64,000 nucleotides of DNA from contig SMSO01000031.1 of the NCBI GenBank assembly GCA_004764695.1, positions 8,662,761 to 8,726,760 on the forward strand, given 5' to 3'. This document shows, piece after piece, positions 1 through 64,000 of this stretch. Positions within the stretch are counted from its first letter, which is position 1; every line of letters begins with the position of its first letter. This DNA is from Schizochytrium sp. TIO01 (taxonomy: Eukaryota > Protista > Bigyra: Labyrinthulomycetes). The notes under the pieces were generated by a model. The model was not told the DNA's origin. It was given only the letters and a program-made list of their open reading frames with translations, and did not search any database. Both the position numbers and the translations under genes were made by a program.

Positions 1-3000
1 TCTGTGCCTGCCTGGGCTCGGCGCCTGCTTATCAGGAGTGGTGCGAGGCGTGACCGAACTTCAAGCTCGAGCTTTGGGAAAACTGAAAACTGCCTCGGGA
101 ATCTTCGTCTCTGGAGTAGCTATAGATATCGTGTCGAGGGATTACATCTTCAAGATCAGCGCCGGGCTTTGGAATTTACTGACTCCTTGGAGGCATCGTT
201 GATAGAAGCAGTGTTCTTCGTCCAAACTCGCTTTGATCGAAACCTTCTTCGGGATCGTCAGCAGTAAGTGCCGATGAACCTCACGGTAGGCCACGCCGCG
301 AATCTGCAGTCCCTGCGTCGTTTAAATTTTGATGGATTGTGGCACTCACCTCATTTGCAATGGACTATGAACGCCATCGTGGAGATGCTCTCCATCATTC
401 GAAAGTGAAGCGACTCACTTTCTTTGTCAGGAAGTTCTGCTTCTGGTCGTGGACCCTTAAAAAAGGTGGGTTAGGCTTCGACACTCCGCTCTACAGTCTA
501 AACTCTAAAGTTTTAATTTTGGTGCTGCTCAGGCAGCTGTTGGCCGAGGACGAGCGAGATGGGTTGGCCGAGTTCTCGTAGCTGGCGCTGATTTCGTGCC
601 GGGCGCCTGCTATGTACACCAGTGGCGCATACCTTTGTCGTCGTGGCCTTCCTTGACTTTGTCGCCGCCTGCGGAACGAAGCAGATCCCGTTCCTCGTCC
701 TCGCTGAGCCGCCTCTCTTGGGGAAGCGACTACCTATGCAAGCAAATAAGAAAACAAGCAATCAAGTCTCCCGCTGCTCTCTTTGATCGCCCCGATCGGC
801 GTACATCGCGCCTGGAAGTTGAACTGACGTATCGGGGTATTCTTTTTTCATCATTGTAGCCTCATCATATGCAACCTGAAGTTTGCAAAGTTGAGGCCTG
901 AAACTTCTCTCGGTGGCATTGATCTACTCATATAATACTGGTATACTAGTAGAGTAGTAGAAAAGTAGAATCCTCTCATCTTCCGGCTGTGTTTTGCGCC
1001 AAGAACCATTTCTGGTGAGGCGCCTCATTCCGCAACGACGAATCCTCATCGATCAAATGTATAGTAAAAGAAGAAAAAGAAGAAGACTTTCAAAATGTAC
1101 CGCCCGCGGTGCACCAGATCAGCCTTCATATAGCCCACCGCTTCTGTTCCTGGAGCGGGACTTCTGTTGGTCAGATAATGTTTGACGAGCAAGCTCCTTT
1201 CATTCGACTGCTGCTGATGCCATTACTTCTTCTTCTTCTTCTTCTTTCCTCTCTGCAGGCGAGGCGGCGAAAACAAAAGGAACGAGCGCGTAGAGTCATA
1301 GACCATAGACGGTGTTACGTGGGTGGGTGATGATGCCATTACCGATCTCGCATCCTTGGCAAGTAGTACTACCAGTAGAGCAGCCAAACATTATGACAAG
1401 GCCAGATTCGCGCAAAGAAAGGTCGCCGCCACGAAGGAAGTTAGCATTAGTCAGCTCAAAGCAAGCCACAGGAAGTAATTCCCAGACATCTTTTCTAGCT
1501 AGAGCAAGTTGAAGAAAGAAACGCAACTAAGAGGTTTAAAATCTACATTATCGACCATGAGCTAGATTCCAGTATTCAAGTAAGTCGTTCATTACATAGC
1601 GACGCTTCTAAAAAGAGAGAGAGAGGAGTCGTCGTGATCTTTGACGCCGCCGCCACTGTGGCCTCTAAAACAAAAGTCTCACTGAGGTCCATAATAAGCT
1701 GAGGCCAAACGCGCCGTACCTCCTGCTGAATCCTCGCTTTTGGGAACTCCTCGCTTCTGCCAACTACCTCAACTAGACTCTAATATTGTCATTATTAAGC
1801 CCATCCCTCGTTTGAGCCTATCTCAAAGAGACCGCTTTTGGAGTTTGGCAGCTTTCTGGGCTGAATGCAAAAAGGTAGAACCCCACCAGTTAAAGAGAAA
1901 TTCTGTGTAAAAGCTCTGTTCTTTAGTGTTCTTTTTTCTCTCTCTTTTAAGTATTTTGGTTGAAATCTTTAAACAGAACTTTGAAAGAAAAGAAAAGAAA
2001 AGAAGAGGTAATTTGGTAGAGCTCAGGTGGAAGGAGAACTAAGATAGCTCGCGGCTTCAGCGCCACATTTATTTGCTTTGTTCGAGTTGTGCAAATACCA
2101 AGACAGACTCTAGATACCTGCAGAGCAACTAGCTAGTTTAGGATGTACTACAAAAGCACCTCCTGTAATAGACTATGATTGTCAAAGGTGCCCTCGAGAA
2201 GCAGTAGAATTTTTGAAAAACAGTAACTAGCAAAATGGTGGAGAGCTCTTAAAGTTGGCCGTCTCAGAGACAACCAAGAAATGAATGGGTGCCAAAGACC
2301 TTTTCAGATAGTGCCTTGAGGGTTCAGGATATACTCAAACACTCATTCAGAGGTAGATTAGGAGAAAAGAAAAGTCATCATTTGATTTTTCAGAGCTCTT
2401 GGCATCCAAGATGACTCTAGCTAGCAACACTATATATACAAACGATCAATCCTCCTTTGTTTTAATCAAAAGAACAAAACAAAAACAAATAAATCCGGCT
2501 CATGAATGCAAGAACAATATGTTTCCTGAAAGGAGGGCGTCTTTTCTAGTTGGAATTTGCAGCGGTAGTACTTGCAGCTGAGACTTTGAGGTTATGAGAG
2601 TGAATAAGGTGCACACCCTAGCTCTTAAAGTAAGTGCGCGTGGGGCTCTAGTATTAGTAAAGACCAAAAGTTTCACTATTCATTTGACCGAGTCAGTAGC
2701 CTCTCGGATTGACATTTCGATAGCTCCTGCTGGTCTTCTATTACGTCATGGACAGCCCCGTGCACAAGACATTCAAGGTGTATCAGGATAATCGTTGAAA
2801 CCGGGAAAAACTCAATTGTCCACCGGGGGGGTAAGAGCTCCAGTGTCAACCCCCTCAAAAGAGAAATGTGGCTCTGAGAATTCACGTGCATCACCCTTCT
2901 AATAGCCTGCTCGCAAAGGATTCTCGGCGGTAGCAGCCTCCTCCTATTCAATTTGCTTGTCAATGATAAGAAGACTGTGCTACAATGTCGCTCGAATTTC

Positions 3001-4690
3001 CATTATGTCGTGATGGTAGCAGGTAGATTTTGCAGTCCCTCGCTCGCAGCCCTCGTATATTCCCAATCTGAGTGGTAATAATAGCTCTAGGAAAAAAATA
3101 CTGTTGTTTCATGTGTTTTAATCCATCAAACAGAGAAAATCCCAGCGCGTGAAAACCCGCTCAGCTTTTGGCAGCCTCCTTGCCTGTTGCTACCAGTGCC
3201 AACCATGACACAAAAGTGTCAAATAAAGGAAATATTAAAAATACCACGGCAAACGAAAACAGTGAGAGAAAAAGATAGGACGTCGACTAGGGAAACAATG
3301 TGCTTTTTTGTTTTTGGTTTTTATCAAGATGAGATGTATGGCCATCATGGGCTCAAACTTAACACTCTTTGAAATCTTTTTCAGTTGCGCCGTCCGTCTT
3401 TGCATCTGCACAGCCAAATTTACGTCAAACACCTTCTGGATATGCTCAAACAACGCGGTGTTTGCCTTTGAGGTACTCCGGCTTCTCTTTTCTGATGAAA
3501 TATAGTTTGCAAAGGCCACTTTTGTTGAGATAAACGAATGGATTTATGCTTGCGAAAACTTTAGCTGGGCATTTATTCGTCTCTCTCATCTTTGGTGGCT
3601 AAAGCTATTATCCTAACATGGCTGTGAAGTAACATCTTAATTCCTGTTTATCAACTTGAAAATCCATGTCTACAGCATTTCAAACACCATAAATACAACG
3701 TAGCACATGCTTCGTGGAACCTTATTGCAATCTCACTGGTGAGAAGTTACTCCTGAAGATCATTTTTAAAAAGCAAAGATTCAAATCAAAGCATATTGAT
3801 GATGCTGTTGTGCAATAACACCAAAATAAATAAATGTGATATCGTTGACAGATAGAAGTATATTTATAATGAAAACAAAGCGAAATGCGGAATTCTCATG
3901 CAAGTAGAGCACATAATGCGTTGGTAGTATTAATGTGATAAATAGCTTGCTCAATGAAGTTGTAAATAAACATAATACAACGAAAGAAATTCAAATCGAG
4001 ATAGTGGAATTCATTTTTAGAACTTCTCTCTTTTTTGACAAATGACGCAACTTTGGTATTGGCGACATATAGTGCATTCCGATATGATCAAAGGGTACTC
4101 TCTTTGCAGGAATCAACGGTTATTGGAAGGCAGATATAGAGTAAGACTTTCATTTGGTTTATCTACAAGCAATTGGCTAGACAAGGTCATTATAGTGAGA
4201 ACAAAGAATATTAAAAATGGGGTTTTGCTAACTACGACCTATAGAACGGACCATCATAAACAGAGAAGCAACAGGAGAACTCTCCTGTAAAGTAAAGCGA
4301 GCCCATCATCGATATACCCAAAGCTTCAATTATAGTAATCGTGTAAGACGAATGCATATTCAGCCAAATCTTTCACCTCAAACATGGTGCAAAACCAGGT
4401 AAAATAAAGTTATCTGGTGTGAAATCGTGGAAAAATCGAAACCAAAAGATTTGGCTTGAATAACATCCTTGCAGAGTTTGTTCAAAAGGTAAAAATACAT
4501 TGCTGGAATGCAGCAAATTGCTTGTACTTCAAAAAGTTCTCATACCAGCACAGTTCATGCATAAATCATGAAAATCAGGGTATCTAAGGTTTTGCATAGA
4601 TTCTTGATTAAGATAGTGAGTCTTGCAAAAACTCAAGGTGATGTTTAGTTGGCTACTTGCTATACACACACTCGAATAATGCGATAATAA

Positions 4691-5185
4691 TTAGAGTCTT
4701 TTGGCCATACCCACCATATAGCTGTCAAGCTTCTTGCGGAAATTACTATTAGCAATCGGGGCACCTGGTTTAAACATGGGATCCTTGACCACCATATTTA
4801 CGTACAATTCAGAGTAGACATGGCGCAACGCGGTCTGAATATCCTTTAACAAATGGTCCGCACATTTATCCGTGTTGAGCACAAAACGAAGACCGGAGGC
4901 GGTCTCGTACTGATGCAATGTAAATTTATTCGTGGAAAAGGAGGTTAAGTTACCTCCAGTCTCGGGCGTCTCGATGCCATTTCCTACATTCGGATTCGTG
5001 GTTACATTATTGCTTGGCGAAAACTTACGTCCAAGCTGTTTCAAGGAGAAAAGAAGGCCAAATACCAGCTTAGCATCCTCATCTGGGTTGTCGGCAAGCG
5101 GATTATGCTCACGCGACCACTCCTGATAAAACAAGCAAACACCTCTGCGATCAAAGATGTAAAAGTTAAAGATTGAGAACACCAT
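4691..5185 (-). CDS. TRAPPC1: TRAPP complex subunit 1 (BET5, sybindin/longin-like)
   Basis: Translation has FYIFDRRGVCLFYQEW, KLVFGLLFSLK, FSTNKFTLHQYETASGLRFVLNTD, ALRHVYSELYV and VVKDP, all characteristic of Bet5/TRAPPC1. First ATG is at 5185; the ORF track starts upstream at a TTG. Confidence 0.92.
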   Translation of the reverse strand: MVFSIFNFYIFDRRGVCLFYQEWSREHNPLADNPDEDAKLVFGLLFSLKQLGRKFSPSNNVTTNPNVGNGIETPETGGNLTSFSTNKFTLHQYETASGLRFVLNTDKCADHLLKDIQTALRHVYSELYVNMVVKDPMFKPGAPIANSNFRKKLDSYMVGMAKRL

Positions 5186-6933
5186 TATAATGTTCAATCA
5201 AGCAGACGCTTCACGATTCCCTTACGTGAGTGCCTTCCTTCCTTTGCGATGCTCGTTCGACGGTAGCAGAGAATGCACAGGATCACCAGTGGCCAGCTTA
5301 CGCTAGCTGCCCTCAGCAGGTCTTTTCCTCCGTCTCCCCTTATTCAACAAGGACCTACTCACTTGCTGGTAGCGTGCGAGCCCCAACACGCGAGCGACCT
5401 CACGCAAGATCTTTGTTTGCAAAGATCGTCCATTCCATCTGGACAAAGAAGCCAATCTACGAAAAAGAAAGAAACGCCTAAAAGGTGTATTATTACACTC
5501 TTTTACAAACGCATACTAATACACACTTCAGAAATGCATACTAATACACTATTTTGCATCGAATCTAGTATCTGGAAGGATGGCATATTTCCCACCAAAT
5601 TGAATGGCTTGCTCAGCCACCCTCGCTCTTGTAGGGTGGAGCTTTTTCCTGCAAGATGAGAGGCGACGAAGGCAGTGCCCTCAGTTTGCTGCCATCAGAA
5701 TTATTGGTGGAGCTGCAGAGCTGAAGTAGCTGGCCACTGTGCTGCCAAGTGAATGATTCCATTATGATGTGGGTTATGGGTGCCCAGAATTTGTTCATCA
5801 ACGATTCCACTTTATTTCGCTATGTCTACTTCCTCATAAATAAAAATGATAGTTTTCTCTGCTTCTCTGCACCAAACCCAGGTACACAGAAGCATCTCTC
5901 GCGCGAAAATACCTTTGGCACTGCCACGATACTTTGCAGGGGTGTCGCCAATACTTGGCCTGCTGGAGATACGAGCAGCTCTTCGCTCAAAGGGGCCTGG
6001 CTCCTCCAGGTTTCCCAGTCTCAACGGTGGCGCTGTTGGTTTCGCAGACGATGGATGGTTGATTGATGAGCCGACTCAAGCACCGAGCTGACAGCATAGC
6101 TCGAAGCTTCGCATGAGGCCTGAAGGAGGGTCCTCACTCGTACGAGTCGAGCAAACGGTTAAACGTGATCCGCCTCGAACGCGAAGACCGTGGTTTCGTT
6201 TCCATAGTTCTTTTGATCCCAAGATCATCCATAAATAACGTCGTGTCGAGTTGAGTTCCGAACCGCCCAAACCCAACGGCCACTCGGCCCGACTTCGAAG
6301 CGCAGCCCCCAAGACCGGTGCAGAAGCCGGCTTGGAGGGATGTCTGCTCGTGTACATAGAGAAGGCAACCTTTGGTGGGAATTGGACACCCAGGCTTTGA
6401 AGGTTATGGCTTCCAGGTTAGTGAACAACAAACAGCACATTGAGCTTTTTTGAGAGAACCCAAGATGTTCATATTTATAATAACAATATCTTGAGAAAAT
6501 GACCGCTTTAGACAAAGCCTTAAGAGCAGAATAGCACTGACTTTAAAAAAACTTTTAAAAAACTTTAAAAAAAAAAAAACTAATATGATAATTGTTTGTT
6601 TATAATAATAGTCTCATAATGATAGGATTGGCTCTGTCTCTGGAGGGGTTATTTTTAATAAGATTCTTTCTTTCTTTTTCTTCCTTTTTAATTTTTTAGC
6701 AGAATAGGGTCATATGACAGTGATTCAAGTATTGTTCTAGTATCGTTCGATCATTGCAAGAGCTGCTCGCATTCACCCATCGACAGGAGGGCTCGACGGT
6801 ACTCCCACGAGCGCATACTGTCGAGGCGACACCTCACTCTTTAGCTTCAGCTGTCCGGGCATAGGCGGTTGGAAAGCTGTCTTTGACAGTGGGTTAGGTG
6901 ATCTAATTTGTTTGTCTGCACAGCTCGGTCTGG

Positions 6934-8673
6934 ATGCGGCGGTCCAGTCTCCCGACCTTGGCACGCTCTCTGGCAGTGCTCGTGCTGATCGTGGCTGTGG
7001 CTTCTAGCAGCGTAAATGCCTCTGAGGATGTCACACATGACCTCTCTGGAGAAAACTACGGAAGCACATCAAGGTTGATGTCAACCACGAAGGAATCAAC
7101 CTCAAATTCGTTGACCTCGATGGCAGCGTCAGACTCATCCAAATCACCACCATCTTCGAAAGATGCTGCTGAGGAAGAGGACGTGTGCTCAGACGACACG
7201 TGGCTTCCAACGGATGATCCTGACTTCAAGCCATACGTTTTTGCGAGCGTGTTTCTCGTGTTCATGGGTGGCACTATGAGTGGTTTGCAGGCAGGTATGA
7301 TGCAACTCGACTCGCCCACGATCAAGTCGATGCGTGAGACAGCCTCACCAGTGTTCTTGTGGTTAATTGACCTTCTTGAGCCTCTGATTCGGAGAAGACA
7401 CCTCACCCTAGTTACGCTACTGGTGTCCAACGCAGTTGCAATGGAAACGCTCCCGATTTTCCTAGACGTTTTGGTGCCCAAGGCTATAGCTATCTTGCTT
7501 TCGGTAAGTATGGTGTTACTTTTTGGCGAGATTGTGCCCCAGGCACTGTGCTTACGATGGCCTGGCGAAATTTCGTGCATTTTTACACCTTTGGTCTGGG
7601 TGCTGCTGACAATATTTGCTCCAATTGTGTACCCGATCGCCTGGCTACTGGATCATCTCTTGGGCGACGAACACCACGCAATCTACTCAAGGGCAGGTCT
7701 TCATGAGCTGGCTCGCCAGCAAGCTAAGCTGACTGGACATGGTGTCCTTGAAGATGACGAGCTGGATATTATCACAGGAACGCTTGAGTTGCACGACAAG
7801 GTGGCCAACGACATATGTATCTCTCTCGATCACGCCTTCAAAGTTAGTTATCATGACACTCTCACAGATAAGGTTCTCAGAGATATCTTGGATCATGGCC
7901 ACAGCCGCGTACCTGTTTGGAAGGACTCGCCATCCAATATTATCGGAATCTTACTTGTCAAGCACCTCATTCGTATTGCCCCTGATGCAGAAATAAGGGT
8001 GCGTGATCTCCAAATTATGCCACTTCTAGTCACTGATCAAAACGTTTCTCTCTTTGCTCTACTACGCAGATTTCGCACGGGTGCTTGTCATATGGCTGCT
8101 GTGAAGCAGGTGGTTGACGTTGCTTCAGAGATTTCGCCATCACCTACTTCTGCTCGAGGCCGCGCTGCGTCTAGTTTTACCCGGAACCCAAGTGCATTGT
8201 CTCGTGGTCGCGGAGCTACAGAAGCGGAGGAGGAAATACACCTCAGCTGCATCAATCAGATTCCCATTAATGCAGTGGGTATTTTGACTCTTGAGGACAT
8301 CATCGAAGAGCTCCTAAAGCATGACATTGAGGACGAGACAGATCGTTGGGCACCCGTCAATGATGAACTTGATCAGCGCATGTCCAAGGTACGCAACCTT
8401 CGTGACAACCTTCTAAGTTCCTTAGAGAAGGGTGAACAGCGCAGTTCAAATAATACAGGAACTCAAGGAGAACGGGACAGCCTTTTGCGGCAGGATTCTG
8501 ATCAGCTTACCTCTGGATCCGCTAATTCAAGCGCAAAATCTGGTACATCCCAGACCAATCGACCCGCAAGTTTAAGTTATGGTTCCTTGAATGAATTCAG
8601 TGCACACGGTGGTTCTCGAGGTTCAACTCCCTCTGAAGATGGTGGAACTCTTCTGCGCATGATCCGAAAATAG
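6934..8673 (+). CDS. CNNM/DUF21 + CBS-pair metal (Mg2+) transporter
   Basis: N-terminal signal-like hydrophobic segment; DUF21 motifs GGTMSGLQAG, LVTLLVSNAVAMETLPIFLD and LLFGEIVPQA; CBS motifs GHSRVPVW, IIGILLVKHL, HMAAV and GILTLEDIIEELL; Ser-rich tail. Confidence 0.93.
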   Translation: MRRSSLPTLARSLAVLVLIVAVASSSVNASEDVTHDLSGENYGSTSRLMSTTKESTSNSLTSMAASDSSKSPPSSKDAAEEEDVCSDDTWLPTDDPDFKPYVFASVFLVFMGGTMSGLQAGMMQLDSPTIKSMRETASPVFLWLIDLLEPLIRRRHLTLVTLLVSNAVAMETLPIFLDVLVPKAIAILLSVSMVLLFGEIVPQALCLRWPGEISCIFTPLVWVLLTIFAPIVYPIAWLLDHLLGDEHHAIYSRAGLHELARQQAKLTGHGVLEDDELDIITGTLELHDKVANDICISLDHAFKVSYHDTLTDKVLRDILDHGHSRVPVWKDSPSNIIGILLVKHLIRIAPDAEIRVRDLQIMPLLVTDQNVSLFALLRRFRTGACHMAAVKQVVDVASEISPSPTSARGRAASSFTRNPSALSRGRGATEAEEEIHLSCINQIPINAVGILTLEDIIEELLKHDIEDETDRWAPVNDELDQRMSKVRNLRDNLLSSLEKGEQRSSNNTGTQGERDSLLRQDSDQLTSGSANSSAKSGTSQTNRPASLSYGSLNEFSAHGGSRGSTPSEDGGTLLRMIRK

Positions 8674-9488
8674 TGAGCTTATCGCGATGCTCTGATGTTT
8701 ATCCGCAGCCGTGGATACTTCCATGATCATGACATTCATTCCACTACGCAAAGTTTCTGAACTACCTGAATAACCAAACTATCTCTTGTGCAGAGATTGC
8801 TCTAACTCTGCACCATGAAGTATCTTTTTTTTGTAATATTGTGGAGGAAAATATGCAAAAAAATGAAAAAAGAAAAAAAGTGGGGAAAAGCGGGAGGTTG
8901 CACTTTTAGTTAACCGGGTGAATATACAAGCAAGTACTAATTTACTTCTAGTACTCTTTTCAATCATCATTCAATACTGACTCCTTCACCTGTAGATACC
9001 CTAATGAGCCAAGAATTACTGCAAGGATGGGGTCCTTTTTGGGATGGCACATCTCGTATATCCACGAGTTTCCGAAGGCTCCATTGATGACAACTTGAAT
9101 CATATCTTGGGTGGTCATGAATCATCAAGAATCCAGAAATTGTGAGGAAACCATATCAGCTCAAGAAATTCTAGTTCTCGGTTCTTGTTTCCCGCCGAAA
9201 TCAGGTTTTCTTCTTCTAAGAGGAATAAATAAACAGTGTTATTACCAGGAAATGGCAGGCTCCACGAGTATGCAAACTGCCCATCGTCTCTTCTTTTTAC
9301 ATAGTGGCACAGCATACAGAAAGCGAGATAGACTTGAAGCAATTCCAGAGAATTCCAAGCAATGAAGAAGTTACAAGTAAACCAGCAAAGTAGATTATGT
9401 TTTTTTTAGCTTTTTGAAATCAAGAATCCCCAAACTAAAACAGATTCACATTTTGAAAGTAGGAAGGTACTCTTTTCCCAAGCTTCAT

Positions 9489-12400
9489 TTAAATATGAAG
9501 CTGGCGCCCAGACGACATTGTCTTTAAGCGACCGGGAGTTATACGGGAACCCCGCCTGGCCCCACCTTGATTCAACCTATATCCTCCGTTGAGTACTTCA
9601 GTTACTGATTGATCGCCTTCACCACCATGTTCATCGACCATATCAACGTTTTGTCCAGTGAGGATAATATTAGCATTTGGCATGTCAGCACGACGAGGTT
9701 CGGCTGCTTCAAGAACCGCTTCCGCACGATCAGCTTCTGGAGCGAACTCGAGGTTTTTCAGAGCCCACTGAACTGTTCGCACTCTTTCATGCAATAATAA
9801 TACAATTGAAAGTTCGGTAATCAGCTCGTTGTAGTCGGAACGATGAGCAATGCCATATCTTACCAAGTGTTCATCAACACGTGCAAGCTTCTCATGAAGT
9901 GGATCGCGAAGGTCATAATAGTAAAACTGTGGTCGCTCAACAGCAGTTATTTTATCACACAAAGCATTCCAATGTTCCTGAATAGAGTAAACTTTTTCTA
10001 AAGGGAGCGCACGTGGCCGTGGAGGCTCGAATAAGATGTCAGCAAGCTCCATAACAAGTTCAGAAAAGTTATGAACGCCGCCGCGTTCCGGCTTATCTAA
10101 AGAAAAGCGAAGCAGTAAGAACTCAAGCCGGGTCCGAGGTGTTAGTGAGAGCGTGTTTATATCATCAGCCTCTAGTTGCTGAGAATCAGTCTGACGTCTC
10201 TTTTGCAAGCACTCTAGTAGCATACTTTGATCATGCTCCTTGGCGACGGCACGGATCAAGTCCGCTTGTGATGAAATTGCATTGATTCGAAATTTACCGC
10301 CGGCGCCCTCCATAAATTTTTCGATAGGTAATTGAACCTCAGCTTTCATACCAACTGTCACATTGAAAAGGGATGATCGATGCTTCCCCAAGGCATCGAA
10401 ATTTCGCGAGCGCCACTTTAACTCTTGCATATGCTTTTCTAGGTCGTCCGCTACGTCTATTTCATCATCATCATCATCAATAGAACCTTGCTTTGCCGTT
10501 CGAGCCTTTTCGCGATGCGGAAGCTCTTTTCCGACTCTCATACTTTTCCGCTTGATGTCTTGTGCACGGCTTGCACTGCTATAAAGGTCCTCCAGAGCTA
10601 CTGAAACAGGATTATAAGGTTCAGCAATATGAAAAAGACCTTCCCGGAGTAAGCTAGAGCGATAGACAAGATCTTGCTTCATCTGACGTTTTGTTTCCTC
10701 AGCAAGACCTACGCTAACAATTCGTTCGGCGCTAAATGCGCTTAAGGTTGAGATAAGACCAATGCCGATTAGCATTAGAATAAACATTAAAATCTGTGTC
10801 TCGATCTGTGTCACCTTATAATCTCCATAACCAACCGTGGTGACGGTTACGAGGGCAAACCAAATCACATTGCTAAAATCTCGAAAATCTTCTTGATGGT
10901 TCTGCTCAAAAATTTTGATGAACACTGTGCAGATAAGAATGATTACTACCACAAATGAGGCTAAATAAGCCATTGGCTTACGGACCATCAAAGAGATAAA
11001 AATAGCCTGTTGGGTGAACCGGCGGTACAAACGAAACAAACGAAAACCCTTAAATAATCTCATTGCATCAGGAAACCACACCGCTGTCAAAGGGATCTCA
11101 GTCAGCATCGCAGGTATATCATACCAATTATCACTAAAAAATGACCTTACAGTCGGCAGTTCCTTTTTGTCTCTTGTTAAGCATCGAAACGTGAAATCAA
11201 GAAAGAAAATGCCAAAGTTAAACACATCGATCCAAATCAGAACTCGCTCTGTTTTAGCCGAAACACCTCCATAAGGAATCAAAGGTGCAACAGCAATAAT
11301 GATAGATATCACTGTTAACAATAGGACAAATGTTTCTGTAGCAACCCCAACACTCTTACTACGCTCTATTGCATGATCGTACCAAACTTGTGCTCGAAGG
11401 TCGGCTTCTTGCTCTTCTATCTCTGCATTATACTTATTACGAAAAGCAGCATTGATAGCTACAGCGGAAAGTCGCCGTGCTACATTTCCAATACGCGTTT
11501 TTCTAGTAATCGCCTTTGAAATCTTACTTTGCAGAGCTCGGTCTTGGGATAAAGTTTGAGGACCATTTTTTTGTGCTACTGGAGATAAATGAACAATTGG
11601 ACTACTGACAATGTTTGCCTGTGTTCCAGAACGACCAAACAAATTTACAGAGCTATCACTGTGTTCTTTTTCTGAGTTTATGTCGCCTCCAGCTCGATGT
11701 GGGCCAACCTTAGCTGTTCTCTGCTGCTGCACAGCCGAATAACGATGAACCTCAGTGGTGTTCTGATTACTCTCTTGCTCATGAATTTTCTGAGCGATTA
11801 GACTCCACCGCCTCTCGAGATATTCACGCATCTTAATGTGAAATAGAAATAATGCAGCGCATACTACCATGAATGTGACAAACACACAATACATGATTAA
11901 GTCGTCGTTCAGTCCAGGAAAATCAATAAAATCTCGTTCGTCAGCATACCCATCACCATCGGAGTCAAATGAAAATCCATAATTTACTGGAAAGTCATCC
12001 AAAATATCGAAAAGACCATCATTGTCTTTGTCTAAATCCATAAGCTCAAAAACTTTTGGTCCACCTTCATATAACTCGGCAAGCCATACAACAGTGTCCC
12101 GAAACACTGAAGCGTCGATTATTCTTTTTGTGTCATTGTATTCTGGACGCAGAGATGGTGCTTCAAGAGCACAATGCACTATTTGAAGAGCATCGGGACT
12201 CCTTTCTGTTGCTGCAGGAAGACTTTTAATTCGAATCAGTCGAAGCTCATCGTCGATTCCATTTGAGTTTTCCCCACGAAGAAAGTAAGTAAGGGCACTT
12301 TCGGAATCTCGGTGGCTAAGACTTATTTCTCGAGGCCACGTACTATTCTCAAGATCTTGAAAGTTACGAGCATTAGAGATCTCAGCAAAGCGAATCTTGT

Positions 12401-13595
12401 GCTCATTAGTGGCTGAATTCCTGACCACTACCAGTAAGAAATTACTGGCAAGAGTCATATCGATCAACTCATCAAATCCTTCATCTATCCAATCTGCGTT
12501 CCACAGTTTTGTATTATTCATACTTGGGAGTTGCACTATTGAGATAGACTCATCAGCCGCATTTCTCCATCCTGCGAAGCAGATTTCGGAGGATGTTGAC
12601 GACGAAGACAACGACGACGAGGAAGTCTCAACATGACTGGCTATGGGTAGCGAAGCATTGCGAGCTAGAATTTGAACAGAGTAATCAGAATTACTCAAGG
12701 TTCTCGCAAAAATCCCTGTGTTTCCATCCGAGTCAGTCGCCTGGTATATAATTGTATTTTCTCCGCAGTAAACGAGACTTTGTCTTATTATGATTGAGTC
12801 AATGTCTGTTAAATTGTCAGGTCCACTTAATGGCTCTCCGGAGTTTATCATATCTTCGGGTAAATTGGATAGTTTCTGGCGATCATACACCCGGATCACA
12901 GTATGCTCTTCAGACAAATATTCAATCCAGGCAAGATAATTACCTTCTGGACTTGCAAGGATAGAACGTGGATTCTTTGTATTTGTGGCAACGGGTCGAA
13001 GTTCTTCTGCATATGGCTTTTGAAAAATCCGAAAAATATAACATTGCTCGGAAAGAATCTCGTCATCTGCCGCATGTGGGACTTCTGGAGCTCCATCCAT
13101 GTCAAACGAGCAGGTAGCGACTCCCTCTTCGTAATCGGTGTAGTATAGCTCGGTATACTCCTGGTCCATGATAAGAGAGAAAACATGGAGATTTCCGTCA
13201 ATCGCATTTTGAGAGCAATTGGAGGAGTTGGACAGATTCCATACTTCGCAAGTATCGAAATAGCTAATAGCGTCCCCCGTGAATGTCAGGATTGAAGGTC
13301 TACTATGATGATCCCATCTCGCTGTGTGCTCGTTTCCGGCATCCAGTACTTGTGTCGTCAGCCGTTTAGGTGCGAGTGGATGTGTGATTGTTCGAATTGC
13401 TTTATAATCGCGTTCTTTGAAGGATACATAACTTGGATTGCAGACTTCCACTCCGTTTACATATACAGGTCGCCACCATGTACTTTTAGGCACAAATGCC
13501 TCCGCTTGTTGTGGTGCCAGCAGGTGAACTAAGTTCGTTACAATAATCAGGAGGGCTTCTACCGAGTACCTGGATGACTGGCATCGACACCTCAT
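9489..13595 (-). CDS. 6TM voltage-gated-type K+ channel fused to a large N-terminal ectodomain with TSP type-3-like repeats and an extra TM helix
   Basis: 1368-aa ATG ORF. K+ filter TTVGYGD at 10821-10841; S4-like MRLFKGFRLFRLYRR; S1-S3, S5 and S6 hydrophobic helices; N-terminal signal-like peptide; DKDNDG and DSDGDG motifs (about 11945-12040) just before a TM helix IMYCVFVTFMVVCAALFLF. Confidence 0.9.
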   Translation of the reverse strand: MRCRCQSSRYSVEALLIIVTNLVHLLAPQQAEAFVPKSTWWRPVYVNGVEVCNPSYVSFKERDYKAIRTITHPLAPKRLTTQVLDAGNEHTARWDHHSRPSILTFTGDAISYFDTCEVWNLSNSSNCSQNAIDGNLHVFSLIMDQEYTELYYTDYEEGVATCSFDMDGAPEVPHAADDEILSEQCYIFRIFQKPYAEELRPVATNTKNPRSILASPEGNYLAWIEYLSEEHTVIRVYDRQKLSNLPEDMINSGEPLSGPDNLTDIDSIIIRQSLVYCGENTIIYQATDSDGNTGIFARTLSNSDYSVQILARNASLPIASHVETSSSSLSSSSTSSEICFAGWRNAADESISIVQLPSMNNTKLWNADWIDEGFDELIDMTLASNFLLVVVRNSATNEHKIRFAEISNARNFQDLENSTWPREISLSHRDSESALTYFLRGENSNGIDDELRLIRIKSLPAATERSPDALQIVHCALEAPSLRPEYNDTKRIIDASVFRDTVVWLAELYEGGPKVFELMDLDKDNDGLFDILDDFPVNYGFSFDSDGDGYADERDFIDFPGLNDDLIMYCVFVTFMVVCAALFLFHIKMREYLERRWSLIAQKIHEQESNQNTTEVHRYSAVQQQRTAKVGPHRAGGDINSEKEHSDSSVNLFGRSGTQANIVSSPIVHLSPVAQKNGPQTLSQDRALQSKISKAITRKTRIGNVARRLSAVAINAAFRNKYNAEIEEQEADLRAQVWYDHAIERSKSVGVATETFVLLLTVISIIIAVAPLIPYGGVSAKTERVLIWIDVFNFGIFFLDFTFRCLTRDKKELPTVRSFFSDNWYDIPAMLTEIPLTAVWFPDAMRLFKGFRLFRLYRRFTQQAIFISLMVRKPMAYLASFVVVIILICTVFIKIFEQNHQEDFRDFSNVIWFALVTVTTVGYGDYKVTQIETQILMFILMLIGIGLISTLSAFSAERIVSVGLAEETKRQMKQDLVYRSSLLREGLFHIAEPYNPVSVALEDLYSSASRAQDIKRKSMRVGKELPHREKARTAKQGSIDDDDDEIDVADDLEKHMQELKWRSRNFDALGKHRSSLFNVTVGMKAEVQLPIEKFMEGAGGKFRINAISSQADLIRAVAKEHDQSMLLECLQKRRQTDSQQLEADDINTLSLTPRTRLEFLLLRFSLDKPERGGVHNFSELVMELADILFEPPRPRALPLEKVYSIQEHWNALCDKITAVERPQFYYYDLRDPLHEKLARVDEHLVRYGIAHRSDYNELITELSIVLLLHERVRTVQWALKNLEFAPEADRAEAVLEAAEPRRADMPNANIILTGQNVDMVDEHGGEGDQSVTEVLNGGYRLNQGGARRGSRITPGRLKTMSSGRQLHI

Positions 13596-14550
13596 TCCCG
13601 CAAGTTCGTGTCGTCGCGAACCCTAGCAAAAGGATTCGCTCGCCGCCATGTGTCTTGGGTCTACTCCCGCTGATTTGCGACCCCATCTATCCACCTCTGT
13701 GCTTTTCCTGCATTCACTACAGCAAGCGAGCACCACTATATGTAGCAGTTGACCACCGCCTCTGTAGATAATTGTATAAACATGGTATAGAAGTAGTCCC
13801 CGCCGTAACGGCTAGTCCTCGGAAGTGTACTTTCATAGTATCAAGGTTCATAGGTGCCTATTGTTAGTGTTCAAGCTATGTAAGGTTATGCAGCTATATG
13901 TCCTCGTCGCTGAGTTATGGTTTACCTGTCGCTAGTGAACCTGCAAGTTCAGGAAAGCTGGTTGGCAAGAACGATCCCCTACTGGTAATTGCACTTGCAA
14001 AAAGAAATAAAATTACTTAATACTTTGCACACCAGGACATTTGAGTTGTTGAACCAGTTTTTGTGCAATTACAGGCAAGGCAAGGCAAGCTCTCTCCTGG
14101 TCTATTCTAATCAGCTTCCAGTAATACAGCAACCCGTGGCAACTCTCGCTGGTTCTCGGGCTACTGTTTTTCACAGCCGGTTTGCATCTCCTTCTTTTTT
14201 TGGATTGGAGATGAGACAATCAAAAGAAAAAAGAAACCGAAGAAAGAAACTACATCAATGTTTGATGATTAATCACGCCACTAAAAGAGAAATAACAGAA
14301 TCACCCTTCAAAATACGAAGTATCTTCACATGTGCTGATCCATCGCTCTTTGTTGAAAAAGCAGCTTTTCAACCTCTTCCAACGACACGAGGACAAGCAT
14401 CTCTGGACAAAATCCAGAACGAGCTAGGTAACCCTTCTTGATGATTTCTTTTTTTTTCAACGACGACTTCAAGTTGAGAAAAAAATGAAAACGAGAGAAA
14501 TGTTCTGAATGTTCTATAAGATCCACGTATTCTTAGTGGACTAGCTTGTT

Positions 14551-14638
14551 GAGAGCGGCGTAACTCACGGACTCACTCTCTCTACGAGGGACTCGAGAGC
14601 GGCGTAACTCTCGGCCTCACTCTTTCTACGAGGGACTT
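14551..14638. repeat. Tandem duplication, 2 x 44 bp
   Basis: gagagcggcgtaactcacggactcactctctctacgagggactc followed by gagagcggcgtaactctcggcctcactctttctacgagggactt; 4 mismatches. Confidence 0.92.
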
Positions 14639-14749
14639 GAAAGCATAGACTTCGGCTCGCATGAGCATAAACCTAACTCACCATCGCCAAGCCCGTCCGT
14701 AGTACTAGTCGTTGCTTCTCAGCGTGCAGTGTGCTCAGCCATAGGACGA

Positions 14750-15379
14750 ATGTCAGCAAGGCAAGTTGGAGCAAAGACTTTGAGCCCCTTGGCTAGCAAC
14801 AAGCTGCAAGCAGGACACTCGAGCTCACAAACTGATGGCGCGTCTCAAAAGATGGAGGTCATTGAAGTCTACGATGAAATTGATGTAGCTACGCTGCGAC
14901 TTCAGATGGCAGATTATCCCAATGAGCACGATGTCTTCTTTGGTTTGCCCTCTAACTCGAAGTGGAGACCCTCCATCAATTTGACACGCGATGCAGCTGG
15001 AAACTACGAAGTCAAGTCTTGTGAATTGACTTCTATTGTGCTGAGTTTATACTTGATGCCAGGAGTTACAGCCAAGGTCTTTGAGATGAGAAAGGGTAGA
15101 ACGAATCCTCTTTTAAGTTACTCACTCCTGCCAAGTGCCACGCCAAAGTGGCAGAACTTCCCAATCTTGAACACGAATGGTTTATGGGGATACATCATCA
15201 CCTTTCACCAGTGCTACGGGATTTATAGGATTGCCAATCCGATTGAAACTAGATTGCATGATGAATCCACCAGGGCAGCAAGAGAAAACCTTGGCTTCAC
15301 TGACTTTGTCGATGAGTATGATTTCCTCACGAGTGAAGCTATATTTGCTGAAAGAAAGATTTTACTGTCCTTCGTGTAA
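14750..15379 (+). CDS. Hypothetical protein (~209 aa), no family recognised
   Basis: Longest ORF in the interval, ATG at 14750, composition typical of a globular protein after a low-complexity N-terminus. Confidence 0.6.
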   Translation: MSARQVGAKTLSPLASNKLQAGHSSSQTDGASQKMEVIEVYDEIDVATLRLQMADYPNEHDVFFGLPSNSKWRPSINLTRDAAGNYEVKSCELTSIVLSLYLMPGVTAKVFEMRKGRTNPLLSYSLLPSATPKWQNFPILNTNGLWGYIITFHQCYGIYRIANPIETRLHDESTRAARENLGFTDFVDEYDFLTSEAIFAERKILLSFV

Positions 15380-15484
15380 GTCTCGTGGAAGCCCTCCTCG
15401 GTGGCTCCAGCTTGTAAGCAATATATCTCTGCATTGTTTTAAAGCGAGATTTTGGGATTGCTCGTTTGCAAATCCAACTTCATA

Positions 15485-15487
<3 letters not shown>

Positions 15488-15515
<28 letters not shown>
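15488..15515. repeat. (AT)n microsatellite
   Basis: About 14 perfect AT units. Confidence 0.95.
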
Positions 15516-15523
<8 letters not shown>

Positions 15524-16604
15524 CATTCTTAGTAGATTCAAAAACGATCGTTGTTCATTTCCTACATCTAATCTCTTCTCGAGGTATACGCATGCCTCTT
15601 AGGAAGCCGCATCTGCAGCACGACGCAAATGTTTTTTCCATTCCCAGTAAGCTAAGAAAATGATTGTCAAGCCCATACGTCTATTCCGGCTCTTTAGGGG
15701 GCCATTTGACGTTTCCAAACAATACTTCTGCTACATCGAATCTTTCTTGCTCCCTGAAGACTTCAATCAAACCACTCTCCCTAAGGAAGTTTCATTTTAT
15801 TTTGACAATAAGATTATTTGCTCACTCCCTCGATGACTCATACTGCTTACTTTCCTAGCTTTAAGAATGGTACCCATCACTTGTTCGTCAGGGATAGTCA
15901 TTTGGCCATATTACACACGGCTGCAAGCAAACTAAAGACAATCAACCATGGCTGCTACCCTGTTGTACTTCTTCCAAACACCTCGTCTCATTCTCGTAGC
16001 ACGTAAGCTTACGGTTCTAACGCAATCTAGGATCATTTTTAACAACTGGCTAACAAAAAAGTAAGTAATTAATTAAAACCCACATTCCAAGAGTTCGCGA
16101 GGTGTTGCTTGCCTGGGCTTTAGGAGCGCTTGAGGTCCAAACTTTCTAACTTTGCACAATTATTTTCCAAATTCGATCAAATTTATGATTTGACTGCCAC
16201 AATCATCACACTCTTCATGCATGAACCCCCCCCTCTCTATCTTCAAATCTTCACACCTCTTCTTCTTCTTCTTCTTCTTCGATCTTTCGCACATTCCCAT
16301 GCAAGTTTTTTAATGTTCAAGATCACAATGTGGCCTCATGTCACTGTTAGAGCACTTAACATTCGCACCATATCCTCTTATACGCTCTTAACAAAGTCCT
16401 ACCTAGCATTGTCGGCAATGGGCAAAATAAAAATACATACATACGCGTACAGCCAACAGCACGCAAGGCGTCATCAAAGCCCAAACGAGCGGTCGAGACA
16501 AGTTGGGTGGCGATCAGCTTGAGCAGGACTGCCGGCGACTAAGTCTGCGTTGGAATTAGAGCTGGGTTTAGCCTTGGGAAGACAAAGGCCCCGGGGTTGC
16601 GTCA

Positions 16605-17453
16605 ATGGGCTCTAAGAAGCGCACTTTTGCCGGCGCCACTCGTAGTGGGGATGGCGAAGCTACTTCCTCTACAGCTACTACTTCCGCTGTAAAGGTCGTT
16701 TCTGGCGAACAAAGAGATCAAGGTGAAGAGCTGATTAATGAGGGCTTGGAGATCTCTGGCGAGCGGAATGCAAAGCAAGTTCGTAAAAATGCGGCTTTGC
16801 ATGTAGGTGGAGAAGAAAACCCCTTTGCGATACTTGACGAAGAAGTTTTTGCCGAGATCGACGGGTATAAAGTGTCGAACGAGGTGAAGCGTAAACTCCG
16901 CGAAGAAAATCGTATTGAGGAAACTGTAGCTTTGACATATGGCGAGATTAGATGCACATCATTTGCAGAGCTGCTCAATGAGTTTTTGCCAGAATGCCGT
17001 GGGTTCTTTGTGGATATTGGCTCAGGAACTGGTAAGGCGGTGCTCACAGCTGCAATGAGCGGGTTTTCTAGATGCCTAGGTGTAGAAATCGTGGGTAAAC
17101 TTCATGACTGTGCAATGACGGGTTTTGCGCGTGCTAAGGGAAAGGAAGGTTTGATCCCTGACAGTGCCCAGATCGAGTTCATTGTAGGAGATAGCTTTGC
17201 AAATGTTGATAAGTGGCAAGGTGCAGATGTTATCTTCGCCCCCACAACATGCTTTACAGATGAACTGATGGAACAATTGAGTGCATCATTAAAGAAAGTG
17301 AAACCGGGTGCTTATATCATCAACACCACCCGCATGATTAAATCCAACGATGTCAAACTGATTTCAAAAAAGAGATCCAGATATGCACGAGGCTCATTGG
17401 AGTTTATGCTCTGGAGGCGAGTACCCATCCCACCTACCACTGAGGAAAAGTGA
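16605..17453 (+). CDS. Class I SAM-dependent methyltransferase, DOT1-like
   Basis: LTYGEI, motif I FVDIGSGTGKAV, GVEI, EFIVGDSF, ADVIF and LKKVKPGAYII match the pattern of compact DOT1-like proteins. Substrate not established. Confidence 0.82.
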   Translation: MGSKKRTFAGATRSGDGEATSSTATTSAVKVVSGEQRDQGEELINEGLEISGERNAKQVRKNAALHVGGEENPFAILDEEVFAEIDGYKVSNEVKRKLREENRIEETVALTYGEIRCTSFAELLNEFLPECRGFFVDIGSGTGKAVLTAAMSGFSRCLGVEIVGKLHDCAMTGFARAKGKEGLIPDSAQIEFIVGDSFANVDKWQGADVIFAPTTCFTDELMEQLSASLKKVKPGAYIINTTRMIKSNDVKLISKKRSRYARGSLEFMLWRRVPIPPTTEEK

Positions 17454-17677
17454 AGGTAGAAGAGTTTATTGCTGCGGAGAATAGGAATAGGACGATATGG
17501 CGGCAAGAATCGAAGCAGAAAAATAATCAGATATAGTGAGGGTATGGAATATTCGTTAAGAAGAGCTCTTATATTCTCCTTTTAGCAATCCAACTGAGGA
17601 AAGATGATTTTCTTTCAGGTAGAAATTCACAAACAAACAATATAAAGAATACATGAAGAACACAAACACAACGAGAG

Positions 17678-18856
17678 CTATTCACTCTCAGGGTAATGTC
17701 GAACGTTATGAAAGACAGAGACTGTTGTACTCAATGCAGCGCTCGCAAAGAAAAAAGCAAGTTAGTGGTTCAGTTCCACCCACCATTCTTCATTTCCATT
17801 CATCATCCAATACAACCGTGCCCAAATTAACGCCTGCACTTACCGTTGGCTTGGTCAAAGTAGTTGATATTGAGGTTCCGTGCAATTTTCTGGCCGAGCC
17901 TGTTTCATTATACGAAAAATGAAAGCGGACAAGCTTTTTGTGTTAGTGCTCGTAATCTTTTCAATGTATACTTGATGGCAACATGCACAGCAACGTTTAG
18001 AGGATTTAAACTTAGCCTGGGATCCAAAACCAAGATAAATACTTGATGCTCGCTACCTGCAATTGCCGTACAATAAGGCAATGTTTGCTTGAGGAAGGGA
18101 CTTTAACATTATGGGGGTTGGTAGTAGCTAACACCTTCTGTGTGCTGAGCGAGACTGGGTCAGGCTTAAATAAGGACTTACCTTCGTAAAGACCGGACGT
18201 CTGAGGATGGTCGTTTTGTAAGCACGTGACGATCAATTTTAACACCGTCAAGAACTAGCTCATATTTAGGAATCTCATTGGAGCTGGCACCAACCTGAAG
18301 TATGCGATTAAGACGAATATAAATGTTGTGATAACCACTTGTAATAAAATCTGATCCAACGATGAAAGAATAAACCTTGTTTTCCTCATCCAGGAGGTAA
18401 ATGCGTTCATGCCGGTAATTGACAAACACAGCGATTGCGTGAATCAAAGCCGTTATGACGTAAACGAAGATGCTATTGTTCACGCTCCATGTGGCTAACA
18501 TTAAAAGCAATATAGCTAAACATACTGCAATTGTGATTTGCGAACTCTTCTTCTTCTTGTATGGTTTTCGAAGCGTAAACATGCGCGACCTATCTTCGAA
18601 CGAAAGACCTAGCTGAAATGGATGAAAAGGGTTGAGAAGGATGTCAGCCTGAAGTAGCTCTACCGGGCTTCTCTTGTCTCTCGCAAAGAAGCGACGAATC
18701 CTAATGAGCAAAAACAAATGTTGTGCCTGTGCTGTTAGCGTACAATGATTGTCTTCTTCGTTTTTCTGACATCAGATTTTTGGGCCTGGCCAAGCTGATG
18801 CCTTGGGCCCGAAACATACAAGCTCGATGCTTCTAGACGTACCTTTTCGGGATCAT
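17678..18856 (-). CDS. TMEM249: TMEM249 / CATSPER-theta-like protein, 4 exons (18856-18843, 18700-18182, 17899-17844, 17721-17678), 210 aa
   Basis: Three GT-AG introns with consistent phases (2,2,1) and donors GTACGT, GTAAGT, GTAAGT; 633 nt spliced CDS. Product has NPFHPF, two TM helices, RIYLLDEENKVYSF, YHNIYIRL, YELVLDG, LGQKIARNLNINYFD and HNVRHYP. These are colinear with recalled human TMEM249 motifs (NSFYPF, RRLVLNH, LHLVYVRL, FHLVLGG, LGRYIARKLNINYFD, HVVRHWP). Confidence 0.85.
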
Positions 18857-19841
18857 GATTTGTGCTGCCTCTTCTCTAAGTTTACAATGCTCGTAGTATG
18901 CAAGTCAAATCAAGTCAATAGTTCCTTTCTCTCTACTGGTGCTTCCGTCGATCAGTCCGGTCCAACTTGCTGGACTAGACAAGCGAAATATATTCCAATC
19001 CTCTGTGCCGCTTTCAACAGCAAGTATCGCAGCCCATCTGCGACCTGTTTTATTCGGCCGCTTTCTACGCGCCCAAATATTACTCTGATTCTTTTGCTCG
19101 CGAATTCTATATTACAGTACAGTTCCGTTACGGTATGCTTGTCTCGGTGCCCATTAAAGGTAGTTACTAGAGGGTCTACTACCCCTCTAGATAGTGAACT
19201 ACTAATACAACCCTCCCTCCTTGGACTTAATATTTAATGTAGCATATTACTTTAGATGATATCAACGCAGAGGCCGTTCCTATTTGTGTAGTATATATAG
19301 AACTGTAGGACTAGTTTTGCTGTAGAACTGAGAATTCCGAGTTCTTCCTGACTTAAAAGAGTATTTTTAAGCTTCTTCAAAGAGCTCAGAGATGATGTCG
19401 AGATGTTCACAAGGATTGAGATTCTACGACCTATATAATTCTGTCGAGTGAGCGAAAAATACACAAACAAATTGCTAAAATCACAAGTTGTATGTTCAGC
19501 AGGAGAGAATTTCTGAGAAGTAAGAAACTAGGCAGGTACATAGTCATGTGAGTAATATGGCCAAAAAGGAAAAGAGGTCTAATTCACAATAGGCCATTTA
19601 GCGGTTGGCTGGCTGGAGAGTATGTCGAACTGAGTGGTGGTGGTCGATGAAGAATTGGGAGTAGAGATTGACAGCAACGCCCATTCATCCATCAGTCCAT
19701 ACATCCGAGGGGAAATCCTCTTCGGACGGAGGCGTGGAGCTGGAGCTGACTTGGGTTGCTCCGCTCTGCTTTGAAGTGGAGTTCTTACTTTTGTACCTGC
19801 TGTGTTCGTTGAAGTCATCTTAACCTGAGTCGCTTGAGGCC

Positions 19842-21719
19842 ATGGCGACCTCTGACGCACGTACGCCCAAGAGCGCCAAGAAGCGCGACAATGGCGCCAA
19901 GAGCACCTCGAAGAAGAGCACTTCGAAGAAGATGAAGAAACTTGAAAAAGAGGTCTCTGCTGAGGAGGAAGAGTACCTTCTGGAGAATGATAACAACGAT
20001 GGTGCCATCGATACCTATGACGATGAAATTGCTGCTGAGAACCGTGAGCTGGCTGGGGACAGCGACGTGGCTGACGACAACGACGACGAGAAGGATACCG
20101 AGGCTGCTGCTGAGAAAGCTCTGAGTAGCAAGAAGAGGAAGAAGTCCAGCAAGAAGGCCGAGGAAGAGGAGGAGAATGGCGACGAGACATATGAACTCGA
20201 TGACAGTGGAGCGAAGAAGGGATTCTTCTCCGAGACCAAGTTCGCAGACCTGGACCTTTCAGAGAAGACACAAAAAGGCCTCAAGGATGGCGGCTTTGAG
20301 CGCCTGACCCAGATTCAGCACAAGGCTATCCCAGCCTTGCTCCAAGGCAGCGATCTCATCGGTGCCGCCAAAACGGGCTCCGGTAAGACACTGGCGTTCC
20401 TCATCCCCGCTGTAGAGCTCCTTGCCCGCGTGAGTTTCAAGGCACGCAACGGCACAGGTGTAGTGGTCATCACCCCCACCCGTGAACTCGCTCTCCAGAT
20501 CTACGGTGTTGTGCTTGAGGTCTGCAAGCACCACTCCCAGACCACCGGCATTGTTATTGGAGGTGCCAACCGCCGTGCAGAAGCTGATCGTCTCCAGAGC
20601 GGTGTAAACCTGCTCGTCAGCACCCCGGGTCGTCTCTTGGATCACCTCCGCAATACCAAGGGATTTATCTTTAAGAACCTGTTGTGCCTCATTATTGATG
20701 AGGCTGACCGTATCCTTCAAATTGGTTTTGAGGATGATATGAAGCAGATTATTAGCCTGCTCCCGCAGGAGCGCCAGACCGTGCTCTTTTCGGCTACCCA
20801 GACCAAGAATGTGCAAGACCTCGTCCGCCTCGCTGTCAAGCGGAAGCCGGTGTTTGTGAGTGTCCATGATGAGGAGAAGACTTCCACCGCTGCTGGTCTC
20901 GAGCAGGGATACGTTGTGTGCCCTTCTGAGAAGCGCTTCCTACTCTTGTACACGTTCTTGCGTAAGAACCGCAAGAAGAAGATCATGGTCTTCTTCAGCT
21001 CCTGCAACAGTGTCAAGTTCCACTCAGAGCTCTTGAACTTTGTGGATCTGCCTGTTAAGGACATCCACGGCCGCCAGAAACAGCAAAAGCGTACGACCAC
21101 ATTTTTTGAGTTCTGTAATGCTCAGTCCGGAACTCTTCTCTGCACAGATGTTGCTGCCCGTGGTCTTGATATTCCCAACGTTGATTGGATTATTCAGTTT
21201 GACCCTCCTGATGATCCCAAGGAATACATTCACCGTGTCGGTCGTGCCGCTCGTGGTGCCACTGGCCGTGGTCGCGCACTGCTCTTCCTCATCCCTTCGG
21301 AGCTTAAATTCCTTCAGTACCTTCGCCGCGTCAAGGTCACTGTTAACGAGTACGAGTTCCCTGCCAAGAAGGTTGCTAATGTTCAGTCTCAGATGGAAGA
21401 CCTCGTACAGACAAACTATTACTTGAACCGCTCCGGTCGCGATGCCTACAGGTCGTACCTTATGGCTTACTCCTCGCACGCACACAAGGATATCTTTGAC
21501 GTCCACAACCTCGACCTTCAGGCTGCTGCTAAGGCTTTTGGCTTTTCCGTGCCTCCTTCCGTGAACCTCAACATCAAGACCTCCGGCCGCAACGCTCGGG
21601 CCCGCGACCAATCAGACGACCCTGTCAAGCGTCGCAAACTTCAATCTGGCCACGCGTTCTCTGCCACGAACCCGTATGGCAAGCGTGCCTCTGGTGACAA
21701 GAGGCAATTTGTCAAGTAA
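19842..21719 (+). CDS. HAS1: ATP-dependent DEAD-box RNA helicase HAS1/DDX18
   Basis: [70 protein letters not shown] and the DDX18-type C-terminus; strong C/G-ending codon bias. Confidence 0.97.
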
Positions 21720-22814
21720 GGCAATGGTGGTAAGTGGCAGCAGTTCGCACACAAGCCGTTCCACCTTGTCCCCGGCTTTTCGGACGACCTTTTTACGACG
21801 AAAGAAAGCCTTGAAACAAGTACTACAAAACAGTTCATAGCCAAAATTCAACATAAATTACGCTCTCCTTTTTTTACAGATTATATATTATTGATTCCTC
21901 CTGCACTTGGTTTGATACATTTTAGATATATACTTAGGGAATATTTGATACAGGGAAACCTGCTTCTCTCATTGCATTTTCTCTTGCTCTTACTCAGAGA
22001 CATTTGTGCGTTTCTGTATGAAATGAAGTAGATAGGTGGGCCTAACTCTATATGCTTAACTTGTTCATAAACGCAAAGTGTCCAAATGTACTCTTTCAGT
22101 TTATATAGGCTTATGTGTTTATTTTTTCTGCCGAAGTAGTGTTTGACTCATTGATTGTTGTGATATCTCACACTTGACTCCTAATAGGTACCTACCTACC
22201 TTTTTATTGTTTTTAAAAGGGAAACTCTGCCCCCTGTCTCTCGAACATCTCCAACCTTCAAACATTCACTCACTTTATAGGCCACTCTTTTCAGTAAATC
22301 AGTGAATTACACTACATATAGATGTCGAATGACGCAAGTTAATCAAGGGTGTAAATAAATAAATTATAAAATATTAAAACTATAGGGCATATCCTCTGAT
22401 GTGACCTAGAACTTCCACCGTACTGGTGTTAATCGCAATTTACGAGAAGGAAATCAACAGCACAATTAATATAGGTTAATGATTCTCTTGCTTGTCTCCA
22501 TGTCCATTTCCCTCCGCTGTTCATCAAAACGTATCGTGTTTCGGGTTGCAGCATACCTTCACACAACCGTGGATTTGCTTGCCCGGGTACCACCACTGCT
22601 GCGTTGTCAGTTTCTCTACCTCCATTGCCCCCCCCCTCTCATCAAGACAAAGCATCTGGGGCAGTGGCAGTGGTCCTCTGAGTCTCCACAGTGGATGCTC
22701 TGTGCGGAGGGCACATTTCTCTTACTTCTGCCTACCTACCTGTCAGCCTGTCAGCCTGCCTGTCAGCCTGCCTGCCTGTATATGTGTCTATACCCATCCA
22801 CGATTCTGGCTTAA

Positions 22815-23440
22815 CTAGCTCGCACATGGGAAAGCCGAGCGTTTCGCCCACCAAGCTTTGGGCCAGCCAGCACCTGTGTCCGTTTCCCACTTGTGCAAGA
22901 CTTGCGCCCCTTTTTGACCCGCGAGGGCCAATAATCGGTTCTGCGTATGTGCATCCGTACTCCTAACCCGTGTGGATCTCAAGCACAGCCCCTCCCGCCT
23001 GATGGCCACGCGTCCGCCCATGTCTTGCGCGTCTTCTCCATCGCGCCCCTCCAACCGAAGAAGCGTACAGCTCAGTGAACATGCAGCGAGCGACCTCGCT
23101 TCCGCCTAAGTCCTCCTCATGTTGCATGTCGCGAATTCTGTCTGCTCAAGACTCGCCGCCACCCAGGATGTCTGTCAGTGGCGAGCGTCGTCGCCTTCGT
23201 CGCGTCCTGCCTTCTCTGTTCCCTCTCGCGGAGTTCGTCACGCCCTGCCTCGCACGGGAGGTCTCCAAGCTGGTCTCGAATTGCTTGGCGTCTCTTCAAC
23301 GTACTTCAACGTCTCCTCGTTTATGTACCTTGGCTTCCAATCTTGCAATCAATCAAGCGCTGTCACGCACCGCTTGGCGGCCGCGAGCCTCAGCAGGTCC
23401 TCGGGATGGTCGTCGAGCGTCAGGTTTGCCTCATTGTGCG
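22815..23440 (-). pseudogene. Possible decayed GC-rich coding fragment
   Basis: Minus frame reads HNEANLTLDDHPEDLLRLAAAKRCVTALD*LQDWKPRYINEETLKYVEET with G/C-rich third positions but is broken by stops; no family identified. Confidence 0.22.
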
Positions 23441-24190
23441 CTGCCTGATCTCACGCTGGGTTGGTTTCGTCGCTGAGTTGATTGAATTTGATGGATTTCT
23501 TGATTGATTGATTGATTGGTTTCTTTCTTGTTTGATGTTCGCTTGTTCGTCGCAGGCACGATTTCCTGACCGCGACTACGCCCACAGTGGAGATGCCGTT
23601 GTGGATCTCTCCCGCAGTGAGCCTCCACACAGAGTCACACAGCTTCCCGCAGCCAGGTGCTGAGGCTCTGTTCCGCAATGCAGTTCATCTCTTATTTGTT
23701 GCCGCTACTTGCACCCTGAATAGCCTTCGTGGTGGCCAGCTTCTTTGCGCCTACGTTGCAGACAGAGAGTCACGCTGACGCCTTTTCTGCGCAAGGGTCG
23801 AGGTGAAGCGCAGTGCTGTCGTCAGATGGTTACCTAGGTTCTTAGAATTTTTAATTCTTACTTCAAGTTGTTTAGTGTTGTTATGTTTCAAGTTATTCTT
23901 TTGTTGTTTATTTATTGTTTTATTTTTGAAACTTATTTTCAAGTTTGAGCATTAAAAGGCATATTTTGTAAGATAGCAGTTACCTAGCAAGTAACTAACG
24001 ATTTATGTTACTGTTATTGTTTATGAGAAAAGAGGGGAAAATGTAATGTCAAAAGCATCATTGGGTATTTCTTGACTTGCATAATACGACACGGAGAAAA
24101 GAGTAATCGCGATCGAAGTCGTTTGAGGCAAAACTCTAACATACTCGAGTCGCCGAGAGCACCTTCGGCATCGTTGGTGTCCTCGTGACC

Positions 24191-27100
24191 ATGAAATCCT
24201 CGTGCTGTGGAGTGCTCTGTAGCCGCGGAAGTTGCTCATCCGGTGACGGCATGCTCACCATAAGAAGGAGGCCTAGCCGAAGACTTCATGCCACACTCCC
24301 GAAGACCTTTGCAACGACCTTGGTCCTTATTCTTGTGGTCCTTGCACTCGCCCTGAACCGTAGCACGGCGCTGAAAGTGCCCAGTGTGAGAAGGTCTGCG
24401 ACAAGTATTAATGATGCTGCTTCAGAACCTGCTTGGGCCGTTCAACAGAACCAGAAAATTGACCCACAAGACCCTCCTGGAACGCAGGATAGAGCGACTT
24501 CTAGAGTAATTGTCATTGGAGCAGGGTACTCAGGACTCTCAGCAGCATGTGAGCTGCGCAGACTTGGACATGATGTCTTGGTCTTAGAGAAGAATGACTA
24601 TGTGGGTGGCAGAGCTCATCAGTTTGAAGTCAAAGCTGATAACGGACAGACCTTCAAGTTCGATGCAGGGCCCAGCTGGTACTGGATGCCTGAGGTCTTC
24701 GATCGATTTTTTGCACGATATGGCCGTAAAGTTGAAGAGTTTTACACGCTAGAAAGGCTTGATCCAGCGTACAGAATCATTCGTTCTGAAGAAGAAGCAA
24801 CACTTGATGTGCCGGGGGCCTCGGAGGAGGCCTTTCTCAGCTGGGCACGCAAGCTTGAAGGTGAGTCAAAAGGAGGCCTCCTAGACCGCATGATGGACGA
24901 AGCTAAAGAAAAGTATGAAGAGGGTATTTTTAAATGGATATGGCACCCGATGGTGTCCATTTGGGAAATGGTCGATTTCAACCTTATGCGTGCACCTTTC
25001 CAGTACGACATGTTCAATGGCTACCTGGCACATCTTCAAAAGTATATTTCTAATTCAGATCTACTTACGGCGCTAAAATGGCCTGTTATCTTCCTTGGTG
25101 CGTCACCACACTCTGCACCAGCAATGTATTCCCTTATGACGTATGGCGGCCATGCACTTGGAACCTACTACCCTAGTGGAGGGTTAAGCCGCCCTGTCAT
25201 GGCAATGGCCGAGCTAGCCGAAGAGCTTGGTGCAGAAATTCGCCTAAACGCTGAAGTAGATCACTTTGAACTTGATGAGAATCGGCAAGGAATTCGTGCC
25301 GTATGTATGTCAGATGGAAGCTGCGTCGAAGGCAGTGGAGTAGTAGCCTCTGCTGACTATCATCACGTGGAGCAAAACCTTTTGCCGCCGCACCTAAGGC
25401 GATACTCCGAAGCGTACTGGGACTCGCAAATTATGTCTCCAAGTTGTCTACTGTTCTACCTTGGTTTCGATCGCAGCATCAACGGTTTACTGCACCACAC
25501 CTTTTTTTTTGACATTGACTTGGACAAGCACCTCAGAGCAGCCTTTGCAGACCACACATGGACTACAGAACCTGCATTTTACGTTTCAGCGACATCCAAA
25601 ACAGACCCTTCCGTGACTTCGGGAGATGGTGATGGAGAGGCGCTGTTTGTTCTTGTTCCTGTCTCCTACCAGCTCAATGGGACTGATAGTGATGCACTAC
25701 GCGAGGAACTTTTGAACATTATCATGAAGCGAATGGAGCAAAACCTTGATCAGCCATTGCGTGAGTGGCTAGTTTATAGCCAATCCTATGGAATGTCTGA
25801 CTTTGAAAATGACTTTCATTCTTACCGTGGTAATGCCTTTGGACATGCCAATACTTTAGCGCAATCACTTGTGCTAAAGCCATCAATGGATTCCCTTGCT
25901 ACTAATTTAGTCTTTGCTGGTCACCTTACCAATCCCGGGCCAGGTGTTCCACCGGCAATTGTTTCTGGCGCTGTCTCAGCCGAACTTCTGCATAACAAGC
26001 TTGAGCGCGCCCATGGTAGCGCAGCCATGTATTCGCATTTTTTGAGCCTCCTCGTGGGGTTATTTAGTAGTAGTTGTGTAGTATTATACCTCTGCTCGAC
26101 ACGAATCGTGTCTTATATTGAATGCGTCAAACTCTTATATGAACACGGCCGAACTTATTTTGCAGCAGCAACCCTCATGAGCCCGCTCGCTTTCTTGGAT
26201 ACTGCTGCTATGTATGGTTTGTTCCGCGTTGCTGATGATTATGTTGACAATACTTCTGAAGCAAATCAACGGCAGCAAAATCTCGATGCGTTTATCGCAG
26301 ACTTCTGGAATTGCTGGGAGAGGAAAAAAGGTGACTACAATAAACACCCAACGCTACCCGCTATTATTGAGTCAGCTCACCGTAGAGGCTATCCCAAAGA
26401 ACTTTTTGATCGCTTTTTTCGCTCCATGCGTATGGACTCAACGTCTCAATTAGTCTGCAGAACAATGGATGATACTATGGCGTATATGGAAGGCAGTGCG
26501 GCCGTGATTGGGGAGTTCATGCTTCCTATTTTGATGCCAGATGCGACTCCTGACGTATATCGTCGCGCCTTACCACACGCACGGGATCTTGGGCTTGCCT
26601 TCCAAATCACGAATATGCTTCGCGATATTGGAGAGGACTACAATCTAGGCCGCCAGTACATTCCTGTGGAAATATGTAAGCGCCATGGAATAGACGGCCC
26701 GCTCGTAAGCCACCATCAGCCGGGCTTTAGCAGCCTCATGGAAGACATGTTTTCCTTTACAGATCATCTTTACGCAAGTGCCGATATTGGCATTGGGATG
26801 TTGCCAGAGAAGGTTCGAGATGTTATTCGGGTGGCCCGAATCGCATATCACCGTATCCACGACAAAATCCGCCAAGCAGAATATGATATTTTCTCTGACC
26901 GGCGGCGCGTCCCACTTGTCGAAAAACTGGGCATCCTCGTGAATACGGTTCCTGCATCTAAACTTACTCGAATTGCTGTCACAGAGATTTTCTGTGCGAC
27001 AATCTACCTTCTCACGCGCCCATACATTGCTCTAGTATGGTTCGGTGCCTTCTGGGCATCTTGGTTTTCATGGCCACAATGCACATATTTGAAATTTCAC

Positions 27101-28177
27101 CTTGTGTTTATTATTCCTCCACTTACCTTACTGATGTACAATGCATATCAGCGTGCGGTTGCGGATAAACAACTCAGATTTTTCCGCCAAGCTGTTTTCT
27201 GGGGTGGCATTCTCTGCATTGTGGCGACTGTTTATACCACCCCTTGGGACAACTACCTCGTTTATAGTACGGTTTGGAACTACCCACCAGAACGTATCTT
27301 ATTCGTTCTGGGTTATGTTCCTATTGAAGAATACATGTTTTTCTCGCTGGAGACGATGCTTGTTGTTGCAGTTTGGCTACATGTATTCAAAAGTACGACT
27401 CTGCAAGAGGAAGTTCAGAAGCCAGCTCGGGGGGGGGGTATACTGCCACTATTGGGTCTCATCGTTGCATGGTGTGTTGGTTTTTACATGTTGCAGCATG
27501 AGCAGACCTTGTACATGGGCCTAATTTTGAGCTGGGGCATGCCCGTGCTCATACTGCAGTGGGTTCTAGGCGCCCACGTCCTTCAAAAGCACGTTCGCCC
27601 TGTGACAATAGTGATACTATGCTCGTTCTCATATCTGTGTATAGTTGACACTTGGGCGATTCAACAGGGCATCTGGCATCTTAGTTCGCGAAATTTGTTA
27701 CAACCTGTAGGCAACTATACTCTGCCTCTAGAAGAGGCCCTGTTCTTTCTGGTGACATCAACCATGTGTACATGGGGCCTCACACTGGCAATTGCCCTCT
27801 GGGGACGGCACATTGGTATCGCAATTTCTCTTCCATCGTTACACGCTCAACCAAGGCGAACGCACCACATGTGGCGTCTTACTCATATTGTGAAGCATGG
27901 AGTTATTTTATTCACAGTTATTGCTCACCCATCGATGTATCGATTTATTCCAGTTTCCCTAGTGACTTGCTTACGGTTTTTGGCTTGGACAGATCTAGTA
28001 GCTGCCCTTCTCCTGCTGTCATCCTGGGAGATCCTTCAATACTTTGGGTTCGCTTTGCTTCTCTTTTTCACCCCATACCCAGTCTTGACTGTTCTGATCT
28101 ATTTGTTGATTTTCGGCGCGGTCTTACCTAAACATGGAGTAGATTCTGATAGTTTACCTTTGTATAAAAAAGCCTAA
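24191..28177 (+). CDS. crtIBY: Trifunctional carotenoid synthase: phytoene desaturase (CrtI) - phytoene synthase (CrtB) - membrane lycopene cyclase (CrtYc/d)
   Basis: CrtI FAD motif VIVIGAGYSGLSAA...EKNDYVGGRA, FDAGPSWYWMP and TNPGPGVPPAIVSG; CrtB motifs RVADDYVD and AFQITNMLRDIGED; two CrtY repeats TTPWDNYLV...PIEEYMFF and VDTWAIQQGIW...PLEEALFF. Intronless. Start is ATG 24191 or 24251. Confidence 0.96.
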   Translation: MKSSCCGVLCSRGSCSSGDGMLTIRRRPSRRLHATLPKTFATTLVLILVVLALALNRSTALKVPSVRRSATSINDAASEPAWAVQQNQKIDPQDPPGTQDRATSRVIVIGAGYSGLSAACELRRLGHDVLVLEKNDYVGGRAHQFEVKADNGQTFKFDAGPSWYWMPEVFDRFFARYGRKVEEFYTLERLDPAYRIIRSEEEATLDVPGASEEAFLSWARKLEGESKGGLLDRMMDEAKEKYEEGIFKWIWHPMVSIWEMVDFNLMRAPFQYDMFNGYLAHLQKYISNSDLLTALKWPVIFLGASPHSAPAMYSLMTYGGHALGTYYPSGGLSRPVMAMAELAEELGAEIRLNAEVDHFELDENRQGIRAVCMSDGSCVEGSGVVASADYHHVEQNLLPPHLRRYSEAYWDSQIMSPSCLLFYLGFDRSINGLLHHTFFFDIDLDKHLRAAFADHTWTTEPAFYVSATSKTDPSVTSGDGDGEALFVLVPVSYQLNGTDSDALREELLNIIMKRMEQNLDQPLREWLVYSQSYGMSDFENDFHSYRGNAFGHANTLAQSLVLKPSMDSLATNLVFAGHLTNPGPGVPPAIVSGAVSAELLHNKLERAHGSAAMYSHFLSLLVGLFSSSCVVLYLCSTRIVSYIECVKLLYEHGRTYFAAATLMSPLAFLDTAAMYGLFRVADDYVDNTSEANQRQQNLDAFIADFWNCWERKKGDYNKHPTLPAIIESAHRRGYPKELFDRFFRSMRMDSTSQLVCRTMDDTMAYMEGSAAVIGEFMLPILMPDATPDVYRRALPHARDLGLAFQITNMLRDIGEDYNLGRQYIPVEICKRHGIDGPLVSHHQPGFSSLMEDMFSFTDHLYASADIGIGMLPEKVRDVIRVARIAYHRIHDKIRQAEYDIFSDRRRVPLVEKLGILVNTVPASKLTRIAVTEIFCATIYLLTRPYIALVWFGAFWASWFSWPQCTYLKFHLVFIIPPLTLLMYNAYQRAVADKQLRFFRQAVFWGGILCIVATVYTTPWDNYLVYSTVWNYPPERILFVLGYVPIEEYMFFSLETMLVVAVWLHVFKSTTLQEEVQKPARGGGILPLLGLIVAWCVGFYMLQHEQTLYMGLILSWGMPVLILQWVLGAHVLQKHVRPVTIVILCSFSYLCIVDTWAIQQGIWHLSSRNLLQPVGNYTLPLEEALFFLVTSTMCTWGLTLAIALWGRHIGIAISLPSLHAQPRRTHHMWRLTHIVKHGVILFTVIAHPSMYRFIPVSLVTCLRFLAWTDLVAALLLLSSWEILQYFGFALLLFFTPYPVLTVLIYLLIFGAVLPKHGVDSDSLPLYKKA

Positions 28178-31100
28178 CTATAAACCATTTTCGTTAACAT
28201 CTTGCTGAATATGGGGACACATTTGTAAGCATTCTTATACTCAGGAATGACTTAAAGAAAAACTAAATGATGAAGTATCGTAAAACTCCAGGTCTATTCC
28301 TGCTTTCACTATCGCGAATTTTGATTTTTGCTGCTCAGCTTCATTTATCTCCTACAACTTTCTATAGACCATCCATCATTGAAAGATAGGCTGAACTTCA
28401 GAAACTCAGTTATTTCTGTTCCTGTTGTATGACAGGTTGGTGCAAACCTTCAAGTGCAGCACAGAGCCAAGTATGAAAGTTTGAGATTATTTGGTATACC
28501 ATGCGATCTTCAAACTGTGAGGTAGCCTTTTTAACAAAAGATTTCCGCGAGTTTGGCCTACAAAATTAGTAAATTCTCGACCATAGTATTAAAGGGCCAG
28601 TACCTAGGCTGCTACTGAGATATATAACGAAATGAGCATTGCTATGCGATACTGAAACACGACTATTTACAAGTCCCTTACAAACAAACACCAGAGACAC
28701 CTTTTTAAATCCCAAGGTAAGGTGATTGACTCTTTTCAAGGTTGAGTTTTTTTGTTTTGTTTTTTGACACAATACAGACAGCCGAAGTTAGGAGTGATGT
28801 CCAAGTACCTGCATGAAAACCTCATCTTTTAATACTTTCGTATATTATTCCTAGACACTTGTAGTTTCGTTCCCATTCATATCATAATTTCGAAGAAAAT
28901 CATTTCCAAACTTAGCAAACCGGTCACTCATCAGCATTAGGCCTTTCTTCTGCACTCGAGAACTCTGGAGCTCATATGTGCCGCTGAGTGTTTTGCTGGA
29001 CAATGTTCGATTCTCAGTACTTACAAACAGTTGGCGGCTCATATGTAAGTTTTTAAAGCTTATAAAGTGTTTATAAGAATGTAGGGTCTTAGTCCATTTG
29101 AGTCAGAAATGCTTTGCAGTAGTGATGCTAAGCATGTATTTCATAGAAGTTCTTTTCTTGACTGACCAAATGAATGTGTAACGATTATACTTTATACACA
29201 CACCTTTCTTAGAAATAGATAAATTACCCATCACGGTGAACTATTCTATTCACTAATACCTCTGCTGCATCATCCTATATAGCTTGGCGTAAGTTGCGCT
29301 CTACTTTAATCCCCATTTGTCCGTTCATCTACTTTTAGAATCCACAAATTATTCCATATGATTTGTCTCCCAACAGAGTCTCACAAGTTGCGACAGTACA
29401 TGTGTTTTGTGCTTATTGTGGTCGTTCTTATTGCTATTTTTCTCTGCTTGATTAAAAAAAGCCTACTTGTACATAATATAGAGTTAACAGGGGTGGTACT
29501 AATCGCTGCCCATCGATAAAGTTGATCTTGTCGCCAACCAATGAAACGCTCACTTTTTTGGTAACTGATAGCGTGAGCAAAACTTTGATTTGACCTAACT
29601 ATACTTTCTCAGTAGTCAGAGGAAATGAGTACTTGGTTTGAGGGGGTTTGTTGCAAACATAGACAACACCAATTTGACGCGGAGAAATACAAATACATGA
29701 TTGCTTGGAGGCCATACAATTTGAGAATGTAGCGCATGACTTCGATACGTTGGTTCAAAATAAAAGAAGCATTACAGGTATTCCCAAACCTTTTAACCTG
29801 ATACGACTTGATATGGGGTGTACCGTTTTAAAAGTCTTTTTCGAGGGAAAAAACACTCGGCTTCGTTCTTTCCAATGCAGTCTCTTTCTAGTCAATATCT
29901 GTTTGTGCTTGAGACCACAAGCTGCTCTTTTGACCCTTGCGATGTCTTTTCACAAACCCAAAGCATCAGCAATAAGAGCCTTCATTTAGCAATATATTCC
30001 ACAGGTTCTCGCATTCCTCCCTCTATATGCCAAATTCCCTCTGTTCTTCGTGCACTTTAGCCGGATCGGCTAGATCACCTAGCTAGCTGGCTACTTAAGG
30101 AATTGACTAGGGTGTCTGGGCTGCCGGTGTTCTTTTTATCCGCAAGAATAGAACAGGGAAGAGCTTTGGTTCCGAATTCGGTCGGAGTGACAATAAAGAG
30201 TTCGATTTGGCGATTGGCAAATCTTACGAAAGGAAGCAGCGTTATAAACTGCTTCCCACTGAAGGACAGCTCGCGAGGTTTCGAATCCACGCACTGGTTT
30301 CTTCGAAGACTCAAGGTAGGCATGCGTACGAACCCGTGCTCCTGGCCTACACCCGCTACCCACCAGGATGTTCTTTATTGCCTCTTTGAGGCAGCTAGCT
30401 AGCTACCTCTGATGAGGTTGAATTTCATTTGTGTCAACGAACGACGATACCATTCTCACAGCTAGGTAGGTGCTAACTTACCAGTAGCTAACTTCTAGCA
30501 TCACTTATTCTTTTATTTATTATTTATTTATTTATTTATTTATTGAAGGTTCAACAGCAGTCAGTCACAATCGCCAATTTCCGACGAACGGATAAACAGC
30601 TTTCAGGTGAAAAGCGCCTCAGCGATAAAGCAGTTGTTTTGAAGATTGCCTTCTAATACTTCTGAGTAGAAAGAGACTGATTCTGATCTCTTTCTCTGAC
30701 CTTTCTGTTCTTTCTGTTCTTCCAATTCTTCCTCTTCCCTATGTCGCCAAATGGATTTAGCATACTACTATGCGTTTATAATTGTTTCGAAAGCGGTTCG
30801 TGGGGCTCGTTCTTCCTACCACAGACGTGAAATAACATGAAATTAACTTCGCGACTTCCTAAGTAGTAGACTAAGGAAACCTCAAACCTTGGAGTAGGGC
30901 TGGCTACGGCATTCTCTAGGGAGTCTGCAATGTACGATTGTGCGCGATATCTGTTTATGTACATTATGCGTCCTGTATAGAGTTGGTCGATTGATTGAAT
31001 TGCTAGCGTAGAACTTTGTGTATTGTATGAATTGATGCATATGTTGAATGCTCTGCAGGCAGGCAGACTAAAGTCTTCAGCAAGCAAGAGCTTGGAGAGC

Positions 31101-31331
31101 GCTTTGCGCAGTGCCGCTGAGTCTTTGCAAACGCCCTGCACGGTTGGGGGCCGCGCGATACGTGGCTACGGTGTAGCAGCGGCTGTCGTCACGCGGAGAA
31201 GACCGTCTGTGTCGCTCGCTGTTCTTGTTTGGTCTTGCAGCACGTAGACAAGGATTAAATTGAGCTGCCAGCAGTTTGCGTCTGGTTGGGAGAGCTACCG
31301 GGATAGACTGCAGGCAGCACCTTTTCCAACC

Positions 31332-32861
31332 ATGGTAAGAGAAGGCTTGCTTCCCCAGGGCTCGGATAGAGGAGTACCCATGGCGTGGATAAAATTGTTG
31401 GGCAGCGTTGTATTTATTCTAATTGTAACAGGGTGCTATCATGAGTCGTTGATGCTGGCCTATTCCCCTGCCGCTTACGTTGTTGAAACGGTACTTATCG
31501 CCACTCCAGAGAAGACTAGTCCTTCACTAAAAGGCCAGCGACAGCAAAAGTCCACATTAGATCGCATACTTTTCATGTATCTCGAAGCAACAGATGTTGA
31601 CGATTCATGGCAGGGAGAGGTTAACGATCTGTCAGAACACCTTTTGCCAACTGTGGAGCTCTCACGAAAGCTATGCTTGACTCATAATCCAAGTTGGCGC
31701 GTGATACTTGTGCCTCCCAAAAATTCCGATGCATATTTTAAAGATCAACGCCGATTACTGTTCTCCGGTGTACATGTTCCTGCAACGCTTGCATGTCTTG
31801 AACCAATGGAGTCATGGATGGGAGAAGGTTCGAGTATCGAGGCCATTGACCCCACTTGGATTTACTTTGGATTGGGTTATGAAGGTTTGGAGCCGTCCAG
31901 GCACACGAGTGAGTACCAGATGCTCGCTGTTGATGATGATGGCGCCATTTCAATATCTCAGAGTAGCTCTTTCCCCGAAGACCTCTTGAAAATGGATCGA
32001 AGGAACAAATTAAGGATTGAAACCGAAGCTGGGAAACTCTTGCCGGTTCTGCTTGAAGTCCGTTCTGATCCTTCTATCAATATGCTACCTAGCCTTTGTT
32101 TGGCAGGGTATAAAGGACGTGGTTCTTGCACCCAGGACTATCGTATCAAAGGGAAAAGTTTCCTTGGAGAGCAAGCTCCATATATAATCAACTTAGGGCT
32201 CCCTAAAACTGGCACCAGTAGCCTTCATAAGATACTTTATGAGCTAGGCGTAAATAATGATCATTGGCAATGTGCCAACAAACTGCAGCGCATGGGGGAA
32301 GACCGACGATTTAAGGAATGGGCTCAGAAAATTGAGGAGGCTCCTATTTGTAATCACTGCGAGTGTGCAGCTGTAGATAAATGTGGCGCACTTGTTGAAT
32401 ACACAATGACTCAGACAAATTTTCGACCTTTCGACTTGCTTGTCGAGAATGCTCAAACGCAACTGGACTGCATGAGCTACAATGTATTTTTTGTTCCGCA
32501 ATGGCAACGGCTTCCAGAAATTTTGAAAGCTTATTCTCCTGATGAAATTGTTTTTACACTCACAACTCGAGACACAAAGTCCTGGGTTACAAGTGTAGGT
32601 AAATGGCACAACAACATGGAAGAAAGGTTCAGAACAATGCTAAATTCGACGGAGGACACCTTTCTTTCCGACTTCAAAGAGAAACATGAAGATCGGGTTC
32701 GTAGCTTATTAGCAAGCTCACATCATCAGTTGATTGAAGTTGATATTTCTGCACCTGAGGCCGACATGCTAGCAAGTGTCACGGCTCTTGAGGATCGCCT
32801 TCGAGTACCTATGTCAAAGCGTTTGCGTTCGTACTTATGGACCAATCGTAACCCTAAATAA
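31332..32861 (+). CDS. Type II membrane protein with C-terminal PAPS-dependent sulfotransferase-like domain
   Basis: N-terminal TM helix (LLGSVVFILIVTGCY); 5'-PSB-like loop IINLGLPKTGTSSL; 3'-PB-like FTLTTRDTKSWVTSV; HEDRVR motif. First ATG is 31332; the ORF track starts at TTG 31260. Confidence 0.78.
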   Translation: MVREGLLPQGSDRGVPMAWIKLLGSVVFILIVTGCYHESLMLAYSPAAYVVETVLIATPEKTSPSLKGQRQQKSTLDRILFMYLEATDVDDSWQGEVNDLSEHLLPTVELSRKLCLTHNPSWRVILVPPKNSDAYFKDQRRLLFSGVHVPATLACLEPMESWMGEGSSIEAIDPTWIYFGLGYEGLEPSRHTSEYQMLAVDDDGAISISQSSSFPEDLLKMDRRNKLRIETEAGKLLPVLLEVRSDPSINMLPSLCLAGYKGRGSCTQDYRIKGKSFLGEQAPYIINLGLPKTGTSSLHKILYELGVNNDHWQCANKLQRMGEDRRFKEWAQKIEEAPICNHCECAAVDKCGALVEYTMTQTNFRPFDLLVENAQTQLDCMSYNVFFVPQWQRLPEILKAYSPDEIVFTLTTRDTKSWVTSVGKWHNNMEERFRTMLNSTEDTFLSDFKEKHEDRVRSLLASSHHQLIEVDISAPEADMLASVTALEDRLRVPMSKRLRSYLWTNRNPK

Positions 32862-33938
32862 TAATTGAATACTTCTGAATAGTATAGTGTGGCTTTATTG
32901 TCACGGGCTCGATCAATGTCAATCTATGCGTATGAGTGAAGGTGAGAAACCATAGATGGCTTTAATTTAATATATGCGTTTAGCTTTATGTCTTCATTCG
33001 TTGGCAGTTATCTTAGGCCTAGTAGTTGCTAAGATCTCTCATTGAAGGAACTAGTTGATAGGATATTGCGAGAGTTCTAAGTAATCCATTGTAAGACCTC
33101 AAGGTCTTAAGACTTATATAAATATAAAAAGAAGCAACCAGGATTGCGTGGTTGAAAAATAATGAACCAGAGGTGCGCATGAACACTCTGTAGAATCAAG
33201 TATGAAAAAATCTAAATTGATGGCTGTAGAGACGAGTTAACTAAAGCTCGTAAATTATGTTTAGCAAAGATCAAATATGTCTTAGACTCATAATTAGAAC
33301 ATGGGCAAGTCCGCCTTAGAATCAAATTCTAGGAACAATAGATCGCTAACTCTTGAAGTCGTAAATCAAATGTCTTCTGCAGCATTCTGAGAGACCTCTG
33401 AGAGCCTCTTGCCCTGATCTTCAAATTCAACCTCTAGCTGACCAAATTCATCTTTCAGTAATGTTCGTAGTAAAAGTAGGTGCCTAATAACCCGAAAGTT
33501 CTAGCGACCCTTCTTGTGGATTATTGTTTTCGTGGTTACTACTATGCACTCCGTCAGCTAAAGGAGGGCCCTCCATGTTGCTGAATGGTATATTTTTAGT
33601 ACCTGTGAGTTTTGGAGTGAACTCTTATTAAGAAAAACATAATATGGACATGAGCTAGCTTCTCCTTAAGCTTATGTGGTTAAAGAAAAAAACTAATTTT
33701 TTAGCTGTAAGATAAGTTCTCAAAAATTCAAAAATGATTTAAGGTTAACAAAAGAGGCCTCTGAAGACTACGGGGCATTTCTTCTCGCAGTCCCTATGTC
33801 CAGCAACAGCATCGTAGACACGAAATATTGAGAGTAAATGCATCTCATACTTTAAACACTTGCTCTCTAGTATGTCACTTATATCTAATTGTAGCCTCAT
33901 TAAAGCAGATCAGAATTATATCAATTTGAACGCGCACA

Positions 33939-34787
33939 CTAGAAGCTTTCAGGCACCCATTCCTCCCGTTCTACCTGGGCCCAATTAACAAGATCAAAAT
34001 ATTGAAAGACCTTGCACTCTTCTACGGTGCACAACCGTTCACAGCTGTATACATTGAGGAGAGACTGAATAAAGAGCATCGCCGGAGTTGTTGTGTTAGA
34101 TGTCTTTGGCCATAATGGTTTTCCAGAAAGAATTTGTGCAGCACTTAAGTCATCTGACCCACAGTCAAAAGGGTGGGCGTGGTAAAGGAGCTCAAAAATA
34201 ACAACTCCTAGACTCCACCAATCTGACGAGAATGTACATGGTTCCCCTGATAAAACCTCCGGGCTCGCGTATAAGAGTGTCCCTGATCGATGTTCTACAG
34301 GAGTATCATTTTCTAAGATTTTTGAAACTCCAAAATCAAAAATTCGTAAATGCCCAGTTAGAGTAACTCCGATATTTTCTAATTTGATATCGCCATGCAG
34401 AATTTGGTGTTTAGCCAGGTGTCCCAGAGCCAATACAAGTTCAGCCGTATAGAAAGGTACATCTTTAGGGTTGATCTCATAATGAACATTGTATAAGTCA
34501 CCGCGCTCACATAATTCCAGCCCCAGTGTGGGAAGGCCTTCATCTGAAGGAGCATAGACAAAATGCAGCTTGACAATCGAACAACTTGCTTCTGTGCTTT
34601 CATTAAGAAGTCGCAAGACCTCAACCTCTTTGTTTATAGTCTCGCTTATTTTCTTTACATCGCCTTGCCTTTTATAAACCTTTAGTGCAAATGTCTGATC
34701 ATTGTGTGCTGGACATGTTTGTCCACACTCCCAACCTTGAGCTCTGTATATTACTGCGCTACCTCCGCTATCATGCAGTATGTGCAT
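33939..34787 (-). CDS. Ser/Thr protein kinase, AGC-like, non-RD (paralogue 1)
   Basis: FALKVY, alphaC Glu (KEVEVL), LELCERGDL, HGDIKLEN, DFG, GTLLYASPE, DWWSLGV. The frame stays open upstream to about 34920 without an ATG, so a 5' exon is possible. Confidence 0.88.
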   Translation of the reverse strand: MHILHDSGGSAVIYRAQGWECGQTCPAHNDQTFALKVYKRQGDVKKISETINKEVEVLRLLNESTEASCSIVKLHFVYAPSDEGLPTLGLELCERGDLYNVHYEINPKDVPFYTAELVLALGHLAKHQILHGDIKLENIGVTLTGHLRIFDFGVSKILENDTPVEHRSGTLLYASPEVLSGEPCTFSSDWWSLGVVIFELLYHAHPFDCGSDDLSAAQILSGKPLWPKTSNTTTPAMLFIQSLLNVYSCERLCTVEECKVFQYFDLVNWAQVEREEWVPESF

Positions 34788-35930
34788 ACTTGCCTCTCCC
34801 TTTGGAAACACGGCCTGCCACAGCCTTATTTTGATTTGGGTCTGTCCCGCATCGGTAAAAAAAGAAGAGGTGGAGTAGACTTTGAATTGCTCTGGGGCGG
34901 AAAATCTATAGTAAACTCTAGGGTTCTATGGAGGTGCTATTTACTCTATGCTCTTTGTATTTTGCTATACTAATAACGACAATAATACCAACAACAATAA
35001 TTGAAGTAATTTCAATTTAAACAATACAATTGATACAGTAAGGAGTTGTACTTTTAAGTATTTAAACATATTATTTTATAGTTAGCACTATGAGGTTATT
35101 ACCTACTATGTTAGTTTTATAGATAAAACATAGTAAAGCCCCACAAAAAAGTATCTACACATTTGCAAGTATGAAAGGTGCTGGTGCGCTGAGCTAAGTC
35201 ACGTCTTGTTTCAGAGTTATTAGAAAATGCTCGCACATGAGCCTCTTGTTCACTTTTCCGCACGTTGCGAACTTGTCAACCGCGTTTTTTCCCTGACCAG
35301 AGACCATGACCTCGTTGTCGTTCAGATGTAATAGAGGCTAATTTCTAAGTGGGTTATTTTCGTTCAACACGAGATCTGTATAGTAAGTAGCCTGCCACTT
35401 ACACAGCACCTGAGGGGAGCTTCTACTGTAAGATGCACTAAACCAGCACAAGCAAAGCTGGCACAAGCACAGAAATATATGGACGTTATTAGAAGTATGG
35501 AGTAGCATGTTTCTTAGTTTGCTTGGTTAGATGAGAAGAACTGATTATTCGGGGTCCTAGGAAAGTATAGCATATTCATTTGTTGTCTGTTGCACCATCA
35601 GATCCGTCGTTGAATAGAGAAATGCAGCACCGATACTAATTACCAGTAAGCGTCCCTGTCCTTCACCAGCATGGTCAATACGCACAAAAGGTTTCTTTCT
35701 TGGGGCGGGGGAGGGTGGGAGAGCGACAGGAATTCCGGACAGCCAATTTTAGTGTCTAACAACAGGAACTGCTGTTCCGGTAGCCATTTTAAAATTTTAA
35801 AGATTATTATTATTATTTAAAAAAAAAAAAAAAACGTTTTAAATAGTAATAAAGATAAAGCATATTAGTATCTGTTTTATTTTGTTTTGTTTTGTTTTGT
35901 ATTCAAAATAATAACAATTAAAAAGTCGTC

Positions 35931-36125
35931 AAGACAAGACAAGACAAGACAAGACAAGACAAGACAAGACAAGACAAGACAAGACAAGACAAGACAAGAC
36001 AAGACAAGACAAGACAAGACAAGACAAGACAAGACAAGACAAGACAAGACAAGACAAGACAAGACAAGACAAGACAAGACAAGACAAGACAAGACAAGAC
36101 AAGGCAAGACAAGACAAGACAAGAC
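35931..36125. repeat. (AAGAC)39 pentanucleotide microsatellite
   Basis: 39 units with one variant (AAGGC at 36101); preceded by (TTTTG)n and a poly-A run. Confidence 0.98.
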
Positions 36126-38225
36126 AAACACTGCCAACAGCTTTGGCTCGTTTATTTCTATTTTCACTCTAATGAAATTATTTTTAACTGCAAAAATTAG
36201 AAATTAAGCATCTTAAAAATGAGGAAACATGTGTTTTCGAACTATTGTTAGTAGGAAATACATTTATTGGGGAAACATTAAATCATTTGAATGGAAACTG
36301 CCCTTCTCTTGCTCGCTATTCTGTAACCAAGATTCGCTCTTCTCCAAGGTCAACAGATCGCTGTTTCTAAAGGCCTCAGAAAACAACGATTTGTTAAGTC
36401 TTATCTTGGTTTTCATTTTCAATGTCTCCGTCTCATCAGGGATTTTCTATGAGCAATTTTGAATTCTTAGGGTCTGTTCTTAAGGTGAGCCATGGTAAAT
36501 AGAGCCCTTGGTAGGGACAGTACTATAACTCCGTTTCCTGAATATTACCCTTCGACCTCAACGAAATTATATGGATTAAATTGAAGGAAATGCAGAAAAG
36601 TCATGGTTTTGAGTTCTCTAATGAACCTAAATATGTAAAATTTCTTGTGTTTTCTCATTGTAAATCGAAAGTCTCGCAGCTTCAGCGTGTTTCTGCTATC
36701 TAGTGTAGTTGAAATTAATTAAAGGAAGGGCCTTCAGCAGGTGGGTGTTTATTCATTTAGCAAAAAGTTATTGCGTGATCGATTGCCTCCAGAGGTCATC
36801 TGTACTTAATAATGCAATATTAGGTTAAATCCAATTGTACAAGTATTATCCTGATACCCATTTGAAGAAGCTCTCTCACTTTGCCACGTAATCGTATTGT
36901 GCTCTCTATTCGCCTTTCTAATATTAACCACATTATTCATAAGAAACCAATGAATTCTCTGATAAATTTAGAGACTTATTTATCATTCTAGTTACTGTTA
37001 CTATTATAATTCTACGCACCTAACTATCCATCATTAAAATATAAACACTAACTGAGTTATAGAATGATTGGTAGGACAAGTGGGGGAGTGAAATACTTTC
37101 TTTTAAAATCATTTAAAAATCATTTAACATTAATTTAAAAAAAGTTAAATAATAATATTGATAATATTTATTACAATCATTCAATTTTTCCAAATTAAAT
37201 GTCGTTAATTTCAAAATTAAATTTTAAAAATATTTAAAGCAAAAAATTAAATGAGGTGTTCTACTGAATTCTGAGCAGCAAACTGCCTGCGGGTTTGCAC
37301 CTCAAAAGCTCAACTCGTTCGAGTGCAAGTATTTGAAAGCAGGTTTGTGTCTGAAAAGAAATACTTCTCAGAATATGCTCAGTCGACTAGCTCAATAAAT
37401 CATGCAGTTGAGTCATTGCATGATATCTTGAACAGTAAAGGTTATGTCGACATAACGCAACAAGGGAGGGGAAGTTGCAACGGAAAGTCGATCCTTAACA
37501 CCTTCTCATTAACCTCATTACTACCGTTTTAGATTTTAAACAACTTATAAAGATCCAGCTTCTTCCAATGTGAATATTGCTTATCAGTACCTATATAGAT
37601 ATAGACTACCAAGGTACCATAAACAAAAAATTAATGAACCTCAAAATTAAAAAACAATATTTCTTTTTACCTCGGTAGTATTTACAAGTGTAACGCAATG
37701 CTTGCAATTCAATTGTTTTGGTTTAAATTGAATTAACCCCGTCATATCATTGAGGTTATGAAATTCGTGCATCTTGTTGCGTTGCACGCCAATGACATCA
37801 ATCATTAGACTCTCCTACCTGCCAAGTGCTCTAAATTAAATACGAATGTATTCACATTCGGGGCTCAAAGTTTGGAGAGAAAATGCGTCTCAAAGCAACA
37901 GACCGCCGTTACACGATATAGCAACCACTACTCTAAGTAATCAAACAAATTTTCGCATTCTTTATTTCTAGAGAGAACGCAAGACATAGGAAACAGCTCG
38001 ATGTCCCCTTTTCGCAGCGCATTAATTTATTTGAACAGTTCAAGACTATTTAATCACAAGATTAGAATAGATACAAAACAGTGAGACAGAGTTCTAGTTT
38101 TAATATATATATATATATAACCAACGCGGAATATCCCATGGGAATGCAAATGTTAAAAAGTACATATATTACTGTAGTGTATAGTGCTCATCATATCAAG
38201 AGACTGGTATTGTGATGTAACAGGA

Positions 38226-39329
38226 TCAAAAGAATGATTTTCCGCTCCCTCCCGCTGCAATCGATTCTTGGCGAAAAGCTAGATAGTGAAATCTGCAAGG
38301 TATCCACTCCTCGGATTTCACCCAGGACCACTCGATGGCATCCATAAAAGGATGCATCATACATGCATCGAGCGATTGGGATCTTGATTTAGCATCTAAG
38401 ATTAAAAATGTCATAATAAAATCAATTGCATTTTCACTGCGCTCTGGTGAGTCAGGCCAATGAACATCTGCAGACACAATTGCATCCACTGTCTCCTTTT
38501 CTGAACTTCTTAAGAACACCGGTTGACCAAAAAGCATTTCGTAGAGAAGGGCCCCTAGACCCCACCAGTCTGCTGCGTTAGTGCAGGGGTGCCGCCGCAA
38601 AGCTTCGGGACTGGCATATTGTAAAGTTCCGGAGCTGTACATAACAGGGTCTCCGTTTTTCAAAATTCTTGACGTACCAAAGTCCAAAAGTCGAATGTGC
38701 CCACTCTTTGTGAGACCAATGTTCTCTGGTTTAATATCACCATGAAGAATTTCATTTTTCCGCAAGTGATCTAGTGCTATGATAAGTTCTGCTGCATAAT
38801 ACTTTGTGTCTCTCTCCGTTAAAGGGCCGTGCGAAAGAAGGGTGAATAAGTCACCACCCTCACAGAGTTCAAGGCCAACTAATGGCAGTGATGCTCCAAG
38901 CTGATCAACAAAGAGCAGCTCTACAACAAATTGCGGTCTTTCCTGCGCTCTTTTCAACTTTCCTAGTGCTCTTATCTCTCGCAAAGCTTCTTCTTCGGCT
39001 TGCGCGCTGTCCTCCCGATAAAGCTTTGCGGCGACGAGTTTCTTGTTGAAGCCTGCCCCCGAGGCCTCTTCCCAGACCACGGCCTCGTACACGTGAGCTG
39101 TTGCTCCCTCCTGCAACAATATCATGTTTGGCGCGGTTTCTGCGCTAGACGCCGCCTTTACCTCTGCATCTCCTTCATGCAAATCAAGGGCCAGCTCGTA
39201 CGAATCCATCCTCGCTCTTCGTTCCTCGACAGCTCTGCGCCAGGTCTCCGCCCCTTCAACAGGCGAACACGGCCACTCGCCTGCTCGCCCGCCCGTTTCG
39301 ATATTGCTGGTCTTGGGCAACGCCAACAT
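38226..39329 (-). CDS. Ser/Thr protein kinase, AGC-like, non-RD (paralogue 2)
   Basis: VAAKLY, LELCEGGDL, HGDIKPEN, DFG, GTLQYASPE, DWWGLG; clear similarity to the 33939-34787 kinase. First ATG at 39329. Confidence 0.9.
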   Translation of the reverse strand: MLALPKTSNIETGGRAGEWPCSPVEGAETWRRAVEERRARMDSYELALDLHEGDAEVKAASSAETAPNMILLQEGATAHVYEAVVWEEASGAGFNKKLVAAKLYREDSAQAEEEALREIRALGKLKRAQERPQFVVELLFVDQLGASLPLVGLELCEGGDLFTLLSHGPLTERDTKYYAAELIIALDHLRKNEILHGDIKPENIGLTKSGHIRLLDFGTSRILKNGDPVMYSSGTLQYASPEALRRHPCTNAADWWGLGALLYEMLFGQPVFLRSSEKETVDAIVSADVHWPDSPERSENAIDFIMTFLILDAKSRSQSLDACMMHPFMDAIEWSWVKSEEWIPCRFHYLAFRQESIAAGGSGKSFF

Positions 39330-39853
39330 CGCTTTGTCCAAACTTCTGCTGCCCTGAGTTCTTCTCTTCTTCCACTTTCTTCCACCACATTAATCAATCA
39401 ATTAACATTTTTTTATGTAATTCTTATTTCTCCTCCTCACTACTTAACGAGGCAAAGTGAGTCAGGAAGTCTTTTTCTCCTTTGACCCCTTATAGACAAA
39501 ATCAGCCTCCGCTACCTCAAAAACAAACAACGCCACCACCGCGGAGGTTGTGGACAGGACCAAGTCAGCTACACCTACACCTGCCAGGCCAGAGGCGGAA
39601 GAGTGTGTGGCAGCAAGAAACTAGAGAGGGAGGGCTCGCCGTTTCGAGGCGCCTCCACGGAGGCCCAAGTGGGCCTTTCTGCAATGGCCTTTGGAAAATG
39701 AGCGGATGGAAGGGTCAACGGGAGGAGGTGTGGGCATATGCTGTACTGCCTGTAGAATTCCCGAGCTGTTGGAGCTACAAGAAATGTAAGTTGTGTAGAA
39801 GGCAAATAAGAATAGACGTTACTTCAGTTATTGTGCCGAGCCTCCGTCTCGCC

Positions 39854-39854
<1 letters not shown>

Positions 39855-39884
<30 letters not shown>

Positions 39885-39886
39885 GT
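39855..39886. repeat. (GATT/GGTT)n microsatellite
   Basis: ttgattgattgattgattggttgattgg; a similar tract lies at about 23500-23520. Confidence 0.85.
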
Positions 39887-42800
39887 TGACTTACTGATTA
39901 GTCGAGCGTGAGTTCCTTTCGACTCAGGCGAGCAAGCTGGCTTAATGCTGACAGACAACGCATACTTTGCTGGGGCACCTGAACGTCTTCCCTCTGCAAA
40001 CCGCCACGGGTGAAGAAGTGAAGAAGTGGTTCTTTGCTGGAAACCAGTCGAGGTATCGGTTCGGCCTGTAGAACTTATTCCTAAGGGCTGCCAACGGAGC
40101 TTACTCACCTGTAGACAACACAGCAATCGTACTTCATTTTTCCAAAAGCATGCAAGCGGTCCAGTCCATCTATCCCGCCATCACCCGACCAGCTAGCAAC
40201 TCTTCCTTCTGGATATAAAAACCAACGTCGAAGAAAGCTTGTCTTTAGGAGGCCCGCTATGGGTCTACAACGCCTACGGGGTTGTGGTTGAGGAGGAGCG
40301 GCTTTGAGCACGCGCGAGCGCGCAGGAACTTAAAAGAAAGTCGAGGAGTTCCCACTCCCTTCCTTTTCTCCTTTAATGAAAAATTAAGAAAAACAAAAAC
40401 AAGAGATTTAACTTAGTACTACTCGTGTTGCGAGACAGCCAGCCACTCTTGCAGCGTGGTGTCGAGTCGATATAGGCTAATTGAAATCAAGCTTCGCGCT
40501 GGAAAAGCCATAGCAGGCAGCAGACACTTCTCCTTTGACGTGGTGCGCCAACAATATCCGCCTACCTGCTGCAGAAATACGCATCATCATTGACTAAATA
40601 ACTTTGTGAGGAAAAGCAGTGTGACCAGGTACTGCCAGAGGTAGAAGTAGGGTACGCCTAGCTACCTAGAAAAGAAGAATGTTCGGTCTTTCAGATCGTT
40701 GGACAAAAATATGATCAGTGCAAGAAGTAATTAGGTGTTGCTTTTAAAGTGCCCAACGGTAAGAAAACATAGAAGCAAAGGGCAAGTAGTGAACTTGACA
40801 TGATCACTATTTGTTTTTGTACGCGTGAAGTCAAGGTCAACGGGCCAATGGCTCAAAGGCAGCTCGGTATATTGTCTCTGTACAGACATCAAGAGTTCAT
40901 TGTCACTCAAAGACTAAGCGTAAACCAAAGGCTGACATGAGGACAAGAGTAAGCAAGTATCACCTTAGCAACAGTTTTGATAATGATAATGTTGGGGCAG
41001 CGAGATCGGAGGACTTACGAAACAAAGAAACAAAAGTCAAAATGATGATCAGTCTCAACATATACTTTGACACATCTACGTCCTGCTTTGAGAAATAAGA
41101 GCATTGACACTGTCTGGTAGCATAATGAAAGCCTGTATTGTTACACTACCATGCTACTATGTTTGAAATCCTAGGTTCTTTAGGTTTAACCGCAAAAATT
41201 GATGGTAGTTTAATGTAATCTGTGTACTATACTTTTTTCTGTTTTTTAAAGATAGCGATGAAATATACAACTAGTAGGTACTGGGTACTCATAAACTTTA
41301 CCAGCTTCTATCCGAAACTTCCACCTAAGTCTTACACTGGCACCTCTTTTACTTCACACTTTAATGTCTTTCATCAATGTTCTTTTATTTTTAACTTCAT
41401 TCTCAGTAACAATACCAACAAACTTTTTAAAGCTTCGACTTTAGTCAAGCAATAAATAGATATTAGTGCCTCAAAATTTTAAACTTTTCTTTTTTCAGCT
41501 ATACCTAACTCCCTAAAGAAAATGTTATTTTATAATTTATAATTAACAATAAGACTAAGTTAATGTCCTTTATAGTATTCTCTTCATGGAGAACCTCCCG
41601 TGCACGCCCGAAGTTATTCTCTTTAGCACAAGTGAGAGACACCCACATCGCACCTATCATACCTACTTATGACTCCAACTACTGACCTTTCTAAAGAGTT
41701 CTGCTCGACAGTTTCTCCTTGATAGGGCGAATAAGGGTCTGGACAGAATGACATTTTCCAAAAAACAGAAATAAGCGAAGGATCTATCTTTATATTCAGG
41801 TTAATCAGAACTCTAGAACTCTACAAGACAATGCTGTAGTGCTGGTGCCTTCGTCAAGTCGAACTTTCGGAAATTGATATTGCTTCGAAGACACTAAGGG
41901 GAACACAAGGCTTTAAAAAAAATAGGAAATAGGAAATGTCTGCAAAACAACCATTTCAACAAGGTTCTCATTGAATAAGTTATATTTTCTATCATTAGTT
42001 TGCAACAGCAGATCGTTCAAATATTTGAGCAGATACTTGTTTCGCCCCAAACCCCACTAAACAACGAAGGAGTGAATCCTAAGCTTACACGACAGCAAAG
42101 AGAGGAGGTATTAGTTTTTTCTTGCTTTCTATAATTCACTTCCTCTATTTCATATCGAGGATGTCTAACCAATTTTACAAAATTCAATCCAGCCGAGAGT
42201 TTTCGATTGCACCATACTTGTACTTATGCATGTAACACGAATGAGTTTCTACATTAGTCAATGAAATGGTATGTAAATCCTTGTTAATGTAACGCTAAAG
42301 TTCATAGAGATTTTATCAGGAGCCAAACTCCAAGACTCATAAAATTAAGTTAATGACTCTACACCAGCTACCTCTTTGAATTCATGCCATTATATTAGAA
42401 AATACTTAAAAAAGATTTCCTTGCAAAATGAATATTCGCAAACCCTTACCAGATATAATGTACAAGCTTTAGGGCATTCGCGCAGTTAGATTTCTAAGAC
42501 TGCATGATGAACATACCATCATTGGGCAAAGAATATCATCTGCTTTGATACCTTTATCAGGTTATTATTGGTACGCCGTTCTAATTTTACGAATCTGATT
42601 CTTTTCCTTAACATTGTAAAGTTTCTCACTGAAAAGAACTTTGCACAGGCCAAAAGTATGGGGGTTCCTTCATCTCATTCTGATACATTTTTATTTATTT
42701 CATTTTGTTTTGTTTTTTACTTAATGTATGTATATTAATACATATGTATAGCATTTGCCTCCCGTTTTGATCAAAGCTTGGTTGTTCTTGTACGGTAGAT

Positions 42801-45800
42801 TCTACAATTTTGCGTGAGTAATTAAAATGTATTATCAAATAGCTTTCTACCGATGAAGAAAGATTTTGCAAGTGGAGGCACCACAGGATTCGTGCTAAGT
42901 TAAAACTCTGCAAGATCTACCCTGTAATCAAAGAAACACGTGTTTTGATTTAAATCAGTCCGATTTGGTTGTGTGTATATGTTGAAGGGCGAATCAGTCG
43001 CACCTCTGATTAATGAAAGAGGGTGCACATGCGTATATATTTTTGTGGAGGCTCTTTATCATTTATGCAGTTTGATGCTGGCTTGCTTTTTTTTTTTTCA
43101 GGTGCTACCTGGTATCTCTTTCTCAGGTATTGTGCATAGTAACTATAGATAACTACTACTTACTACATCCTCCTCTTTCTTTGAATTAAGAAAGGCTAAG
43201 AACCGCGAACAATCCATCCTGTTTCTCCTCTTGTTTACTCCTCTCATTAGGGTCTATGAATATTCTCCAGAATACGATTTTTTTCTGCCAATTAAAAATG
43301 CCTTTTAAAATAAAATTAATAAAGTAAATTGAATAAGATTTTCTACCAGAATGGCTCTGAAAGAATGCTGGATAAAGCTAACCCGCTGGGTGAGTTTCGT
43401 CAGGAAGCGTTATATATCAATATTGAAATGACGACTGGTAGTATGTTTGTCTACAATAGAGCTATACAAAGTATAGTCCTGTAGATCTGTCCCAGTCCTG
43501 CAATAATGCCCTCAACAAAACTTGATGAATTTAACCAGTGCTCCATACCTCAGCAAGTGGTTCCTTTCAACTTCAGTATCCAGCACCCGCACTGACTTCC
43601 TAGAGTTGAAATTAACAAAGTTTAAATTACTAGCACTTACATTTTGTTCGGATTCTCTTGGTTTAATTTCAACATTAAACGAAAAGTTTACTCCCAGTGC
43701 TTTTTTTTTTATAACTCAAGTCACCAACTCTCCATTTTGATGGTATGTTATCGACGGCCCTGCTCATCTTTCAAATGCGGCTTTTAATAACCATGAGATG
43801 ATGCGGGGCCCTTCGCAAAACAGCTCACTTGTTGGATTGAGGTCAAGAACTCATTCATGAGAATGCTTGTCATTCTCACGACTCCTATCTAATGGTCTCA
43901 ACAGAAGGAAAGTTCCGTATCTCATTGTTTATCCTTCAGTTTGTTCCACCAAGATTACTTAAGAAGGGTTTCAGCGTCTTCATCTAGTCAGCGATATTTC
44001 TTGTTGCTTGACGAGAAGAACTCAACAACCGCGTTTATATCTTGCTGTAAAATGTCTTGCTTGCTGACTTGACCCTTGCTATGAAATCATCGCCGAGGTG
44101 GCGAAGTACCATATTACAGGTTTCATTCCCGATGGTGGCCTTTCAAACAAGCGACATAATGTTCAAATTGTTCAGCCAGATTGGTCTTCAAGAGAGATAC
44201 AGGCCAGTTTCCTTGAGAAAATGAATGAAGCTGCTTACATCAGTTTCTGTGAAACACTTTTTTTGTTTAAATTTTATATTTAGGCAAAACTTAACATCTC
44301 TACGCGAAATTGACACTACACACGCGACCCACTTATGTTGGAAAGACCCGGAATTCACAGTGGTTGCTTTAAAATTAGCTCAATAGTATAATCAAAATTG
44401 AACCACAACAAGATTACTTCACTGCTTCTCTGATCGACTCTGCTATGTACAATGGAATTCTGCAAAGAGTGGAGGGCCCATAGGATACCTCTTAGTTGGG
44501 ATGGATACACGATTAAACTGCTCATTCGGTTTTGAGAAGAACGCACGCATTGGAAATCCCGCAGCCTAGAACAATTGCCTACATGCGGTCCTCGCGGTGT
44601 CTATTGTGTGGATGTTTACGTCATGATGCAGCGCGCAATTTCTGTGATGCACCTTCGAGCCAAGCCCATTATTGCGCAATTGTTGATGCCAAACTCCTCC
44701 TATGTACCTACACCTAATGTTTTTTGTTTTGGGGTCTTTTTCAATTTCCTTCGAGTTCAACGCCTTTAATTAATCCAAAAATAAAAAAACATTATAAGAA
44801 AATAAAAAGCCTAGAGTGGGGAAGTGTGAAAGCAGTTTGTTCTATGACATTCAGTAGGAGGTACTAACTAAACGGTCAGTCTCTTTCCTTACCATTTATG
44901 GTAGCGGTAATAATGAATTAATTTACTATAATCGTTCTAACTTACCTCCCTTTAGGGCCATTCATCTGAGTATACCTAATCATCAATTACGGAATTATGA
45001 TCAGACGAGCCATGGCCGCGAGCCGTGCTGAGCAACGGTTGGAATCAGTGTCTCGTTGCACGCCAAGCTATGGCACCTCGTGATTCACGAGCCTTCGTGC
45101 TAGTACCTTGGGCATTAATTAACAATCTAAACTAAACAACTTTGAGCGGAATGGTCACGGTAGCGACATTTTTCTCGCGTGTGAACAGGAAGAATACCCG
45201 CCGATGGCATCGAGGTTACTCGGGAAGTCATCGGGAAATCATGGAAAAACCACCAGACGAAGAGGCGATAGCTTTTGGTGTTCATGTCCCGTGGCGCAAC
45301 TCCCGACCCGGTCTGTCGGCAAAACTACGTCGCTTTGACCTCGCTGGCATTTCTTCGCAGAGCCTGAGTCCTCCTAGGGCGGCGGCCTTTTGCCCATCCG
45401 TATAACCAGACGAGCTTTTTAGGTTTTATTTCACACCTAGACAGAGAAAACTTAATTTTTAAAATGAAAGAAACCGCCACTCGAGTGACTGCGACAGATC
45501 TTAGGTGCTGGAGGCCTCGGCGGCGTTGGTCTTTCGTTATAGTGGATGATACGCCTCCGGAGGCACGGGACAAAAGTCCAAAAGAATTAGGTGTATAAGT
45601 TGCTAGCTTCCATTTCATATAGCTAGCAGATAGATCAATGAAAGGAGCAAGCAGCCTCGTCGTTCGTTTCATTTATTATATAGTGGATAATAGTAATATT
45701 TATGAAGAAAGTGAGTAGATGCTGTCGAGGGAGTGGGCGGAAGTTGTAGGTTAATGAATCACCCCGGAGCCTCTATTATACTCAGACCGGCTCGTGGGTG

Positions 45801-48183
45801 CTTCTGCGTGGAGCGTGCTTTTGATCTTAGATAATCAAACAAGCTGTAGAAGCTCGAGATACCCTCCTACGGCTGTGTCGTTCCTTCGAGTGGGCTCTTC
45901 TCATTTTCTTCGTGGAAGTTTTGTCGCTCAGAGGTTTGTGAAGATCTCACAGCGATCCTCGTAATTAGTTTAGGAGTACCTGGGGTGAACTACAGAAGCC
46001 CTGGCCAGACGAACTTGAACTGCACGAGCTACAGACGTAAACGACAACTTCTTACAAGGAGCATCGTCACGTTCTTAAACTACCGAGGCCCTTGAATTCA
46101 ATTAAAAAAGCAAACAAAAAGCAGAAAAACTAAGAAAAAGAAATAGGATGACAATTCACTCTGTAACTGGAGTAGAGCTTTTGTTACTTCTCGAAGACTT
46201 CTTGGTTTAGTACTAATGAAGTCTTGAGAGAACTTATAAAATAAGATCACAGTCTAGGACATGTTGGCCTTCTTCTTTTTTTGGTAATCGCGTTTGATTG
46301 GTCAAGGAGCTGAGGCCAGTACCTTTTCGATCTGCGTTTTATTGCGGATAACTTTCTTTGAAGAATACTATTGTTCGAAAACTTAGAGGGAGGTCTTTTT
46401 TTGGTTCTATAGTAACGAGTAGAGGTGCAGCCCAATTTATGACCACCACCTCGATGCAAGCTAGGTCCTGTCTTTTATGAGTTCGATATGACGAGGTAGG
46501 GCACCTAAATCGGCAAGAACAAAGTACAGGTGTTGTCTTCTAGCAAGGGGAAATATAATCGACTATTATTTATGTTATGTTAGCGCATAAAGTTCTTTCT
46601 CACCGAAGCCATGGCCTCTACATCTTTGAAGTTATATATTATCAACCTTTGTCAGAGTGCACATATTGGGTCTACAGCGCTGTGTCCGGAAAACCTTGAA
46701 TTTGTATACTCAAGCTAGTTGCGAAGTAAATGCATCGCTTGGATTGATGCTGTGCTTTCAAAAGAAATCTACACACTGGGAAAGTGACGCAATGGCTCCG
46801 CTTAATAGTTAACTAAGCACTTCATCGGCACCCTAAGCTTAGAAGAAGTCTGCAACGGGCCGGCCCTACATATGCTGTTCGAGTAGAAAACAATGCAGCA
46901 GAGTCATCTTACCTTAAAATCTGATACTAGAAAGAACAAGCTACCCCTAGCCTAGGTTGATCTTCCTAATAGACGTATATTTAATCATTAGAAAATTTGA
47001 TCAATTGGCTTATGTAAAGTTATGGTATAGGAAACGTCCCTAGAGGTGTTTCAAAATAAAGACGTCTTCTTCTACTTGGAAAAACTTCACATGACTTATA
47101 TTTTCGAGAGCTTTACGGTTCCATGAATGTTAGGTGTTGCTCTAATTTGGAAGTCTCTACATTTTTCGAAAGCTTTAATTTCCTGCCGAGTGGAGAAGAA
47201 GGCTTTTATGGGAACCAAATTTAGTTTATGAAGTATACATGCGTGGGTACCCACATTGGAGGCATTAGGGTTTTCACAATCATTTCTGTGCGTGGATATT
47301 CTGTATACCTATGTAAAATGTGGGAATACCATCTCTGATAATGCAGCAGTTGGATTCGTATACGCGACGTTTAGTAAATATAAGAAGCATCTTGAAATCC
47401 AAATTCTTGAAATTTATCTTTCAAATTTAGTCTCTAGCTCTGAAGTTTCACTCTTTTCAAATGCCTTGAGTAGGTTCGTCAGATACTAGGTAGATATTAT
47501 CTTTGTAAGATTTACCCTTCAATCACAAGCTGCATCAGCATAAATTGAGGTATTCAATTTCTCCTTATTACTTTTCACTGAATTCCAATCATGCTTGATT
47601 GCTGTAGCTTCAGCTTGCTAGGAGGGAATGTGCAACCTATTCTAGGCTGTACAAACTTCAAGGCAAAGTAACAATGTGCTCTACATCTATTGAATTTTCC
47701 TTCCTATTCTAGATTCGAGAAGAGAGCTTTCATCAGAAAACAGAGTCTTTGCTCTAGGGATGTTTCTGTAGGACTTACCAATGATATATAGGTCATCATC
47801 AACAAAGTCAACCATCATTTGAATGGGAAAGAGAACATGAAACGTGCTGGTATAGCTAAATCTCGAAAACAGAACTTCAGACTGGTTGGAGCTATAGGTA
47901 TAACGCAAATTTTCAATTTTAAACTGTGCCTGTTTTCCAATGTATAAACTGAATCATGTGTTCATCGTGTGGTTGTGCAAGTGTAGAGCATTGGCAAGCG
48001 TCTGCTTGCTAGCAAACGAAACAGTGAAGGTTCCAGATAACATTACATGTAAATTTAAATTTGATTAGTATCAGCGTCTGAGAAAAGCTACCCAAGCTAC
48101 ATGTATCGAGCATTAGATATAATTAAATTTTGAAGGCGAAAGTGTACAGTACAAAAAATGTAAATTCTCCATGCTCGCTCAAC

Positions 48184-48537
48184 TTAGTTTTGTGCGAGTG
48201 GGAGTACTGCTTGCGTATATAGCCTTGGGCGGTAGGGTCTGCTTGGCATTGAACCATCCGCATCCTGGGGATTACCTGAAGGGCTTGGTGTTGAACTGTA
48301 GGTGGCTGGATTGTAGACATGTGCTGTTGTCGAGGCTGGGGAAGGCGAAAGAGCCATTCTAGCTCTCTCATTATATACAGCTCTAATAAAGCCTGCTCGA
48401 CGCGGGGTAACCATAGTTCCAGTGAATGGATCAAGCACAAGTCCTTCGTTTGACCCTGCTGCTGACGCCGTTTCGGAGCCGCGCACCATCCGGCTTCGTG
48501 GAAAGACGACGGCTTCTTCTTCACTGCAGTCGCTCAT
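48184..48537 (-). CDS. Small hypothetical protein (117 aa), Ser/Pro-rich
   Basis: ATG in an AAG-ATG context inside a local GC-rich island; protein-like segment VLDPFTGTMVTPRRAGFIRAVYNER; no family recognised. Confidence 0.45.
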   Translation of the reverse strand: MSDCSEEEAVVFPRSRMVRGSETASAAGSNEGLVLDPFTGTMVTPRRAGFIRAVYNERARMALSPSPASTTAHVYNPATYSSTPSPSGNPQDADGSMPSRPYRPRLYTQAVLPLAQN

Positions 48538-49417
48538 CTTGATGATCAGATGCTCGATGGCTGCCTTGTGCTCGACAGGCTAGGGCTTGCCGCGACGCGG
48601 GGTACACGAGGCGAGCGACCGGGGCAAGTGGGCCCACAGAGCTTGCTACAATACCCAACTCAAAGTGGACGTCGAACACAAAAGCGCCAGGGTTCACGCC
48701 AGAGTTGAGGCACTTGGGCTGCACAGAACCAATTAGGGTTTGCTGCCAAGCCAAGGCTCGCTATTCCCTTATCGGTGCTTTTCGATAAAGATTCTCAAAG
48801 TTATACAAGCAAGGGGTAAAAACTTTTTGAGAGGAGAATCGAAGGAATTGAGCCTTTCAAACCCGATGCCCAAGCTAAAACATGTTCAGCCAGCACAACT
48901 TTTCCCCGCAGTCACCCAAACGCTATTCAAATCAACCTTACACTGTGGTTACAATAAGCCCTTAGTTTGGATCGTCACTTTCCTGTTTTCCTCTTAAATG
49001 TGCTCCCTCCGAGCCATCCAACTGAAGGGTAATTTGTACTAATTATGCATTTTTCCTATCTCCCTTTGTAAGGACCTTTCAACTCGGAGCCGAAGGGTGT
49101 ATGTAATTTTATGTTATATTCCCGCACCTGCTTACGCTAAGTATGTGCACAGTATTTAATATATTCTTTTTTTTATTTCATTCATCTTTTCAATTGACAG
49201 GAGCTTCGCTTGTCTTTCATCCTCTAATTTAGTTGTTTCCATTACTTTTCTTCTTCTAGCTAGCTGTAGCAGGTAGGTACGTACCTACCTACCTACCCAC
49301 CTTCCTCCTCGCCTAGCCAATGAATTACCCAATCGATACTCGAGTGAGCGCAGGGGAAGCGTGCCTTCCGTCCAGGCAGTTCTGCTATTCGACAAGAATC
49401 ATTAGCTGTGCTGGTGT

Positions 49418-49476
49418 CTTTCTTTCTTTCTTTCTTTCTCTTTTTCTTTCTTTCTTTCTTTCTCTTTTTCTTTCTC
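49418..49476. repeat. (TTTC)n pyrimidine tract
   Basis: Imperfect TTTC tandem array. Confidence 0.85.
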
Positions 49477-52385
49477 TGGCAATGCTTTCAAAGTAATTCA
49501 TTCAAACTTGCGCGTCCGGCCATTTGAAAGACCGCCTGCCTTCGACAACTGAGTCTATGAAAGACCCGTCTGTCATGGTCGGTCCATCGCCAGCCAAGGA
49601 AGGCCATAAACGTGGCTGACGGCGCGCTCGCATCGAGGCAAGCAAGCGAGCAAGCTCAGCCACGGACGAACCAATGCGCTTGATGGAAGGGATGGCCTCG
49701 CGAGATGCTCTTGGTCCCTCCGCCAGGCTTTTTTTGGAGAGTAGCGGCGGTTTTTTTCTCCCGTTTGAAAGGGAATAGAAGGGGCTCGTGGTGGGGAAGT
49801 TTTTTGGCTTTCTCGAGCTACTTTGGGCCCAACGGTTGAGGAATTCACTATGGTTAAGCTAGGAAAAATTAAGGTTTCATTAGTTCCCCCAGTGTACGAG
49901 TGTCCTGCGTTTATGGGGTAGCGCACTCGGTCTTGATGAGCGGCATAGCCAGCTAGCTACCTGCCGAAGCCGCGAATACGAGGCGGAATAACCATCGGGA
50001 GGAAATTGCCTCAGTCAGTCTCCATTATCTTGTGCTGCCTTGCAATCTTCGAGGTGTAATAACCGCCATCGTGGCTCTCTTTTCTTTTCCTATAGCCTTA
50101 TATAATTTACATGAATAAAGAGAGAAACTAGAAAAGCCTGCCAGGTTTCAGGTAAAACTACTATATTTTTAATACGCTCTAGCAGCAGCAACAGCCCTAG
50201 TTGTCCTTTCGATATGCTCCTCAATGTACCTACCCACAGCAGAGAATAGTACGTATATGCTTGTTTGCTGCTGTGTACGCATCTATAAGCTATCTAGATA
50301 AGTTTTCCTTTTGAGATGATTTATGCTTGCAGAAAAAATTGAAAGGCCTTCTCTGTGTTCTGGGTGGTACAAACGCGAGCTTTTTTTCTTGCTCTTACTT
50401 CTACCGTAGACAAATCCCAGACGCTCCAGGTAGCAATACTGTTTTGACTCTGCAAAAAGCTTTCAATCAGTGTGATATCGCATTCAAGGTATATAGCCAA
50501 GTAGTCAAAAAACCTGGTCAACCCCTAATAAAGAACCTGCGACAGGAAACGTTAAAAACAAAACTTTGCTGGCACAAAAAATAACTCTTTTTTTTTGCCG
50601 ACAACATCTATGTCAGCTTTGTGTTTTGTTGTCTAACTTCATTTGCCTTCCTTCGGTTGTGTTAGTGGTGTCAATTAACCAACTTCAAGACACATGAGCT
50701 GATGCAACTCAACACAGGATTTCCATGACCCTCAGTCACTGTCTTTCCCCAAGCAGTATATAGCTTTGATCGAGCAAACTCATCCTTTGTGCTGTACGGA
50801 ATGACATTTTATGACAAAGGAATAACCTCTCTCCCAAAATTGTCCAACGCAGCTACACCGGTGAGTAGGACCCTGAACTGGCAATTGTGATAAGAGAGAA
50901 GAATAGGAATTTAAAGTGGGTGCTTCAAAAGGCACATTTTGCCTTATCTCTCGCTTTAGAAGCCATCTAGGGCATCTATTTTATACGCTTTAATGTGCCA
51001 GAGTTATCAGCAGCAGGCTCTTTAATTACGTTAAGATGGTTGGCTATTTTCACTGCTGCCACATCTTGGCGATCAAACCACGAATTGGCGATTTATCAAG
51101 TAAACCCTACATAAATCAGAGCATCATTGCATTAAGAAAAACTACGCATATCGAAAAGTTTGCTTCTCTTGCTGTGTATCAGAAATAGATCATCGTGCAA
51201 GATTTGCACACTCACAAAAGACGTTGTGGTGATTACAGTAAAATGGTGAGCGCAAAGGTGAATAGTATTGTCACTTCAAAATTTGGTTAGTAACCTGGAG
51301 CTCAAAATCAGGAGACCAGGGGGGGAGAAGGGTGGGCAGAGAGAGTAGAGGAAATTAGACGAATAATGCCGGGCGAACTTTCTTCTCCTCACATTAAATC
51401 TATATCAACATTCCTATTTTTAAAGCTGGTGGGCGGTTTTAAAGTTGTTAAGTCATCTTATTGTTTTGACTATGAGCTTAGACTAAGTCCTATATATATC
51501 CGTTTCAGAGTGGTTATTTTCGATACAAGTAATAGGCTCTATTCGAGCATTTCGATGTATTCTCTGCTACAACAACTACTTAAGCGTGCGAAATATGATT
51601 GCTTGTCGGCTAGATCTATTTTAATGCTGAGGTCATATATATAAGGAGTGTTGAATTTCGTGATTTATGGATTTGATGGAGCACTGAATTGAATTATGAA
51701 GAAACCTTGTGATAGTCATCTGGAAGAAACATCCCTCTATCCAACAAATCAACATATGGAAGATGGAATGAAGACCGTCTTAGGGATTAAGCACTTCAGA
51801 GAAGAGCGAAACCTTTTATTTTAATAACATCGAGTTAACATTTAAGTTTGTTACTAGATCAAGGCAATCCCTCTTGTTGAGTATGTAACATCAAATAATG
51901 ACGTGCTGCTACTGAAGAGAGAAATGCGCATAAGGATGAATACCATGCTAGATAGTGAATTACACAAAACTACAGGCTCTTTGAAGTGTTTGTGTTATGT
52001 GGCTATCTACAAGCCTATTGTGAATTACAGCGATGTTGAGATAACAATTAAAGATATCAATTTTATAGGTAGTATATATTTCAGTATGATTAAAAGAGCA
52101 ATGTTAGGAAACGTGCTGTGAAATATTCAGCAAACTGAGCATGCAGCACTTTGCCTCTTGCTTTCGTTCCAGTGTTTATGATGCCTCTTTTGCTAATGTT
52201 CAAACAAAGGGGAAGTCTAGATGAATCTATCCTCCTTTCAGTATCTACGATGCAATATGCTTGGGTAGAAAGAAAGAGACGGCCATGTCTGTTATCTACA
52301 ATATTTATATTCTCAGTAATGAACTGGGCGAGCGGTTGCATTTATATAGTCGCATTTGTTCGTTCGTTCTTAACCAGATTCAGAG

Positions 52386-53069
52386 TTATTCATCTTCAGG
52401 TGTATGCTCAAAGCTTTCAAGTGTGGTGTTGTAGTCTACATCGTCGACGAAAAGCTCAAAGTGAAGCATGTCGCAGAAGGCGGACTCCAACTTATTAACC
52501 TCACTTTTACTTATCCCCGCAACCTTTGCCCACCAATCGGTGCTGATGACTCGATCCTCGCTCCACTTGACAGCAACGAGGAAGCCTGCCATGAGAAGAC
52601 GGTGGACGTTTTCACGGTTGATTGCAAAATCTGGTTGGATCTCCTCGAGGTGTCTAATATACATAATAGTCATCACTGCAGCTCGCACACCGGCAGACTC
52701 CCGGCCTCCAGCGTGGTTTCTCCATACATTTACGTATCTACTCAGGCGACAAATGTAGTCCTCCACGGAAATGCCAGGAACCTTGCCCTTGCTGAAAGGA
52801 TCATCTTTATTTACACGGTCTTCTGCCTCTAGGCGGAGCTCAATCTCATGTGCAATATTCAGAGTGATTCGTAAACCCTCCTCGTTCAAAGCGTTGGATT
52901 CACGAAGAGCAGCGCCTCTGGACTCATTGACGTCGCTGACGCTACTAGTTCCTGAGTCTACGCTTTGACCTGATGACGCTCGCTCAGGCCTCGCTCTGAG
53001 CACAAGGTTCCCGGCACGAGTTGACAGACGTTTGCTCAGCCTTGCTGAGGCTTCTGCGAGCCGACCCAT
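52386..53069 (-). CDS. PHO80-like / cyclin U (P-type) cyclin, paralogue 1
   Basis: PGISVEDYICRLSRY, NVHRLLMAGFLVAVKWSED, WAKVAGISKSEVNKLESAFCDMLHFELFV: typical Pho80/CYCU cyclin box. Confidence 0.92.
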   Translation of the reverse strand: MGRLAEASARLSKRLSTRAGNLVLRARPERASSGQSVDSGTSSVSDVNESRGAALRESNALNEEGLRITLNIAHEIELRLEAEDRVNKDDPFSKGKVPGISVEDYICRLSRYVNVWRNHAGGRESAGVRAAVMTIMYIRHLEEIQPDFAINRENVHRLLMAGFLVAVKWSEDRVISTDWWAKVAGISKSEVNKLESAFCDMLHFELFVDDVDYNTTLESFEHTPEDE

Positions 53070-54479
53070 TCTAACTTGGAAAACCTAGATACGCAACAAT
53101 ATCCGCACGCAGGTATCACAGAGTTTCTTTCTCTTGATTTCCTCTGCAATTGTCAAACTGTTCAGGTATCCTTCTCGCTTTGTAGAGCACCTGCCTGTCT
53201 CGTGGTAGCAGGTTTTTCTCAGACCAAGGTTGAAAAACAGTAGTACCTAGTCCCTAGTACTCAGTATCGTCGTCACCAAAGCGTGCAATTGCAAGTTCGG
53301 CCACGCGCTCTTCAAGCCTGCAGCTCCAGCTCGAACTGCTTTCAGTTTATTATTGTTTCAACCTATGAACGATTGGGCTTTGGTTCAAGCCTGATACACG
53401 TCCTCCACGCCAACGAGTGAGTGAGTGCTGTTGAGCGAGTGAGTTTGAGCGAGTGAGTGAGAGACAAAGTCACAGGTTTGCTCTCAGCATGCATCATCTT
53501 TCTTTTCACTTTTGCCAGAACTAGGAACCATATAGGATCTTCTATTGACCCTTATCCGTGTGCATGCCACTACTACAGAATCATCACAAGGTTACACCTA
53601 CCGTAAACAATAGAAGTCCACACTAACAGAATGATGATGCGTGTGCTCCCAAGAAAGGAAAGAAAGAACAATCTAACAACTTTCTAGTTTTCTTTTTGTT
53701 TACTAAACAATTAAACTACACAGATTTGCCCAATTTTAACAAGAGAAGCCTCTAACAGTCGTCGATGAGCTTCTATTACACCGCCCTCTTTACTACTTTT
53801 CCATTCTCTTTCCGGGTATTGTATTTTTATTTTATCTGGAGTGAAAGAACACGCAGAGCCTCCCCAGCTCGAGGAAAATGTTCTCCTACTTTTGCCTTGT
53901 TATTTATGCCCTCGCAACCTTCTCTCTGCCGTAGGAAACGCATTCGCGAAGAACAAGGCAGTTGCGAATAAGGAACTTGCACATGTCTCAGAACAGACTC
54001 AGAGCCGGCGATTTTAGAAACTCACCATTGGTAGAACTTGAAACAAGCTACTTCGAGGAGCCCAAGGTGGCCGAGCGAGCGAGCGAGTGCACCTTTGATA
54101 GCTTGTAGCGTTTCGCTTGAGTGCGCATTAGGGTGCACACTCCTATTCTGGTATATCTACCTTTGGTCGATCGATCAGGCCTCAAGTTGCTCAAGCTCAT
54201 GGTAAACTTGAAGCAAGCTTTACAGAAATGAGGTTCAGGTTCGTCGAATAACGTTCAAGCCTGGGTATCGAGTTGGTTCTTTGATCAGGTAATAGCTTGA
54301 GGACTCCGCGTCGAACCTGAAAATAAAACGTGTAGCGTTTTATTATTTTCATAATGTCACAGTAGCAAAATCTAAATCATGGCTCTCATGCGATCACGAG
54401 GCCTGCAAAACGTGAACTTGTACGATGAAAGGCCGGTTTCAGGCCATTGTGAGTCACGATAAATCGGGAATCGTGACGA

Positions 54480-55050
54480 GCTGATGACGACGATGATATC
54501 GGCGATGCCCAATTTCATGGTAGTGATTCATTCGCGTTTCCAAGTCGATCTATGCGCGGTGGAGGCGTCATCACGGTCTCGCACATTCGAGCGGCGATTG
54601 GACCTGCCCAAGACTCCCCTAAGACTCCCCTTTTGCGGGATGGCCTCGGTTTAATAATCTCCCCAGGAGGGGTACTCAGTGAGTTATGCGACTATGAGAA
54701 GTTTCACGTGCAAGACCTCGAACTTCAAGCGGAGCTGCCTGCAGCACAACAAGCTAAGCCATGACATATAAATCAACTTCAGAGTTGAAGACGAGAGCCT
54801 GATTCTTTGTTGAAAGATATCAAGTTCTCTTAGAGCGGCCTCGATCAGAGCAGCTCCGCAGGAAGATTCGAGAATCTTGCGGAGCGGATGCGGCTGAAGG
54901 CAGTTTGTCTGTTTGAGGCTCGCTTATTCCTGCAAGTTGGGACTTCTTGTTTGGCTTTAAGCGCAGCCAGCACTCGTCGAGAACGTCTTGAAGGACGCAT
55001 TTAAGGTCGCCTTGGAGAACTCGAGCTTGAGTTTACGCGTAGACCTCACT
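54480..55050 (+). pseudogene. Possible decayed coding sequence
   Basis: One frame reads protein-like through several stops: ...VLSELCDYEKFHVQDLELQAELPAAQQAKP*HINQLQS*RREPDSLLKDIKFS*...RFENLAERMRLK...RRERLEGRI*GRLGELELEF. Confidence 0.3.
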
Positions 55051-57483
55051 CAGCCTGAGCTACCATGGGTCCATCGTCTTCGCCAAAAAAATGAAAGTGA
55101 CAATCTGCATCGTGATGCGCAGTATGATGGTGGTGGGCAATTCTGCAAACCTGAAGAAGGCCAACTTGAAGTTGAGCTCTGATCACTGCGACGCACACCA
55201 CCTCGTACGGAGTCGGACGACCTCGGACAACTTTACGATTGCAGTGACCTTAGTGAAGCATTGCAGTACTAGTAGTAGTGGCAATAGATCTGGAACTGGA
55301 GATTGATCGTTGAATTAATCACTTGTCAACTGATTGCTAAGCCAAGTCATCTGCCAAGACGCTCTCTGCGAATCTCAGCTTGGAGTGCAAGATACGTTGA
55401 CACAACTTGAAGCGATGAGACTGATAGGCATATGGTGAATGACCTCGGTGAGGCATATGGTAGTGAACGATGAAGTTTAGTTCGTGGCATCTTCTCTTGT
55501 GGACCCTTCCGATCGCGCTCCAGCTCGCCCAGTTTGTGCAGATGACACCAGAATCGGCAAAGCTCGTTTGCTAAGCACAGCACCTACGTATAATAACTTC
55601 TCGGTTTTAGTATTATTTTTTTATTCTTGTCTCTATTTTACTTTCGATGAAGCATAATGTGATATATGAGAGAGTTACCAGGAAAGAGCATCTGTTCATG
55701 AGCGAGGGACTGCAGGGTCCCGTGCTTCATCCCAACAGTCACGAGTCACGCCGATTATACTCGAGCCCATGGTGGAGGCCATCTCGGTATTGCGACCTCT
55801 AGGTTTAATTTGTGCAGGTGTCATATTCATATTCTTTATGTTTTTGTAAGACATGAGATAAAAGTGCTTACTATTCTGGTTTTGCTTGGTTAGGAACTAG
55901 CAGGTGCCTATTGCAAACAGGCGCGTGCATGGAGTGTGTACCGATGCTGCGTTTCTTTCGAGTTCTTCAAGTATCTTTGCACTAGATTATACACAACGCA
56001 AAGTTCAGGCTCAAGGCTCAGGTAGTGCATGAAACTTCAAGGTGAGGTTTCAACTCGGTAGCTAGGTACCTACACTCTGAAAGATGATGCAGACCACCTC
56101 AACACTAACTTTGCGCCAGAGACTTTGAACTTGTGCGCAGGGTATCTAGTTAGAGCTACTGCTCACCTCTGACGGTGATGCCAAAACAAGTGCATGGCCG
56201 TCGCACTCACTTGGAGGTGCCACTGTTTGTAATGTGCATAATGACGATGTTATATCTTTGTGCAAAGGGCGGCTTTAGTTTCTAAAAGTCGATCATCATT
56301 TACTGCACCTTGAAGTTCTCTCATCGAAATACACACAGCTGCTTGAACCGAAGCTGCTGGACTGTCGGAGTTGGGACAGGATTCGTCAAAATCCAAGTTC
56401 ATCGTGATCTTTTAGGACGAAGTTACGAGCGAGGGAGATCTTCGTTCGAGTTGGCAGATTGCCACAAACTGGGCCAGTGACAGCTTTGAGCTCTTCGAGT
56501 TGGAAAACGCCTTCATCATGATTGATTTGACATCGTGCCTCTACCATCTTCCTTCCCTCGCTCATTGGTATCAAGCTACTATTTTAGAACAACAAGACTA
56601 AGAATTCTAACTAGCTGGAACGCGAGTGAACCCGCGAGCAGGAACCCTTAAGACGGGCGAGGTAGGAAGGCATGTGCCTCGGCCGCGTGCCCTGGACAGG
56701 AGAACCGCATCCTTTAACGACTTAAAGAAAAGGAGCAGCAAGAACATGGTGAAAGATCGCGCAAGTGCCTGCCTGGCGAAGCAGCTCTCGGGCTTCGTTT
56801 ATTGCAACTAAACTTGAGGGTCTTTCCAATACTGATACTTAGGTAGCCGTAACTATCGCCTCTTCTAATTATGGTTACTAGTATTAACGAGTGCGATTGG
56901 GTAAACACTCCATGGAAGACGCAGGTTTAGAACATCATATTTAATCAAATTCCTTGCATTGAAAACCTTCGACTGGTAAGGATGCTTAATCGGGGAAATG
57001 CGGCAATTCGCTCTGATAAAAGTTAATTCTTGTATTATCTTACTCCCTGAAACACCAGCGAAAGGAAACATGATGATGTAGTTAAAATTTGTTGTTATTT
57101 TCGATGCTCTTATTCATCGTTTGCGATTTGTTGATTCAATTTTATCTTTATTTGCCTGCTAAGATGTGCGACCTCGACAAATTCTTTACATTTGCACATG
57201 GAGTAATTTAATTTAGACAGTTGGCTTTTTCTAATCCTTTATAATTGCTTCCTTGGTGCCCGACTTGAACTTCAAATATCCAATTAGCCTTTGTGCGCTA
57301 TATCAGCGAGTCATGAAATATGACACAGTCAAAATCAAAACATTTCATGAACAAAAAAGACACAAGAGAGACAAAACAGAAAACTATTAATAAATGTCTA
57401 CACGGAATTATTTACAATTTTGGGGTGCTAGCTACAAGAGTGCTACAATGTGAATATAACGCCGGGATATTGCTTGGGTATAC

Positions 57484-59733
57484 TTAGAAATCGGAATCAG
57501 GAGATAGACCAGAACGGATAACGTACCAGACGCCGCGAGTCCGCTTATCATCATCTTCTTCATCAGAAACCCCTCCATCATCCGAACTCTCTGCCTCTTC
57601 CCCGTCTTCTTCGTCCTCTTCGTCTTCCTCGTCTTCCTCATCATTCCCTGGACCCAATCTACCAAAGGAATTATCAACAAAGTTCGCACGATTCTGTTCT
57701 CTATGGGAAACCTGAGTGGCGATTATATTGCCATGGTTGATTGTTGATCTTTGAGCTTCATCACGAGTTTGTTGTGCACTTGATGAAGACGAGCCTTTCC
57801 AAGCCGCACGGCAGATAGGGCAGGTTTTGTGAACTCTGATCCATTGATTAATGCAAACCGTGTGAAAATTTGTGCCGCACTTAACCTGGCACCAAGACAG
57901 CTGTGATGAGAGCAGCTCGTCAAGCTCCTCACAGCAAATTGAGCAAGATTCGTTACGGAACCCATGACGCTGGACTCCGTAAGCTGAAACTTCAAGTTTC
58001 TTTTGGTTGTTCAATGAGGAACAAAAATGTGCACGATCAGCCTCACTTGCGCATATTCTCGGATCGACCTCTTCCCAGGTGCGTGGCACTCGACCTGCTA
58101 AAAATCGGAGCTCAAACCCAGTCAAGTTTTTTTGCCATACAACTGGGTCAAATTGGTTACACTTCAGCACTTTTAAGGTAACAAAAAAAATGTGTCTACA
58201 CAATTGCAATTGGCCATTGTCATTCTGATTGCAGCTGCAGGACGGAAATAAAGTCATCCGAACAACACGCACTTCCCGAGATGTATCACGTATATAGTAT
58301 TTGTACTCGTCATCTTGCATTGTCTCGTAGTACAAAAGAACCATACGCTCCCTGAGTGCGTGATTCATCTCGAATTTGTGTTGTCCCGTCATTTGTTCGA
58401 TGAAGTTGTGCTGTTGAGTATTCTTTGATTCAGACGATCCGCTACTCCAACCTGTATAATTCAGAGTAGAGGCTCTGCTATCTGTTGCCAACAAACCCCA
58501 CCGAAACTGGTTCCAATCCTCATTGGTCATATCTGGGCGGGCGCGATGAAGAAATGCTTGTACCTGCCGAAGAATATCTTCTCCAGAAAGTTTATTGGAC
58601 CTTATCAAAGAGGAGTCAGGATTTCCAACCGCACTTAAGTTTTGTGCACCAGCAGAAGGCCTTTCACTCACGCATCTGCCCACCCGAATTATTTGAGGAG
58701 GTTCTGAAAACATAGACGAAGAAGACACAGGTTTGGAAGAACGCTGGCTGCTCAGTGCTGCTGCTGGTTTAACTAACAAACGCACAGCATTGATATATTC
58801 TGTGGGATAGTATGCAGAGCTTTGTGGGATGTTACCGCTCTCAAATGAATCCCAGACCCATAGCTCAGTATGGACGGGCAACATGGAGTAGTCCCTGGCG
58901 GACCTGAATAGCGCCGCGGCATATTTTTCAGCAGCTCCTTTGCATAGCCTTCCAACGACAACTGCATCAACATCATCGGCACCGTCAAAGGTATTGTAGA
59001 GAACCTTTGCGCCAGCCCAAGTGAGTCTTCGGGAAATTTCACGGGCGTTAGACATCCCAGCTGTGAAAAGAGATATATTTATTTTGTGGAACATTTTCTT
59101 CCGACGTACAGGTCCCCTACGAACGATCATGTCCCATAGATGTCCGCTTATAAGCTCTGAATCGTTGAAATTTTGGGACGGTGAGGCGTTCTCTCCAAAT
59201 GGACCCAAGAAGTGGAACCTTCCTTCCTGAACAAGGACAGGAGACTTCTCGTCACCGTCCCAGTTGATCACCATGTTTTCGGGAAGACCAATGTTTTGAA
59301 CTCTACACGAATAATCTAGTTGCTCCGTTCGACGGCTCGGTACCCCAAATGGAGATGGAACAAATGGTGATGCCGACAGTGATGACGACCTTGGCGTTCC
59401 CGTAGCTTCAAGCGAAGATGAAGAGGACGACGAAACGGACGGTCCATGTGTTCTAGCGATTCCTGAGGACGAAGAAGATGATGATCCACCTGGTCTTCTT
59501 ACACCTCCACAAATTAAACGATACGGATCATAAACAGATGATGGATGCGAGAGTATTTCTGCTCTACGCGGATCGTATTCGGTTCTTCGGCGCTTCCCCT
59601 GTTGCTCTAGCAGCAGACTCTCTCTAGCTTCTCCAGACTGCTCTTCAAATCCAAACGAAGCACGGCGTCCTCGATGTCTCTTTCTCTTCTGACGAGTTTG
59701 GCTCCTTGGGCGCTTCCCATCATAGCGTTGCAT
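57484..59733 (-). CDS. BRCT-like + SWIM zinc finger + C4HC3 RING (ZSWIM2/MEKK1-type) protein, probable E3 ubiquitin ligase
   Basis: SWIM CxC-x10-CxH (CSCNQNDNGQLQLCRHIFFV); RING C-x2-C-x14-C-x3-C-x4-H-x2-C-x10-C-x2-C; BRCT-like segment LTWAGAKV...VVVG...VHTELWVWDSF; basic NLS-like N-terminus; acidic tail. Confidence 0.87.
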   Translation of the reverse strand: MQRYDGKRPRSQTRQKRKRHRGRRASFGFEEQSGEARESLLLEQQGKRRRTEYDPRRAEILSHPSSVYDPYRLICGGVRRPGGSSSSSSSGIARTHGPSVSSSSSSSLEATGTPRSSSLSASPFVPSPFGVPSRRTEQLDYSCRVQNIGLPENMVINWDGDEKSPVLVQEGRFHFLGPFGENASPSQNFNDSELISGHLWDMIVRRGPVRRKKMFHKINISLFTAGMSNAREISRRLTWAGAKVLYNTFDGADDVDAVVVGRLCKGAAEKYAAALFRSARDYSMLPVHTELWVWDSFESGNIPQSSAYYPTEYINAVRLLVKPAAALSSQRSSKPVSSSSMFSEPPQIIRVGRCVSERPSAGAQNLSAVGNPDSSLIRSNKLSGEDILRQVQAFLHRARPDMTNEDWNQFRWGLLATDSRASTLNYTGWSSGSSESKNTQQHNFIEQMTGQHKFEMNHALRERMVLLYYETMQDDEYKYYIRDTSREVRVVRMTLFPSCSCNQNDNGQLQLCRHIFFVTLKVLKCNQFDPVVWQKNLTGFELRFLAGRVPRTWEEVDPRICASEADRAHFCSSLNNQKKLEVSAYGVQRHGFRNESCSICCEELDELLSSQLSWCQVKCGTNFHTVCINQWIRVHKTCPICRAAWKGSSSSSAQQTRDEAQRSTINHGNIIATQVSHREQNRANFVDNSFGRLGPGNDEEDEEDEEDEEDGEEAESSDDGGVSDEEDDDKRTRGVWYVIRSGLSPDSDF

Positions 59734-60730
59734 GGCTCTCAGCGTCTAGTAAAACCACAAGCACCACGAGAGTCAACAGAAAACCTGAGACCTCGATAAT
59801 GATTTGCTGCGATGCAGGGCATGGTCAAGATCTTGATTCTCAACTTTGTGAAGAAAGTTACTCACACATACAAAATGGTACCTACACAATATTCTAATGC
59901 ACCTTCTCGTTTTCATTTTTTCATTTTCTCATTTTATAAAATATCATATTTCTTATTTTAAAACTGTAACTTCGCCTATTGAATTTGCCACATATACATG
60001 TAGAGTATTCCCTTAAACCTCGTAACCTCCATTAGTCAAATTATAATAACGCTGGCTTGGGTGTTGTCCGCCTAGTTAATCTCAAATTAAGTACTAGGTA
60101 GATAGATACGTGCAGCAGTGGTCGAAAAACTGTAGTAGCTAGGAATTTTCTTTTTTCTTTTTGCTTGATTTATACTTCCCCGGGAAGACTTCTCTTTTCT
60201 TATTTTTCTTTCTTTAGTTAGGGAAAAGCTAGCTACTAGCAAGTTAACTCTGAATACGTGAGAAAGAAAATCATGGCCGAGTAATTCTGGTCCAGGGGGA
60301 TAGTGAGAATGAGCCTAAGTTTTAGAAGGGCAGGGAGACAGCTGTTTAACGAAGAAACTAATTGTATGCATAATTTATAGTTTTCAACCGAGGAGAATGT
60401 TTTCGACTCGCTAGTTTGAGGTGAAAAGGAGATCTTCAAGGAAGTATAAATAGGAATCTACAATCAACATTTATTCAATTTCCGCCATTTCAGAATTGCC
60501 TAATAGAACATAAAACAGGTAGCTTGCAATACTACCTTGTATGTCCGACATCGCTCTGCAATAAAACGCAATATACTATGAATTATATTAAACCATCAGG
60601 TTATATTGAAAGTACGGAACACAATATGACCATGAGCCCTGCTATAAACATGTAAAAATGTACAAACAGAGTTTCATTTATGATTTTAAATAATCTCCCT
60701 GAATATGAAATACATGTAGTATATGAACTA

Positions 60731-61444
60731 TTAACAACTGTCCTCATCGCTGCAAGAAGCTGAACTATCAAAATCCAGGTACTCACAAAACGTTTCAAGG
60801 GTCTCCAAATACTTAATCTCATCTATGAACAATTCAAATTGTAGTAAATGACAAAACTTTGCCTCAAGCTTGTTTACCTCAGACATTGAGATCCCAGCTA
60901 CTCGGGACCACCACTCCGTACTGACACCACGATCTTCTGTCCACTTTGTTGCGACAAGCATACCTGCGATGAGTAAGCGATGGATGTTATGCATGCTGAT
61001 GGGATATTCTGGATTAAGCCTATCAATGCGGTTCAAATAGAGAGTCGTGATCACTGCAGCACGGACACCAGCAGACTCACGCCCGCCAGGATGCGAACGC
61101 CAAATGTTGATATACCTTGCCATTCTCGCTAGAAAACCTTCGATACTAATCGCTGGAATGTCTTCTCCACAAAAGTGGTCAATTGGAATTTTGCAATCTT
61201 CATTTTCTTCTACACGGTGTTCAATTTCACGAGAAATTTGTTTAATAATGTGTAAACCTTCGTGATTTAATGCATTCGATTCTTCTAGTGGTTGCAAACT
61301 TTGCGAGGTTCCCAGATCACTTACAGCTGATGCGATGCTATGTGTACCTGAACCATGGCTTGAAGCTCGATTTCGGCTAGCGAAGTTGATGATGCGAGCA
61401 GAAAAGCGCTTCCCCAGAAGTGTAGCACCCTTTCCGAGACCCAT
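60731..61444 (-). CDS. PHO80-like / cyclin U (P-type) cyclin, paralogue 2
   Basis: PAISIEGFLARMARY, NIHRLLIAGMLVATKWTED, WSRVAGISMSEVNKLEAKFCHLLQFELFI; clear paralogue of 52386-53069. Confidence 0.92.
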   Translation of the reverse strand: MGLGKGATLLGKRFSARIINFASRNRASSHGSGTHSIASAVSDLGTSQSLQPLEESNALNHEGLHIIKQISREIEHRVEENEDCKIPIDHFCGEDIPAISIEGFLARMARYINIWRSHPGGRESAGVRAAVITTLYLNRIDRLNPEYPISMHNIHRLLIAGMLVATKWTEDRGVSTEWWSRVAGISMSEVNKLEAKFCHLLQFELFIDEIKYLETLETFCEYLDFDSSASCSDEDSC

Positions 61445-64000
61445 TCGTCTGCCCTTGAGAAACGTTGATTTACTAGAATCCGAGTTTCTGAGCTTTGAAA
61501 GGTACGTTCGAACCTGGGATAAGGTTTTGCTTGCAGGAGTTTTTATGCTCCTATTTTCAATAGTTGAGATATGAACTATGAGACGACAAACATGGTAGTC
61601 CTCTTATGAACTGTAAAAATATACAGTACTGTATAAGTATACAGTAGTTTATGGTATCCTGGTTTATAGTTTTGCTTTCATCAGCTTCCTTTTCCAGATG
61701 AATAGATAATTTCATAGTTTTACTTATCGTCTGACATGGATGCACGATATGATGAATCATTACAGTGCACACGCGTTTTACTTCGCAATCACACGCATGC
61801 TCCAAGTACCCAAATTTTAATTTTCATTCTGCAAGATTTCACAGATGAATTTGCGGAAGAGCCTAAAATACCACCAGGTAACTACGCCCAACAGAACGTT
61901 AACAGTGCCTTATAGAACTATGTAAAAATAAAAAACAAACGAAAGCAACTATCTGATCAACAGCTTGCTAGGCCCCCATACGGCCAGAATCGATTCATGC
62001 TATCTGAATCGTATTCATTCAACCAATTCCCAGCCAATTTCATGTTATCATGGTCGTTGTTGAAGTGGACTCTTTTCATTTATCCCCAGCAGGAAGTGTC
62101 AAAATCCGGTGCTGCGCCACCTTGCGCAAGCATAGGTCTTTGCAAAGCTCAGATACGCAAGCAGTCGCTCATGAACAAACATGGGATGAGAGGAGAGTAT
62201 TCGGACGTTTCTTTGTTCATTCAGGCAAGGTACGAGGCGTTCATTTTTGCATAGCGGACATGAGAGGTATTGCTGATATATGGCTTTGTACGAGAGCCAC
62301 AGTATGTTGGGATAGCATGTGCTAAGAGACTTGCATGTTTCTAGCGCCGCGACTATTGTGAGCTCCATGGGAAATATTCTGGCGAGATTGCTAACCGAGA
62401 AACGACAATTGATGGTATGATGACGCGCAACTTCATGTAGGAAGTCTGGTGCATCATTTGATCCTGTCGCTGTACAAGTCATAGCCAGAGAAAGGGGTAC
62501 CTACTAACGCTAATTTAGGGTTCGCTCTTTGGAAATTAGTCGAGCTCTGTATGCTATTAGCGAAACGCATTACACAAGAAAGTAAAGTACCAAGCACTAC
62601 TCAAAAAGCTCCGAAAGGGAATCAGACATCCTAGAACCATAATTTACAGGACATAGAGACACACACTTCTCGCCCCCAACATTATTTGCTCGCCTCTTTC
62701 AGTTGCGACGATTCGCTGTACTAATGATTTTTAAACTTTGTGTGGAAGTCGTTATTAATCTTAGAGCATTCAACTTATTGAATTGCAGCATATGCAAGTC
62801 ACTATCACTTGTTCAAAGCTGGTAATGAAGCAATTGATACTTCGATTGAAAATTGTATTCACAGACCTAACTTTGCGACACGGTCAGGAACCATGATAGA
62901 CCAGTACTTCCCTTTGGACCAATTAACTTTCTCCAGTTAGGGCGTTAGGGCTGTTTTTTTCCAGAGATTAGCAAAACAATCAGACGGGTCGTCAAATGCC
63001 ATGACTTCATGGGGAAGTTGGAGAACATTTATACCAGAACTGCTCGATACTATAGCAAGTAACCAGTGGACGTAGCAAAAGAATAAAGCTTGAAGGGAAT
63101 TCTTGCTGACAATGGGAGGACATCTCCAATCTTCAGATTTCAATATATAGTATTAGTAATCTCGATTATCTAATAAGGATTAGGTCAAATAGAAAGTATT
63201 CACGAGAGGAAGCAAAATACCCTTGCACAAGAATATATGTCTTTGGCAAAACCTTCGCGTAATAGAGAGAATATGAATATTTGCCCTCATGCGTTGAAGT
63301 TAGATGACATAAAGAACTTGGGTTCATCTCGCAAGACTCTAACTACAAATATCTTTGGTGATAACTGCGAACAGCAGTAGCTGAATACTATCATTAGAGA
63401 AGTGGGAAAACTGAGGAGCTCAGCAGACAACTATTATCGATGAAGTGAAGCCATTGGTTTGGTGTAAAACTGCAAAAAGTACACAACTCAGTGAACAGCC
63501 TATTTTTCTACTTTACAAGTTTTGTTTTGTTTAGAACTTGAAAATATACATGCCTGAATACCGCGATGACATCAAGCGAATTATGACTGCTTTAACAAAT
63601 GTGATATATAATGACTCTCGTCTGAGTGCACACTGGTACGAAGAAAATGAGTTCTCTGTGTGCTGATAATATAGTGAAGGTTAAAATTGCAGAGTAGAAC
63701 CGTAGAACCCAAGGCTTACTTTGTGACAGGTATAAGTCTGATAGATTTTTTCCTAATGTGTGGTGACACTTAAGGAACGCGAGTTAGACACCGTTGGGAG
63801 TGCCAAAATTTGATAAAACGCTGAGAGATATAAGTCCTGTGCAACTTTGTATCAGATGAAGGATGCCTAGCCACGTAAATGTCGCTATCGCATCTCACTA
63901 TGAAACATAGTTTTAAACCAGAGAAAGAGTTAGATAGAAATAATAGATCAATTTTCTTCAAAAACAAAACACCAAACCCCCGAGTCCTGCAGATTTCGAG

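Follow-up and report, generated by a model that had tools for sequence, protein, structure and literature searches.

Can a single polypeptide join a voltage-gated-type K+ channel to a large folded domain outside the cytosol, and what might such a domain do for the channel? This question is raised by a gene in the window analysed here, a 64,000-nucleotide stretch of contig SMSO01000031.1 from Schizochytrium sp. TIO01, for which an earlier note had proposed a secreted-type ectodomain fused to a Kv core.

Open reading frame and membrane topology

The gene lies on the minus strand at 9489..13595 and consists of one intronless ORF of 1368 codons plus a stop (1368 aa), which starts at the first ATG, with an in-frame stop 9 codons before it. 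Because of its length, such a frame cannot have arisen by chance at ~44% G+C, and the entire ORF can be aligned with its orthologues. Probable RNA-seq contigs (depth 2-6) were found along 9385-13474 with no splice joints, and none upstream of the ATG; these contigs are shallow, no single one spans the whole gene, and the RNA nature of the runs is a guess. Both halves of the gene are covered by joint-free contigs of this kind, and two of them (X1, 11338-11865; X2, 11821-12062) contiguously cross the segment encoding the TSP3-type repeats, an extra membrane helix (TM0) and a linker. The frame and the joint-free contigs thus agree with the single intronless ORF claimed previously.

Residues 1-33 (13497..13595, minus strand) form a predicted signal peptide, which opens with basic residues, continues with a hydrophobic stretch, carries small residues at -3 and -1 and ends ...LLAPQQAEA at residue 33, with cleavage predicted after AEA and before FVPK. 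The hydrophobic core of the window protein is modest (hydropathy 1.56), with E13 and N21 within it. N-termini of the orthologues are unrelated in sequence and share the same signal-peptide character, ending at one shared alignment column, and a conserved FV(K/P)(K/R) directly follows the predicted cleavage site (orthologue junctions ARA|FVKR, SQG|FVKK and VEG|WIPQ). The signal-like peptide that had been suggested therefore fits both the window protein and its family. Likewise, the single helix claimed ahead of the channel core was located at residues 566-588 (TM0; 11832..11900, minus strand; N-out/C-in), with a Kyte-Doolittle peak of 2.7, a single long helix in the AlphaFold2 model and an identical position in all family members. 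Its preceding flank is acidic (8 D/E versus 1 K/R), and 4 K/R follow it. TM0 leads into a variable cytosolic linker (residues 589-753; 11337..11831, minus strand) of ~165 aa, close to the ~170 aa first estimated, which has 10-28% identity to orthologues (28% to Hondaea), varies in length and keeps an open frame in every member.

These features strongly support an N-terminus that is sent out of the cytosol by a predicted cleaved signal peptide, an outward placement drawn from the seven membrane helices together with the canonical Kv core, and a chain that is returned to the cytosol by TM0. The N-terminal region had been described as extracellular, and a position outside the cell or in a lumen is strongly supported by the seven helices, the family-wide signal peptides, paired cysteines and the positive-inside rule at TM0. 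Residues 34-565 were also correctly noted as a ~530-aa region rich in Cys and sequons, as they contain eight cysteines and eight N-x-S/T sequons, with three sequons in the remaining ~800 aa. N-glycosylation sequons and disulfide-type cysteines are compatible with either the plasma membrane or an organelle.

Predicted propeller and putative calcium-binding stalk

AlphaFold2 modelling of the ectodomain with a 22-row alignment gave a propeller of about 32 strands at residues ~34-515 (12051..13496, minus strand), with a mean pLDDT of 81.5 and a pTM of 0.79, and with low pLDDT in the stalk and two propeller loops. Using VIA-align, the best structural match was 2gop_B (Z 21.7, rmsd 3.1, 277/304 residues aligned), with further matches to Sec12 (308/344 aligned) and WDR61 (280/293 aligned), and the other top rows were also propellers, comprising S9 peptidase propellers, the BP39L lectin and WD40 proteins. 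We take nearly all of these top rows to be from seven-bladed families. Foldseek agreed with the propeller fold, and DPP4-family and S9-peptidase propellers were among the structural matches. The ~480-aa domain is thus modelled with confidence as a seven-bladed, disulfide-stabilised extracellular beta-propeller, with blade count and cysteine pairing based on secondary structure and the matched folds, and the earlier guess of a propeller is in line with this prediction.

Cys52, 277, 339 and 475 are kept family-wide, whereas the two cysteines of C116/C127, and likewise those of C162/C185, are gained or lost together across the family. Propeller identity is 48% to Hondaea and 13-48% across relatives. 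The propeller has no Pfam or PDB sequence match and no sequence profile pointing to a ligand; WD40, PD40 and other repeat families gave no profile match in the window protein, and the sole WD40/PD40 lead was a language-model similarity of 0.85-0.88.

Between propeller and TM0 lies a stalk (residues 516-565; 11901..12050, minus strand) formed of two TSP3-type putative Ca2+-binding repeats, LDKDNDGLFDILDDFP and FDSDGDGYADERD. The two DxDxDG motifs reported before were found at residues 522 (DKDNDG) and 544 (DSDGDG), and the repeats are of the bacterial TSP3 type with a 22-residue period. D522, D524, D526, D530, D533, F535, P536, D544, D546, D548 and G549 are invariant in nine family members, and the stalk is the best-conserved extracellular segment (42-76% identity; 76% to Hondaea). 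Pfam TSP_3 and TSP3_bac gave no match at E ≤ 1 in the window protein or any of the nine family members; phmmer partners of the stalk segment carry Pfam TSP_3 (PF02412) or TSP3_bac (PF18884), and a Thalassotalea TSP3-repeat protein (P0048) aligns in register with 53% identity over 38 aa. This register supports the TSP3-like assignment made earlier, and Ca2+ binding by the stalk loops is putative.

Channel core, cytosolic tail and gene family

The Kv-type S1-S6 core, with voltage sensor and K+ pore, occupies residues 754-960 (10716..11336, minus strand). Both Pfam Ion_trans (PF00520; residues 754-951, 37.2 bits, cut-off 25) and Ion_trans_2 (PF07885; residues 882-959, 49 bits, cut-off 22.5) scored above cut-off, and PDB sequence matches to the core include KvAP, Kv1.2, Kv4.2 and KCNQ. 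S4, MRLFKGFRLFRLYRRF, follows the pattern R-x-x-K-x-x-R-x-x-R-x-x-RR with R/K at every third position; S2 (IFFLDFTFR; F-x-x-D-x-x-x-R) and S3 (NWYDIP; NWYD) agree with a charge-transfer centre, the TVGYGD selectivity filter begins at residue 920, and S6 has a GIG hinge. All the motifs of the S1-S6 core, basic S4 and intact filter previously described are therefore present, and core identity to Hondaea is 75%. A BTB/T1 domain gave no match at E ≤ 1. The protein, with its seven predicted membrane helices, is best explained as one of the four subunits that make up a voltage-sensor-bearing K+ channel, and from its motifs we infer that it is selective for K+, gated by voltage and able to bind Ca2+ and a ligand.

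Downstream of the core, the family alignment defines a conserved, family-specific tail domain at residues ~1061-1300 (~240 aa; 9696..10415, minus strand), which lies in the cytosol, has identities of 72% (Hondaea) and 23-27% (diplonemid proteins; paralogue), and includes the conserved blocks GAGGKFRI..SQADLIRAV and PRTRL.FLLLRF...NF.E....IIFEP. The whole tail (about 400 aa) has no RCK, CNBD, other Pfam/NCBIfam, PDB sequence or Atlas match, in keeping with the absence of RCK and CNBD noted at the outset, and RCK, TrkA and BK_channel_a were not found in the Pfam or NCBIfam search.

Hondaea fermentalgiana contains a full-length colinear orthologue with 53% identity over 1355 aa, and the genome of the window itself has exactly two full-length members, the second being a diverged paralogue, with 17 further profile matches that are pore-only. 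An exhaustive phmmer search with the ectodomain identified full-length relatives among marine metagenomes, in an MMETSP transcript, in the transcriptomes of three diplonemids and as three genes of Cyanophora paradoxa. Each of them has a signal peptide, an ectodomain of ~480 aa, two DxDxD motifs spaced by 22 residues, TM0 and Ion_trans. The fusion is encoded as one ORF in transcripts (Trinity, MMETSP) of four other organisms, and in a tree the sequences grouped by taxon. The recurrence of this design in three distant protist groups strongly supports a conserved gene family that is shared by labyrinthulomycetes, diplonemids and a glaucophyte and spans three supergroups. Judged from identity to Hondaea (propeller 48%, stalk 76%, versus 28% for the linker), the ectodomain is under purifying selection.

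No publication describing this channel architecture was found in our literature search, so the claim that it matches no described family stands to that extent; however, the proteins have already been deposited in public databases under automatic Kv4.2-like names, and an analogue made of separate chains, Kv4 with DPP6, is well known. The Hondaea orthologue is named 'subfamily D member 2', which reflects a weak best core match (E about 1e-5). Membership of Kv4/Shal was rejected, as the N-terminus is a predicted signal peptide and extracytosolic propeller, without T1 (BTB_2).

Proposed mechanism, alternatives and known systems

Our best reading is that the ectodomain resembles an auxiliary subunit, covalently joined to a Kv channel and comparable with DPP6 on Kv4, and that it may tune or anchor this channel depending on extracellular Ca2+ or a ligand. 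As an overall explanation, we give a probability of roughly 0.6 to a propeller/TSP3-stalk/TM0/Kv subunit that acts as an alpha-subunit with a fused single-pass auxiliary subunit, in the way that DPP6 accompanies Kv4, and S0 and the gamma subunits accompany BK. In this scheme TM0 would pack against the voltage-sensor domain, and the state of a four-propeller crown would depend on whether the TSP3 loops are occupied by Ca2+, on a bound ligand (surface, matrix or soluble), or on both. Transmitted through TM0, this state would change the voltage dependence or the kinetics of the channel and may, in addition, hold it at a particular surface site; channel opening would then cause K+ efflux and repolarisation or hyperpolarisation. 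Gating or anchoring by an extracellular ligand, Ca2+ or contact is pure conjecture, and the evidence fits equally well a built-in auxiliary role in kinetics or trafficking, or a location in an organelle lumen.

A stronger version, which we consider rather doubtful, is an unrecognised receptor-channel class in which the propeller and Ca2+-loaded TSP3 stalk directly sense an external cue, for example a glycan of prey or substrate, contact with a surface, or Ca2+, and set the voltage sensor via TM0, with an origin in early eukaryotes or spread between supergroups; if true, flagellated marine protists would have a single protein that leads from an outside signal to membrane potential. Somewhat less likely is that the ectodomain serves as an anchor or targeting device that binds wall, scale, matrix, or a flagellum or ectoplasmic-net partner, and so fixes or clusters an ordinary Kv channel with gating unaffected. 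Propellers combined with TSP3 repeats typically occur in prokaryotic proteins of the cell surface and of adhesion, the propeller (13-48%) is far less conserved than the stalk and pore, which is what one would expect of a lineage-specific binding surface, and the DPP6 ectodomain floats flexibly above Kv4.2, with modulation reportedly exerted by its TM helix and a short intracellular segment (PMC8566240). However, TM0 and the stalk hold an invariant position beside the channel across three supergroups, with the stalk conserved like the pore, which therefore suggests more than a tether. We regard as improbable a channel of internal membranes (contractile vacuole, endolysosome, ER or Golgi) whose propeller senses lumenal Ca2+ or cargo: a signal peptide indicates only entry to the secretory pathway, TSP3-type loops are suited to Ca2+-rich lumina, and every lineage with the family is a protist with elaborate endomembrane systems, but a full S4 with a charge-transfer centre is found more typically in Kv channels of the plasma membrane.

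More improbable again is a pore that is not a voltage-gated K+ channel, being voltage-insensitive, leak or tail-gated with vestigial S4 charges. The conserved tail could be the real gate, S6 is without the PVP motif of Shaker-type channels, and Kv profile similarity is modest (37-49 bits). Against this, R852 and R855 are invariant in nine sequences and the other S4 R/K positions are largely conserved, as are the S2 F-x-x-D/E (8/9), the S3 acidic residue (9/9) and TVGYGD (8/8 members reaching the pore). Finally, there is very little to recommend the idea that the functional unit is something other than the long ORF, with an internal start, a separate transcript or proteolytic shedding of the ectodomain leaving an ordinary 6TM Kv channel. 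While the 165-aa linker is poorly conserved, RNA depth is low with no single contig across the whole gene, and internal methionines such as M590 are present, the linker frame is open in every member, the fused ORF recurs in the independent Trinity/MMETSP transcripts of four other organisms, and probable RNA contigs X1 and X2 are contiguous over TSP3-TM0-linker. Moreover, retention of the fusion across three supergroups is hard to explain if it is unused.

With regard to known systems, propeller and TSP3 combinations are common among bacterial and archaeal surface proteins (PF02412/PF18884), and the pair of 22-residue D-x-D-x-D-G-x-x-D-x-x-D-x-F-P repeats in the window protein can be aligned to them in register; these proteins, however, have many repeats and no channel, whereas the window protein has exactly two repeats below the Pfam threshold and is eukaryotic. 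TRPW channels of choanoflagellates and other protists, proposed to be sensory receptors, likewise have an N-terminal seven-bladed propeller fused to a voltage-gated-superfamily transmembrane domain and a patchy distribution across protists, but their propeller is WD40 and intracellular, with no signal peptide or extra helix, and their pore is TRP-type (bioRxiv 10.64898/2026.06.15.732144). By comparison, the window protein has a predicted extracytosolic propeller, no WD40 profile match and a K+ filter. In CatSper, the beta, gamma, delta and epsilon subunits are single-pass proteins with large, propeller-containing ectodomains that form a canopy over a voltage-gated-type channel, with their helices beside the voltage sensors, although each is a polypeptide of its own, restricted to animal sperm, and serves a Ca2+ channel. 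Among the Foldseek and VIA-align results, CatSper auxiliary subunits appeared neither as sequence matches nor as ranked structural matches.

BK/Slo1 also has an extra helix before S1 (S0, in the place of TM0), giving seven helices and an outside N-terminus, a likeness that we treat as analogy without implied homology. S0 adjoins the voltage sensor, and gamma subunits (LRRC26-type) contribute a repeat domain that sits outside the cell on one helix. In contrast to our protein, with its ~530-aa folded ectodomain and no detectable RCK, the BK N-terminus is a short extracellular peptide and its tail has two RCK domains. BK/Slo membership was rejected, as its two RCK domains were absent from the Pfam and NCBIfam results and the tail had no PDB match.

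The DPP6 ectodomain consists of an eight-bladed propeller and an alpha/beta-hydrolase domain, without TSP3 repeats, and DPPIV_N and Peptidase_S9 gave no Pfam match in the window protein. Membership of DPP6/DPP10 was rejected on type I orientation and absence of DPPIV_N, making the resemblance architectural only, and unlike Kv4 the window protein is without a T1/BTB domain and a KChIP-binding N-terminus. Through binding of its transmembrane helix to S1/S2 of the Kv4.2 voltage sensor, DPP6S alters gating, and in Kv4 with DPP6/DPP10, as would be the case here, each voltage sensor of a tetrameric Kv channel is accompanied by an extra helix bearing a large extracellular, beta-propeller-containing domain (PMC8566240). 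Whereas DPP6 is a separate, type II (N-in) protein, the window protein carries its predicted propeller and helix in the same polypeptide as the channel, in type I (N-out) orientation.

Architecture and probable transcripts of the channel gene

The channel gene occupies the minus strand of window 9489–13595 as a single open frame 1368 codons long, and its ATG is the first in frame, with an in-frame TAG nine codons upstream. The earlier note had set out a list of elements for this protein and, using ORF, Pfam and motif checks, we found each one where it had been placed: a hydrophobic N-terminal stretch up to ...QQAEA (residue 33), a ~530-aa ectodomain with eight Cys and eight N-x-S/T sequons, the two motifs DKDNDG (residue 522) and DSDGDG (residue 544), a helix of high hydrophobicity at residues 566–588 (TM0, preceding S1), a ~165-aa linker, the Pfam domains Ion_trans (754–951) and Ion_trans_2 (882–959), both over cut-off, a TVGYGD filter at residue 920, and a ~400-aa tail with no domain recognised by Pfam or NCBIfam. 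The tail also gave no match among PDB sequences or in the ESM Atlas, and a part of it (~1061–1300) is conserved as far as diplonemids. S6 carries a GIG hinge, without a PVP motif, and the core had modest sequence matches in the PDB (E 1e-5 to 1e-7) to a Listeria K+ channel, KvAP, Kv1, Kv4 and KCNQ. There is no T1 domain in the window protein, and the database name of its Hondaea fermentalgiana orthologue (P0002), "subfamily D member 2", is unjustified because T1 is absent; our finding thus corrects a misleading label, "Kv subfamily D member 2".

We evaluated transcript evidence using four sequencing runs of ~35–48 million letters, against ~64 million for genome-sized ones, all four holding a deep (40–121x) contig of ~2.6 kb that ends at 9386–9406, on the 3' side of a neighbouring CNNM-type gene. 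From this smaller size and the deep contig the runs are probably RNA assemblies, an origin that we guessed, as none is recorded as RNA. In these probable RNA runs shallow contigs (depth 2–6) cover the ORF from 9385 to 13474, with contigs 11338–11865 and 11821–12062 spanning the TSP3-TM0-linker segment, and at this depth we saw neither splice joints along the ORF nor contigs 5' of the ATG. These contigs give weak backing to a single message, which is better supported by the fused ORF in Trinity and MMETSP transcripts from four other organisms.

Several other features were observed nearby. A uORF (ATG, seven codons and TAG; window 13623–13649, minus strand) lies 54 bases upstream of the channel ATG in the same frame, and may be a translational regulator or a chance occurrence. 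The neighbour at 6934–8673 (plus strand) encodes a CNNM/CBS-domain (Mg2+-transporter-like) protein, and its depth in the probable RNA runs exceeds that of the channel gene 10- to 40-fold. Its contigs stop ~85–100 bases short of the channel stop codon, so that the two convergent genes nearly abut. Further along, at 24185–28177 (plus strand), a 1330-aa ORF joins an Amino_oxidase domain of phytoene-desaturase type to an SQS_PSY (phytoene synthase) domain, a combination that resembles the multifunctional carotenoid synthase of thraustochytrids and accords with a genome of thraustochytrid type.

Predicted fold and probable topology of the ectodomain

AlphaFold2 modelling of residues 1–608 from the single sequence gave a pLDDT of 36, while a 22-row family alignment gave a mean pLDDT of 81.5 and a pTM of 0.79, with an all-β domain of ~32 strands and, after it, a single long helix corresponding to TM0. 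Foldseek comparison of the ectodomain model against the PDB returned only β-propellers, and VIA-align, which is independent of Foldseek, ranked seven-bladed propellers top among 48,161 chains. The best match was 2gop_B, a trilobed-protease propeller (Z 21.7, rmsd 3.1, 277/304 residues aligned), with S9-peptidase propellers, the BP39L lectin, Sec12, coronin and many WD40 proteins at Z 18–21; as these top rows are effectively tied, the assignment holds at the level of fold and extends to no subfamily or ligand. We infer from the near-complete coverage of seven-bladed targets that the ectodomain is a seven-bladed β-propeller, and the models thereby bear out the propeller that had been guessed from the sequence. 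Pfam repeat profiles and a PDB sequence search gave no match in the ectodomain, and the ESM Atlas gave only sub-threshold leads (≤ 0.88) in WD40/PD40 and TSP3 clusters. Matches of bacterial Ig-like/HYR repeat proteins (P0006, P0009, P0013) to residues ~276–342 were dismissed as compositional, because they cover a Ser/Thr-rich loop of low confidence.

The stalk (residues 516–565) is the best-conserved extracellular segment, with eleven invariant positions. Its phmmer partners bear Pfam TSP_3 or TSP3_bac, and it shares 53% identity over 38 aa with a Thalassotalea TSP3-repeat protein, in register with successive 22-residue repeats. Since the window protein stays below the Pfam threshold for TSP3, we label the segment as two TSP3-type repeats by similarity, from these partners and this register. 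By analogy with known TSP3 and DxDxDG loops the stalk would bind Ca2+. In the paralogue, diplonemid and Cyanophora proteins described below, a Cys-x(n)-Cys insertion additionally separates the repeats from TM0.

The protein has seven helices in total, TM0 and S1–S6, and since a canonical Kv core begins S1 and ends S6 in the cytosol, one more helix means that the N-terminal domain must be non-cytosolic. Every full-length family member starts with a signal-peptide-like segment; these are unrelated in sequence, yet their last residue falls in one shared alignment column, positions −3 and −1 are small, and a conserved mature N-terminus follows. Cleavage is predicted between MAAALLAALLAATLLACAGPARA and FVKR in P0004, an MMETSP transcript product, and between ...SQG and FVKK in P0002. 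Cys52, 277, 339 and 475 are conserved family-wide and C116/C127 and C162/C185 occur or are missing as pairs, a pattern expected of disulfides. In addition, the 20 residues preceding TM0 include eight acidic and one basic, with basic residues after TM0 in most members. These four independent lines, namely helix count, signal peptides, cysteines and TM0 charges, agree that the propeller probably lies on the non-cytosolic side.

A family in labyrinthulomycetes, Cyanophora and diplonemids

The Hondaea orthologue (1374 aa) aligns end-to-end at 53% identity. We queried 1.84 billion representatives exhaustively with phmmer, using the ectodomain alone, and obtained 30 matches; all the long ones have Ion_trans downstream of the ectodomain. 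Relatives came from an MMETSP transcript (P0004), marine metagenome and Logan contigs (the P0005 cluster), three Cyanophora paradoxa genes (P0012, P0014, P0026) and transcriptomes of the diplonemids Namystynia karyoxenos, Diplonema japonicum and D. ambulator. A script identified the same order in each, with a signal peptide, a ~450–500-aa ectodomain, a pair of DxDxD motifs at a spacing of 22 residues, a hydrophobic helix ~20–45 residues further on, and the channel. On these alignments the channel gene is a member of a conserved family and not a chance fusion. Short metagenomic propeller-TSP3-TM0 proteins (P0032, P0024, P0011 and others) were treated here as fragments, cut by introns or contig ends, and may instead be stand-alone genes. 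Word-indexed searches found no further members with the family alignment as query, and only TSP3-repeat proteins with the paralogue ectodomain.

The organism's own 64-Mb genome contains exactly two members, the window gene and a much-diverged paralogue on another contig (L008:3410–8437, equivalent to G000:C13:3796409–3801436, plus strand; 1676 aa from the first ATG). The paralogue repeats the overall architecture, with a propeller, a pair of TSP3 repeats, a stalk insert that contains Cys, TM0, a Kv core bearing TITTVGYGD, and the conserved tail; a long additional C-terminal extension follows. Its hydrophobic N-terminal segment begins only at ORF residue ~123, so the true start may differ from the first ATG, or this segment may be a signal-anchor. 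A quick, unrooted maximum-likelihood tree, the careful search being unfinished, grouped sequences by taxon into diplonemid, Cyanophora and labyrinthulomycete-type clades plus the long-branched paralogue.

Seventeen further profile matches in this genome span the pore only; among these loci, K+-pore matches inside very long frames (for instance G000:C34:223104–223271 within a frame of 2890 aa and G000:C30:3982917–3983492 within one of 1383 aa) suggest a genome rich in channel fusion architectures. Separately, P0012 (1955 aa) starts with a C-terminal Peptidase_M13 fragment, probably a gene-model merger and not a real extra domain. P0015 (N. karyoxenos, 1811 aa) and P0039 (D. japonicum, 1445 aa) have long additional C-terminal extensions, and a weak PDZ-like match in P0015, just below cut-off (22 bits vs 23.2), hints at scaffold binding in the diplonemid lineage.

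Proposed mode of action and related systems

With architecture, family and probable topology established, we propose that the subunits would tetramerise as in other Kv-type channels, displaying four propellers above the pore, and that TM0 would pack beside the voltage-sensor domain. Kv4.2-DPP6S comes closest among worked examples; there an auxiliary subunit with a large extracellular domain touches S1/S2 through its single helix and alters Kv4.2 activation, inactivation and recovery (PMC8566240). By this analogy we read the family members as Kv channels that carry an auxiliary subunit covalently within the same chain, and the state of the ectodomain, set by Ca2+ in the stalk or by binding of a ligand or surface, may tune gating and/or hold the channel in place.

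A purely anchoring ectodomain is an unlikely reading, and a channel in an internal membrane, with its propeller facing the lumen, we judge distinctly improbable. In the core, S4 (MRLFKGFRLFRLYRRF) has a basic residue at each third position, and F-x-x-D-x-x-x-R in S2 and NWYD in S3 match the Kv charge-transfer centre; a voltage-insensitive pore would be a little less probable still. Identity to the Hondaea orthologue was 48% in the propeller, 76% in the stalk, 30% in TM0, 28% in the linker, 75% in S1–S6 and 72% in the tail, which indicates that ectodomain and tail are under constraint and that the linker is a spacer. That the fusion goes unused seems very improbable.

In textbook accounts the N-terminus of a Kv-type channel is cytosolic, and separate auxiliary subunits supply the large extracellular parts. 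A full-text literature search, of incomplete coverage, brought up no account of an extracellular propeller fused to a Kv-type channel, and we classify the present arrangement as a novel conserved domain architecture inside the voltage-gated K+ channel superfamily. One gene with a fixed 4:4 stoichiometry would offer a simple system for asking how an extracellular crown, and a helix next to the voltage sensor, modulate gating, a question that needs multi-protein complexes in Kv4-DPP6, BK-γ and CatSper. For labyrinthulomycetes and diplonemids, marine protists of ecological importance, the family is also a candidate direct route from extracellular cues to membrane potential, and it bears on the evolution, convergent or ancestral, of built-in auxiliary subunits across three eukaryotic supergroups.

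Among known systems, BK shares the idea of seven transmembrane helices but has a short external peptide and RCK domains, while the DPP6, BK-γ and CatSper auxiliary subunits are separate polypeptides, unlike the fusion in the window protein. TRPW, as here, fuses a seven-bladed propeller to a pore of the voltage-gated superfamily; however, its propeller is an intracellular WD40 domain and its pore is of TRP type (bioRxiv 10.64898/2026.06.15.732144).

What the first reader, a model, noticed from the sequence alone, without database searches (positions are those of the whole stretch)
17678..18856. Hidden 4-exon homologue of the sperm CatSper subunit TMEM249 (CATSPER-theta) in a protist
Seen in sequence: the 179-aa ORF-track fragment extends through three canonical introns to a 210-aa protein, and the most diagnostic motifs (LGQKIARNLNINYFD, HNVRHYP) lie in two tiny downstream exons. 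Established: TMEM249 is an auxiliary subunit of the mammalian sperm-flagellar CatSper Ca2+ channel, involved in higher-order assembly of the complex; CatSper pore subunits have been reported in Aurantiochytrium, which makes flagellated zoospores. Inference: this accessory subunit, and perhaps the ordered CatSper arrays it supports, predate the split of stramenopiles and animals and act in zoospore flagella. The homology is judged from recalled human motifs. It is the only multi-exon CDS I could build here, so automated annotation could easily truncate it.
Basis: partly seen in the sequence, partly recalled or inferred. Interest (0 to 1): 0.8.

Follow-up and report, generated by a model that had tools for sequence, protein, structure and literature searches.

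The report
Sperm-channel helper gene in marine protist
A marine single-celled eukaryote carries a four-exon gene for TMEM249 (CATSPER-theta), a helper protein of the animal sperm calcium channel, which likely helps build a similar channel in its swimming spores; the family turns up in most major eukaryote groups, but it was already recorded outside animals.

Summary
Confirmed. The four exons give a 210-aa protein. Exon 2 alone passes Pfam TMEM249 (37 bits, cut-off 25), and a profile of homologues finds mouse TMEM249 in CatSper structures (E 2e-31). Intron 1 is spliced in RNA-type contigs of two studies. Introns 2 and 3 were unspliced in 8 of 8 runs laid, probably masked by an overlapping opposite-strand transcript; they rest on homology. 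Losing exons 3-4 abolishes the pairwise match to vertebrate TMEM249, and the Hondaea annotation stops exactly there. Homologues occur in named protists and fungi of most supergroups. Published source data already list the gene in Thecamonas and Tritrichomonas, in no stramenopile, so deep age is implied in print and the lineage is new. CatSper pore genes in this genome could not be tested; ancient ordered arrays are unsupported. Side lead: the fold resembles the assembly factors EROS and Ycf4. The scan found a TMEM249 gene before on other DNA. New member of a known kind.

The parts
18857..19104 (-). 5' untranslated part of exon 1 (at least to 19104)
   Evidence: Contig of run X5 continues from the spliced intron 1 to 19104; in-frame stop upstream of the ATG
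18843..18856 (-). Coding part of exon 1 (14 nt, start codon)
   Evidence: transcript-derived homologue P0055 aligns from residue 10 and has a comparable N-terminal extension
18701..18842 (-). Intron 1, 142 nt, GT-AG, CTAAC branch motif
   Evidence: Spliced in contigs of runs X5 and X10 from two studies; unspliced in X1 and in a depth-2.7 piece of X16
18182..18700 (-). Exon 2 (519 nt): N-terminal helix, transmembrane hairpin, most of the beta-sheet domain
   Evidence: PF15158 E 3.7e-9, 37 bits; model pLDDT 93.6; both strain variants in it are synonymous
18493..18558 (-). Predicted transmembrane helix 1 (residues 53-74)
   Evidence: Model helix H48-69 of the exon-2 segment; hydropathy peak
18418..18474 (-). 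Predicted transmembrane helix 2 (residues 81-99)
   Evidence: Model helix H76-94; hydropathy peak
17900..18181 (-). Intron 2, 282 nt, GT-AG, CTAAC branch motif; in-frame stop at its start if kept
   Evidence: Sequence; gap-free alignment of uninterrupted homologues across it; 8 strain variants incl. a 5-nt deletion; not seen spliced in 8 of 8 runs
17844..17899 (-). Exon 3 (56 nt): most conserved stretch, C-terminal helix and NYFD motif
   Evidence: Found blind by homologue profile, E 2e-8; mean identity 63% to 30 full-length homologues against 28% for exon 2
17722..17843 (-). Intron 3, 122 nt, GT-AG, CTAAC branch motif
   Evidence: Same position and phase in relative L001; not seen spliced in 8 of 8 runs
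17678..17721 (-). Exon 4 coding part (44 nt) with H..RH motif and stop codon
   Evidence: 10 of 11 aligned residues identical to P0004; mean identity 45% to 30 homologues; +17.5 bits
16572..17453 (+). Convergent neighbour, DOT1-like methyltransferase ORF; RNA-type contigs run from it across exons 4-2 of the TMEM249 gene
   Evidence: PF08123 E 1.2e-13; contigs 16492-18699 (X5) and 16504-18699 (X10)

Best explanation
The locus is an intact four-exon gene for a 210-aa TMEM249 (CATSPER-theta) protein of a thraustochytrid-like protist, which likely serves as the assembly scaffold of a CatSper-type calcium channel in the flagella of its zoospores. Shown: gene structure, family membership, transcription with intron 1 spliced, descent within its own protist clade. 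Predicted: two membrane helices interrupt a cytosolic PH-like beta-domain that is completed by the helix encoded at the exon 2/3 boundary. Inferred from mouse: the cytosolic domain binds the C-terminal tail of a CATSPER4-type pore subunit, stabilises it in the channel and licenses transport to the flagellum; the channel then admits calcium that changes the beat. The pore subunits, the location and the swimming role were not tested here.
For: Pfam PF15158 above cut-off; profile hits mouse TMEM249 chains 9ubw_J E 2.3e-31 and 7eeb_J E 7.8e-29, next hit E 0.042; the joined protein hits Anolis TMEM249 at E 2.9e-6; model of full-length close homologue P0006 has 9ubw_J as best match (Foldseek E 1e-6, TM 0.57/0.68; Z 10.4, rmsd 3.4, 163 aligned). 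Variants 2 of 633 exon nt, both synonymous, against 11 of 546 intron nt, Fisher p 0.009. Tmem249 co-evolves with CatSper genes over 1,256 genomes and its cytosolic domain binds the CATSPER4 C-terminus (PMC10523455 passages). Three fungi that the published table lists with CatSper2-4 but no theta (Allomyces macrogynus, Catenaria anguillulae, Rhizoclosmatium globosum) do have family members in my searches. All named carriers are, from my own knowledge, organisms with flagella or flagellated stages (Sanchytrium with a reduced one). Thraustochytrid zoospores are biflagellate (PMC12221091 passages).
Against: No CatSper pore or beta/gamma/epsilon gene could be looked up in this genome; their presence in Aurantiochytrium limacinum is recalled from Cai et al. 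2014, which I could not read, and only indirectly touched by PMC5362262 passages. Introns 2 and 3 unspliced in 8 of 8 runs, including the same contigs that have intron 1 spliced. Exons 3+4 alone show no significant variant deficit (0 of 100 against 10 of 404, p 0.22). The exon-2 protein alone finds no PDB sequence and its model ranks EROS above mouse TMEM249. The protein sits on a long branch, so its partner may have changed. A zoospore proteome paper on A. limacinum never mentions CatSper in its text or in 4 supplements searched.
Confidence: 0.7

Rival explanations
1. The protein is a real TMEM249 orthologue but works without CatSper here, as an EROS-like assembly chaperone for some other membrane complex.
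For: Fold and language-model likeness to EROS and Ycf4, both assembly factors of other membrane complexes; long branch to the protist clade; transcript seen in runs of unknown life stage; pore genes untested.
Against: Tight co-evolution with CatSper genes in print; the conserved C-terminal motifs match mouse TMEM249 residue for residue in the profile alignment; no EROS or Ycf4 Pfam match among the 25 families shown for 34 members.
Confidence: 0.17
2. The gene is transcribed but usually keeps introns 2 and 3, giving a 178-aa product without the last helix or no product; full splicing is rare, stage-limited, or the gene is fading.
For: Introns 2 and 3 unspliced in 8 of 8 runs; in X5 and X10 one contig holds spliced intron 1 and unspliced introns 2 and 3.
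Against: Those contigs run on through the whole opposite-strand DOT1-like gene, as expected when unstranded assembly merges two overlapping transcripts and drops the rarer form; splice signals, frame and motifs of exons 3-4 are intact and are the most conserved part; intron 3 is kept at the same place in relative L001. A stage-limited full splice is compatible with the best explanation.
Confidence: 0.1
3. The gene came from an animal by contamination or recent transfer.
For: Family clusters in the Atlas are almost all chordate.
Against: Groups with Hondaea (100/99) in a 10-row clade (100/97) apart from the 17-row clade with the named animals (100/100); the stretch is held by 24 listed runs of 13 studies; neighbours include a crtIBY-like fusion; named protists score higher than any animal.
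Confidence: 0.02

Closest known systems
Mouse/human CATSPER-theta (TMEM249), Pfam PF15158, chain J of PDB 7EEB and 9UBW/9UBX
   Same: Family match, two-helix membrane hairpin, cytosolic beta-domain, C-terminal LG..LA..L.INYFD and H..RH motifs, similar length.
   Different: About 25% identity to a vertebrate member; ATG start, whereas mouse uses CTG (passages); host is a protist with zoospores; partners and location untested.
Catsperq entries of Thecamonas trahens and Tritrichomonas foetus in the Fig. 3 source data of PMC12638846
   Same: Same family outside animals, beside CatSper pore and beta/gamma/epsilon genes; Thecamonas protein recovered here as P0029.
   Different: That table has the gene in 0 of 28 stramenopile rows and holds no labyrinthulomycete; it also leaves three fungi blank that do have it.
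Hondaea fermentalgiana hypothetical protein FCC1311_057442 (P0001)
   Same: 66% identity, sister in the tree, carries a precomputed PF15158 label.
   Different: Annotated as 167 aa, ending exactly at the exon-2 end, so without the exon 3-4 motifs; its genomic exons were not seen.
EROS (CYBC1, PF15169; PDB 8KEI chain D) and Ycf4 (PF02392)
   Same: EROS is described as a PH domain split by two helices (passages); second-best Foldseek match to the full-length model (E 4.4e-6), best to the exon-2 model (E 1.4e-5); Atlas scores 0.91 and 0.87; all are assembly factors of membrane complexes.
   Different: TM 0.37/0.44, Z 5.8, rmsd 6.0, 8-14% identity; no Pfam match among the families shown; different clients (NOX2, photosystem I). 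Common ancestry is a lead, not shown.

Membership tests
TMEM249 / CATSPER-theta (PF15158) | Score above the Pfam gathering cut-off | tested here: met
   37 bits against 25 for the exon-2 frame alone
TMEM249 / CATSPER-theta (PF15158) | Sequence link to experimentally known members | tested here: met
   Profile A2 to mouse chains E 2.3e-31 and 7.8e-29; joined protein to Anolis TMEM249 E 2.9e-6. The exon-2 protein alone finds none.
TMEM249 / CATSPER-theta (PF15158) | Two transmembrane helices between cytosolic N- and C-terminal parts | tested here: met
   Hydropathy and model helices; prediction only
TMEM249 / CATSPER-theta (PF15158) | Same fold as mouse TMEM249 | tested here: met
   Met for the full-length homologue P0006 (48% identical): best match 9ubw_J, Z 10.4, rmsd 3.4, 163 aligned. 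The window's exon-2-only model is weaker: TM 0.47, Z 6.0.
TMEM249 / CATSPER-theta (PF15158) | Reciprocal best hit with human TMEM249 in whole proteomes | not testable with these tools
   No genome of this organism held
CatSper channel complex subunit | CATSPER1-4 and CATSPERB/G/E genes in the same genome | not testable with these tools
   No genome; genome index gave no answer
CatSper channel complex subunit | Binds CATSPER4; sits in the flagellar membrane; needed for channel trafficking | not testable with these tools
   Mouse results only (PMC10523455 passages)
CatSper channel complex subunit | Expression limited to the flagellated stage | tested here: inconclusive
   Transcript with spliced intron 1 in two studies, life stage not on record, contigs only
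CatSper higher-order (zigzag) arrays | beta-beta, gamma-gamma and eta-eta contacts between channel units | not testable with these tools
   Those subunits were not retrieved; contacts described in PMC12799140 passages
EROS / Ycf4 assembly factors | PH-like domain split by a transmembrane hairpin | tested here: inconclusive
   Foldseek E 1.4e-5 and 4.4e-6 but Z 4.5-5.8 and rmsd 4-7; Atlas 0.91 and 0.87
EROS / Ycf4 assembly factors | Sequence match to PF15169 or PF02392 | tested here: inconclusive
   Neither is among the 25 of 38 families shown for 34 members at E up to 1; none for the window protein

The most novel reading that the evidence does not exclude
CATSPER-theta was already part of a flagellar CatSper channel in the last common ancestor of eukaryotes, descends from the same split-PH, two-helix family of membrane-complex assembly factors as EROS and Ycf4, and still gates assembly of a working CatSper channel in thraustochytrid zoospores, which would give a culturable, transformable microbe in which to study a channel that cannot be expressed heterologously.
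Probability: 0.35. Interest if true: 0.72.

Novelty: new member of a known kind. Interest (0 to 1): 0.4.

Why it matters
CatSper cannot be functionally expressed in heterologous cells (PMC5362262 passage), so it is studied almost only in mouse and human sperm. A protist with mass-produced zoospores that keeps the theta assembly factor would be a microbial test system, if the pore genes are there. The spread of theta over animals, fungi, holozoans, apusozoans, amoebozoans, CRuMs, malawimonads, metamonads, discobans, rhizarians, stramenopiles, archaeplastids and provorans argues for an origin near the root of eukaryotes, against a review that still calls CatSper a post-LECA invention (PMC7935092 passage) and in line with earlier work on other subunits. 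It also shows a practical trap: dropping two tiny exons removes the pairwise match to vertebrates, so presence/absence tables undercount the gene.

Tried and rejected
Genome-wide check for CatSper pore genes: no genome held; the genome index answered busy six times. No run was on record as RNA, only guessed. Eight of 24 listed runs were laid; none showed introns 2 or 3 spliced; X1 is unspliced over genes and spacers alike and may be DNA. Homodimer prediction for P0006: no verdict, score 0.02. Exon-2 protein against PDB sequences: no hit. Wide structure search with the exon-2 model gave only middling helical-hairpin matches, best Z 8.3. First Atlas search had low recognition (2180) and mostly unnamed prokaryote-labelled clusters, TMEM249 at rank 9; treated as weak. 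An intron shared with animals was considered and rejected: loci L003 and L005-L008 have a donor one base upstream, in another phase. Cai et al. 2014 not held; supplement of PMC10523455 and the main supplementary PDF of PMC12638846 too large to read, and figures are not visible, so Fig. 1/S1 of the former and the distribution figure of PMC5362262 may hold non-animal records that I did not see. The window's own Ion_trans gene (9489-13622) has a potassium-channel-type pore motif and was rejected as a CatSper pore subunit. PMC4820453 says oomycetes have 'CatSper homologs' (passage) while the OrthoDB-based table shows none; not resolved here.

Full report
Observation. On the minus strand, 18856-18843, 18700-18182, 17899-17844 and 17721-17678 give 633 nt, 210 codons and a stop. 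The introns of 142, 282 and 122 nt have GT donors, AG acceptors and CTAAC branch motifs 38-47 nt from their ends. An in-frame stop lies upstream of the ATG. If intron 2 is kept, the protein ends at 178 aa.

Splicing, by RNA. No listed run was on record as RNA; 18 of 24 were guessed to be, and I laid 8 of them, all assembled contigs. Four cover intron 1. In X5 and X10, from two studies, exactly these 142 nt are skipped, with ends that read GT-AG on the minus strand, so the gene is transcribed and the 5' exon reaches at least 19104. X1 and a depth-2.7 piece of X16 are unspliced there. Introns 2 and 3 are unspliced in 8 of 8 runs, also in the contigs with spliced intron 1. Those contigs run on to 16492-16504, through the plus-strand DOT1-like gene (16572-17453). 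The simplest reading is that a long transcript of that neighbour overlaps the last exons in antisense and wins in unstranded assembly. That is inference; real intron retention is not excluded.

Splicing, by homology. P0004, an uninterrupted 200-aa protein, aligns across exons 2, 3 and 4 without a gap at either joint (15 of 18 and 10 of 11 identical). Its cluster mate P0055 is a complete transcript ORF, 52% identical over 204 columns. A profile of 32 homologues, built without the window or Hondaea, picks exon 2 and exon 3 as the best 2 of 3477 six-frame segments of the window. Exon 4 alone is not significant (E 4.4) but continues the profile; scores are 212.4 bits for four exons, 194.9 with intron 3 kept and 150.2 with intron 2 kept. 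Among the 30 homologues that cover both small exons (rows lacking them were dropped), mean identity is 63% in exon 3, 45% in exon 4 and 28% in exon 2. Locus L001 has intron 3 at the same position and phase. Strain variants fall 2 in 633 exon bases, both synonymous, and 11 in 546 intron bases (p 0.009); for exons 3 and 4 alone the deficit is not significant (p 0.22).

Family. The exon-2 frame scores 37 bits on PF15158 (cut-off 25). An exhaustive search gave 46 hits; of the 44 new ones scanned, 42 match PF15158, 41 above the cut-off, and 2 do not. The profile finds mouse TMEM249 in the CatSper structures at E 2.3e-31 and 7.8e-29, the next hit at 0.042; the exon-2 protein alone finds nothing in PDB. 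The joined protein matches Anolis TMEM249 at E 2.9e-6 and the truncated form at E 1e5 (for 1e8 sequences).

Distribution. Of 30 hits looked up, 13 carried an organism name: Ploeotia, Lapot, Syssomonas, Allomyces, Gefionella, Chromosphaera, Diphylleia, Ancoracysta, Cyanophora, Sanchytrium, Rhodelphis, Thecamonas, Mastigamoeba. Further searches named Carpediemonas, Aduncisulcus, several chytrids, echinoderms and vertebrates. Their placing in supergroups and their having flagella are from my own knowledge. In a 60-row tree (rows chosen for length from the hits; fragments left out; bootstrap not fully settled) the window pairs with Hondaea (100/99) in a 10-row clade (100/97), apart from the clade with the named animals (100/100); deep branches are unresolved. 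The organism is thraustochytrid-like by this and by a crtIBY-like neighbour; its genus was not tested.

Structure and mechanism. The exon-2 model (pLDDT 93.6) shows a helical hairpin at residues 53-74 and 81-99 followed by a beta-domain. In the full-length homologue P0006 (pLDDT 94.7) the stretch matching the exon 2/3 boundary is a 15-residue helix, so truncation would leave the domain incomplete. That model's best match is mouse TMEM249 (E 1e-6, TM 0.57/0.68; Z 10.4, rmsd 3.4, 163 aligned). In mouse, the cytosolic domain binds the CATSPER4 C-terminus and the knockout loses the channel from the flagellum (PMC10523455: first 10,000 characters and passages; preprint passages). I infer the same job in zoospore flagella (0.7). 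The pore genes could not be sought; their presence in Aurantiochytrium limacinum is recalled from Cai et al. 2014 (not seen), and PMC5362262 (passages) says only that this species was screened and that CatSper1-4, beta, gamma and epsilon predate the unikont-bikont split. A zoospore proteome paper (PMC12221091: passages and 4 supplements searched) does not mention CatSper. The claim about ordered arrays has no support here: PMC12799140 (passages) assigns the contacts to beta, gamma and eta.

A side lead. EROS, a chaperone with a PH domain split by two helices and likened to Ycf4 (bioRxiv 10.1101/2023.09.11.557130, passages), is the best Foldseek match of the exon-2 model (E 1.4e-5) and second for the full-length model (E 4.4e-6). 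The Atlas ranks EROS (0.91) and Ycf4 (0.87) after TMEM249 (0.95). Against it: Z 4.5-5.8, rmsd 4-7, no Pfam match among the families shown. No listed paper holds both names (7 of 10 listed, 30 of 34; listings only).

What is in print. The Fig. 3 source data of PMC12638846 (passages; parts 12 and 13 of 16 of the file plus searched rows) list Catsperq in Thecamonas trahens and Tritrichomonas foetus, so an origin deep in eukaryotes is already implied. It is absent from 0 of 28 filled stramenopile cells, that is, none of the 28 stramenopile rows has it, and no labyrinthulomycete is included; Allomyces macrogynus, Catenaria and Rhizoclosmatium are blank there although members exist. A review still places CatSper after LECA (PMC7935092 passage). 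Searches for TMEM249 with CatSper (17 of 19 listed), TMEM249 alone (40 of 48 listed), CatSper with Aurantiochytrium, zoospore, EukProt or LECA, and a six-term search (listings) showed no paper on a stramenopile theta; subscription papers and unread supplements may hold one. Other passages read: PMC4820453, PMC13358043, bioRxiv 10.1101/230292. The scan noted a TMEM249 gene in another protist before, with the same verdict.

Verdict. A real, well-built observation and a correct family call. New for stramenopiles as far as I could see, and part of a wider unrecorded spread, but a new member of a known kind whose ancient origin is already implied in published data. Interest 0.4.

Noticed in passing
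window 16572-17453 (+) and 17454-18700: RNA-type contigs from the DOT1-like gene run 0.8-1.2 kb past its stop, across exons 4-2 of the TMEM249 gene on the other strand, in all 8 runs laid: a long convergent overlap that could dampen the TMEM249 gene in some stages.
   Followed up: partly
window 24140-28177 (+): Phytoene desaturase plus phytoene synthase fusion, crtIBY-like; such a fusion is reported for thraustochytrids (PMC10016063, listing only).
   Followed up: no
window 9489-13622 (-): 1377-aa ORF with a long N-terminal repeat-like region, a short acidic calcium-binding-like stretch and a potassium-channel-type Ion_trans domain; an unusual architecture.
   Followed up: no
window 6907-8673 (+), 19824-21719 (+), 14564-15379 (+): CNNM/CBS metal transporter, DEAD-box helicase, and a 271-aa ORF without any Pfam match.
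   Followed up: no
P0006 model; PDB 8KEI_D, 7W5Z_B: TMEM249-family fold resembles EROS and, at Z about 8, part of chain B of Tetrahymena complex IV; the Atlas also lists Ycf4 and unnamed 150-200-aa clusters labelled cyanobacterial or archaeal.
   Followed up: partly
P0045 (Sanchytrium tribonematis): A TMEM249 member in a fungus whose zoospores, from my own knowledge, have only a reduced, non-swimming flagellum.
   Followed up: no
L003, L005-L008: Unnamed intron-rich loci have an intron one base upstream of the window's intron 3 position, in phase 0: near but not identical.
   Followed up: yes
P0031: TMEM249 domain joined to WD40 repeats in a 1031-aa protein; may be a gene-model fusion.
   Followed up: no
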